Shown here: one piece after another, positions 1 through 64,000 of the stretch
Layout of the letters: every line of letters starts with the position of its first letter
Position numbering within the stretch: position 1 is the first letter of the stretch
DNA from: Phoronis australis
Lineage: Eukaryota > Animalia > Phoronida
Direction of reading: 5' to 3'
Length of the DNA stretch: 64,000 bases
NCBI GenBank assembly: GCA_002633005.1
Contig: NMRA01000075.1
Location: forward strand, 296,641 to 360,640
The notes under the pieces: generated by a model
The model's input: the letters and a program-made list of their open reading frames with translations, nothing else
Databases searched by the model: none
What the model was told of the DNA's origin: nothing
Program-made: the position numbers and the translations under genes

Positions 1-750
1 CGGTAAGACCAGCTTTTTTGACAGAAAACATGGGTTTAATGCCTCTTTAAACACTGTGGGAATATGCTAAGTTGTTACTAATGGTTTTGTTTATTTACTG
101 TAATTAGCAGTTTGGCACTGAATTCTTGTGTGATTAAGGCGTTGTTTGTTAAATGCCCTAAAACCGCTTTGAGGTGGTGAAGTTCTATTTATTTCTAAAA
201 TCTATTGGAATTACACCAACCTCTAGTATATGCAAACCTTGAACTGGATCTTCTCAGACTGTTGTTCATGACACGTGATGTGGCCAACAGGTGGCGTGCA
301 AACCAGACTTAAAAATGTTTGTGAATTATCCTCTAGCCTATTTACATTAGCGCTGCATTTCAGTTGGTCATTTTTCCTGTCATCTTTGATATCTCAGAGG
401 TGTAGTGAAAGTTTTAGACTGACATTCGAAAGGTCTCCTGTTCAAATCTTGTTGTTTGTAAAGAAGTCGGAAACACCACTCGTTCTCATATCCGTACTCA
501 TTCCTTTGAGAATGTAACACCAACCAAAATTTTGGGCTGATGTAAATAGACAAGAGGTCTGTAAACAGACCCATAGATTTTAGGAAAAAACAATCAAATC
601 ACCCAATCCATTCAAAAACCTTTAATAGGTCCATTCAGGATGTTTTTAGATTGTGCCATGTGTTGAATTTACTGATTAGATATTGTGCAATCTCCATATT
701 AATTAAGTGTGTAATTAACAGTCAAAACTGAGGTATTATCAAGCCACCCT

Positions 751-851
751 GGCTGTAGGCAAAGGTTGCCATTACATTTCAGGCTGTAGGCAATGGTTGT
801 CATTACATTTTAGGCTGTAGACAATGGTTGTCATTTCATTTCAGACTGTAG
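751..851 (+). repeat. 31-bp tandem repeat (3 copies plus partial) overlapping the splice acceptor of the LE exon
   Basis: ggctgtaggcaaaggttgccattacatttca-like units start at 751, 782 and 813. Confidence 0.85.
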
Positions 852-994
852 CTGTGATAGGACGGGTACAGTTGACCCCGCAGCGCCTTGTGAGGTCATC
901 ACTGGTCAATGCAGATGTAAGACAGGAGTCACTGGACGGAGATGTGACCAATGCATGTTTATGTACTATAACTTTTCAAGCACTGGTTGTCAAA
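845..994 (+). CDS. LAMA: Laminin alpha exon: laminin-type EGF (LE) domain
   Basis: [49 protein letters not shown], 8-Cys LE pattern; tttcag| acceptor and |gtaagg donor. Confidence 0.93.
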
Positions 995-3900
995 GTAAGG
1001 TTCTTAGCATTACTTGCAATGGTTAGACTCTAATAGAGTGGCTCTGTTGTACTTGCTGTGCAGGAAAAGCAGAGGTGCATTCCGTAGACCCAATAATCTT
1101 GTGCTAAACAGGACCATGCAAAATCATGCCAACGAAAAGACGAGTACGCTCAAAGGTACTTAACAGCCTAGAAATGGCAGCCACTGAGAAGTGATTGGTC
1201 AGCGAGGTTGGAATTCTTATATTATGGGATACAATTCAATGTTTCCATTCCATAAGTGGAGATTTCTCACCACACGAGCTGCTGCGTGAGCATCTTGGGT
1301 GTACGGATCGCAGCCCAGTTTTTATGCATTCTTGCTCTAAAAAATGAGAAAATCTTGTCAGGCTTTAAAATGATCATTTTTTGTGGAACGTAATTTGATA
1401 CTTAAAAAACTGTGACATAGCTAATAATTACCTAGTGCAGCATTGTGGTAAATGGTGCATTCTTTCTGACGATATGTTACATTTCAAGTTGAGGCTCTTG
1501 AGTTCCTGTCACAGTGGTAACGTGTCATTCATTGTAATTATTGTTAACATTAGAATGTGGTGACTGCCAGCAAGCCTTGGGCTCGGACTCACTGAAGTTG
1601 GCTGCTGTGTGGACTACGATGTACAACACGACCAAACATATCAACGCATTGAGAGAGGTGGACAGTGACCTGGAAGTGCTGCGGCAACAGCTCAACACTA
1701 CTTTGTCCAGTCTTGGTATATCATCTGAACGTCTCACTGATCTGTCCAGTCTCATGCAGAACCTGACCCAACAAGAACTCTTCATGAACACGACGGTCAG
1801 CAACTTTCAAGCCAAGGTGTGTGTGTGCGTGTGTAGGTTTGCAGTACGCACCAACAAAATGACCTTAAATTCACTGTCGTGATGGCTATGTGCAAATAGA
1901 AGTCCCCGCCATGAGGCTGAGTCCATGCTGTATTTGTCATCATCACAGAGAATGACTGTCATGGCATTTAAACAACATTTTTTCTCATTATTTTTGTCAT
2001 GTGCTGTATGTATTGTCAGCTCAGTACTTTATGGGCATTGTTGCATGCATTGGCTACTTCTTGGGTCCATTTGCCAGCGGTATATATCTCAGTCGTGGTT
2101 GTAGGATAAAACTATGTTTAGAATGAGTATAGAATGTTTATATTAGCTGAGAAATTTGCACTAGTTTCTATCTTGTTGTTGTGTGCTGAATGTATTTTGG
2201 TTCTGGTAAGTATTCAAGAAAATGGGAAGCGATTCATTCTTCACATTATTTTCACATTTCTGAAAATATGCCCATGGGCGTACGTATGGTGAGCCTAATT
2301 TTGGAAAGTCCTGAGACATTCATGATTTCATTTTCATGTCACTAACACAAGAAATGCGAATAGCAATTTAGCATTTACTGAATGGTACCACCACCGACAC
2401 TGTAGTGGGAGTTGTACTGTGAATTTCTTGCTCTTAGGTTGAATCAGCCTTGAATCGTGCCCAGACTCTGGAAACCACTGCCTCTGTCCAGCGCAGGCGG
2501 ATTACTGAAATTCAAGGGAATGCATCTCAAGTCCACGCCGAGATTTTGTCATCTGAAAGGCTGGCATCAGAGATGCTGACTTCATACAAGGAATACACCA
2601 TCAAAGGGACAGAGAATAAGAACTTGGCTAATGCTATCAATGCAGGGCTGACTGTGTCATTCAAGTCACAGCTGCAGCAAGTTAATGCTCATCTCAGTGC
2701 TGCGTCTGCTACGCTGGCTACTGTTAGTAACTTCTCGGCGATTATTCAGAATGAGGTAACGTCTTTGATTGAAGTGGCAGACTGAGTGTTTTCACTAAGC
2801 TTTCTTAACATGGAAGGCCACCACGCCCAAATTTGACCAAAACGCTCAAATTCTGAGCCCTCTTTCTCAATTTTTGATTCGATGGTCATATCAATTGTAA
2901 CTACGTTTATTAAACTATCATAACGGCAAGTCCCGAATATAAATTTATTTTCTCTGATACCCACTGTACTCTGAATATTACCATCTTAAACAAAATCATT
3001 ACTTGGTCTATTCCCTGCAAAATTTAGTACAGAACATTATAATCTCCGCTTTACCACTTGGCTAAAAATTGTGATTGGCATCGTTCCATCATGTCCGTTG
3101 TTCTCAAGCTAATCTTGGTGAGAACACTCTGCGGGTAATCTCACCCTTTATACGCCTTCTGTCATTGACAGCTGCTCAGTATTTCTCAATATTTTTTATC
3201 GCACAATCACGACAGTTTTGTCTTGAGAATGTAAAACTTTCGGATAACATGTTTCAAAGGTCATTGAGTGCATGTGTTAAACTTCAGTTGTACTGCATTG
3301 GGTGTAAATGCCTACTACTTATTGTGTGGTGGCACTGACCTGTTTATGGTGACTGAGTACAGTAACTGTTACATTGTAAAAGATGTGCGAGTATCTGAGT
3401 CATTGTTATGTGTCATGTTTTGCTTTGAATTGTTCTCATGGTGTTTCAGGCAATAGTCAGATATAACATGCCTCCGTTTTGAGAACCGGTTGATGCCCCG
3501 TATTCAGTGGAGAATACTGGTTCTCAAAATGTGGGCACGTTATATCAGACTATTACCGTGTTTCATCAGGGCTTGGAATTTTCCGCGGAAACGCGGATTT
3601 CCGCTTTTTTCAAATGTGCTTTCCGCTTTTTTTATAATATTTCCGCGTAAAAAAATCGGATTTGATATAAAATTTCCGCGGCAAATTCCTTTCTTACCGC
3701 GGCGTTGCAGACGACGTTCACCTCGAAAAGCGGAAGTTGCTCTTTATGTTCGGAGGAACGTAAATTGTCAACATTGCCGGGGCATCTGGGATAGCGTGGT
3801 GTGATTTTCAATGGCGTCTCGTATTAAGCGCGGCGATAAATACTACCGCTCTGCAGCCAAAAATGTGTGGGTTGGGAGTAGACGGGCGAGCTAAAAGGAC

Positions 3901-6900
3901 GCAGACGCATGCTACTGATGGTGGTAACGTTTTTTTTTATTTTTTTTTTTTATTTTTTTTTTAGTCCTCCCGATTTTTGTTGGGGAAAGGTTCACATTGA
4001 CAAGCTCTAGGCTGGTTATCGGGCGATGATTTGGGCCGTAAAAGTTTCCGCGTTTTTTGTCATTCGTCATTCCAAGCCCTGTTTCATGCAACAGACCTGC
4101 TGTGTATGCGCCATAAAGCTATTGGACTTCCTGCACTTTTACATAATCATCCAACCATTTACTCACTCAATATGCTGATATATGAACACCCACAAGTATC
4201 TATTTCAGAGTTGTGTGTTTAGCCTTAATGTTAACACAGGTCACAATCTGAATCTTAAGTTATATGTCTTCTGTGATGCTATGTTTTGAGTAACCATGAC
4301 AACCCTCCAAGCAAGAGCTTCATGTTTACAGGAGAGCTTGGCAAGTGCTGCCAGTAGGCGTGCTGACCAACTGATGACCAGTTTGCAAGATCTTCAGTCG
4401 CGCCACAAGGCCGTCATGAATCTGTCACGTCAAGTGTCTAACCTGGCTCAAGGAGTGTCTCAAGTGTACAACCAAACTATGGTAGGTTGTTTTGTGAACC
4501 GAGCTACATTCTATAGATGCAAGGCACTGGAGTGAGTCTCCGTGAGACATCGCAGTGTGTTGTAAGCGAAGCACTAGATTACATGTCTGGCCTCAATTGT
4601 GACTGTCTTGCTTCTGCTGTATGTAATGGCATTTACACAGTCATTTACAGTGCCAGAATTTCCTGTCTGAAATAACAAGCTTTTGATATAAATAGACTGA
4701 TATAGTCTTTTCAAACGGTTTCTAATTATTTGTTTTGAATACTTAGATATCTGATGTTTCCGATCAAGGTGGCCCTGGAAATATTGATTTACTTAATATA
4801 TAAGAATTTAAGTAAAGATTGTTGGATTGTGGTGCCCAAGAATGGAGGATGTCACTGCAATCATTTGACCTTCAGTCTAAATTAAAGCATTGCTGATTAT
4901 TCTCATTTTATGTTCAACCTTTTACAGCAAAACAAGCAGTATGCCGAATCGCTGTTTGCCCAAGCTGTGGTAGAACTGAACATCACTGACTTCACTCTGC
5001 GAACTGCACAGAAAGATTACAGTGACGCGGTGGCACTGTTGGGTGACATCCTAGTGAACTACATGGGAAGAGATACTTCAGGTAATACTCATCTCCTGTC
5101 TACGTGTATTCACCAAGTCTTTGTGTCATGCTGACCAATGAATGTTTTCGTACAAACAGAAATTGAAATGACTGAACTTGAATTGGAAGCTGTGTCGATA
5201 AACATTTTCTTGGTCTATCTCGATTCTTAATAATGAAGAATGATTCTTACTTTAGTTAAACAAATTACCAGAGCCCACTTGTTTTTCTGTTACAGAGCAT
5301 TACTTGAGCAGCAGACCATCTAGTATGTTTATAAGACTCCCTCTGTGGACTGGCATTTAATCCTTGTTTACCTGAATTGCCTGTTATAAACACCTTTGTT
5401 ACCATTTATTCTGATTACAACACATGAAAATATTTTTTAAGTCACTGATGACTACGATACGTATTCAAATTCAAAACAATTAGGCCACATTTACATAACG
5501 CTGTAAATTGTTGTAAGAACTTCGGAAATTATTACCTGAGTGTGTATGTGTCTGGTTAATCTTAACCATCGTCAACTCAGTGGGAGCATGTAGTGGTTGC
5601 TATTATTGTCAGAGCACACCAAGTAATTCAAGCACATTAAATTTGTAAATATTTATAATATTTGAATCTGAAAAAAATCAATACTTGCAATATTTCAAGC
5701 GATACATCATCACTAAACATCCACTATAATATGTGCACAGAAATAATGCCTGGCTTCTTGTTGTTAGTCACGTGGTTTCTTTTTAAAACAGTGGTGATAG
5801 TTTTGTTGTAGAATTTGAGTACTTTCAGGAATTAGTGTCACTCAAAAAGTTTCAATTCTGTATTCTATTAGTTACAAAGTTAGTAAAGTACAGACTGAAA
5901 CAATAGTTGTAGTCTTCATGGATTCAAAAAATTTTGATTTCATGGCTTGTCAATTTAATGTTTTTTTAATAATTTTAACCCTTAGTAATGAATTAGGTGT
6001 TGCCTCTCAGTGTTCGAGATCGTTACCTTGTTTGTCAGTCCAATTTCTCTGTTTAGGGTGAGCTACCTGACTTGAGTTGCTGTTTATTAAGTAAAACGTT
6101 TTCCTTTTTATTGTAGGTTATAAAATTTACACCACAAAAGGATTGCCCTGCGTGTTCCCGTTTTTCTATAAAGGAGTCCAGTATACCAACTGTACTAACG
6201 TTGACAACCCAGCAGGTTACTGGTGCCAGATAACACCCCCAGGAGAAGCCTTTGATTGGGGAAATTGCATTTTTGTGCCAATTCCACCCTGTAAGTTTTG
6301 GGGATATGGGGGGAAGTTATGCAAAAACTGATAAAGAATATGAATTAATGTTACATTTTAGAGTTGAATTAGAAACCTCTGTGTTAGAAGTGTTTAATAT
6401 TGAGGTTTGAAAATTGATTGCGCCCTAATTTTCATTTTGAAAAAACCCATAACCTGAGGAGTTGTTAAATTGTTGTGTGGCAAATGACTGCTCCCTGTTG
6501 TGATTGTTCGTGGGACAGAAGAGTAGTAACCAGTCATTCTACATAAAATTGCAGTTTGAATAAATGGTTGAATGTTGTTGGGTTCGTATCAGTCACTAAA
6601 TGTTAGTCATTTTATTAAGAACACTGACTTTACTTGAATGCCATTTCTGTCTTGTGTTCCAGCGGTCACTGGTTGGCAAGTGGAATCTAATGAGACTTTG
6701 TCTACACTCAGTGCCAGCCAGTCAGCACTCAGCGAAGTATCTTTTAAAGTCAACGGGGCTTTATTCCATGCTTCGTCACTCAGTTCGTTATCGCAAAACA
6801 TAGAAAGGTTGCCAACTTTTTAACAAATTGTCATTTGAAATATCATGGGATGCTTTATACTGTTGTACAGGGTGAACTTAAGAATCAAACCCATAACATC

Positions 6901-9900
6901 TGTAATCAATCATGCGTATTTCAAATCCATTTATTTTTTAAATTTTGATATGTTAGATGTTTCGGCAAAGTTTTAACATGAATACATATCAGTCTGCACT
7001 GAATTGTTCACTTTCTCCATAAGATTTCAGAAATGTAATACAAAATTTTTTGGGTTCATATTTTGGGTCATCCTGTACTAAACACTTGCGTGGTATATCA
7101 CCATAGATTATAGACATCAGATTCGCAACTCCGACATTTTCTTGTGAAATATCCTACAGGTTGCGCCACCCTCTTAAATGACAAATTTCAGTTTCCGGTT
7201 AATGTATTCTTGCTTTTATTTTACTGTCTAGTACAACATTGAAACTTTGTTCAAAGTCTGCTAATAGTAGAACTGTTGGTATCGTGAGTACTTTTGGCAA
7301 TGTTACTAGACATGTAATTGCAAAGTTCAAACTTCTGTGGTGTGGAAACTTAGTCCTTTACATTTCGCCTGTGTGGCTGAACACCTGACCACAGTACAGC
7401 CGACCATGATAAGCAGATGACAAATTTGCCGAAAGTAAAACTTGCTAATTTTGCCAGGTGTCACTAGTGAATAATAACATCACGGCTTATGCGTAAGAGC
7501 ACAGATTTCGTCCATTGAAAATATACGGAGTTGGCGGTCCATGTGCTGTAGTCTATGATAGCACGTATCAGTCTTACAGTCGGCCTAAGTGTGATGCGGA
7601 ACAGTTGTGGAAAAATTTTGCCATCATACGCTGGTCCTGTAACTGTCTTACATTGATGACATGACTTCAAGTGAATTGATATTATATGAGTCATACATTT
7701 GTGATATGAGTACCATGTACGGCAGTGGTACATTCATGACATGACTACAATATAAGGCAGTCATATATTCAGGTTATGTCGATGTGCAGTCAGTTAAGGA
7801 CTAGAACGTGATGAAATTGCATTGGAAAAGCAAATTCGACTTTATTGAAAGTTCCTGTTTTAACACCAGTTTTAAATAATTGATACCTGCTCAAAAATTT
7901 GCATTATTTGAATAAATGTGTATCTTGTCTAGCTTTTGAAGTTAAATGCTAAAACATAGTAATCTTGTCTCTTTATAGTGAATTTCGTAAAGTTCAGGGT
8001 CTTGGTCAAGATGCAGTCAATGCTATCGAAGGCTTCAAACAAGTCATTAAAAGCCTTGGCGAGTCAGTGGTTCAGGCAAAGAAAGCGAACGACACCGTTG
8101 CCCAGGCGATGGCTTCTATAAAGCAAATCACTGTGGCAGAGCTGGAAAATAGCGCTAGTACTTCCAAAGCTTTCTCTGACAGTTCATTGTTCCGTGCCCG
8201 AGCTAAAAATGGCACTGCAAAAAGTAAGCACTCAGAAACCGTAATTTCATTTGCACATCTATCTAGCAAGTGTTTTTGCAGTCATTTTCATTGTTCATTG
8301 AATATCTGCATTAAGAATAATTAACATTTTGTTGTCATGTTCAAGAGGACTGACATAACTGATAAAGCCATTGTAAGTGTTAGTTGGAGACTTGATTTTT
8401 GTACCTGCAAGTACTTAGATGTCTCGTATAATATTAAAAATACGCGGCCATGCCTTTTGGCATTGCTTTTAGTTCACCCCTTGGTTGTGCACAATTAGTG
8501 TTTAATACTCATGTTTGAAGCTTCATTGCAACATTTTCATTATCTTTTGTCTCTTTCATTTTAGCCTTGTTAGACCAGCTGAACAGTGCTAATAGCAGTC
8601 TTCAGACGAGTATTGAGACATGGGATAAATTGAACGCTGACTGGACACAAACAGAGACTAGAGTGAACAGTCTCAGTGACATAACCAAAGGTAATTTTTT
8701 AAAATTTTCATAAACAAGCGCAGCAGCAAATGCAGAAATAAACAATCACACAAAAATATTATTAAGTCAGATATTGCCTTGACACACCATTCAACCATGC
8801 TGTTTACTCATTTAATACATGTGCTAGTGTATGGGACAGTCAGTTTAAAAGTTCACTTACTGAGTCATGAATCAGAACCATTTGGTCCTAGTTTTCTGAA
8901 ATCGACATTTTTAACAGTAAATGAGCTTATCTGTTCTGTAAGCCATTTTTTATGAGCTTTTGATTGCAGGTATATGTCTTTGCGTAGATTCTGTAGTTTG
9001 CTGTTGAATGTTTCTTGCAAAACCCAAAAGGTATTATTACTATTAATTACAATATTTATGGAAATATTTAACCCTCATTATAAAAACCTTTGGTGAAACC
9101 AAACATAAAGTTCCATGATTAAAATTCATCACCTTGGTGGTAATTGAATATTATTCTTTGTTGTTGAAATATAACCAAGTGATCATATGTAGTAATGAAA
9201 TATTGTTATTGTTAAAAATAGAATGAAATGTCCAACAAATGCTCCCCAAGCTCTACCAGGGAAATCATTTAACATAAGTTTGAAAACAAGCATGAGGCGT
9301 TAATACTAAAATTAGAAGAACACTAATTTGCATTGCACTGGTTTGTATTAATACTAAAATACTACTTCAGTATGTTACAACCCAGCACCGAGACGTACAT
9401 TATAGAACATGTACTAAAAACACAAGATTTACTGGCATGGGGAAGGCTTTTGTTGCTCTTACCGTGCCCTCATTTCTGATGAAATGCTTATTTTGCCCAG
9501 TTGACACTTGGTCTTATCCGTAGGTTAATGAATGTTTCCTCTCCTTTCAGACGGCTCAATGCCTGCCATGTTATTCAACGGGCAGCAGAATGTGAATGCA
9601 GCCAACAGCAAGTCACTGGAAGTAGACAAGGAGAACAAACAGCTGCAGTCAAATGTGACTGGTCATAGTCAAGTCATGGCCGTGGTACAGCAACTTAGGG
9701 GGAATGTGTCCCAACTTCAGACGCAGCTCTCTGGCTCCTGTGAGTTTACCTTTGAAAGACCAGTAATTTAGTCTTTCACATTGATAATGAATTAATATTG
9801 AAAGAAATTATTAAACATGCTATCCCAGGTATGTCTTTTTATCTAACATGTATGCTAGTTGATCAAAATCAGGGGATATCTAAAAATTGTTTCAATAAGG

Positions 9901-12900
9901 TATCCATCAACCATTAGAATTATCAGATATGTGGCATCATGTTAATATGTTAATCCAGTTAAAATACAAAAGAAAAAAGTAACTTTTTTGAATTATGATA
10001 GTTATCAACTCTTATTTGCTTGGTTTAAATACTAAGCTTTATAATTTTTTCCAGAAAGAAGAATGACTAACCAATAGCTGAATTATGGCACCATGTTTTT
10101 AATATTCAGTTCATAAAGTTTTGGAAAATCATGTTTCTTTCAGTAATAACATACAACAATAGTTTGCTGGACATGCAAGCCAAGGTCAGTGAAATCATCA
10201 ACTCCAAATCAGACTCTTTACGAGCCACCATAGACGCAAAGTATGCAGTGCTTCAGGAGAAGCTGGCAAGAGCGAAACAGCTCGCTGAGAAACTAGAGCA
10301 ACCTGTCAGTTTCCGTGGAAACAAATCTGTGACTATCTCTAATGAAGTGCTGGTTTCGTCTTTTAATGATGTCTCTCTTGAGTTCCGCGCTGCGGTGAAC
10401 TCAACGGGACTACTTTTCTTCGCGCAAGGAACGAGTTCCGTTTCCGAGTTCACTGTACAGCTGAATGATGGCAAGGTGGAGTTTGTGTTCAACACTGGAA
10501 ATGGAGCGACTCAAATTAAGAGCCAGGCCAATATCTGTGATGAATGCTGGTTCAGAGTCAGTGCCAGTCGGTAGGTTAAGATAACAAGGATTACACTTGT
10601 GGTGTCTTGTCAGGAATAAACTTTTGATAGGTGTCACTTACAATTATAAAGTTTCTCATTTTGTTCCTTGTATGTACTGTAAAGGACATCAAGGCTTGAG
10701 AAGAATTGATGAAATTGACTATTGTGTCAGTCCAGCGGTGTCACTGTCAGCAGCGTGTCCAGCGGTGTGACTGTCAGCAGTGTGTCCAAACATGGCTAAT
10801 TTTGAAACATTGTATCTTAGAAATGGCTCGTTGAGTTCAAATTAAACTTTCAAATACTTTCTTTTATACTTTGTTCTCCTAAGTGCTGTTAGGAATTGCT
10901 TATAAAATTATCATTTTTTTCAAGAGGGTCTATCGAAAAAGAGGACTTTTCTGATTTTTCTGAAAAAAATCAGAAGTTGGAGAAAATGAAATGATAACTA
11001 CAAATCTGTAACAGTGATTTTTAAGATTTCATCTTGAATGAATTAGTTAACATGTTATTGATGCCGTTGCTATGAAATTACACCTCTTTTTTGAATTTAA
11101 TGAAAAAATGCTGTCACAACCCAATTAATGGCAGATTTGTATATTAAATGAAAAGTGAAATTCTAATCTGCAGTCTTCCTTCGTTAATAAATACATACCT
11201 TTACCAAGTGAAATGTTTTGTATATATTTGGCTGAAAGTGCAGAATTGCCGACAAGGTCCCACATAATCTTAACACCAGAGCGAGGCTTAAGGCAGCGGA
11301 ATTAGAGTTGAACCTTTTGAATTTCTGAATAGAGTGTTAAAATGGCTCTGTCATTTTGTGAGGAATTTTGTAAGTCTTCATGATATATTTTGGCCATCCT
11401 CAAAAGGGATGTAAGTTGTCCTTCATTATTTTGAAGTTGTGTTTCATTTTTTAAATTAAAGTAATTAAACAAGTGACTAATTATTTATGATGGATGTAGG
11501 TACCTGACTTTTGTCACCAACTCAAACACTGGAACTTGTAATTACAATAATCACTACACTGTAATCCTTCCATTCCATCCTGTTCCTCTCTGTTTACAGA
11601 TACTTCAACAAAGGTTTGCTGGTTGTCACTAAGTTGGCCACAGATGGAAGTGCGAGCGACTATGCTGAAGGTCCTAGTACTGATCGCAACATGTCCCTGG
11701 ATGGACAGTATTACCTGGCTGGCATACCTCAGGATGTTCCTGTGTCGGTAAGAAGTCGGTTGGTTTTGACCATGTTTGTGGTAGAGCTCTTTACATGAAT
11801 TAGCTGCTGTTTACTCATTCTAATGAATTGTAAGACACGTGACCTCCAATTACCTTTTGTAATCATCAGTCAACAAATTTGCTTATTCTTACATGTGGCT
11901 ATCAACCTGCCTGCTTTTGATTTGGAACACTTACCGTTATGATTTTGATCTTAAATTGTACTTAATCTGAACAAATTGGAAGTGATTTCAGCGCTTCAAA
12001 CAAACCAACTGTCCGTAAATTTCTTCAGACCCAGCTCGTAAAATTTCAGATCAAGTCTGAAAAAATATGTCGAGAAATCCCGCCGGTTCTTTCCAAGCCC
12101 AGACATCACTTTTAAATTGAGTAAGAAACAAGATAGGACCAGTTTTTTGACATGAAGTGACCTAAATCAAAGTGTAATTTTTTTTGACAGCATTGAGTTT
12201 AATGCCGCTTCACATGCCTTTGCAGACTGAGATGTTTTGATTCGCGATTTTTCTTTGTTACATTTTGCTTTCTTGTGAAACTCTGCAATGAGGTCAAGTG
12301 TTTGATCGTTGTTTTTAGAGTGGCAAGTTGGCTACCATGCAGAAGTTCACTGGCTGCCTTCATAATGTGAAATACAACAGTCGTCCAGTCAACCTGTGGC
12401 GGCGAATGAAACTTGAAGGTTACACATCTTGCTGTGCCAAGCCAACAGAGTCCGTGGAAACAAAGCTTCCTGGTGCCTCATTTAATGGTTTTGGCTACTT
12501 ACGGCTAGCACAAGAATCATTCGACATTAGCTTGTTTTCGCATGCCTCTGTCGAATTTAGGACATTTTCGCCTGATGCAGCTTTATTGGTGCTTGGCAAA
12601 GACAGTGTGGATGAAAAGTATGGTGTGATTTTGGAAGGAGGCCGTGTTGTTTTTCAATATGGCCGTGAAGGAGCCATGTTTGAATTGAAAAGTAGCAAGG
12701 CTTACAACGATGGACAGTGGCACAAGGTTTGTTTTCATGTCTGATCTGAATGATTATGCAATAAATTTTCAATTTATGGAATTAGCTGCTTCACCTTCAG
12801 TGTGAAAATGAACATTATTTCACAGTGATTTAAAAAGTTTTACCTCATTTATTTTACACAATGTTAGGCAATGAATTCTTTCAACTGACCTATTTATAGT

Positions 12901-15900
12901 TGGGGTTATAATCCAATTCAAAAATTGTTGCTGGCAGAACATGTTAAAAAACAAAATGAAGATCCTCTGAAGATAAAGCATTTTTAATTTACCTGCAAGC
13001 TCAGAATAAACCTTAGGACAACACTGAATGTGATTTACAGCTTAAAGTTTCTTTGCCGGAATAGTTTAGCGACGTGAGTTGACGACCACCATGTTTCATG
13101 TTATCAATAACTTTCTTACAAATGTTATCATTGGAAGATGTTATGACGATTTGATCCATGTTATTTCGTTGACTGTTATTTAGCTTGTCGTGGCCCACAA
13201 CACAACTTTCATGGAGCTGTCTGTGCATGACATCATGAACAACAGTCAGACGACAGTCAGTGAGACAAAGGCGACCTCTACTGGATCAGTGCAGATGTTT
13301 GACCTAAGTTCAGGAGCACTGCTCTATCTGGGTGGAAGTCCACCAAGCTTGTAAGTCATGGGAGGTGCTGGTGTGTTCTATCTACGCTCATGTGCCACAC
13401 AGGCTTATATACATGTACATAAGAAAGCTCAGCAAATTTGTATTTGCAACAATGAATATGGCTTTAAGTTTTGGAGGCTTTGCTTAAAAGGAAGATAATC
13501 TGTTTTGGGATTATTGGCTACTAATCTAAATAAGAAATCTGTTGTGTCTTGTGATTTGATTGCAAATCGCCAGTTTTTGCCATTGTCTATCAACCATCTG
13601 CTGAATTCAAGTCTGTTGAGTTTTGCCAAATTATTCTCTGCCATTTATGGAGATCTAGTCTTTGGCTTGGCCATAAAATAATTGCACTGCGGCTACTGAG
13701 GTTGTGAATTTGATTCTGCGTTAGGGGTGATCTCAGAAAACCATTTTTATCTCCTTTGTCACTTTAAAACGGTTACCACTCACCAAGGAAAGCATGGAAA
13801 ATGACAAAAGATAATCATTTCAGGTAAAACTCATGAAAAATGATAAAGTCATAAAAAACTCATGGCAGTATAAAATCTCCAGTGAACATCTTGTTTTTTT
13901 TGTTCATTGCATTCAGTTGAATGTGTGAAATTTTTTACTTTTTGACGTTATCACTGTAAGGAAAGCTACATAAACAGAACCCTGTGAATTATGTCATTAG
14001 ATTAAGATGAACTGGTTTGTGTTCTTGCTTGAGGTAAATTGAATGCAGCGCAGCTTAGAACTTAGTACTCATCATTCACAACGGTTGTGTGTTATCTTAC
14101 TTCCAGTGCTAAATGGAACAACACCAAGTCCTTGGCTGGTTGTGTCCGTAGGCTCAAGTTAAGTACGATCGTACCAACATTATCAGATAGGCAGCTGACT
14201 GCAGCAAATGCTGTCAGCCAATCAGAAGTCAGTTTTGATGGTTGTTATGTAGAGGTGAGTACAGGCACTTCCTACAGTATTGAAACCGAAGCATTTAATA
14301 ACTGCAACCAAAAAGCACAATTTCTGAAGTATTTTTGATGGTTTACTAAGTAAACATAACCCCGTTATTGTCACCTGTGGGTTTCATTCTTTGTGGTATT
14401 TTTGCCAGAGTTGCTGTTAGTATTTGTCAAAGTGGTTGATTGTGTGGTTGAATTTGTTCAGGCATTCGGATATTCTGTCGGCTTGTAAATTAGGGCATTA
14501 TTCTTTGTGCAACTTAGCATTTCACCCGTGTGTCTTTTACGTGACCTATTTTTGTTAGGCACAATTTTCTCTAGTCCTCCATATGCATGTCACTAATAAA
14601 GAAGTTTTTAGTGTTTGTATTATTCAGAGCTTGATGTGAACCATGTTTCAAATGCTATCATTTTGAAATTGCTTACAGGTGGTCAAAGGTCTCAATGTTC
14701 AAACTTACAACTCTTATGCAAGTTACAATGTTGGCCGCACGCTAAGAAATTTCAGGACACTCGAGTTGCAATTGGCTACTCAGCAGAGTTCAGGGGTCGT
14801 GTTCTATATGGCTTCCAGCCAATCTTGGCAGAGTGTAAGTGATGCATTATTTTATTCTTGACCACTCTACTCTTTTCTGTATTATATGCTTTGGTTTTCC
14901 AGTCAAATGTTTAAAATTGCCGCTAATTATTGTGGCTGTCTCATATAACGTGAATGTATTGAATAGATTCCTGAGTGTTTATTCCATTTACTGAGATTTT
15001 GATTCAAAACTAATTGAAATTGCTGTGAAAAAAATACTTCTCCAATGTGAAATTTGGCATGGCCTATGTCTGGAAAAGATGGGAGTTGGTCCTGGCTGAT
15101 GACCAGTTTATGATTTTTCCGAATACTTGCAGAAGGCGCTCATCTTGTCTCTCTTCAACGGGAACCTCCTTCTGTTGTTCTACGATGAGAACGGTGACCT
15201 GAAGGACGTTCTTACGTCCTATGACCTCAGTTTGGCAGACGGCCGATTGCACTACATTACCACAGATTTCACGTCATCAAGGTTTGCCAGCTTTGCTTGG
15301 TTTTAAGGCACTACAAAGCTTATCTTGTGTTGTATTTGAAGGGTTTTGGCTTTATGCTAATTCTTTGCATTCTCATCCATTGGACTGCTGTTCATTTTGG
15401 AATGTCGAATATGGGAGTAACTGTAACTTGTTTTATTTAATAAAAAGAAAATGTTTTGTTATGGCAGCATTGAGTGTGATAAAAAGTATGTTGTCTTGGT
15501 GACGTAAACTTTTGATGTTTTCTTTTATCACCATGGCTGAGACGCAGAATTATGACTTTTGATTTTAGTATTAAATTGCATTTGACTTTCTTAGGCTGTC
15601 GAGTTTTATTCCTTGTTGTTATTAAGTTGTAAGCATGAGAATAGTATGTCATGTTCTTTTCTAGCCCGCAGCTGATTGTAGATGGTAGAACATTCATCTC
15701 AAGCCGAGCCTTCACTACGGGTCTACACATTCTGGACGACCCGAGTCACGTGTACCTTGGAGGTCTGCCGCATGGATTTGTCACGGATCATCTGCTACCC
15801 ACAATGCATTCGCTTGTGAGTGGCATTCAAAATGTCCGCCTGAACGGAAAGTAAGTTGTGGATTCATTTCAACGCTTTTTAATGTTGGAGATTGTGTAAA

Positions 15901-18900
15901 AATAAGGATCACTGCATGTAGGTTAAGGTCAGTGTTGCCCATTGCACAAAGATTGTAAACCAGATTATGGACTATCTAGATGACAAGCATGTTCTTTTGG
16001 TGCACAGCTGATATTGTCCTCTACATTGGTCAAAATTGTTACATTGAGTTCGGTCCAAAGTCTTGATGTCAGGTTAGGGATGTGGTCTGCTGAGCACGTT
16101 TGGCAGATTTTTGGTGAGATATCACCACTTGTTACGATGATACAAGCAGAGCATGTGCTTGTAGTTGTGAGTATTGCATGCTGCAGAACGGATCCCAGGT
16201 TTGTACCAAGTCTATAATCATTACTCATAGTGGTATGAGTGGTCTGTTTTACGATTTGACTTTCGATATTACTGAAAATGTTAGATGGTTCTTATGCAAA
16301 TGTTACAAACAGTCCTTACATGGTCTTAGTAAGGCTGCAGACTGCAGCATCTAGACCCAGTTACACCAGCTTACATCAAATTGTAATAAATCTCACGAGT
16401 GCTGAATCCGATTGCAACCAGAGAAGTCCCTGTGGTTAATCATGTAAAATTGAATCTCTTACATGTCAAAATAGAGGCTGGTATTTTAAAGTAACGTTCA
16501 AGGCGGCACAAGTGCTGAAAGATCCCCTCTTCATTTTTGCATTGATTTGATTCTCTTCCAGCCCACTAGATGTCACAAATGTTCAGCTCTTCACTAGCCA
16601 TAGACACGTGTCCTTGACCTTTGGCGTGCCCAAAGACGGTGTACCACCTCTTCCCTATTCTACAACGACTCCCGTTATCACGACACCTGCGCCTACCTGT
16701 TCCCCAGTTACGGCTAATCCCCAGCCCATCCGAAATGCGGTCAGATTTGGTGACATGGCTGACAGCTATATTTTGTATGACTTAGCCAAGATGAAATGGT
16801 TGACTCATCTCAATGCAAGGTACATGCTGTTATTTTTTTCTTAATGACATACTTGGCCATTTATGCCCATGGACCTGTGTGTGGCTCCGCCTGTATCGGA
16901 ATTTTGGTTCATGAAACAAAAAATGCAAATTAAACCGTTGTAGTTAAACATGGGTGTAAGTTTAAATCTATTGGTGATGGTTGATACCTAACTTGAATGA
17001 AAACACAGGTCATGTAAATTTTGTTCCTACAATATGTTAGAAGCATCTCACTGACCACATTCATGTCATATATTGCCAAAGTTATGAGTAGCTAGGCTTA
17101 TTGCATGATTTTCGTCTACGTCACCATGAGAATTCTCGATCAAGCATAGCAAACATTGTTTTGTTTAATATTACTCTCATCTGGTACCAGCAACTTATAC
17201 ATAGAATTTCTACCACAGCACAAGCGAGCATTCGCAACTACTGCCATTGGCTAATTTTTCTCACTTTGCTGCTTTCTCAAGGTCAGACTGAATATGGTAC
17301 AAAAATTCACTTATCATTTGGCATGCACGAGTTTGTTTAAATATTTTTTCTTGTGTTGCTAAAACATTGCCAGGACTTTCAGTATAGTCCCAATGCATCT
17401 AGAGTAAATAAAACATCCATTCGAGGAAGGTTTTAAGTTATTAGAGAAGATGGCCGTAAAATTATCCCGTTTAAACTATTCATGGCTAGAAGACACAGTC
17501 ACGTGTCTGCACCTGTATTAGTGAACCTTAGGCTCATGTGCTTTTGTGTGGAACATATGAGTGAGATGGTTTTTTGAAAAAAATCTTTGAAATATAGGCA
17601 TGTGTCTGAAAGTGTGCACTTACACATAGTATCAGTTGTAGAATAACTTTCATTGGTTGTTGAAACCTTAATATTTTTGTACAAAATTGAAATCCATGTC
17701 CATAAGCATGGACCTGCTTGCAACAGTTGATCAATATTAAGAAAAATTAACTGGTGTGTCGAAAATTAATGATTCACGGTGGACTGTAAGTAATATCAAT
17801 TCTTTTCTGCTGTTTTCACCACTCTGGTTTTAGTTGGAAAAAACAATCGTTTAGTCATTCTATCTTGTCACTTTTTAGTGGGCTGTGGGAATTTGTGTCA
17901 AGACGGATCTGAAAATTATTTCATTTAACAGTGAGAGTACATGCCAGAAGTACAGTTTGGGCCCATGGGTGTGCACCTGTTGTCACCTGTCGTGTCTGTT
18001 TTACACAATTCCTTCTTGTGAATCCATTAGTCAAAACACTTTATTACTACCATTAACAATGGCAGTTCACTTGGCATGTGCACTGCTTACGTGATGAGGA
18101 ATTTCAGGTCGTTGTTTGGTTACGTTTTGCGTGCACTGTATTTAGCTCATAAAATACTATAATTTCTTCTGCTTTCAGTTTTGTGCTGAACTTAGACTTT
18201 AAGGCGTACGCTTCTGAGGGGACTGTGCTTACCATGGTGAATGCTGATCTGAACCCAGAGAACTATCTTAAGGTCTTCCTGTCTGGCGGGTATCTTGTCG
18301 TGCGCATGATGACATCACTGCGCGTCGAATATGAGCTCCTGTCCACAGGTCGAGTGGACACAGGGGAGGTTATCCAGGTATGTAATGGGGTGTTTGTTAA
18401 CGATTTGGTGCACGTGCACTGTGGGAAGTTCTCTGTAGCAGGAAAATTTTCTTGGTCATTAGGTTTCGGGCATTGAATAGTCTATTTATTTTTCTGAATC
18501 TAAGTAAAAAGCGTTGTGTAATTCTTATTTGAACGTGCAGAATCTATCCCTGTTTGGGTCATGCGACCATGTCTGTTTGGTAAAATTTAACAAAAACAAA
18601 GGTGTGCTCACTGAAATCCTGTTGCAGTTTTCTTATGGAATTTCATTATCTTCTGGTTTTTGCTTAATTAAACTGAAGAATTTTTCCATAAATACCATCA
18701 AAGTATCAATTTTCGATGGCACGTCTTCCAAACGTTAGCTTGCTTGCAAATTGGTCTTGAGATCTTCTTCACTCAGTTTGAAACGTGGCTTTGGTACACA
18801 GTTAGCCGGTCTTAACACTCCACAATTTGTGCGAAATAATTAAATTTCACTTGAGCAAAAATTCCTGAGAACATACTTGTAACTGTTAGTTTCTGAGATT

Positions 18901-21900
18901 GTTTCTATAAATTATTTTTATAATTATTTATCTAGACTTTTATTCACCAATTGTGAAGTGGGAACGTAAGACGAAATTTCTGTCTTAAGTCATCTTTCAT
19001 GAAATGTTCCCCAGTGGCCAGAAAACACATATTGTCCTTTCTTATACTGTTTGTGTCGCGTTACGAAGCCAATTTTTGGCTTTGATACAAATTGAGAGTG
19101 AACTTTACGTTGAATTCTCAGTATTTTTGAAAATTATATGAGGGATCTTTTCATGCAATACCTCTCTAAATGAAAGGACTAATTCCTAATTATTTTAATT
19201 GAATTAAGAGCTGGGTTTTATTGATATTATATGAAATGTCATTAGTTGAAGAGTAGCTCATAATAAAGATAAAATTAATAATAGAAAAAATTACATCTGT
19301 GAGTAAAGAACAAGCAAATATGCTAAAGACTTCGAAAAGTCAGTTGAGTCCCTGTTTGGGATTGTTTCATGCAACCGGCCACTGGGGTCTGTTTGTGCTT
19401 TGAACAGGTTTTCATGTAATGACGAACTGTTGGTTCTTCCCAAGCCATGAGGTCACTTTTAATCATTGTAGGGAACATGTTGTGACCACTTTTATAGCGG
19501 CAAGTAGCCTGAAAAAAAGTATTGGCAAGTTCATAGCATTTGATTTTCTATCTCGTCTGTTTAATTCTTAATATATGTCATAATTCTACTCATGTTTTGC
19601 ATGATGTCTTGTTCTAGGCCAAAGTTCTTCGTATCCACGATTTCTTAGCGCTGTACATGCCCTCTGGTTACTCTAGCAATCTGAAGTCATCAGGCCCAAA
19701 GTCGTATTTTACGGCCAACAAGCTTTATCTGGGAGGAACTGTAAGTATGCACGTCATCAATAGAAGCTTGTAATGGCCATCACCAGAAGTTTCATTGCAG
19801 TTGCTTTAGATATCGGCTGTGGTAGAATTTGCTTAAAATTCTTTCCTGCTCTTGATTCACATTGAATGGATGGAAAGCCAGTCTCCCAATGGTAGATTTG
19901 TCCCAGGGTCTCGGGACCTTGTGTTGCAATTTTATTCTCACGTTTAGCTAATTCAGTACACCTGCTATACAGTGAACTGTGGATGGTCTCCATTGGTGGT
20001 CTGGATTTAGCAGCTTGACATCTTTATAACTCTCTAGTTTAATTTTGACTGGATTTTGATTTGGATTGCTCCATACCTGTTTGTTTGTGTATCATAGTTC
20101 AAACAAAAAGTCTCCAACAATTTTGTGTTTAAAGCAAAAAATGCACTTATAAACGACTTTGTGACTTTCAAGCCTTTTCAAGGTTTTTCAGGCATCATAG
20201 ATTGAGAAAATTTTAATATTTCTGTGGGTTAAGAATGGACACATTTAAAACTAAGGCTATTTGAAAAAACGTGGAAGGTTGTCGTGAAGGTTGGATTTTG
20301 TTTTCTCATTTTTCACACAAACAACATAATTAGCTCCAGAGCGGAGTTGCTGTCTGACAGTGCTTTGAAAATTTATTGGCATTCACAGCTGTTGTTGGGA
20401 TCTTATGACAAGATAAGAAAGAGATGGTGAGGCATTTTTTTTTGTTCAGAAATAATGAGATTTTACCCGGCTGAGAGTTCTATGTTGGAAGTAAATTAAA
20501 TTTAAAAAAACACAAGGAGTCGCGATATTTCAAAGGTTAGCAGCCACTTTGGCATTATGCTTACATCCCCATAGTCATATCCCCAATCTGCACATTGGGC
20601 ATAACCTTATTAATCAGGTATGAGATCGCATAACCATAACAAATAAAATGTCTTATATGGTGAAAGTTTTTATTCATGAAAATCGAAACTTTTTGGCTCT
20701 CTTTCTTTCTAGGCATCGCCTTCTACGTCATTCCATGGGTGTATTCTCTCGGTGCTCTTCAACACAAATATTACTGACTTGAGTTTGCCATTAGAGTAAG
20801 TGTCTTGAGTGTTGATATTAATATAGTACATGAGCTGGGCATGGCCTGTCATGTAACCAGTTTTTCATCTTAAACGTGATAAGGGTATGGAGTGGTAAGC
20901 ATTATAATCGACCTAAGCACGGCTTTCTAAAAAAATTTTAAAATAACAAATTATAGCACTGCTGTACAATTTTCATAAAAGCAAACCTTCATAATCTTGT
21001 CCCAAACCTCTCTCGTAGTTTGAAGCAAACAATTCCCAGTGCTGAGAGGAATTCTCACTATGACTTGATTGATTTCCAGGGGATTCTTGGCAGTTACTAT
21101 GTTTATTCAGTATTGAAATTGCTCCCTTTCAGGTCACCTGAACCTGTACGCACTGGTGTTGCTAGTTGCTACAGTAACATAAGGAATGGCTTGAAGTTTG
21201 ATGGTTCTGCGTATGCATTGCAACGTAAGTCCCTACTTGTTCATACTAATATAGCAGAGTTCAAATTTTTCATGATTCCTTTTCTGCAACAGTGGCACAG
21301 TTTTATTTTGACGGGTGCAAAATTTGTGATGCACCCATCCCTCTGGGACAAAGTTGTTTGTAGTGATAAAAATAAGTTGCAGACTATTCAGACAGGGTTT
21401 AAAATTATCATTCTTCAAAATGCTGTATTTCTCCATTCATGTCATTTGAAGATTAGAGAATCTTGTCAGAATGAAAGGTCATGCAAAATTACGTGAGTGA
21501 AGGGCTTTTCATTTGTGTTTTGGGGGCCTTAGTGTTGTTATATGCAATCTGGTGGCCACTGAAGTGGTTGGTCGGTGAGGTCGGCAGTTTGAAACATGGG
21601 ACGGAATTAACTGGTTCCATTTCATAAGCAAAGATTTTTTCCTCATGTGCAGCACTTGTGTTGTCCAATCATTTCTCAGATTTAATAGCTCAAGCCATGG
21701 AAAATGTGAAACACGTGCAAAACTTCTGAAAAATGAGTGTTCAATTAATGTGTGAAGCATGTTCACCAAACATTGCTTTTACGTTCTTCAGGTTCCAAGT
21801 TTGTCATAAACTCCACCAACCTCAAGATTGACATGACTTTTACCTCTTATAATGACTCCGCCAACCTGCTGACTATATACAGTTCAATGACATCCTTCTT

Positions 21901-23325
21901 CGTCATCGACCTCTTGAAGGGACAGGTAAGTTTGTCACAGAATTTCGGGTGTCACTTTTAATAGTTTGAAGGGAATGTTGTTCCAGATGGGTTGTGGGTA
22001 ATTGCCCTTGAGTGTTGATGGAATTTGCAGTCACGGAAAGATTTCTCTGAATTTCTCATTCTGTAGGTAAATGCAAGAGGAACCATGAAAGGGATTTGAG
22101 AAATGCGCATATGTACATTAGGCATTCAAAGAGGTGAAGTTTTGCAATTCGAAAAAAACTTGCAGTCATCTCTTTTGACAAGTATCTGCTGTGCAATGGA
22201 ATGTTCTAGTGACTCGCTAAAATACTTAGTACATCGCAAACCATCGTATTTGGCTGAGTAAAATTATAGCATTCACCTATCTCAACTTGGCATGGGTTTT
22301 CATGTACAATATGAAATTGGTTCTGAGGAAACCATTTATCCACTATTGCTGCAATAAAACATTTTAATTAATGCCATATACCGGGTAATATATAATAACT
22401 TTGCCGAGGCCCTCCTATTAGTATTTATTGTGCAGTTTTCTTTCTCAAGAGATATTAAGGTAGTTACCAATACTGTTTTTTTGAAAGGTAGGCCCTAGTA
22501 GCAAACAAATTATGTCAACCATAATTTATGCCAATATCTACTGTAATGTGGCATTGAAAATTTAAATGGTTCAGAAAAGTCAGACAAAAATATAACTTCA
22601 GTAATCAAGAAACAAAAAGATAAAACATGCTCTATCAAAGCTATTAATTTTCAATCGGTCAAGGTATGAAAACAGATTAATTTCAATGGTAAATGCTCCT
22701 GACCAGTGGTGTCTATTCCCACATGATCAATTGCCGCGTTCCTTCCTCGAAGGCTCTCATTTTGCCAAAACTTGACTTAGAGGTATGTACCTATTTTGAC
22801 TAAGTGCATTGTGGTGAGTGTTTTTAGCACTTTATTAAGGTCTTATGTCAAAATAAATAAATGTAGTTCACAAAAACAGCAATAACTGGTAGTAATGCAT
22901 TAGTGAATTGAATTTGCTTGTTGTTAATAGCACTGGTTACGTTTCTGTTTCCGTAGGTTCGTGTCACCCTTGGTAACTCCAAATCAGCCAATGAACCATA
23001 CACAGCTGCGTACAATGCTGAACTGACCAAGCACTCCATTTGTAATGCAGAACCTCACAGACTGACCGTCGGTCTGGGTCCGTACGGGCTGGACATTAAA
23101 GTAGACAGTCAGCCGGAGCAGGGGTACGCCTTCCTACCTCCCATCTCTAACGCCCCAATGCCACTTTATGTTGGCGGCCTACCACTAGGTGGCACCAATA
23201 TCAAATTTCCAATCACCGTGAGCAAGAAGGGTTTGGAAGGTTGTGTGTCGAGATTGATCATTAATGGACAAGAGATTTCAACCTATGAGAGCCTGGTGCA
23301 GACGCGGTATGGATGTAACGCGTAA
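845..23325 (+). CDS. LAMA: Laminin alpha chain, 3' part (25 exons; 5' end lies upstream of the window): LE - CxxC - coiled coil (with FN2 insert) - LG1-LG5
   Basis: Hand-spliced exons: 845-994, 1554-1816, 2438-2755, 4332-4481, 4928-5081, 6117-6290, 6663-6807, 7979-8223, 8565-8690, 9551-9739, 10144-10570, 11600-11747, 12319-12726, 13184-13350, 14107-14254, 14679-14834, 15133-15281, 15665-15850, 16562-16819, 18179-18377, 19618-19740, 20713-20795, 21133-21224, 21792-21925, 22957-23325. All introns are GT-AG with matching phases, giving one open frame to TAA at 23323-23325. The LE/coiled coil/5xLG order is diagnostic of laminin alpha. A probable upstream donor (cg|gtaaga) is at position 3. Confidence 0.93.
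1554..1816 (+). CDS. LAMA: Laminin alpha exon: CxxC and start of coiled coil
   Basis: [12 protein letters not shown]...NFQAK; phase 1-0. Confidence 0.88.
2438..2755 (+). CDS. LAMA: Laminin alpha exon: coiled coil
   Basis: [12 protein letters not shown]...IIQNE; phase 0-0, heptad-like. Confidence 0.88.
3567..4081. mobile_element. Intronic hAT-like MITE
   Basis: 13-bp TIRs CAGGGCTTGGAAT / ATTCCAAGCCCTG; flanks tgtttcat and tttcat (target duplication); subterminal TTCCGCG repeats. Confidence 0.75.
4332..4481 (+). CDS. LAMA: Laminin alpha exon: coiled coil
   Basis: [10 protein letters not shown]...YNQTM; phase 0-0. Confidence 0.87.
4928..5081 (+). CDS. LAMA: Laminin alpha exon: coiled coil
   Basis: [10 protein letters not shown]...GRDTS; phase 0-1. 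Confidence 0.87.
6117..6290 (+). CDS. LAMA: Laminin alpha exon: fibronectin type II (FN2) domain inserted in the coiled coil
   Basis: [58 protein letters not shown] matches the FN2 pattern C-x-FPF-x-Y-x-G..Y..C...WC...WG-x-C; strong acceptor (ttccttttta ttgtag) and donor (gtaagt); 174 nt, phase 1-1. Confidence 0.88.
6663..6807 (+). CDS. LAMA: Laminin alpha exon: coiled coil
   Basis: [12 protein letters not shown]...QNIE; phase 1-2; weak donor gttgcc. Confidence 0.8.
6868..7075. mobile_element. Intronic Tc1/mariner-like MITE
   Basis: TA-CAGGGTGA...TCATCCTG-TA with ~25-bp imperfect TIRs. Confidence 0.55.
7979..8223 (+). CDS. LAMA: Laminin alpha exon: coiled coil
   Basis: [16 protein letters not shown]...NGTAK; phase 2-1. 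Confidence 0.88.
8565..8690 (+). CDS. LAMA: Laminin alpha exon: coiled coil
   Basis: [26 protein letters not shown]...DITK; phase 1-1; not in the ORF track. Confidence 0.85.
9551..9739 (+). CDS. LAMA: Laminin alpha exon: coiled coil
   Basis: [14 protein letters not shown]...QLSGS; phase 1-1. Confidence 0.87.
10144..10570 (+). CDS. LAMA: Laminin alpha exon: end of coiled coil and LG1
   Basis: ...[23 protein letters not shown]...GLLFF...[15 protein letters not shown]...WFRVSASR; phase 1-2. Confidence 0.92.
11600..11747 (+). CDS. LAMA: Laminin alpha exon: LG1
   Basis: YFNKGLLVV...YYLAGIP; phase 2-0. Confidence 0.88.
12319..12726 (+). CDS. LAMA: Laminin alpha exon: LG1 end and LG2
   Basis: [11 protein letters not shown]...SFNGFGY...[11 protein letters not shown]...YNDGQWHK; phase 0-0. 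Confidence 0.93.
13184..13350 (+). CDS. LAMA: Laminin alpha exon: LG2
   Basis: [14 protein letters not shown]...LLYLGGSPP; phase 0-2; not in the ORF track. Confidence 0.88.
14107..14254 (+). CDS. LAMA: Laminin alpha exon: LG2 end
   Basis: [11 protein letters not shown]...SFDGCYVE; phase 2-0. Confidence 0.88.
14679..14834 (+). CDS. LAMA: Laminin alpha exon: LG3
   Basis: VVKGLNV...[16 protein letters not shown]; phase 0-0. Confidence 0.87.
15133..15281 (+). CDS. LAMA: Laminin alpha exon: LG3
   Basis: [16 protein letters not shown]...LADGRLHYI; phase 0-2. Confidence 0.87.
15665..15850 (+). CDS. LAMA: Laminin alpha exon: LG3
   Basis: PQLIVDG...VYLGGLP...[10 protein letters not shown]; phase 2-2. 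Confidence 0.9.
16562..16819 (+). CDS. LAMA: Laminin alpha exon: LG3-LG4 Pro/Thr-rich hinge and LG4 start
   Basis: [22 protein letters not shown]...[11 protein letters not shown]; phase 2-2. Confidence 0.88.
18179..18377 (+). CDS. LAMA: Laminin alpha exon: LG4
   Basis: [17 protein letters not shown]...[12 protein letters not shown]; phase 2-0. Confidence 0.88.
19618..19740 (+). CDS. LAMA: Laminin alpha exon: LG4
   Basis: [13 protein letters not shown]...KLYLGGT; phase 0-0. Confidence 0.86.
20713..20795 (+). CDS. LAMA: Laminin alpha exon: LG4
   Basis: [17 protein letters not shown]; phase 0-2. Confidence 0.86.
21133..21224 (+). CDS. LAMA: Laminin alpha exon: LG4 end / LG5 start
   Basis: [22 protein letters not shown]; phase 2-1. 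Confidence 0.87.
21792..21925 (+). CDS. LAMA: Laminin alpha exon: LG5
   Basis: [16 protein letters not shown]...FVIDLLKGQ; phase 1-0. Confidence 0.87.
22957..23325 (+). CDS. LAMA: Laminin alpha terminal coding exon: LG5
   Basis: VRVTLGN...SICNAEPH...PLYVGGLP...[12 protein letters not shown]...YGCNA*; not in the ORF track. Confidence 0.92.
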   Translation, partial: VRVTLGNSKSANEPYTAAYNAELTKHSICNAEPHRLTVGLGPYGLDIKVDSQPEQGYAFLPPISNAPMPLYVGGLPLGGTNIKFPITVSKKGLEGCVSRLIINGQEISTYESLVQTRYGCNA

Positions 23326-24449
23326 CTTTTGCCAAATGATGTTATTTCCCTTTTCGTTTTCGAAATTTGAACACTTTTTGGAAATGAAAAGAGCACAAAG
23401 GATTGCTAACCCATTTGACTATGATTCATATATCATATGCTTAGTACACCGTGTCCTTGTTAAAACAACGTGGAAAGATGTTGAGCTGCTAACCTTTCCA
23501 CGTCATTGAGACCAGTGAGATCGTTATTAACAATGATCACCAGCTATTAATTACTTAATCAACTTCATAGTCAGCACTATGATGGGGGACTCAAGATTCA
23601 CTAGGTGACGCTGGTGTAAAGTGCTCCTAGCAACTGTAAAATGAGGGGTAATTTCCAATAGAGGAATTCAAAATAATGTTTTCTTAAGAAAAGTGTAGTT
23701 GCTCAACAATTTTGACAACTGCCTGTTCCAAAAGAGACTTCCTGCTTACTACAGGTTCAATGAAATCTGAAATGTTTGAGGTCTTTCAGATGTGGTATTT
23801 GTTCATGTTAAGTAGATCATTTGTTTTATACTCCCTTTTCACATTACTGTTCTTGCTGTATACGTGCATGGGTCCTTGAAACCCTGAACATCCTCCTGCT
23901 GGTGACCAGGAATTTGTTATTGGTCATTCAGGCATCAAAATGAGTACCATTTCTCCTTAAATTAATATTCTAATATTTCCCATATTTGTAGACGCTATCA
24001 AGTTCCACCTGTGTTGCATATGCAGTGCTGAGTTGTGGTGCTGCAATGCACAATGTATTGCTTTCCTGATCATTTTTGAATGTGAGGTTGCTGTTGGCTT
24101 AATCATCCAGGTGTTACAGATGATAGACTTCTTGCTTTGTTGTTATTCTCAGCCATGGTATCTATGATTCTAGTGTGCTATTGGCGAAAAAATTCTCACT
24201 ACAGTTGGATTTTCTGTTTGGTATTTTGGTATCTTTTTATTTTTTTTCTCTCCCATAGACTGTTATAGATATCATTTGTCTACCTACTTTTAAAATATTT
24301 TTGCAGTATTTATGATATATTTTAAAGCAGTTTTAACATTCCGGTTTATCAAATTTTAAACGTGTGTTGGAGAATATTGTGCTTTGTCTGCTCTCGTTAG
24401 AAAATCATTCCGTCCTTTATGTGATTTTGTAATGCAAGATTTTTTAGGT

Positions 24450-24455
24450 AATAAA
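24450..24455 (+). terminator. Candidate polyadenylation signal of the laminin gene
   Basis: AATAAA about 1.1 kb after the stop, at the end of a T-rich UTR-like tract. Confidence 0.5.
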
Positions 24456-24721
24456 GTACTTTATCACTGCAAGAGAAGCCTTAACATTTTCTGCTTAATA
24501 TTGTGACATAGGACTCTACAGACTTTCATTTCCCTCATACAAATGATTTGCAGCCGTCAATATAATTTTACCTTCGTGTTAATCGTACATGCATGCAGAT
24601 AAATTAGTTCGGTGAGGGTCATTTTTCCATTTCGAACATAGCTTACGATGTATTTTAAGTACCGTGTAGTAGAATTCTACATATTAACAATATTCTTAGT
24701 TGCACTTCCCTTTGAAGTATC

Positions 24722-27312
24722 ATTACACTGCGTGTGTAGACACTGAGTACTGTTTTTCCTGGGTTTTCTTCAATTTTATTCTTATTCTTATTCTTATTAC
24801 TCTGCGTGTGTAAGCGCAGAGTACTGTTGTTCCTGGGTTTTCTTCAATTTTATTCTTCTTATTCTTATTCTTATTCTTATTACTCTGCGCGTGTACATGT
24901 AAGCGCAAAGTACTGTTGTTCCTTGGTTTTCTTCAATTTTATTCTTATTCTTATTCTTCTTCCGACAAACTTTGAGGCTTAATAACTCCAAATTGGGTGC
25001 AGGTACGGTCTTTAAATTCAGCATATGACTTTTGACAGTATATAAATTTTGATTGGTTATATAATCATATTCCATATTGCACCGGAAGAGGTCGTTTGGT
25101 GCAAAGGTCATATAATTTTCAAAATGCTACTCCTCCTTCAGTTTTAAAGCTATCTTTTTCAAATTCGGTGCACAGGTATAAGTCAACATGACAATTTAAA
25201 AAATTACTTTTCTAAGTAATCGGGTCATCCAATCAGGTGAAATAGGTCAAAGGTCATTAGGTGCAAACTAAAATTTTGAGCTAGACACTTCAAATTGACA
25301 GGTCTGATTGCCACAGGTAAATCAAATCGGAATCCAAAGTTTCAGGTCATTTAGTGCAAACATGGGGTCATTAGGTGCATTTTTCTTCTGAAAATTTGAC
25401 CTTTTCAATCAGCAAGTATTCTGATGTGTCAACCGTTAGACAACTGTGATTCTCAGCGTTAAACACATTTTCCATGGGCTTTGCAATAATTCTCCTAAAG
25501 ATGCTTAAAATGCACCGGATAAGGTCAATTAGTGCAAAGGTCATGTAACGTTCAAAATGTTATATCTCTTACGTTTTTCAAGGAATTCTTTTCAATTTCA
25601 GCACACTGGTGTAAGTCAACATGCCAATTGAATACCCTACTTTACTTTGCAATAGGCCTAACCAATCAGAAAAAATAGGTCAAAGGTCATTGAGTGCAAA
25701 CTAAAATTTTGAGCTAGAGACTTCAGAATTACGTATCTGTTTACTAAGTGCGATTGAGTTTGAATTCTAAATTTCCAGGTCATTTGGTGCACCCATGGGG
25801 TCATTAGGTGCATTTTTCTTCTGAAAGTTTGACCACTTCATTCATCTTGTATTCTGAAGTGCTTAAAGTAAAACATCTGTGATTATTAGCATTAACCACA
25901 CTTTTAATCGAGTTAACAATTACTCCCTCATCGGGGCTCATAATGCACCGGAAGAGGTCAATTAGTGGAAAGGTCATCAAAAAATTAATATGTAATTTCT
26001 CCTACGATTTTAAAGAATTCCTTTTCATATTGGTAAACGGGTTGCTGTCAGTAACTTCCCATAATGATTCCAGTAATACGCACGCGCAGAGTCCGTTATT
26101 GTCACGCCGTAACAATTATCTTTCTAGTTCTTCTTATTCTTCTTCCGACCAACTTTGAGGCTTAATAACTCCAAATTGGGTGCAGGTCGCGGTCTTTAAA
26201 TTCAGCATATGACTTTTGACAGTATATAAATTTTGATTGGTTATATAATCATATTCCATATTGCACCGGAAGAGGTCGTTTGGTGCAAAGGTCATAGAAT
26301 TTTCAAAATGCTACTCCTTCTTCAGTTTTAAAGCTATCTTTTTTAAATTCGGTGCAGAGGTATAAGTCAACATGACAATTTAAAAATTACTTTTCTAAGT
26401 AATCGGGTCATCCAATCAAGTGAAATAGGTCAAAGGTCATTAGGTGCAAACTAAAATTTTGAGCTAGACACTTCAAATTGACAGGTCTGATTGCCACAGG
26501 TAAATCAAATCGGAATCCAAAGTTTCAGGTCATTTAGTGCAAACATGGGGTCATTAGGTGCATTTTTCTCCTGAAAATTTGACCTTTTCAATCAGCAAGT
26601 ATTCTGATGTGTCAACCGTTAGACAACTGTGATTCTCAGCGTTAAACACATTTTCCATGGGCTTTGCAATAATTCTCCTAAAGATGCTTAAAATGCACCG
26701 GACAAGGTCAATTAGTGCAAAAGTCATATAACGTTCAAAATGTTATATGTCTTACGTTTTTCAAGGAATTATTTTCAATTTTAGCACACTGGTGTAAGTC
26801 AACATGTCATTTGAATACCCTACTTTACTTTGCAATAGGCCTTACCAATCAGAAAAAATAGGTCAAAGGTCATTGGGTGCAAACTAAAATTTTGAGCTAG
26901 AGACTTCAGAATTACGTATCTGTTTACTAAGTGCGATTGAGTTTGAATTCTAAATTTTCAGGTCATTTGGTGCACCCATGGGGTCAATAGGTGCATTTTT
27001 CTTCTGAAAGTTTGACCACTTCATTCATCTTGTATTCTGAAGTGCTTAAAGTAAAACATCTGTGATTATTAGCATTAACCACACTTTTAATCGAGTTAAC
27101 AATTACTCCCTCATCGGGGCTCATAATGCACCGGAAGAGGTCAATTAGTGGAAAGGTCATCAAAAAATTAATATGTAATTTCTCCTACAATTTTAAAGAA
27201 TTCCTTTTCATATTGGTCAACGGGTTGCTGTCAGTAACTTCCCATAATAATTCCAGTAATACGCACGCGCAGAGTCCGTTATTGTCACGCAGTGACAATA
27301 ATCTTTCTAGTT
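24722..27312 (+). mobile_element. Non-autonomous Helentron-type (HINE/DINE-1-like) element with triplicated 5' end and duplicated body
   Basis: 5' sub-TIR ACTCTGCGCGTG (24882-24893) is inverse to 3' CACGCGCAGAGT (27264-27275); (TTCTTA)n microsatellite; 3' hairpin TTATTGTCAC-gca-GTGACAATAA followed by CTAGTT. Confidence 0.7.
24945..27312 (+). repeat. Near-identical 1183-bp tandem duplication built from ~433-bp diverged subrepeats
   Basis: Same anchors at 24961/26144 and 25943/27126 (offset 1183); TGCACCGGAAGAGGTC-like motif at about 25078, 25511 and 25944. Confidence 0.92.
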
Positions 27313-27438
27313 CAAATTTGTTTTTCATAGATTTTGTGAAGTTCAATAAACTGCAGTATGCGTTCTCATGTGCCAATTTAAAATGCGGCATCGCTTTTAT
27401 TATTATTGATCTTAACTAAATTGAAACAGCCTTCTTGC

Positions 27439-29204
27439 TTAAACTGAAGTTTCTTGGCCAGTGTCAAGCATTTCTCCTCGATCTTCTAAGACGTAATTAG
27501 AGTTATATTTTTTATCAATTGCCTGCTGGTCTAAAATTGACATTCCTGTAATCGGGTCTTTAGGTGCTTTTCTCGCCTTACCGATTTTTGATACCCGTTT
27601 CCTAGCCAGACATGAGAAGATACGCTCTAAGAAAAAACGCGCCTTTCTTGATTTTATTCTCTTTGTCCTTTTGTCAGCTATTTTGTACGGTTTACACTTA
27701 TCCCTGACACGAGGTAAGACCTTAACTAACATCACCACTGTCGTGACTGTTATTATTACGACGACAACAACGAAGGGCACGCTGACGCCACTCGGCTTGT
27801 CTACCTTTTGCGAACCCGAAGATGTCCCTCCCATGTTTTCGGCCAAGCACACAACGTTTACCGTGGATGTCTTAAAATTCATGAAACTAAATGGCGTCTC
27901 CACGATCAAAATGCTTTGGGTGAGCGATAGTCTACGTGTCTCAGCAGGATATTGCCTTTCCTGGCCTTCTGGGCCGAACATAATTGACAGCTTTGGAGCA
28001 GGATCGCCTGTTGACTCACAATATAGGTACAGATAGCCTGCCACTATCTTGGTCGTGACGAACGGCGTCGATGGTTCGTGGCATGTTGCATTGATGTTTA
28101 CCAGGTGCTTATGACTATGATCGTTCGGAGTGGCGCACTTAACTGTGTAGGGATCGACACTACTCCCGTTGAACCGACAGAATGATTTGTTCTGGACTGT
28201 ATTGCCTACAGCACTGGCAATTGCACAGTTGCAATGGACTGGATTCTCTGCCATAGACAGATCTGTCAAGTTTTGGCTTACTAAGGACAGGGGCAATCAT
28301 TGGAGTTTGTTGCTGTGGAGACACGCTGTTTGTACTGTATGTGGATTGAAAGCCCAGTCGTGGATGTCTGTTAGAAAGTTGTTGTTGAGAAGAATAACCC
28401 TCAGAAATCGTAATCCCATGAACGTTTCACGGGCAATTGTTGTGAGCCTGTTGTTGGTCAGATCTAAGTATATAAGTTTGGCAGTTGACAAAAACACCGA
28501 GTAGGATAGAGTATCGATCATATTGGAACCCAGCGAAAGCACTCTGAGTTTCTTTAATCCTTGGAACGAAGTGTCTGAAAACTGCGAAAGGCTATTTCCG
28601 TCTAAGTAGAGCCCACGAAGACGTTTTATGAAGCAAAAGGGAGCACCGTAAGCGTGACGTAATCTATTCTCTCGAAGAGAGAGTATATTCAAACACTTCA
28701 GACCGTAGAAATGGTTGGAATGCAGATTAGAAGTATTAGTATCCGTAGTAAAGGAAAGCAGTTGAAAGAATACGGCTCCATGTGGCTGATGTTGTTATTG
28801 GCAAAGTTAAGAATTTCTAGCCTATTGATACCGAAGAACGTATCTTGCGAAATGTTTGTCAGGAAATTGTTCGACAAATTCAGCCACCTTGCTTGAGTTA
28901 TCGTCGCTGCGTAGTTGAAAGCGCCGTTCTCTATGGTGACAATGCGGCAACTAGTCAAGTCGATTCCAGGTTTATCATACCGTCCATCCTCTGTCTTTGG
29001 CGCAGGAAAACGTTTCATGTATGACGAAGTGACTACGCCAGAGGGCGGGCACGGCGGCTTCTCGCATAAAACATCGCTTTTAAAGGTAAGGACCATGAGC
29101 AAGAAGGTTGTCAGAACACAGGCACTGTCTCTCTTTACAATGCCGCAACACATACAAGAGGCAGATATAGTGATTGCCGAGAGTCTGTGCTTCACAGGAC
29201 GCAT
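27439..29204 (-). pseudogene. Intronless LRR-LRRCT-Ig-TM receptor (LIG-type architecture), disrupted by a frameshift (~28730) and in-frame TGA (28297-28299)
   Basis: Three consecutive ORFs: hydrophobic N-terminus, ~10 LRRs (LxLxxNxL), LRRCT NPVHCNC...KCATP...C, Ig (LYCESTGDPAP...CLAENMGG), TM VPFVVVVVIITVTTVVMLV, basic tail ending ETSV; minus-strand AATAAA at 27396-27401. Confidence 0.85.
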
Positions 29205-29369
29205 GACATATTGTTAGCGTGACGTCATTAATTGTCCAATGTATGATGTAATGACATCCTTTCTCAACAGAAACAGATAAAAAGTTAAATCAAGCACGAT
29301 ACGACAAATGACATCTGACATGTGGCGTAACGAAAATTTTAGATTGTTGGGAAACAAGTAAAGGAAGAT

Positions 29370-30089
29370 ATACACAAAACGTACCGAGAGTGGCATACAT
29401 GAAGTAATATCCCACGAGACATTATTCCTTCGGTCTCGGTCGATACGCGGAATAAAGTCGAGTGGGATATTACTTCATGAACGCCTATCGCATACGCTTC
29501 GAATTTCTAAGTTTCTTACATTTTTTGGTAGATTTTTTAAATACTTCACCCAGACTGTTCACATGGCGGACCACATCCTACATGTATGTTCTTGCGCGTT
29601 AGGATGCAAGTTTTCTCTTGTAAAAAATTTTTTAAAGTAATGACTTATTTCTTGAAAAGAGGTAACAAAAATGAAAACAACGGCAACTGTGCAGTGAACT
29701 TGTAACATCTCCTGGAAATAGTTAAAAAACAACATTTGATATTTGATTTCCAGGAATCGGCGCCTGACTGAGTTGCAGACGATATAGTATTCAGCAATTG
29801 AAAACTAGGAAATGAGTGCCTTATAATTAACAGTTTTGTTACAGATTTTACGTTTAGGGCCTGGTTGCATGTCGAGTGTTAGTTACGCTGCTGCAACTGC
29901 ATTACCGTAAACTATATTTGGAAAGTTTGATGATTGAACCGGCTGAAGACGTCGTGTTGACATTGACCTAGCTTTTGAACTTTCCATGTCAGAGGTCGCT
30001 GTTGAAGTAGTGCGGGAGGTGAATACGGAAAACTTTATTACGTGGCCGTATTTCCCCCGACAGATTCAACGCGCGTGGGATAAATACAC
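29370..30089 (+). mobile_element. Dispersed ~720-bp repeat, copy 1 (putative non-autonomous Crypton-like element)
   Basis: Begins and ends with ATACAC; internal 17-bp perfect inverted repeat at 29399-29478; homologous to 30084-31868, 34783-35095 (-) and 42815-43046 (-). Confidence 0.6.
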
Positions 30090-31868
30090 AAAACGTACCG
30101 AGAGTGGCGTACACGAAGTAATATCCCACGAGACATTATTACGCGTATCGACTTCCCATACGCTTCGAATTCCTAAATTTCTTTCGTTTTTTCCGCAGAT
30201 TTTTTAAATACTTCACTCAGACTGTTCACGTGGCGGATTACATCCTATATTTATGTACTTGCGCGTTTGGCTGCAAGTTTTCTCTAGTAAAAAAAATAGT
30301 TTTAAATGTGACGATTTATTACTTGAAAAGAGATAACAAAGATGAAAACAAGGGTAACTTTTCATTGAACTTGAAAACATCTCCTGAAAATATTTAAATA
30401 ACAACAATAGTTGATACTGTAGTCATTACCAGCAATTCGTAAACTAGGTCATCCGCCAGGTTCTCTGCGTATCATCGCTTATGGACCAGTTAGCGCTTCA
30501 CCCTCCGCGTGTCTACTGGAGACGAAAGACCAGGAAGGTTGTTCTACATTTTGTATCCCAAAGTTCAAATATATTCCGTTAAAAAGGAAAGACAAAACAT
30601 ATTATTACAGATGTCTGACCAATATCATGAGTCAACACTCGTAAGCAAATCAAAGCTTGCCTTATCTCGCACTACCTCAATCGACTAGTTTTCAGTTCGC
30701 AATGGCAACAATACAATTCTCATAAATTCAACTTGTAATGACCCCTTTCAATTTTAAACCATGCCCGAAGTACTCGGAAACAAATTATTGTTAGGTACAA
30801 CGAGGTTTTTTCCTCTGAAGTGGATCGTAAACACCTCAGGTGAGTTTTCCGCACACAGCTCAGTACTTTGGTTTAGAGCTGAATTTTAGCTCCCATACCG
30901 TTATGGACCGGGCCGAGCCGGTCAAGAGCCAATCTTTTTTGTACGCACTACCTAGAGTATTGGTATCAAGCTGTTATATATTGAGAAAGTGTTTATTAGT
31001 ATACTGGTGTGAATATTATGAGTGATTTAACCAAAAACTTCGAATTAACTAGACCCACTAATGATAATCTACATGATGATAAACTGATAGGCAAAAGGCC
31101 AAAATTGGCAATTTTCGGCCACCCCATGTTAAATACAAAATTTTGTCTAATTTTCTTCAAACTTCTACATTTCAATCTTGATTATACTGACATCTGTTGG
31201 GTCTATCGGCAACTAAGCGCACATGAAAGGCTTGGTCGAAAATTATGTTTTCTCACATGCACTTTCGGGTTTTTAGCGGCGATTCCACTGATCGAAGCGA
31301 CAAAGTAAGCCAAAGCTTTGGCCATACCATGTTAAACATAAAAATTTTTCCCAATTTTGCTGAAACTTGGCCACGTTTTTAACGAAATACTTATCTATGT
31401 TATGTGCTATCGGCAAATGTGATTGATTCATAAACAAGACCCTCACGCTGTGTTTTCTGCGAATCCTATGTATCCTGAAGGGGGATAACTGAGTGATTTT
31501 CGCGCATGCGCAGTTCACGGTTTCAATATTGCTGGTAATGTACCGAGGAATCCGCGCCTGAGTTGCAGACGATAAAATATTTAGCAAATGGAAACTGAAA
31601 CAGACCGGTCATATAATTAACAGTCCTGTTCCAGATGTTACGATTGAGACCTGATTGTATGTTGAGCGTTATTTACACTGCTATAACTTTAAACTATTTT
31701 CCGGAAGTTTGGTGATCGAACCGGCTAACGACGTCGAGTCGACATTGACCTACCTTTTGATCTTTCCATGTCAGAGGTCACAGTTGAAGTAGTGCGGGAG
31801 GTGAATACGCAAAAACTTCATTACATGGCCGTATTTCCCTCGATAGATTCAACGCGTATGGGATAAAA
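30084..31868 (+). mobile_element. Same repeat, copy 2, head-to-tail with copy 1 and interrupted by a ~1.1-kb insertion (~30415-31540)
   Basis: Homology to copy 1 over 30084-30410, resuming at 31545-31868. Confidence 0.6.
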
Positions 31869-31871
31869 TTT

Positions 31872-32555
31872 AAGAAGTCTTTATGTTTAATCCGCTGGGT
31901 TCAAGTGTATTAAACTTATCTATCCAAACTCGTTCTCCTTTGAGTGTTTGAGGGGTATGGGGTATTAGACTTTTTCTATTATTGGTACAAAAAGATCATG
32001 CAGATTATGGTTTTTGGAATTCCAATAACTGCCTATTTTAATGTTTTTATGTACTATGTTAAACATGTGATTGAGAAACCGAGTTTGTAAAATATGCTGA
32101 ATTTGTCCTATCTATTGGATGGAGCATTTTTTACAGGTAAATGATATTGGTGTTGCTACAGTCAGAATAATGTTACATGTTATCGGATAAATGATGTTGG
32201 TGTTGGTAAAGTCACAATAATGTTACATGTTATCGGGTAAATGATATTGGTGTTGGTTCAGTAAGAATAATTTTTTATGTTATTAGGTAAATGATATTGG
32301 TGTTGGTACAGTCAGAATAATTTTTTATGTTATTAGGTAAATGATATTGGCGTTGGTACAGTCAGAATAATGTTTTATTTCTAAGTTTTCATTAGTTTGA
32401 GATGACTGGAAGAAAATATTGTCGTACATAAAGTTACACATTTTGCATATAGATTTGTTACATTGAGTGTTGCCAATAGGTTTGGCAGTTTGATTTTTAT
32501 TGTCTATATTTGCTCTAACTAAATATAGTTTTAAACTTTTACATTCTTCCAACAA
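31872..32555 (-). mobile_element. Penelope-like element GIY-YIG endonuclease remnant
   Basis: CNKSICKMC...CTNANIIYLIT / CKKCSIQ*IGQ...TRFLNH / ERVWIDKFNTLEPSGLN. Confidence 0.82.
32136..32375. repeat. 50-bp minisatellite, about 5 copies
   Basis: ATGATATTGG-like anchor at 32141, 32191, 32241, 32291 and 32341. Confidence 0.92.
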
Positions 32556-32584
32556 ATTATAGGTGGATTAAGAAGTAAGATTTA

Positions 32585-34748
32585 AGTCAAAGGGAAGCAT
32601 GCAGAGTGGAAAGATGCTCTCTAAAGACGTGGCCAATTCCGTTTAAACATGGATTGAACATGGTTATGAAAGGAATTTTATTATTACTATTTAGGACTTA
32701 AGTTTTAGGTCTTAAAGATGCATTTCTTGCGATTGAGCGAACTTTGGAATTGACGCTGAAGTTATTAATGCGTGAGTTCTTTTAAGCGGTTAATAAAGGC
32801 AGTACCTTCTGAACAAACGCGTCGAATTCTAAGTACAAGGCTATATGGAAGACGTACTACTTACAGTGAAAGGGATGACACGAATGGTATGACAGATATT
32901 GGTGTTTGTCAGTTTCTTTACAGAAAAATTCCGCTTCTTGCTTGCCATTACAAAGGATGACAGTGGTAACTATTTAATGAGATTTTATTTTAAGAAATAT
33001 CATTAGTGAAGTTTATAGTAGGGTTAAGGTGGCACTGAACAGTTAGACTGCGGCCGCGGTCAATTTGCACTCCCAAAATGTTAAAATCTTGGGGTAGGCC
33101 AAGCTTGGGGGCATTTTTTAGATATAGGTATTGTATGTAGGCCAAGTGAATTTGGTTTGTTTGTATTTGTGAACATGCTGAGAATTAAAAAATGCCACTT
33201 TCTTGGCTGTAGTTGCACTCTTCTTCAAGATGATGGCCCCCAGTTGCAGTTGTGCATTGCTGTGTAGCAACTGAGAAATTGGCCGCGATTTCAGGTAGCA
33301 CTCAAACAAGCCAGATTTGCAAAAAACTAGTTGGTTGACAGTACTTTTGGACCACATTTTTGGAATCGATAGGAAATTTGATTTCGAAATCTAATGTTGA
33401 CTTTAGTCGAGCATCGGCAGGGAAGTGGTGGTTTTGGGGTTTAAAAGTGCCGATTTTGCATTCTTTTGTCCTTATTTTTCTTAGTCTAGCTTGGTTTCCA
33501 CTGGGAGTGAAAGGGTCAAAAATACAAGAGAGAACAAAGTTTCTGTGCTCATCTGTAGGGCTTGTGATGTGAAATGACTCAAAAACTTTTCTTTATTTGC
33601 ATACAGTTTTTGACAGAGTGAAGAAAGGGTGAAGAGTCTATTGACGTGTGTTCTGGTAGGCAAATCCCTGTTAGAACTGTTCAGTGCCTCCTAAGTAAGT
33701 TAATAGCAGGCGACCAGCTGGAGCGCCGCCTAAGGGCTATACGTCAAATAACAACTGGTCACGTGACCACATAGGTGTAGATGAAAATTTTTGTTGTCAG
33801 TACGCAAAATGGCGGCGACCTCAAGGAAACCTCCTTTACAATATTGCATAGTTAACAAAGATATTACATATGCTTCCAAAATTCCTCGAGTAGGGAGGAA
33901 CGTGGCCGAGCAGGGGCGGTAAAAATAAATCATCCCTTGTGACAGTGGGCATGTAGAACGTCTCAAAGCTATGCACCGACCCCTCTGCGGCAGTTTATCG
34001 CAAAATTCAAACATGACTTTTGTACAATTGTCACCATTAGTAACCTTATACTGAGCGGATTGAAAAACTGGCTGTCAGACAGTGGAAAATTCTCGCTTCG
34101 ATTTTGTCTTTCGAATTTTCAGTCACATCATCAGAACTTTATCGTCGGCAGTCACTGAAACATTCGCATGCATTGGTTTGCGTTAAGAAACAATCTAATC
34201 AGATTCCGTACGAGTCGTTTTTTGTAAAAATGACCAGCATGTTCAGCATAACGAGATAGCCAACTCCTGTTGTCATCGCGGGTACAGTAAAGTAACAAAA
34301 CAGCGTAACACACAGTCCAGTCTGCTGCCTGTTAACAACGATATGACCATCGACACGTGGTTATTAGATGTTTGTTGTTCAATTTTAATTTTATGCAGAC
34401 ACTCGCTTTGCGACTTCTGACCCTTGAAAACATGTCGTGTAGAGGCGACCAAGCATAGAGACTTAACGCAATAAATTCGATGTATTTGTTCAGAAGAAAC
34501 TGCAGCCTTTGATAACCGTTTAAAAGAACTCGGACATTACTTACTTCAGTGACAATTCCCCTTGCATCTTATATGCAAACAGTTTAAGAAAGTTCGCTCA
34601 ATCACACGAGATGAATCTTTAAGAGCTAAAATATAAAAGCCCTCAAAACTAATAATAAAATAACTTTCGTAATCATGTTCAATGCATGATTAAACGGAAT
34701 TGGCCATGTTTTTAGAGAACATCCTTCCACTCTGCGCATTTTCTTTAA
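32585..34748. mobile_element. Non-autonomous DNA transposon with ~250-bp diverged TIRs
   Basis: 32590-32830 is the reverse complement of 34475-34745 (e.g. GGCCAATTCCGTTTAA / TTAAACGGAATTGGCC); right end CT-TTAA. Confidence 0.7.
33028..33691. mobile_element. Nested TTAA-targeting (Kolobok-like) MITE
   Basis: TTAA-GGTGGCACTGAACAGTT...AACTGTTCAGTGCCTCC-TAA. Confidence 0.68.
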
Positions 34749-34782
34749 ATAAAGAACTTAGTGTTATTTATACTGCTGCATA

Positions 34783-35747
34783 TTTATCCCATACGCGTTG
34801 ACTCTGTCGAGGGAAATACGGCCATGTAATAATGTTTTCCGTATTCACCTCCCGCACTACTTTTAACAGTGCCCTCTACTCAAAAGTGGAAAGTACATGT
34901 ACAAAATTAGGTCAATGTAGACTTGGACATCGGTAACCAGCTCTATCATAAGTTTCACAAATTAGTGTCAAGTAATGAGACTGCAGCAGTATAAACAACA
35001 CTCAACATGCACTCAGGTCCCAAATATAACTGTTAATTATATGACACTTTTGTCTCCGTTTTATTTGCTGAAATACAGCGTCTGCAACTCAGACACTGTA
35101 ACTACGGAAGCCCGGCGACCGTACACAAAATAATAAGCTTTAATCTTGGAATGTTCAATTTAAAATACGAGGATCCAGAAATTCAGGAGTTGGTTGAATT
35201 AGCAGAACAGGAGGTGCAACAGGAAAAGCAAAACGAGAAACTCAAAGTGATGGCTAGTAAAGCACAAGATTTCATCAACGGAAACTTAAACACTGTCAAG
35301 AAAACTGTAAGTGCAACCATGGTGCAACCAAGAGATTTGCTGCTTGGCTATTTGATACACACAATGAAAACAGAAAGTTGCTAGACACATCCCCGAAAGA
35401 GCTACACCCTCGTAGTGGGCTTTCTAATGGCATTGGCAAAGTCCGATGGATCGTCATATATGAGCCGGTCCGGGACATTTTAACATCATTTAAAAGGCCA
35501 TTGGCCTACACCTGAATGAAATAGGCTACCCAGTTACTATAGTAGACAATCCTACCATATTTCGACTTTCCAAAAACGTGCTTTTTGCTCGTCGGCAGGA
35601 CTTGAAACAACAGGGAAACGGCAATCGAAAAAACAGGACAGAATTACTGACAGATGGCATTGTTGAAGTAGTGCTGTAGGGGAATACGAAAAACAATATC
35701 GCATGACCGTATTGCACTCGACTGACTCAACCCGTGTGGGATAAAAT
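34783..35747 (+). mobile_element. Crypton-like (DUF3504-type tyrosine recombinase) remnant; N-terminal coding fragment at 35151-35470
   Basis: DFINGNLNTVKKT...LLGYL, then frameshifted NENRKLLDTSPKELHP / GFLMALAKSDGSSY-EP, resembling the K-x-DG-x-x-YEP motif of Crypton/ZMYM/KCTD1 proteins; bracketed by inverted copies of the repeat end TTTATCCCA..GTTGA. Confidence 0.62.
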
Positions 35748-37588
35748 TCTGTCCGTATTTCATTCATGCTTGAATTCAGCGTCGTTGATCGCATTCTTTA
35801 ATGCACGTGAAACAAGCAGCACGTTAGGTGTTTATACTCGGGAAAAAATCCTGGAAACAGTTCACTTTACGTGGCAATCGTAAAACTAAGTTACATATTT
35901 TAATGAAACGTTGATTCAGAAGAAGGACCAAACGGGCGGAGTAAAGGGCGCCAATTTAATGCCGAAACTAAAGAGTAAGATAAAAGTTTCTAGACGAGCA
36001 CATTGAGAAAATGGTCTCTTAACTTCGTAAAAGTTTCTAATGGCTACAGAACGTGTAAGTTACTGTCCCCAACTCACCATTGCAAACGTGAACGACACAA
36101 TGACAGACACATGAATTTAACCACATTTCGTAGTCTGGGTTTTCTTTCTGTTTTTTCTCTGAACTTACAATCAAGAGGAATTTAATGCGATCAGCTACAT
36201 AGGGGTATTTGCAGATTTATTCGTTATCGGATTTACTGCGGTTAGTGCAGATTTTGCTTTGTTTTCCTTCTTATATTCTTGTTCGTCGCCTCTAACTTCT
36301 TGTTATTGTTCTTCTTTTCCTGAGCCATTGGTATCCATTGACCGGTTGCATGAAGCAGTCCCACACATGGACTCAATTAAAGGAGAATGCCACTCAAAAA
36401 ACAACCTATTTTGTGTCAATTTAGATCGAGTAGTTCTACTCGACAACGGCACGTTCGGTTGCGATACCTGACACCTGACGGCAGACGGAGGTGTTGAAAT
36501 TATCCAATGACGTCATTGGTTTCAAACACAGTCTGTTCAGCAGTTCACATCACGGGATACTGATGTCAGCTTATCGCTTGTGAATTCATCATTTAACACC
36601 AGTAAATCATCAAAATTTGATGTAAAACCTTTAAAAATACACCAAGTTCTTATAAAAACGTGTTGTTTTATTTCGCTGTTACGGATTTATTGGTATTTGG
36701 ACACACCGTAGCCTACAAAGTTCGGCAGGCCAATTTCCCAAGGTCTGAAGCAGGAGTTTGGGGTCTGTTCGGAGATAAATTTGAATTATTCTTCCGTGAA
36801 ATACAGACAAGAGAACCTAGATTTATGTTGTTTAGACTTGTGATTTTTTTAGTTCTAAACACACAAAACGATCGTTATCGCGGCCAGTGCCTCGGAACCC
36901 GATCAGGCCCGTCGCGGCCGCCGGGACTGGCACCAACATAAACCAGCTTGAGTTGGAAACTAAACCTCCTGTCACGAAAAGACTATAATAGTGAGCCACA
37001 GAAATAATGTGCACGTAATTATTTATGTGAATTAGACACGAAGCTGAAAATCTACTTACTTTTGGGGGGCTGCGAAGTCAGTTTCCCCTCCTACAGACCG
37101 TCAGGGCAAAGGATGTACAGTTACAATGATTTGAATAATGTATTTGTATTTCTAAATAAAGATTTCCCTAACATGTGACCATAGCATATAAAATCGAGTA
37201 ACTATTTCACAACAGCTTTCTGTCAGCAAACAGTGAATTAGCATTCGCTCACACGGCCTTGATGCCCGGTCAATTACCTTTATTACCGGCATCAAAAGCC
37301 GGTAACGCAGTGGTGTATTCCGGCATTACTGGCTTCTCAAAATTTGCACTCACGAATATTGCAAAGGCATTACAAACTGTATCTAATGACACAGACTTTG
37401 TTTCAGTTTTATATACGCATTGGTTAGGATGAGAACAATTCATTTTGAAACAAAAGGCAGAATGACAAAGGCTACATGGCAACGCGTCCGGCGCCAATCC
37501 CGACTTAGTCAAGAGCTCATCCGACAAAGACTTCACGGGTCGGATCGTTAGGTTTCAAAGGCTATCAGTTCGAATCGGAATACACTGA

Positions 37589-37884
37589 TCAAGAAATACT
37601 AGAGAGGCGCCGTGAACATGCCCAGGCAACGGAAAGTATGGATAGTTCTTTTGTAAGCCGGAATTCGTCAGAGACATCAAAGTCAACGAAATGCCGGCTA
37701 CAGACACGGAGATGTTTCACGGCCTCATACTTTCTATTAACAGCGTACCTTTCATTCTTCACTACCGCGAGCCACTTCCTAAGCACTTGGGGCTCTCGAC
37801 AAAGTCGAAAAAACTATATACTCGCGTTCTTCGCAGCTTCTTAGTTCGAAGAAGCGGGAACGATGCACCGCTATATAACGGCAT
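37589..37884 (-). mobile_element. Degenerate THAP zinc-finger domain (DNA transposon remnant)
   Basis: FFRLCREPQVLRKWLAVVKN...HLRVCSRHF; frameshifted, N-terminal Cys residues lost. Confidence 0.7.
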
Positions 37885-39414
37885 TCACTCTGCAGACAAA
37901 CCACTGACGTCGCTGCGTCGTTTCTCACCCTCCTCACAGGTTAACGCGACACCTCACGGCAAGGTGAGGTCGACCGTATCAGAGGCGATGTGGATATAGA
38001 CCGCTTAAGACGGTAAAAAAGACTAATTAAATCGGGTGGCATTCTCCTTTATGTTCCCCAAATCTACTGCGTATTTGTTAGCACACTGATCATGTGAACA
38101 CATCCACTACCACAAGAAACTGTAGGAACACCGCATTTATCCACCTGCACTCTTATAAGGCTTCTATTGTGAGTCAGCATGCGTGAATAATTGGCTGAAA
38201 AGCCACCTATGGAACAGTTACTACTTTTGGCTGAATGGATGACCAGGCCATAAAATGATAATTAGCCAAGACCAGTTAAATAATGCAACAAAGAATAATG
38301 TCGTAGCATCACCCAGCCTTGGTGGAAAGCTGTATACTGTATCAATTTGGCTCTAATAAAAAAGCCGAAGCATCTCACTTGGATCGGTCTCCATAGGCAG
38401 ATTTAGGATGTGGCCCCGCCCCCCCCCCCTCTTGGCTGCCCCCAAAAAACAAAACAGCAAGAGCGTGAGGAAATATTGAATTTATTAATTAATTTCGGTA
38501 TTCCTGCTCTAAGCGTTGGTACATTAGGCCAAAATAAAAAACGAAGCGTCAACAACTCGATGACTTTATTCCTTTCATCGGTCATCATATCGTATCGTAT
38601 CGGTTATCTGAAACTTTACAAAAGAAAACAGTCTATGTTATGCGGACTGACAAAACTATATCATTACGTTATCGTTACACCTTGTAAATAATGTATAGGT
38701 AATGTCTACCAGCAAATCTAGATAAACTCAAACAATAGTGCACTACGCACGAAACGTTAAACGGTATAGGCCATAGTCCATTGGACTCTAGGAAGCTTAG
38801 AAAAAATCACTTCCGTGGCCACTTTTTTTGGGGCAAGATAATTTTGGTGTTTTTAAGGTCATTAAGTAGTATACATTAAGAATCTAAAAAGTTCCCAAGG
38901 TTTGACTTTCACGTTTTTGAGAAATTTGAAATGAAAAATCTGACTTTCTGCATTATTTGACACAGGAATTAACCCAATCTTCAAAATCCAACAACACTAG
39001 ACAAAAACTGAATAATAATCTGATTGGGTTTTGTTCATTTGAAGTTATTGAACAAGGACAGTGATAAATATTATGACATTAGGCGGAAAATTGCTCACAA
39101 AAGAGAAAAAGTAAAATTTTAGCAGCGTCTCCTGTTGGCCAGAAACATACTGCTGTATTCTGAACTCCTACAAAAACAAATATAATACTGTTAACCATTT
39201 GGAACTTGATAAAGATTTGACATCCCAACCTACATGTGAACACCAAACATTTCCAATGCTTCTGCAATAATTTTTCTGTCATCAATTTCATTAATTGTCA
39301 TAATTAATTAACATTATCCCACATTGCAGTTAACTGTCACACACCGAGTAGTTCTTTAACAACATATCATACACTTATCATGTATCTTCATCCACTCTAT
39401 CATCATTATTGTCA

Positions 39415-39860
39415 TCAAAAGTTGTTTTTTGACTGAGACACCGTCTTCACATAGTCTGGACAGTCACAAAGCTTAGAACATGGTATGCCTGACTCCAAAC
39501 AAGAGCACATTTTTTCACTACAACCACCTCTTTTACACTTGCCATTAACATTTTTCGTGAAAATTTCTGGGGCTAAAGGCAGAGTCATCCAGTGGAGCAT
39601 CATACTACCCCGGTCCAAAAGCCACCCATTAGCAACTGGAGTTGGTGCACTAACATGCTGTTGCAAGGCTCGTTTGTGAATGGCACACTGGTAGTTTGCT
39701 CTTTTAGCATGTAGCAGCAAACAATCATAATGAGGAGGCATATCACAGAGTCAACCTGGTAGCGTGCTTTATTAGCTGTTGATGACTCGCCGTACAGCTT
39801 GCATACAAACGGTTCAATGTTTTCCAGGAGTTAACCTGGAAACACAAATTTTGAGTCCAA
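39415..39860 (-). mobile_element. Academ-type transposase C-terminal remnant (Cys-rich finger)
   Basis: PPHYDCLLLHAKRANYQ...PVANGW...WMTLPLAP...KCKRGGCSEKMCSCLESGIPCSKLCDC. Confidence 0.68.
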
Positions 39861-42814
39861 CTTTAATGGCAAAGACCGTTTCATCTAAATACATTGTTAC
39901 AGTAATCCTGATTAACTGAAATAGATAACCAAAATAATTTTCACTTTAGCACACAGTATGGCCAGCAACTGAAATGTCATTTTGTCAAAGTGCTCAGCAA
40001 AAATAAGCATTAAGAGAAATGGGCATCATTAATAACATTGACTGAACTGTGCAGCTGCCTTCAAACAATTTAAAACATAGAAACATTTCCATCATCCTTA
40101 ATACACTAGTTCAGTCTTTGAAAATAGAGGAATGGTCATGTTGGCAATAGTTTTTGTTTGAAATTGAAAAGCGTCTTTTTTACTGTAGAGCTAAAATTTC
40201 ATTTGACGCTTCCTGTTTTAAATAGCACATAATTGGAAAAGTAAAAAATTTCCTTTGCTAAAAACTCCAATTCAAGAATCTTCATAATGTGAGATACTGC
40301 AATCTGCGCAACACTTGAATTTTCAAGATAAATAAATTACAGAACACAGGCAATATTTCCATTTTAATATTTCTCAAATTCCAAACACTGCTCATGATTT
40401 TACATAAAAGGATCTCAAAATAGGCTAGAAGTTCATAGAAAGCAGTGCTGATCACTTACATGTAGGTAAAAACTACTGCCAGTACATTTGAGATTGAGAC
40501 CACTATTACTACAAATTTATCAAGCAAAATAATTTTTGTTCTGTGACCTAAACTAAAGATTACTTACCATAAATGACACCTTTTCAAATTAAGAATAGGT
40601 AGGCTTATTTACAATTGAATGTTAGGAACTAGGATAGGTTTTCAACTTTTCTTTTGTTTGTGAAGTTCTCATGTGATGAAATTTGATTTGTGGCAAATGG
40701 TTCATTGTGGTGGCAAGACATGTACGGCTATATTTCTTTGAGCACTGTTAAATGTAACTGACAGTGACAATCTTTTTAATTTCAATTTTTAATTTTAATT
40801 TATTTCCATCATCAGCGTGGTCTTTTTCTTTTTTAAGAGCTCTTTCAATTTTTGTTACATCCGTTAAGTGTCTGTAACATTGCTTGTAATAGAAGCATGC
40901 ACGCACCAAGCCTAAAAATGGGGGGCTCGAGTTTTTGAGAAAGAAGACATTTATTAAGATTTACGGGGTGCTTCAGAGCTACGAATTGTGCGTTCGTCTA
41001 CCTTTTTAGTGAACTACTTTTTCGGAGTTTTTGTTTCTCAACAATATTATGAGGAACGGGCCCCTATACTTTTAGAAGAACACAGTGACTTAACAGAGTA
41101 ATTTGAACTAGTTTTCATTGAAAGTTGGTTATATGGAGCAAAAACGGCCAACGTCGAAGTCAAGCGATGTTTAATATGCGCTTTTAATGCGATGTACCAA
41201 AATGGTTAATATACAAAATTTCCTTATCTGCCTGCAGCCACGCGGGATGTTGAAAGCGACCTGCAAACCCTCCTCCCAAAATGGCTGCTCACGAGACACG
41301 TTGCTTCACGTCCATTAATGGCAGAATAGCCAATCTCTGTATTTAATTATGTGTGCTTCGAACTAACAAACATTGGCGAAATAGCAATTTTAATTGACAT
41401 TTTACCTTAAACAGCAATGAAAGAGAAAGTGCATGTTTTTGAAGTCCGAAAGGTCAACAGTCAGCTTTTTTCGGACTGTTGCCCCTTTAAACTATCGACC
41501 GGGAGCCGATTTGAGCAAAATAATTATGCACTTTCAGTGTGGCGGTACTTCGGGAGCAAATTTTCCGATATGGAAAATGCATTAAAAACACGCCACCTCT
41601 CGTAGTAAACAGTCTTTATTCGGTTCCGTTCGTATGCTCGGAATAAAATTTTACACTCCAATAGAACATTGGTGAAGCAACTGACCAAGAGACATGATTA
41701 AAAGACGCGATATTTTGAAACATATTTGTTCAATTGTCATGGGGAAATAAAATAACGCAGTAATACCACAACGGAGCATAAACTGGAAACGTATACAGTG
41801 GGACACGGCAGGTGTGAAATATTGCAAAGAGTGACAAGTGGAGGGGGTAACATCTTTCAGAGTGTCAAAATATTTTCTATTTCCCAAGCTAGGCCTCCCA
41901 TGTTTACGTATACTTGCCAAGGTTTGATTTGTTGCTACCGCCACCATTTCTGACAGGTTTGTCATCATAGGAACAATGATATTTCTTTTAGCTTTTTTAA
42001 AAGACACGGGACTATGCCGCCCCTGTTTTGAACTATTGGCTCGCCCCTCTCAAAGGCAACCTTTTGCTGTTGCACTTGTAATATTCTTTCAACTTGCCCT
42101 CAAATAAATGCGTGATTTCCTCTCCATCACAATCTCTTTAAGGAATTTTCAACTAATAATATGATAGATAGAACCCGTCACCATCCGAAACTTTGGTCTC
42201 GCTCCTTTTGTGTGGAGCAGGGCGATGTATCCTTGGCAACAAAACATTGGCTGAAATAAATAAAACCATAGTTAACTAAAACGTGTTTTTTCTATCAAAT
42301 TGGCTTCTGAAATTGAATTCTCCGTAAAAAAATGTTATGGTCGTTTGTTCCCGAAGAAATACGATAAATATTTCTGTTGTGCTTACCAAGGCAAGTGTGT
42401 TTACTGTAATGCCGGATACACAGTTGGTTTATGACCTGTGAACGCCAACAAACGATTGCAAGAACGCTTTAACTATAAAAACTTGCTACCTGAGCCTGGA
42501 AACTCCTTTCGTGTGGAGTTCAAAATGTACGGGGTACATTTTTACTATACCAAGAAACTTCTGCACACTTCTGATTGGACGTTGCCGTTAAGTTTATACT
42601 GGAGATAACTCCAGAGCTTCACAACAATTATAAGAAAATGCAATTAGTTAAGAAAGAGCCCATAAAAAGGTAAATGATAAAAAATTACTACACCTGTGAA
42701 TACAGAACAAAACAAATTGCAAAAGATTTAGGGAAGTAAAGTGAGTCACTATTTGTTTTCTGCAACCGAGCACAACCAGTTGCTTGCATCATTGAACACT
42801 AACGTCAAATACAG

Positions 42815-43046
42815 GTATTTATCCCGCGCGCGTTGAATCTGTCAAGGGAAATATGGCCACGTAATAAAGTTTTCCGTATTCACCTCTCGCACTACTTCAA
42901 CAGCGACCTCTGACATGGAAAGTTCAAAAGATTAGGTAAATGTCAACTCGACATCTTCAGCCGGTTCGAAGGTCTCGGTCGATACGCGGAATAATGTCTC
43001 GTGGGATATTACTTCATGTACGCCACTCGAGGTACGTTTTCTGTAT
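42815..43046 (-). mobile_element. Internally deleted copy of the Crypton-like repeat with both ends retained
   Basis: Reverse complement of both termini of 29370-30089 joined together; GTAT at both boundaries. Confidence 0.65.
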
Positions 43047-44896
43047 GTACAACTTCCAACAAGCCTCGAAATTTACCTCCTCCCTTGTAGTTGTGCTCGT
43101 CAGCTCATCGTACAAGTAGCGCTAATGACCGACAATGTCGAAATCGGACAAATTAAGACCAAAATGTCTCAACTTCGTTTCATAAAATTTCTTAAGACCA
43201 AAGTCGAGACCAAACAAGGTCTATATCTAAGACTTTTATCACTGCAAACTGTTAAAGAACAATTTTTGTTGATATTGTTCACAATCTAATGTCCCTAAAA
43301 ATGTTACATTGAAGACCATTTGCTTGCGATTGGAGAACTGCAAAACAGTGTAGAATTGTTGAGACAATGAAGTGCGTTTTACTTGCGCAAGTGAAATATT
43401 TTCCAGCTATACCACTTAAATGGGATTCCAATGGCATATAAAATGTTGTAAATAAATTCCCAGTTAGCATTCGAAGAATGTCCTTGCAGCCAAATTTCAT
43501 ACACCGCCTCTCTTATTTTTGTGAATTCGCAACAGGTGGTGAAAGAGTAGTTTGTATGCTCAACTAAGACTGTCAAAACTTCACTTAATTTCTGTTTAAA
43601 ATGAGACCGAAGACCCAAAACGACGTTTTTCCTTTCAGTGACGTAAAAGATGGGAAGCGTGAGATAACATCTAGCTTCTTTGTTAACCTCCAAGCACACT
43701 CTTTTGTCTGGTATGACAACAGGTATGACAATTATCTACCAGGCTTATCACAGACCACGTACATGTATGAACACAGTCAAACCCAAAGCGATTTCGGAAA
43801 GAATAGATTGTCACAACTTCAGTTGCAGTTGGGCGATTTTGGCAATTCAAAAACTAAGCATGATCACCATTTGACGAGGATTTCAGAAATGCTATTGGTT
43901 TATGTTCACATATGTTATAACTTAACTTTTATTTTTAGCAGCACAGCCCAGTCAGGCTAGATATGATTTTACTGGAGATTAGAGCAATTATCGAACAACA
44001 GAGAGATGGCCCTAAAACCATAAATGCCAGAATGGAGTTAATCAGCCGTGTAAGATATTGGCTATAGTGGTGTTCTTCCCAACATGTTGTTGGGCTACAG
44101 AATCGAACAAATTGGGAGCAACAGGAAAACGCCGTAATAGAAGAGGGGAAATTTGAGTTATTTTTATGTGTTTGAGAGAAGAGAATGAGACAGATATTCG
44201 GTCCTAAACTCGAAATATCGAAGGCTCTGTGACAAGCACAGAGAAATCAAAACATGGGACTCAAACAAAGAGCGAAGTGCGGCCGTATTAAAAATAACGT
44301 TGCCCATAATCGAAAGAGAAAAGAAGCTTATACCGTTTGTGATTTGCATTATGGTTTTTCAACAATAAAGATAACGTTGCTCCACCCAAACAGTACTAGA
44401 TTGCCATCAATTTGTAATATGCAAGGTCTCAGAATTGTATCAAGTGCGAGCGCAAGATGCAACGAGAGGTATATCAATTTGCGATTAATTATTGTTCACT
44501 TGTTCAGTGTTGATGAGCGCGCTCGCCTTGTCAAATAATTGTTACAATTGTTGTTCTGTGTTCTTATGGTTGAGGTAGCGCTTGCGAACTACGCCGTGTC
44601 CTGTACATGTGAGTAGTGTTAGTACACAGAGCCAGCGACACTGTCGTTCTCCTAGCAGTTAATAGTGAATATACAATGTAGGTAATTCCGCTTCTTCCAA
44701 ACAGGTCTTCATCTCGTATTCTGGATTATAGCATGTTTGAGCACGCTGCCTAAAGAAAATGGTAAGATATTTCTTTTGATTTTGTGTTCCAACGTCTTAT
44801 AGAAACAGCGTGGAAATGTATATCGCAAACCTTTTTTGATCAGCACGCCACCTCTGGCCTCATCACGTGACCTGATGAATGCAAGTCTTAAACGAT

Positions 44897-44970
44897 TTCT
44901 ACCCCAAGCGGGACTCAAACACAAGACCTGCTAACCGTGTAGAAGCTCTAGTCAACTGACCCAACGAGAA
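44897..44970 (-). repeat. Degenerate tRNA-derived (SINE head-like) sequence
   Basis: Minus strand TGGGTCAGTTGACTAGAGC (A-box-like) ... GTTTGAGTCCC (B-box-like); no intact cloverleaf. Confidence 0.4.
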
Positions 44971-45053
44971 CACCAGTCAAATTCACAAATCCCATCAGAG
45001 TTGCAGTGGGCATCTCGCCCTTGAACGCCTGAGTTCATATAAATACGAAACTC

Positions 45054-45900
45054 TTAGTTCAAGAACGAGATTGAACAAATCTTTTTACGAGGTACAAGGT
45101 GCCGTGAAACGGCCTTAACACTATTGGATCCACTGTAAGCTCCAGTTATGAGTAAGGCAGCTTGATACTGTAATTTCTCCAAATGCACCAGGGTTGGAGA
45201 CTGACATATAATATCACAATAATAGACATGAGGAAATATAAAGGATTTGAACAGAACCTCTAAATGTGTAGAATTTAGATGACGAGAGACAAGCTTAAGT
45301 GGATTAATTAGTTTCTGAGTATTTTGTACGTGCTTCCGAACGTGGGGTGAATGAGAGTTTTTCATCTAACAGTATACCGGTACCAAGATGCCTGTGCGAC
45401 TGGTTTCTAGGAATGATTTTATCATTTAATTTAAGTTCATAAGACAGGTGAACAAGAAAGAGAGCATTAATAGATTTTGAGAAGGTGAGGTCAACGCTTT
45501 TTATGGTTTAAAATTCATTCTACATTCTTGTGACCAAAAGCTGAGTTTATTCAAGTCGTTTTCAAGCTGCAAAGAACTTTCAGGGCTGCTCCATGCGAAG
45601 GGGTAAAAAAGCGCCGTGTCATCTGCATAAAAGTATGTGCTACATGACAGGTTATCAGAAAGGTCATTAATATAAACCAACAAGAGAAGAGGGTCCAATA
45701 AGCTACCTTGCAGTACACCTGCGTTTACAAACCCAGGAGGGGATAAAGTTGAAAGAACGCCGTCGACACGAACACTGTGTACGATCGGAGAGATATGAGG
45801 TGATCAGTAATGCCACAGGATCGAAGTTTGTGGAGTAGAAGGTCATGAGGGACATAGTCGAAAGCAGAATCTATATCTAGAAAAATGGACCTGACACTCT
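45054..45900 (-). mobile_element. Non-LTR retrotransposon (CR1/L2-like) reverse transcriptase remnant
   Basis: SIFLDIDSAFDYVPHDLLLHKL; GVLQGSLLDPLLLLVYINDL; YADDTALF; LFKSFIFPHVYYCD; frameshifted. Confidence 0.88.
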
Positions 45901-48270
45901 GGCGATATGTGTACGCGCCATCAGAGGCGACATAACCCTGGGTGCAGACACCATATCGTTAGCGTCCCCATGGCGTTATGAACGTGGTAAGGTGTCGGTC
46001 GTCCTCATGCAGCGGAAAACTGTGATACCAGTTCCACGCGTCACGATTTCTTTGTGTTATAGGGGACGGTTCTCGTCAGGTGGAAGGTCGATGGCGTGTG
46101 GTGGGTCTCCCTCATCGCATGTGCGTTTAGGCTTTGCATGTCGACTGTAAGACGTGGTTTCTAAGGCTTCTTCGCGCAGATCGCCGTACGGTGGCGATAG
46201 GTCACTGGATTCCAGACGGGTACAGGTTCGATAACACCCACTATGTTGACATCCCGATGCAAGCCGGCCTTGACTTCGTCCCACCAATGGATGGGGACGG
46301 GGACGGGTGTGTGGTGGAGTGTAGGCTCGTTGGCAAGATTGATCATGAGGCTGAAGGGAGGACCGTCCATCATCGGGAATGCAGCATACTCACATGTGCT
46401 GAATGTAGAGGACGCGTAGTAGTCCAAAAGCCACTGTTGGAGACGCTCCCGGTTGTTGACGGTAGCGGGAAACGGAAGTGCTGTGGGACTAGGTCTTACG
46501 CCGAGGTGGGCACTTGCAAGGGGTCTCTTCGCCGTCGTGTTCGGTCGCAAGCCACTCGCCGATTGTTGGGATTTGGGTGCCTAACCCTTTCTACTCAGGA
46601 AGAATTTATCTGTAGAGCCGGAGATGAGGACGATCTGCTTGGAACTGCGGCTGCAATATTAAAGGCTTGAGAGATGGACGATAACCGTCCTGAGGATGTT
46701 AATGCCGCTGTTGTCGGCCGTTCTCATAGTCAGGGTGACGGGAAGCAGGTCCGCGAGCGACAGTTTAGTGAGTAGATACGTGCCGCCAGGCAGCTTTGGC
46801 ACCCATTGTCCGCTATCCAGGTGATAGCGGCGCGACCAGGGGCGGCTGACGAAGTGGGGTGGACGCCCATTGAGGAGTAATCGTCATAGGCGATTCGGAT
46901 TGATAAGGTGATCGTGGGTTGTGGCATTGATTTACGCTTAACCCATACGTCGGAGGAGTGGTCGAAGACATGGTGGTCGAGGGTGATCCCGGTGGCTTCC
47001 TCGATGTGACATAGGTTCTCGAAGGACGCATGACCGTGGTGGGTGTGGACGTCCGAATTTTTGTTGCAGCGGCCACCGCGACACACAGCAGGGAAGTGAT
47101 GCTTGGTGTTACACCTCTCACAAGTGTGGCCGAAAGCGGGACAAGATGTTTGGCGTGTCATCGTCGGTCCTTTTTTCCGTGTCCAGTCTGGCAGTAAGAT
47201 CTACATGTGTCGCTCATGTCAGGAGCCTGATGCGGTAAAATATTTTCGTGGGATTTTGGGCGTGCATCCCGGTGTCTACGGTAAGTCCTTTTGACTGCGT
47301 GGGCGTGGGTGGGCTCGGCGATGCGTGTGACGGAGCGTTTGCCCCTTTCCTTCTTCTCAACAAGTAATAGGACCTCTTCTAGAGATGGTGACTGGTTGGA
47401 GTTCCCCAATAAGTCTAGCAAGACGTCTTAGTTGTCGGCTAGGTCCTGGCACATGACATCTGTTATCACTGAGTCAGTACAGTCATCAGATTGGTTGCAA
47501 TATGGACAAGGCTGGGAGTTTTGGCACACTGGAGCTTAGTCTCGCACTCGAGGGGAAAATGAGTGGATGAGCTCGTCGTGTGGTCTTGGATCAGCGTATG
47601 CAACTGGGCTCGGGCTACCATCGGGGCCTCTGTATACGTACAGCAAATTGTCCATGGAAGCCAGGATCGCCTGAATGACCAGTGATGCCAGGAAGCTGAC
47701 AAAGTTGCGTGCTAGGTCATTTCTGAGTCTCTCATCGCAGCTTTCGAGGAGTTGGATGGTATTGGTTTTTCCTGTGATGCCAGTTGCCTCCACGTATAGT
47801 GTATTCCTCCCATCGCGTCAGGAAATATTGCCAGTCCGCCAAACTCACGTCTATGGAGATGGACGACCGGTTAACTCTCTCGTGACGTGGCGCCGGGCTG
47901 GACGGTGAGGGCGAGGCCGTGTATTATAAGAGTTCAACGGCTAATGACACCTCGTTGTCGCAAGTCTTGTAGCTACACCCAGGGTAAGGACACTGAACGG
48001 CATACATCGTGTGGAGTCACTGTGTTGGAGGATTAGCGGTCACGATCATAGGAAATAATTCTCAAGTATTTTTTTTACTGTTTATTGATGGCAGTTAACG
48101 ACGAATGACCGTACTCTGAAAGAAAAGTGACAGAGAGTAAATACTACGTCGCCGATATTCGAGGTATGAGTACAAGAGGTCAGCAACGCTAAAGATGGCT
48201 ACTATAAATAAGGAAATCTTACCGCTAAGTAAAAAATGGACTTACACTGTAGATAGAAAAACAACATGGC
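45901..48270 (-). mobile_element. Gypsy-type LTR retrotransposon remnant (gag - protease - RT N-half)
   Basis: ATG at 48003; zinc knuckle CERCNTKHHFPAVC; protease-like IADNGCQSCL; RT PVPVPIHWWDEVKAGLHRDV, AWNWYHSFPLHEDDRHLTTFITPWG, QGYVASDGAYT; GC-rich, with stops and frameshifts; possible PBS/LTR relic at ~48140-48270. Confidence 0.85.
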
Positions 48271-49139
48271 GGCTAGCGCGAACAGCCAGCGCCATCTATT
48301 TGTCATAAATCTCTAGAGACCGAAATGTATATGAACTTTTTTTGCATCTTTGCGGCAATATGTTGTTGCCGTTAGCTTCGATGACTTCATATGTATGCCA
48401 AGCACGGTATCCCCGGTTAAGCAACAAGATTATTTGTGAAAACCTTGAATAACCAGTAAAGTTTTATTTCACAATAAATTTATTAGAATTTTTAGTTTGT
48501 GAAATATACCACTTCACCTATTGAACCATTCACTAATTTTTAAAGTGTGACGGAAACGTAGTAGAACAAATCCATTCGGGAATATAAAAACTGAAGCATT
48601 CACTGAACGGTGAGTTGTGCTGCAATGCGTCGTTTTAGCTTCGCGGAATTTCTTAGTTTTCATGGTCTGTTTTCGTGTCTTAGATTCTGGGCTGTAAGTA
48701 GGAATAGAAAAAGTTTCCTCGTGTTGATCACAGCACTGAAAAATAACGGTGGAAACTGTGCTGATTCGAAGAACATGAGATCAGGACTGTATCGCAAAAG
48801 TAGATTCAATGTTTTACGCTACCAGCGGCGGAGAGTTGAGGAACGCTGCAAGCAGACAATTGTGTCAGTAAAAATTACATACTCCGCATATTTGCCTGTG
48901 AACACCTTGGTTCTCAGTGTAGGTATACTGTATGCATCCATAACCAAAAGTTTTCGTTGTATTTGAATTAAATTTTTGGCTGATTTTGTTGGCCGGGAAC
49001 GCTGTTTAGCCTAACCTATTTACGATGATCCAGTTTGAAACTAGCGAGGCCTAAAAATAGCCTCCTGCGTCGGAATCATCGTCGGTAAATCTTTGCTGTT
49101 TTAGAACAGTAAATCTGCTTTACCAGGGACGATGCCTTG

Positions 49140-49685
49140 GATCAATGTTTTTGGTAACCCAAATGAACGAGCGTAGTCACATTTGGCGCTGTACACGCGA
49201 ATTTATTCCACCAAGAGACTGCACACCAACTGTGGAATACGGGTTCTACCGTTGTATACGGATTGGCTCTACTTCCCCATATTTTATAACGTGACGTGTA
49301 CAATACCTGTATTTTCTCATGACTTTGTCGTATACTGCAATATGTTTTCTTGAACTCGACTTCGCTTTTGTTTTAGATAGCCTTAATAGATATACGCACT
49401 AATTAGTCGGTATGGGCTTCAGGCCAAATGATGTAAAATGAGATTCAGGCTCATGGCAGTGAGAAAAGCTAAAAAAGTTGATGTAACAGGCTTCATTTTC
49501 TGAACTCATAGCAAGAAGTGGAAATGAGTAGAGCCAATTCATATATCATGGTAGAAGCCGTATTCAACAGTAGAAGCCGTATTTCACGGTTGGTGCGCAG
49601 TCTGATGGTGGAGTAATTTCACGTGTACAACGCCAAATTTTATTGGGCTCAATGTATGTGGGATAACCTATATATATCCAATTGC
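49140..49685. mobile_element. Foldback/MITE-like element with ~130-bp diverged inverted arms
   Basis: ATTTGGCGCTGTACACG...ATTGGCTCTACT (49181-49273) is inverse to AGTAGAGCCAATT...CGTGTACAACGCCAAAT (49527-49639). Confidence 0.7.
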
Positions 49686-50275
49686 TTTAGCATGCTCCAC
49701 TCTTAATTCTGTTTTTTGTGTCATTCTCCGCGTGTGCTGCGTTTGCTTGTTTATTTACGGAATCCTTACATGAATCTTCATAACATTTGGTAAACAAGGC
49801 GCTCCTTTGATGTGCGCCCTCATGGTAATTTGATTTTATGCAGAAGTGTCTCTACTCATGGAACCATATAAAAATATTCATAAAACTTACATTTAGGTTG
49901 TATGTTTGTATTAGGGATATAAACACCTGTCGATGTTGCATTCCTTCGTGGCAGTTGGTCAATTTGACTTTTATGTCTCTGCCATTTGTGAAGTTTTGCT
50001 CTTTATAGATAGGACGCACCCGTAATTTACAGAAAAGTGCCACCACGTCATCGTTTCTGTATACCAAACTGATCGGTCAAACTTCAAGGAATTCCATTTT
50101 AGAAAACTTTCTTTTGTGCCCTCATTTGGGGACTGTGTTAAGTTTAAAATATTGTTAAATCATTGGGAATTTTAAATTAGTCAACCCTAAGCTTAATGTG
50201 TGTGTGTTGTACGTGATGTACACGGTGAATGCGTATCAACGCTCTAGGTTTTTTTCACATTTGTATCCCTCTCAG

Positions 50276-50533
50276 ACGGTACAGCACTAGCTACAGCTAC
50301 AATTACCACGTTGGTTGAAAGTGAGAGAACAATTGATGTTAGTTGGACTGCAGCCGATGGACCTAAAGACAGGTACAAAGTTTCATGCGGCACACATCAA
50401 TTCATTGCTGACAAGACTGCTACCAACAAACGTTGTACTGGCTTGACTCCTGGATCTGAGTACGTCGTTACTATAACAACAGTCAAGGCAGGATTGGCTG
50501 ACGCAGTTTCAACACCGAAGACAGCTAAGACTA
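50276..50533 (+). CDS. Single exon encoding a fibronectin type III domain (part of an unresolved gene)
   Basis: SERTIDVSWTAADGPKDRYKVSC...TGLTPGSEYVVTITTV has the FN3 W, Y and L-x-P-G-x-x-Y motifs; polypyrimidine acceptor ctcag, donor gtgagt; 258 nt, phase 1-1, no stops. Confidence 0.82.
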
Positions 50534-50719
50534 GTGAGTGTTTACTGTCATATGCCTTGTTCTATATGCACCCTTACGCACGATACTGGGGAGACAATTG
50601 GTTAATGAAACAGGATCATTGAAATTACTCCCATTATCCGATATTCGCCAAGAAATGACTTCAGAGTCAATATTTGCCAATCTGCACCCTTATGATCTCA
50701 GATTTTGTTTGTCGACCCA

Positions 50720-51155
50720 TAGCCCTGGAATGCCAACTCCGGCACGTGGCCAAGCTATTCTGTTAAATAAACCTTTTCACCCGAGACCGGATGCGAGAGT
50801 TTACACTGTGAATTTCCGGCTGTCTGCTCGACTGAGTTTTGATCGTTTGTTTTAGTTATCAAATCAAGCCTAATTTCATTGCTTTATTGTCATTTTGACA
50901 TTTTTGTTCATGAAATAAGATTTTTGAGCTATTGTTCTATACAACCAGCGATTTCCAGGCTAAATTAATGAACAAAGCTGGAAATTACATTGGCCATTCT
51001 TAATACTGTAAACATCAAATTGGGAAGAGTTTGGGCTCCCCAGTGTTAGAACCACTTTCGGCAACCTATCAGTCTACATGCCACGAGTTTTTTAAAAAGA
51101 CATTTCTGGTTGTTAAGATCATGTTACTGTATTTTACGGAAAATAGGTATTTGGC
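50720..51155 (+). repeat. Dispersed repeat, inverted partner of 60295-60700
   Basis: Shared ATTTCCGGCTGTCTGCTCGACTGAGTTTTGATCG, TGTTAGAACCACTTTCG and CATGTTACTGTATTT. Confidence 0.75.
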
Positions 51156-53119
51156 TCCGAGTGTGATCTGCATTGTAAGGGAAATTTAACCCTACTGTGT
51201 GCGTGTTTGTGTTTACGTAAGGTTTCCTCTCAAACTCATTTAAGTCAGGTCTGCACGTCACCAGCTGGCCACATCACATGGCAAATCTGAAAAGACGCAA
51301 AACTTACGTCTTTATATGCAAAAAGACTTACAGCTTTCAATTGTATCTATAGTAATTCATTTCTGCAATGTTTACATGTTGCGCAGATAGCTTTTTCTTA
51401 ACACAATTCATGAGCCGTGAATGCCATCTGTAGTCTTTACCTATACCCGTGAAATAAACTTCAATAAATGAAACAGTTACCTTGTAAAAAATCCAATCCA
51501 ATGCTTTTCTGTTGCTGACTGCGTACATTGCCAATGGGGCTATTTGACAATCTTTACATTACTAGAGGGCACGCGTTTACTAGTGGGCAGAGATTACGCA
51601 GCCTCGATTTCGCGAGCCCTTTAAAACATCTTGAAATGGCTAGCAGCCGTGCCAATTTAATCTGAGGGGTGCTTCTGTGAGAGGAAGTAAGCACGACCTT
51701 ATACAAAGGTAAAGTTTATGATTATTTTAACGATTATTCCATGTTTAAAATACTGATGCCTGTTAACTGAGGTACTCGCCGATGTTGACTTCGCGGCAGC
51801 TTTCCAGTCGGGTTAATCATTGTTTGTTGTGATGTGTGTTACGATATTTGACGTAGCATTAGGGATCTTTTCGTACATCAAAGCAGTATTATTAATGTTT
51901 GGAATGATTTCTAACAAGTTTATGAGTGACAGTTCCACCAATCAATGCTGAATGTTTATGTTGTCAACTCGATATTGGTTAGGGAGGTAAGATTACAATC
52001 TAAGCCCTAAGAGTACGTGGCAATTATCCGTTTACCCCCTATCCTATGTCGTCCGGATATCTATTATACGTTGACATGGAAATATATGATGTCTAATTTT
52101 ATCTGACCTCTAGTTTTTACATGTAGGTTTGAGGGCTAGTATCGTGCAGGAGGAAATATGCATCGCTTCTGCAAATGTCCCTGAATGGACAAAAATTGGT
52201 TTTAAGCAGTTGACTGCAGCTAACCAGCAAGATCTTCCTATCCAGTGCAGATCTGTTGTCAAAGTCTACTTTCTGTATCGGCGACAAAGAACAAAGCGTT
52301 TGAAAGGGACAGCTGTTTTTAAAGAAAGGTATGTAAGTTGTTTGTTAATTTGCTTATTCAGGTCCTTAGGGAGGTTGTCATAGGGGATTGGGGTTGTAAA
52401 ATTTGGTGCAACTGAATGTGTGGAAATAGCAGGTACATGTAATAATGTCCGGGGGAACGAGCATGGTGAGATAATTCTTAATCCTCATGAAGTTCTTTCA
52501 AGTTTCATGAAACTGCTTTGCTATCCATTGTAAACCCATAAAAATATATTACATCTTCTGAATTCTCAATGACTGAACAGTCTTAACTCATGCCTTGAAA
52601 TTTTGCAAGTCATTTATAAACTCATATGACGCAATCAATAGAGCCTTAGGATTTTTAATTACTCTCAAACAACAGAAAGATTATCCATAATTTTTTAAAT
52701 CACAAAAGTCTTCATATCTTACATTAGAAGGAAAATAAAAAAATTCTGAGAAAAGGTTCCCTCAGCCTTAGACTGGAGTGTGCTTCACAGACCCATGATC
52801 TGTAATCGATGTTAAAATTGCTGAAAGTATCAAAAATCAAAAGGCTTGAAAATGAGTTACAAAGGTTTGAAAATGTCTCAAACAAGCATATTTTGCATAC
52901 AAGTGTTGCGTTTAAAGAATTATTATGGCTTTAAATGAAAAATAAAGACGCGGTCTTATACAATATGTATTACATACATCCTTGCTTTTTGGAAATAGTA
53001 ATTATTTAATTTTGTGTGAAATTGCAGAACATTTACCATATCACATTTTTGAAAAACAGTGGTAACATTTTTAGCCCAACATGAAGTACTTCGTTATTCA
53101 TGTTTCGATATTTGTTCCA

Positions 53120-53450
53120 GGTTCAGTGACATTTTTATGGCCACTTCAAGCTGCAACATAGACGAACTTTGCTGCTCCTTTCTCTTCCCACATCATGTCC
53201 ACACCCCAGCAGTGCTACATGGCACAACGTACAAGCCAGTGGCCCTGGAGAAATGTGAATCGCAGTACTAAGTTACCATAAGGAAATGTGCCAGTGGATT
53301 GTTTGTGTGTGAAGGGGAACTCATCTGACTGCTACACAAGTCAGCCTTGTTGGTGAGGATGCCCTTTCATAGGCAATGAGTTATGTGTGAGCAACAGTGG
53401 CTTTTTCCTTCTCTGGAAGAAACATGAGGGACTGAAGCTAAAGAAGACCT
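53120..53450 (+). mobile_element. YqaJ/lambda-exonuclease-like remnant of a DNA transposon (ISL2EU/KolobokP-type accessory gene)
   Basis: RFSDIF...HTPAVLHGTTYKPVALEKCE...KCASGLFV...LVGED, with stops and frameshifts; a possibly associated exon-like fragment at 52127-52328. Confidence 0.55.
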
Positions 53451-56400
53451 AGTAGCACTCTGGTCTAGTTCAGCGTCAGATTTTGGACTAAAAGCGAGTC
53501 AAGTGATATGTAGTGTTTTTATGTCCCAGGATTTAATTGTGGATATTATTTAGGCTTAATGAGGTTACTTGAAGAAAAGCCATGTGCCGAAACTGGGCCT
53601 TTTTACAAGCGCTTCTATAGGCCATTGAAACCAGATCCCAGTGAAATGAAAACCAAAAGCATCTGATGTAAATACCTGTCGTTTCTCACTGAGTGACATT
53701 AACTTTTCCTTTCAGAAGAAAGGCTTTATAGTATTGTAGAAATCTTTCAATTTGGTACACATTATGAGGAATTGACATTCAGTGACTGCATCGATTTTCT
53801 TATTGTCAGTAAAAAGCCCGTTAATGTTACACTTGGATGATCTAATAAATTTTTCATCAACATGTAAGTTTGTCACTAATTATTCAAACCACAATATTTC
53901 TTCAGTTTCTTCAGTTGTGCTGCTACTTGATAAAGCTGAAATGATTACGGATTACGCTTGCGAATTGTCATTTTCCTGTTGACCTACAAAAATGTCCGGC
54001 GATCAAAACAAAGTATTCCCTTTGTTTTCATTTGTTTTGTTTATGTTTGTAACCATTTTAAAGCTTTCTTAAGCCGGTACTTTTAACTTTTGTGTTAAAT
54101 TGTCTATATCAAAAGTTCCACATGAAAGCAAAGTATGTTTTCATTCGTAGCTAGCTGGATAAGAATCTGCTATGCACAAGATTTGAGAATAAACAATTAT
54201 CAGTGTATTTAAAAACAAAATGACAAACTGAACAACCACATACATACAAAGGAACAGCATTGTTAAAAACAACTGTAATTTTGCAAATGCAACAGAGTCC
54301 ATAATCAGGGATATCTAGGGCTGACTTTCTGAATTGAGAGGTTCAATTCTCTCGGCTTTTTGCTGAAGGACTGCTTTTCAATTTGTCGAAAGGCAAAATA
54401 GACAGTAAAGCAGCTGGTTTCAGTTGTTTTATTTTACCTGTAATAGGACAGTCAGAGAAATATTAGCAAATTATAAAAGAAAACACGAGACAAAACTACT
54501 TTTGTAAGGCAGAACATACTTGACATTAAATCTTCATGTTTATATGTAGAAGCTACTAATCTTTGTACCCAACTCTTATTTAAGATCTGAATTAAAACAT
54601 GCGAAATAGGCTAAAGGTGATTTAAGATTGTATGTTTTTCAGGACACCTAAAATGTGTTTCTGAAGATTCATTCTAGGTGTCAGTATTTATTCCAATACA
54701 ATGTTACGAATTTACTGAATAGCTCATTCATGTTAATTCGGTGACTAATCTTGTAGTCCTGAGGATGGGGTCCGCTATGAAATAAGGAAACTCACTAATC
54801 TAGGGAATCTTATTGGACATAGCATAGTTTTGAAGAGTAACTGCTGTGAAAAAGTCACCCTTGACTTCTGAGCGGCACGTCCCGTACACCAGTTATATTG
54901 GGAGCACTCCCACCCAGGACAATGTGTGCTGTTAGCCTACCATCCGGTCCCAGGTGAGTTTCAGAAAAAAACACTGAATTTAGATGAATAAACCCGTTAT
55001 TCATTGGGGGTAACTGCTGGGAATAACATTACTGAACGATGCCGACAGAAACTAATTGCTAAAAACTTTCCAAGTAACGAGAACAGGTAGTGTCTCAAGG
55101 GTAATGCATAGAGCACACACGGGGCGTGAGGCTTCGGTATCCACACATTATTTGTCACTTGGTTGACATTTTTGACCGCAGTTGTCCACGCCTGTAGTAA
55201 CCCTAAGCGTTTTGGGAATTTGTGACCACCTGTCGAAGATTTGTACCCGGGAAAATAGCAATAATAAGGCTTAGCGCGACGACATATTTTGAAAACAATC
55301 CGTCTTTTTACCAGCTGTTTACATGCAGACAGCGACGCATGCGCAATTCAATCACCACTAGTACAGCAGCGACACCGCGAGGAGAATTCGTCGAATAGCC
55401 CCAGTGTCCCTCTCTTGGCGGACTATCCCACTTTTTTAATCCCGCCACTGCATCAAAATTTACCGTTTTCTGACGCACGGCCACACAGAAAAGACGCTGT
55501 TGAGACGTTTTTGTGTGTGGCGGTGAATACTTCACACTTGCATTTTGACGTGGACTCAGATGTCTCGCTTTTCAATCCGTTTCATTCTCGAAGGCAACGC
55601 GTGTTCATTTGTCTCTTCGTCATGTATATTGCTGTTTTCTAGGATCCAATTTCTTTAGTAACACAGCAATCGTAAGAATTTGTCCCAGTGTCTCGTGTTT
55701 ATGCTTAAGTTCCACGTTGCAGTCTATGTATCCACAATACATTTCAAAATTTCACGAAAGACGCTTGCTCTTTTTTATCTGTCAGAAAGCTTTTATCTGC
55801 GAATTTCGGATAGATAAGTTGGAATAATTAGTTGATCACATTTTTGCACACGTCACTCCGTCCCGAGTTTTCACTGAAGAAAAGTATCAAACGGCACCAA
55901 AGGTCCAGTTAATATATCGAGAATTACAGTTTTGGACGAATAATTGACTAAGTTCTTCACAGCAACTTTAAGGTATCCATCTTCAAAAGACTTTGTCTTG
56001 ATAGGGTAGAAATCATTGAAATTATGTTTTTGCTAGTTTAACTAGTCATTAGTGTAACCTCTCTGGTTAATTTTATTTTTAAAGTCCTTCTCTCAAACTG
56101 CCCATGTGGTTCCAGTGTCCGAAAATACTTACTACATAAATTCTTATTTTCGACACCCTTTCTTTATATTCCTTTCGCCTTTCTTGCCAAAAGCGATTTT
56201 TTAACAGTATTTGACCCTTCTCTCTGAGCGTATGATTACCGGTTGTCATCGGTTATTTCCGTACCCACATTTCCGCCGCCCTTTTTTCCTTGTAATTGAA
56301 TGTGCTATGTCTTGCTCGAAAAGTCTTCATTATTTTGTTTTATTAGTAATATATCGTGATTCGTTTGCATATGTAGTGTATTTATAGTTTGTAGTTAGTG

Positions 56401-58729
56401 GTCGTTGATTTTTTTTGGAATGTTACGCGTACTTAGTATGTTAAAATAGCATTGGTGTTTAGTTCCTTACGTAGGCCGGTCGAACCGAGGAACCAATATG
56501 GGTCGAAACAATTTTTTTCGGTTTTATTTTTTTCCTCGTTTTGAAAAAGTACTTTGCTATCATCGGAAAGGTAGTACATTCTTCTCAGTAAAAATCGAAA
56601 AAGTATCAAAATTGGGGCAAGCACTGTAAAGTTATTGCAAGTTTTGTGGCGAAATTTGGGTCACTTTGTTTGGATCGCGTCGGCCATATTGGAGGACAGC
56701 GGGATAAGTTACGAGTTTATAACTTTGTGTAAATTGTTTTCGCCAACAAATTACGGTGAAATTTAGTTAGACATATCTCTACTTACTATTCTGCACGATT
56801 TAACAGTGTTCACCAAATTTCAGCCTCGCAGTTGTTACTCAATAAGTGATAAATGTGCTCACAATTCCCGTTGGACTTCGTCTCATTTCTGGCGGCACCG
56901 ACAACATGGCGACTTTTGCTGAACTGAAAGGCATGTTCAATCGGCTACTTTGTAATTTGTGAAGATTTAACGTTGATACATTTTGACAAACGTTGCTACA
57001 AAAAAGAAACTTTGTTCAATTTTCGTGTATTTTTGTGCAAAATATAAGATATATTCGAATTATTTCAGGTTATCAAGTCAACAATATGAATAATCTTAAT
57101 TTGAGAAATAAGCTATGTTGGATTGTGAACCTTCAAGCTTCTAATTCTTGTTCCTTGCAACTTCATATTTTTTAAATGATGCTTGTCAAATTCTGGTGTA
57201 AGGCAACACTATTACGTCACCATGGTAATAGTTACATGTATGTCCACTTTCATACCATGGAAACTGTTGCTGTTGAATAGTGTTTGTAATGCTAAATATT
57301 GTAAAGTATTGTGCATTTTAAGTTACTTATTATGTTGGGTTAATGAATAAAAATTGATAACATGTTGTATTGGATTTGTCATACTTAAAGATAGTAAAAG
57401 ATAGACATTCCCAAAAATTCCAGCCCCCCATTCTTTTAGGCTTGGTGCGCTCATACAAAGTCTGGGAAAATCTCTATTGAAAGCCAACAACTTTGCACAG
57501 TTCGCCAGAAGTACCCAAGTTCTAAATAAACCTCGTTTGAGCGAGCGCTGTGGCTAGCGACGAGTTAGGCCTAAGGGTAGCCTTGGCACAAAGCTGTATA
57601 GGCCTACTAACAAGCTGTATTTTGACGATAGTCTTCACTGGTAGCTGGTGACTGAGGCTAACTAGGGTCTGCCGCGGCAGTGTGACACAGGACTAACCAG
57701 CCCGTAATTTCATGCAAGTGTCTGAAACCACCCTTGAATATATGCAGCATTTATGATTTGGCCATTTTACTTTGACAGAACAGCTTGCAACCGCATGCAT
57801 TTACCGTTCGCCAGTGTCTGGTCTCGATCCGCACCGGGTCCGATAGGCTGCGGTCCCGAGTTTGGCAAAATAATTTTTGTAAAAATTTATTCGCTACATT
57901 TCTTCAGCAAATTCGATAAAATTGTCCGTAGTTTGATTTTATCAAAATTAAGGCGCACTGTCGATTATTTTATCCCCGTTTGCTGGCTGGTAACAGTACA
58001 GGCACTGCTCCAGTCGCACTGACGGCGTTTTCTCGGCCTGGGTTCCTGAATGAATTGTACTTCCGGGTTCGCGGCAAGTTCAAAATGGCGGTGGTTCTTC
58101 GGGTGCGAATCGTGAGTGGCCCGTTCATTTAAACTTTTTTGGAGTACGGATCGTGTATTAGTTATGGGGTAGGTACTTCTTGGATCCTTATAACATCTTC
58201 TAACCATGTAATAAGGGTTAACAACGCGTGAGAGAAGGACTTTAAGTTATTTTTAAGCCCTGGAATTCCATACATTGTGGTTATAATCTTGATTTTTTGG
58301 ATTAGAAAGAAAAAACCTGTCCGCTTTGCGAAAAGAGCATTATTGATGAATTAGATTATTTGTCGGTTGCTGATGTTATAATTATAGACCATCAAGACAT
58401 AATGAAGGGCCATCCAATGATATGACACGTATGCAAGTGTTTTGAAAAACGGAGGAGTTGCGAAAAGTTTTAATGGCAGTAAATTCCAGAGGAATAACCA
58501 ACACCGACATTAAAGCGCTCGGAGGACCGACGCTTGTCGAAATTAACTGAAAAGACGACGATGGAGATGATGGCGACGATGATGATTATGATGATGAAAG
58601 AGGAGATTATGAACAATATGATAACACTCATATGACTAACGAAGATGTCAGAAATCAGTAAGAAATCAGTCCAGTTATTCAACGGATGAGCCGGAAGTAA
58701 TTACAACAAAGGGTTTTATTGCATAAGTC

Positions 58730-59540
58730 GTATCCTCTCACACCCCTTAGTGTGAGAAAAAAGTCTATCGGAATCGGAGTGACGGAAGTTGGTTTTTCAA
58801 AATGGCGGACAAAATGGCTGCCAGATTTACATACTACCATTATAACTCGAGAATGGAATATGATAGAGTAAAAATTCAAAAAGGTTTGTGGGTCAACAAT
58901 ATAGTTTTGCATGGCTGTGGTGACACCGTCCGCCATTTTCCAAAATGGCCGCCAAAACTACTTCGAGTTGCACAACTTTGCACGAATAGGTTAGTGTGTC
59001 GTCTTGATTTAAACATTGCGTCATAGGTTTTCTGGGTCGACGTATCCATTTAGACTCATTGCGTTTGGCTCTAATGATTACTTCCGCCATTTTCCAAGAC
59101 GGCCACCAAATAGTTGCTTCCTGTAAGAACTTCAGATTCCACGCAGAGACACACAATCTTCGCAGATTTCATATCTTGAGTTCCATTGGTCAACATGTCT
59201 ATTATTTTCTACTGCTGTTTCTAAAATTAAATTATCTGCGTCACTTTGAGCTCATACCACTGTGCAACCAGTATTTCGAGCAAACTTGACAAGAAGTAAA
59301 TGAAACTTTGTTTTTGCTGTTTGCCAAAATCGTGAACTTGCTTCTTTGTCTTGATCACCATGTCACCATTGAAGTGAACTTCAGTTCCAACCACCCCACC
59401 GAGTCTTCGAACATGGGAAACATCTTACTTGATGGGCCACCTCCAAAACCATCAAAAACAACAGTAGGTTAGGTGTACTTGTTGACGTAATCCACATAAG
59501 CTCTACCAACTGACTGAAACTTTGCACCTCTAGGCCATTC
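58730..59540 (-). mobile_element. Academ-type transposon remnant (XPG/PIN-like nuclease region plus subterminal repeats)
   Basis: 59190-59540 (-): WPRGAKFQSVGRAYVDYV..TVVFDGFGGGPSSK..HVRR..KQSFI..AQSDADNLILETA; repeated AAAATGGCGG/CCGCCATTTT at 58795-59110. Confidence 0.62.
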
Positions 59541-60127
59541 AATACGGTGAAGGAGAGAACCGCCGTGCATGCATCACCGTATTTTCTGGAAATTGGTAAT
59601 CCTCAGGTTGGTCGTCCTCTACTTGACTAGAGTGCATCAGGTAATATTGATTTATTAGCGGCTCTGTGAAGACCAGATGTATCAAAAAGAGGGGGGAACC
59701 AACACACAGCTCAAACTTCAAAAGGCTTGATAAACGTTCACTGTAGTCTTTTGCATTTTTCTGTTTTTTCAGTCGAATGGGAAAAAGCGGATGCTGCAAA
59801 AATCCATGAAACGTCCTGTTTTTTCTGTGTAGTCGAACGCAAAAATGTAGTTATGTCGCGTGGCAAATTACAATAGTTCATGATATTATGTCAATTTAGC
59901 CGTGGGAGAAAATGATATAGTCCGTCAAGAATGGGTCAATTGCCAAGTACACTGTGCACTGTCAGCAACTCAAACCATGGGATTTGATTCTTTTACAAGG
60001 TAAACTTTCAATGTCTAAATCTTATTTCTCAGGTAGTGATAAGTACTACTGACAATGTCCTGGTCAGATATCAAATTAACAAAAACGGCATCTGAGCAAT
60101 AGTTGCACAAATTAATTATTATAGAAA

Positions 60128-60176
60128 CAACACACACACGCGCGCGCCTGCACACACACACGCACACGCACACACC
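60128..60176. repeat. Imperfect (CA)n microsatellite
   Basis: cacacacacgcgcgcgcctgcacacacacacgcacacgcacacac. Confidence 0.85.
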
Positions 60177-60294
60177 CATGCAGGCTACACACTCTCGGCT
60201 ACGCTATTACGAGCAATTTTTCGAACTGAAAGTCACGTAAATACACCTGTAAGTGGGGCTTCAAGTTTCCATTTTTATTTTGAGAAGATACTCA

Positions 60295-60700
60295 GAAACC
60301 AAATGTCACTACTTTCCGTGAAATACAGTAACATGTACTATAATAGGCTGACGAAAGTGGTTCTAACAGTGGATCTGAAAGCAGATGCAACAAGACTATT
60401 CCCGACATCAAGGGCCACAAGTTGATTCGCATAAAGAATGACCCGTGCAATTGTCGGGCTTGTTGACTATTTTCTGGAAGATCGATCGTTAACTGGGAAC
60501 GTACCTTAAGAATCCCCCTTGACGAACAAAAATAACAAAGTGAGGCAATGACATAAGTTTTGATTTGACAACTATAACGCTCGATCAAAACTCAGTCGAG
60601 CAGACAGCCGGAAATCTAAAGTGCAAACTCTAGCAGCTGGTCTTGGGGATGCAAGCTCTAAAAATTAGATGAGTCACGTGCGGAGTTGGTATTCTACGTC
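60295..60700 (-). repeat. Dispersed repeat, inverted partner of 50720-51155
   Basis: CGATCAAAACTCAGTCGAGCAGACAGCCGGAAAT and other shared blocks. Confidence 0.75.
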
Positions 60701-62145
60701 CGGAGGTTCCTGAAATTCATAAAATTGTTTTCTTAGTGCCTTCCACAGTCTTGTGCGATTCTGGCCGGCTTAGCTTCAACTACATGTATGAGCGACACCA
60801 AAGTTTGCGGAATCCTTCTGTTATCGAAATAACCTCAGAGAATGTATTTGATGGTGCAGTTTGTTATTGATGAGATTAAAAGTAAAAACACATTTTTTGT
60901 TGCTCTAGGTAAGTTCATATTAGGCTATACTTACGGAATCCCGATGGCTCCGCTCCGATTATAGGCATCCAGTAGGTGCGCTGTAAACGATGCAAGGGTA
61001 GGGGCATACATGAACATTTTGTAAACTTTCTGGGTTGTTCTAGATACTTATAGACCTACACAAAGTAACAAACGTTTAAACCCTGATTAGATCATTATGA
61101 CATGTCATAAAGAAAGCCATCAATACCTAAAATTTAATCCTAATGAAATCCGTAGGGAAAAAGATTCATAAAAAACCTCCCTTGTCACTTGCTGGAGCCA
61201 AGTGGTACTCCGCCATTTTTGATTTGCCGCTAACTTGGAAGAGGAATTCATTAAAGGCACTATTTCCGCTTCATTTTTGTTAAAAACTTCATGAAACGGA
61301 TCTTTACGCAAACACTTTTATTCGAAACCTAAGCCCAAATAATAGCCTTCGCCATGGCATCGAATTTTTTTATAATGAACTGAATTTAATACAGATTTTT
61401 TTAGCTTAATTTTTCATTTTGTGTGGTGCACCAAGAAATAAATGGATGCCGGACGAAGTGTCAATCGAAGATTCGAGTGTCGAATATGAACTTGGAGTTT
61501 TGGTTAATCTCAAGATCGTATACAGGCCTACGTGAACTCGGAATACCCACTCAAATAATCACGTTCAAGCTACTATAATTAGTTAACGGGTGAAATAAGT
61601 GCTTTTGGAACCAATAATTAAAGAAATTTGCTACATTGAACAAAATATTCACCAGATTTCTTTAATGTGTATTTAATTACGAGCTCACGCTTACGCGATC
61701 TTCAGATTAAGCAAAATTCAAGTTCACGCATACCAAACAAGTAATGGCAGGCGTTCGGTATAAGATAGGTTGTCCTCCGTTGAAAAGGCTTGCTGTCGTT
61801 GCTGATCGTCCTCAAGTTGACTATTACCGCCGTAAAGTTTGAAATGAAGATCAGTTTGGGTGCTGGACTTATCTGCGATCCCAGATGGCTGTTACACGGT
61901 CTCAGTAAGGAAAGATTTTGCTCGACAGGTAAGTCGTCAACGGATGTCCGAGGCGCACTTGTTACAGCAATGGTAACCATACTTAGTTTTCAGAATGTTA
62001 TGGTAGAGTTATTTTACTGCCTAACAGTACATAATAGAGCACACCGACATTACAATATTCCTTTAGTAGAATCCTTGGTGTCTTTGACTGAATATTTTTT
62101 GCGTTATTTTACTGTCTCGGTTTCGTCCACTTGTGTCGTGGATTA

Positions 62146-62283
62146 NNNNNNNNNNNNNNNNNNNNNNNNNNNNNNNNNNNNNNNNNNNNNNNNNNNNNNN
62201 NNNNNNNNNNNNNNNNNNNNNNNNNNNNNNNNNNNNNNNNNNNNNNNNNNNNNNNNNNNNNNNNNNNNNNNNNNNNNNNNNNN
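62146..62283. other. Assembly gap (138 N)
   Basis: Run of n. Confidence 0.99.
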
Positions 62284-62675
62284 TGATGAAGACAAATGAA
62301 TTGAGAAGGGGTCATCTGACCATGATGCATTCAAAAGAACCCAACATTGCTGAAGAATGCTTCGCCATCAACAGCAGGTACCTATTCTAGCTTTGGATAA
62401 TGGCACATTATAGCATTCTGTAATGTTAACAGCAACAGAAAGTGTGTTGTTTGTACCAAGGTATCAGCAGCCAATTGCCATCTCACGTTAACATGGATTT
62501 GATTTTATGTTGTAGAACAAGAGATTTGTTGGGAATTTTCAACCTGCTGATTCTTATGTACTCTGGCAAGCGTTTTGCTACTCTCAAGGCCTTGTGTACC
62601 GGCTTACCAGAATTCTGCTAGCTATCAAGGATCACAGCAGGCCAGTCCTGGAAGATGAAGCTGGCAATGCAAGGT
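62284..62675 (+). mobile_element. Kolobok-type transposase C-terminal remnant, with a relic intron
   Basis: K*IEKGSSDHDAF ... NFNLLILMYSGKRFA ... RILLAIKDHSRP, resembling the LE-x-FHN..Y..KR..LA..DHN region; degenerate. Confidence 0.5.
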
Positions 62676-63128
62676 AATTGATATAGCTGCGCCAAACATG
62701 CATTTTGGCTTCTGGTGTGGCCACGACTCAGTATTCAACAGGGGTTTAAAACTAAATTGTAAGTGGCCATTAGCGGGGTAGTGCTAAAATGAGTGATAAT
62801 TTAGGACTCTGCTAGAAACAAAGGGGCAAACACAAAATTGAGATGAGAAGTCGTGGGAAGGCAATGAACAAGCCATGCCACGTCCTGTTATGTCCCCAAG
62901 GATACATCAGTGCAGCTTATGACAAAAAGACCACCAGCAATGCTTACAAGAAAGTTGAATTTGATTGTTCCTTGAATGGGAGATGATTTAAATAACCAAA
63001 AATTGTGACATATGAATTAAAAATGTCCGAGTGTGCTCCACATGTCCTGTGTGGGTGTGCATTGTGTGTTTATTTTCATCCATGCAATGTTTCCTTGTCC
63101 ATACCTATGTCGCATGATATCTCAAGAA

Positions 63129-63275
63129 CAGTGCTGTAGTGGGGCGTAGGCGCACGTAGGCGCAGCCAACCCCCTTTTGGCATTTGAAGGTAGCGCTTAC
63201 GCACCGTACAGTGCTCAAGGTGATACAGTGGGCTTTTGGCACCTACTTACCACAAATTTTACCACTTCAGCACTG
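63129..63275. mobile_element. hAT-like MITE (147 bp)
   Basis: TIRs CAGTGCTGTAGTGG / CCACTTCAGCACTG; 8-bp TSD CTCAAGAA / CTCAAAAA. Confidence 0.82.
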
Positions 63276-64000
63276 CTCAAAAAGAAAGTTTTGTTTGTAT
63301 TTTGTGCTGAAGTTTTGATGACAGCCGTGACTTTGAATTCACGGTCACATTTAGAAAATCAAAATTTTACTTGGATAACATTTGCCCATGCAATTTTGTG
63401 TATTTACACAAAGGTATAGGTGGCCTATCTCCAGGTGTTAGTCACATTTTGAAGGTCACAATATGCAATTACATAGCCCTGAATGCCGCATCTAACCCAG
63501 CAACCAACCAAGGGGTTACGTGTAGCCTAAGGTCACTGTAGCATTTTCATTTCATTGACCTAATAGACATGAAAATACATCAGTTATTTTTGTGTTCACA
63601 AAGGTTGAGAGAGGCTTTCATAACATTGGTTTCAAAATCATTACCATTTAAAATTATGAAAGCCTTGAAAACTATCACATCCTGATAGGCATAGCAGTGA
63701 CACATCTTTGAACATTGGGTGGCCTTCGGTCCTGGGCGGTAGCCCCAGGTGCAGGCCTTCATCTAGGTGGCATCTAGGGTGTCCAACTACGCAACCTGAC
63801 ATAAATTTAGACACATTAGGTAGGTTGCCCTATTTAGCTTTTGGACGCCCAAGTAAAGTGTACCATTTTTTTATTTAGCTAACAACAGCCCTGGAAGCTA
63901 ACTGTCCTGGCCGAATAAGAAAGTTAAGACATGGTGTAAGATGGGATAGACTTTATTACAGACCACAGTAACATTCCACACCATAACAGCGATTTGACTT

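Follow-up and report, generated by a model that had tools for sequence, protein, structure and literature searches.

A fibronectin type II module spliced into the long-arm coiled coil of a laminin alpha chain of Phoronis australis

The window, the whole 64,000-nucleotide stretch that we analysed (Phoronis australis, assembly GCA_002633005.1, contig NMRA01000075.1, positions 296,641 to 360,640 of the forward strand), opens with part of a laminin alpha gene. Guided by tblastn with orthologues, we built a model on the plus strand at 845-23325 that comprises 25 exons and encodes 1,652 aa, with introns that are all GT-AG and a single, terminal stop (Table 1); it represents the part of the gene inside the window, and the 5' half, encoding the N-terminal half of the chain, lies upstream. 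The domains run in the order last LE (laminin EGF) repeat, CxxC, coiled coil, LG1-3, Pro/Thr hinge and LG4-5. The hallmarks of a laminin alpha chain are thus present, LE repeats being followed by CxxC and then by a coiled coil of ~550-600 residues, and the alignment of the model with orthologues that possess five LG stretches extends to its C-terminal end, in line with five C-terminal LG domains and a hinge between LG3 and LG4.

Table 1 Exons and domains of the laminin alpha gene model in the window, with the evidence for each (joints are given as last/first exon position)
Feature	Position	Strand	Evidence
Last LE (laminin EGF) exon of the short arm	845..994	+	Pfam EGF_laminin E 6.2e-13; model
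CxxC and first ~285 coil residues, ending in the loop-opening Gly	1554-1816, 2438-2755, 4332-4481, 4928-5081	+	model; RNA joint 4481/4928
FN2 domain and 7-residue Pro-rich tail, phase 1-1	6117..6290	+	Pfam, PDB matches; RNA joints 5081/6117, 6290/6663
Loop-closing conserved Trp and second coil half	6663-6807, 7979-8223, 8565-8690, 9551-9739	+	model; RNA 8223/8565, 8690/9551, 9739/10144
Coil end and LG1-LG3 (exons 1-4 of 8)	10144-10570, 11600-11747, 12319-12726, 13184-13350	+	Pfam Laminin_G on two exons of the eight; tblastn; RNA 11747/12319
Coil end and LG1-LG3 (exons 5-8 of 8)	14107-14254, 14679-14834, 15133-15281, 15665-15850	+	tblastn; open model
Pro/Thr hinge, LG4-LG5, stop (exons 1-4 of 7)	16562-16819, 18179-18377, 19618-19740, 20713-20795	+	tblastn; model only
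Pro/Thr hinge, LG4-LG5, stop (exons 5-7 of 7)	21133-21224, 21792-21925, 22957-23325	+	tblastn; model only

Between the two halves of the coil lies a 174-nt exon, flanked by AG and GT, in phase 1 at both ends and with an open frame, that encodes a fibronectin type II (FN2) domain. The Pfam fn2 profile (PF00040) matches it over its full length (model positions 1-42 of 42, E 2.1e-8) at 34.5 bits, 12 bits above the cut-off (gathering score) of 22.2, which bears out an earlier reading of the sequence alone in which this exon had been taken for an intact FN2 with four cysteines, here at a spacing of 14/11/14, and a complete aromatic core. Searches of the PDB returned 22 distinct sequence matches at E<=0.01, among them MMP-2, MMP-9, PDC-109, fibronectin, CI-MPR and factor XII, and all 30 ESM Atlas matches shown or counted are generic fn2 clusters of 70-85 aa. 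When a single-sequence fold, a poor model (pLDDT 59.9) of what would be two sheets with 1-3 and 2-4 disulfides in an FN2, was submitted to Foldseek, the top three rows were FN2 structures, at E >= 1.1. With the modules of MMP-2/MMP-9, Endo180/mannose receptor (MR), fibronectin and PDC-109 the domain has in common the fn2 match, the four cysteines, the CxFPFxY and WC motifs and a Trp three residues before the last Cys; it differs from them in being present as a single copy and in having loops before and after Cys3 that are each shorter by one residue.

The phase of the exon fits a class 1-1 module of the exon-shuffled kind, phase 1-1 introns being described as a mark of shuffling (PMC8001218). 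The 3' intron falls seven residues past the last FN2 cysteine, and the Pro-rich tail thus included carries Phe, Pro and Pro at positions -10, -8 and -6 from the conserved Trp downstream. In the alignment, read by eye, Pro occupies both -8 and -6 in 10 of 13 gastropod-clade rows and -6 in all 13. The tail is probably host-derived, to judge from its resemblance to the ancestral loop end of gastropod orthologues, in which case the exon is not a clean cassette. A word-index search with the FN2 exon, restricted to proteins of 101-2000 aa so that full-length chains were invisible to it, found no FN2 sharing three 5-residue words, a weak negative that suggests that the module is not a recent copy. 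Two amino-acid replacements within the exon were additionally revealed by RNA reads: Lys becomes Asn at 6139 (A>T, 14 of 14 reads) and Gly becomes Arg at 6173 (G>A, 11 of 15). Neither affects a cysteine.

Splicing was assessed with three raw RNA runs bearing the same species label, of which ~18-19/100 each was read and in which the region 700-12800 was covered; the listing threshold was three reads per joint, with 2 and 1 joints omitted. Both junctions predicted for the FN2 exon were recovered, 5081/6117 in 9 reads (2+4+3 over the three runs) and 6290/6663 in 6 (1+2+3), at GT..AG borders, and every first mate mapped to the minus strand. Similar read numbers support the neighbouring junctions, which range from 5 to 10 (4481/4928, 7; 8223/8565, 5; 8690/9551, 10; 9739/10144, 6; 11747/12319, 6), and RNA depth around the FN2 exon is restricted to exons. 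Altogether 7 of the 24 junctions of the model were seen in RNA and the others are modelled; 6807/7979 was not seen among the listed joints. Inclusion of the FN2 exon looks constitutive. The symmetry of the exon, which would allow it to be skipped in frame, and the low read counts are what could be said for a minor or artefactual inclusion (an alternative exon, or a mosaic of the assembly) in a gene whose main product is an ordinary chain. We regard this as very improbable, since both joints occur in every run at the level of their flanks, no 5081/6663 skipping joint is listed for the three runs (at ~18-19/100 of each, a result compatible with minor skipping), and skipping would remove the tail that matches the ancestral loop. 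RNA coverage of two intronic repeats, at 3500-4085 and 7100-7565, was much higher than that of the exons, came from both strands and was rich in variants; these repeats are probably dispersed small mobile elements rather than laminin exons. A further RNA run, of assembled contigs, aligned to intronic repeats only.

Judged by its protein sequence, the host gene is a member of a third class of laminin alpha chains, ~3,000 residues long, that stands apart from both alpha1/2 and alpha3/5. When 1.84 billion representatives were searched with the exon 12319-12735, 245 matches resulted, the best among the 150 listed having ~42% identity. The best matches to the whole model are proteins of ~2,900-3,100 aa from Owenia, Lineus, Ptychodera, Anneissia, Branchiostoma, Haliotis, Elysia, Helobdella, Saccoglossus and Lymnaea. 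A profile built from nine of these proteins retrieved 1,289, and among the best 120, which were examined, the first 27 (4,231-2,069 bits) belong to the third class, adding Nematostella, Montipora, further molluscs, Dimorphilus and echinoderms, while the rest (<=1,754 bits) are alpha3/5-like by length and domain list. In a BLAST of the model against 274 fetched proteins the 36 best were likewise all third class (559-232 bits), followed by an alpha3/5 chain at 214. Third-class orthologues align with the model over its whole 1,652 aa at 23-31% identity. The class was thus found in cnidarians, spiralians, ambulacrarians and amphioxus; no vertebrate or ecdysozoan member was encountered, and the class matches of our word-limited searches include none from bivalves, cephalopods or brachiopods.

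Trees of the coiled coil and LG domains (38 rows, 1,482 columns, after exclusion of the FN2 core and of 9 sequences that were fragments or near-duplicates) set the third class apart from alpha1/2 and alpha3/5 on a long branch with support of 1.0 / 100. The window gene groups with the spiralians of the class (0.989 / 96.7), and its placement there as sister to the molluscs is weakly supported (0.48 / 29). Several species carry a canonical gene besides the third-class one, namely an alpha1/2 gene in Lottia, Helobdella and Branchiostoma and an alpha3/5 gene in Ptychodera, Lytechinus, Biomphalaria, Apostichopus and Diadema. The canonical chains resemble the window gene in their LE repeats, CxxC, coil of ~550-600 residues and LG1-5, but form a separate clade, have a median coil length of 557 aa and possess no conserved mid-arm Gly/Pro loop. 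Members of the third class (e.g., Owenia CAH1795786.1, Ptychodera XP_070542660.1, Helobdella XP_009009792.1, the Lottia and Haliotis proteins, and the Nematostella and Branchiostoma predictions) share with the window gene the length of the coil, the position of the loop with its Gly and Trp anchors, the LG3-LG4 hinge and the five LG domains, yet in all those examined the loop is devoid of FN2. Their database labels are inconsistent (alpha-1-, alpha-2-, beta-1- or epi-1-like).

The alignment gives the layout of the class as an LN-like N-terminus, about five LE repeats, a globular insert of ~200 residues, LE, one L4, LE, the coil and five LG domains; we read the globular insert as being possibly like the LF domain of beta chains. 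In the N-terminal ~300 aa of the orthologues (P0004, P0008, P0021 and P0164-P0182), Pfam Laminin_N recognises the Nematostella and Montipora members (113-115 bits) and gave no match in the bilaterian members scanned. The polymerising ability of bilaterian third-class chains may therefore have changed, and polymer formation by the window chain is not assured, because the bilaterian LN escapes the Pfam profile and the N-terminal half of this gene lies outside the window.

Within the sets searched, the FN2 was met in the window gene alone. None was found in the 274 fetched proteins by phmmer and a pattern scan, and PF00040 is missing from the Pfam lists of the best 120 of the 1,289 profile matches. 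A word-index search with the LG1 exon, limited to proteins of 250-2000 aa and blind to full-length chains (a weak negative), scored 0 of 1,017 candidates, and of 148 pattern matches in metagenome contigs searched with exon 12319-12726 none was confirmed. The claim of a non-canonical laminin alpha architecture made by the sequence-only reading therefore stands in so far as the arrangement is transcribed and was met in no other protein of these sets; what that reading had missed is the class of the host gene and the loop that already existed at the site.

This loop begins 286 residues after CxxC in the window gene and is followed by ~285 helical residues, within about 10 of the earlier estimate of ~295 and ~290 aa. 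In 25 of the 28 orthologues that cover the site, a conserved Gly and a conserved Trp, or another bulky hydrophobic residue in its place, enclose a Gly/Pro-rich span of 18-23 aa, which is 6 aa in Branchiostoma and 5 in both Nematostella and Montipora; in the window gene it measures 68. After subtraction of the 44 residues of the FN2 core, the coil of the window gene is 591 aa long with the loop at 286, and of the 15 orthologues in the tree that possess the loop, 13 have coils of 578-591 aa with the loop at 272-287, mostly at 283-287 (the two exceptions being Amphiura, which has an extra stretch, and Liolophura, which is mis-anchored). The three loop-less members have coils of 572-575 aa. Helical length is therefore constant across the class, and the loop and the FN2 are extra. 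The G/P-rich linkers remarked upon earlier do exist, but they are largely the ancestral loop of the third class and not linkers brought in with the FN2; among orthologues the loop sequence varies freely.

Consistent with a break at this site, an AlphaFold2 model of a fragment of the Saccoglossus orthologue (22 aligned rows, single chain) has helices at 17-111 and 131-226 separated by a coil at 112-130, the longest break in its coil, at a low local pLDDT of about 40-65. A control count gave Pro/Gly scores of >=6 at coil positions 270-315 for 22 of 31 class proteins (isoforms included) versus 5 of 135 other alpha chains, and the high scorers inspected among those 5 have no common motif. It is likely, on these comparisons, that the FN2 loops out of a ready-made break without a register shift. 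Some chains outside this pattern were set aside: P0035, an alpha3/5 chain with a mid-coil Pro/Gly stretch, shows no Pfam match in that stretch and appears to result from a faulty gene model, and the long coils of P0088, P0171 and P0178 are due to repeats or extra stretches elsewhere. Separately, the sea-urchin alpha3/5 chains P0233 and P0262 contain a short four-Cys interruption late in the coil (positions ~455-485), and other echinoderm alpha3/5 chains have 4-5 Cys in the coil, which is ~30 aa longer than the median; this Cys-rich late-coil interruption is possibly another alpha-chain knob.

What the FN2 may bind was addressed by comparison with characterized modules. According to PMC4635314, gelatin is a ligand of the FN2 modules of MMP-2/9, fibronectin, MR and Endo180, and in Endo180 the mutations Y193A, R206A/D208A and Y219A each abolish this activity. 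Counting positions from the cysteines, the window FN2 keeps equivalents of Endo180 Y193 and W225. Equivalents of R206 and D208 are missing, and the interval from Cys2 to Cys3 contains no Arg; the Y219 position holds Gly or Pro, with no aromatic whichever cysteine is counted from, and the F227 position holds Asn. An alignment with MMP-2 indicates the same losses. Of the gelatin-binding set Y193, R206/D208 and Y219, only the Y193 equivalent is therefore present. In domain b of PDC-109 the phosphorylcholine site consists of Y75, W93, Y100 and W106, and collagen binding in the pocket has also been reported (PMC2823774). Three of these four aromatics are kept in the window FN2 (Y75, W93 and W106, a mapping that assumes the usual FN2 register), and the pocket aromatics Y100 and Y108 have no equivalents. 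The pocket thus appears partly intact and not of the canonical gelatin type.

These observations weigh on the proposal, put forward from the sequence alone, that the module binds collagen IV or gelatin-like segments and so connects the laminin and collagen networks without nidogen. Some evidence is in its favour: besides the retained Y193 and W225 equivalents, the aligned stretch of PDC-109 domain b likewise lacks an Arg from Cys2 to Cys3 and this domain is reported to bind collagen (PMC2823774), and nidogen-independent linkage is a recognised open question (PMC11260871). A collagen link is made doubtful, however, by the absence of the key gelatin-binding residues, each of which was essential in Endo180. 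Moreover, as described in PMC4635314, single FN2 domains are weak binders (the three MMP-2 domains together bind gelatin at only 10 uM), triple helices are taken by MR and Endo180 only and require an extended FN2-CTL1 surface, or trench, and DEC-205 and PLA2R possess FN2 yet do not bind collagen. We therefore consider the collagen bridge unlikely, and the idea that it would stand in for nidogen found no support.

A second alternative, somewhat less unlikely although still clearly a minority reading, is that a mobile FN2 exon of phase 1-1 inserted into a loop that could accommodate it and persists as a harmless, tolerated passenger with no specific ligand. The occurrence of FN2 in one genome and in 0 of 274 proteins, the absence of the gelatin determinants and of two pocket aromatics, the two non-synonymous variants that segregate in the three RNA samples, and an orthologue loop that is freely variable and absent in three orthologues all speak for such a passenger. 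It is harder to reconcile with the intact cysteines and core aromatics and a full-length Pfam match 12 bits over the cut-off, with inclusion that looks constitutive, and with the lack of any FN2 sharing three 5-residue words, weak evidence that makes a recent copy less plausible.

The reading that we favour, at a probability of about 0.5, is that of a spliced third-class alpha gene in which the FN2 sits in a pre-existing loop, folds as a knob midway along the rod and offers weak docking to some matrix component distinct from canonical gelatin; the architecture itself, an FN2 spliced into a laminin alpha coil, is very probable whatever the ligand. Under the favoured reading, the module would have been acquired by shuffling of a phase 1-1 exon, and its insertion would have been tolerated because the site was already looped out. 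The alpha helix would stop at the conserved Gly and resume at the conserved Trp, so that the chain trimerises normally, with the beta and gamma chains running on in register at the FN2 as they do past the L-beta interruption. The partly kept aromatic pocket would bind its ligand weakly, avidity being supplied by the many laminins in the matrix. With the 77 nm long arm of laminin-111 taken as the scale, the knob would be ~38 nm away from both ends, in the part of the arm to which agrin binds in vertebrate laminin (the agrin site, the L-beta interruption and the arm length are from PMC6744579). A more far-reaching version, in which the third class is as old as the cnidarian-bilaterian split, its mid-arm loop is a plug-in site, and the FN2 there provides a ligand-binding knob that bridges laminin directly to collagen IV or another network where vertebrates dock agrin, seems to us improbable as a whole.

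The L-beta element measures about 30 residues and is located nearer the N-terminal end of the coil. It is a Cys-containing heptad interruption compatible with the trimer (PMC6744579), as the FN2 site would be; unlike the insert described here, it belongs to the beta chain and is not an FN2. The laminin long arm has been treated as a continuous three-chain rod in which L-beta is the sole globular-type interruption, and in the window gene a module that probably folds is spliced into the alpha chain. The conserved, looped-out mid-arm site would be a natural register-neutral insertion point, useful for work on coiled-coil register and for the design of tagged or linker laminins. Were the knob to bind collagen IV, it would offer a direct, one-lineage answer to laminin-collagen linkage without nidogen, an outcome that the sequence makes less likely.

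Fahey and Degnan (2012) reportedly recognised an extra chain type common to sponge, Nematostella and sea urchin, and the third class may therefore be partly described there. In the portions of the literature available to our search there was no FN2 in a laminin coil and no description of a third alpha class, with that possible exception. The accessible texts of PMC4582122, PMC12549020, PMC5395295 and PMC4466143 contain nothing on such a class; the Nematostella member may be included in the matrisome tables of PMC12549020. The typical bilaterian toolkit is described as having two alpha subunits and that of Nematostella as having one (PMC3308698), a picture that omits the third class, whose members are mislabelled in databases.

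The rest of the window contains an assembly gap of 138 N at 62146-62283 and several mobile-element remnants, at 39415-39750 (-), 45054-45803 (-) and 46057-47817, which comprise a CXC (TCR) domain, a weak reverse-transcriptase fragment (E 6e-4) and a GC-rich, retroelement-like stretch with no Pfam match. An intronless leucine-rich-repeat gene with a likely membrane-spanning segment lies at 27439-29213 on the minus strand; its frame changes near 28700-28790 and it has an in-frame stop at 28297-28299, so that it is either a pseudogene or affected by sequence errors. Finally, an isolated fibronectin type III exon of another gene is found at 50248-50622 on the plus strand (Pfam fn3, E 4.3e-8).
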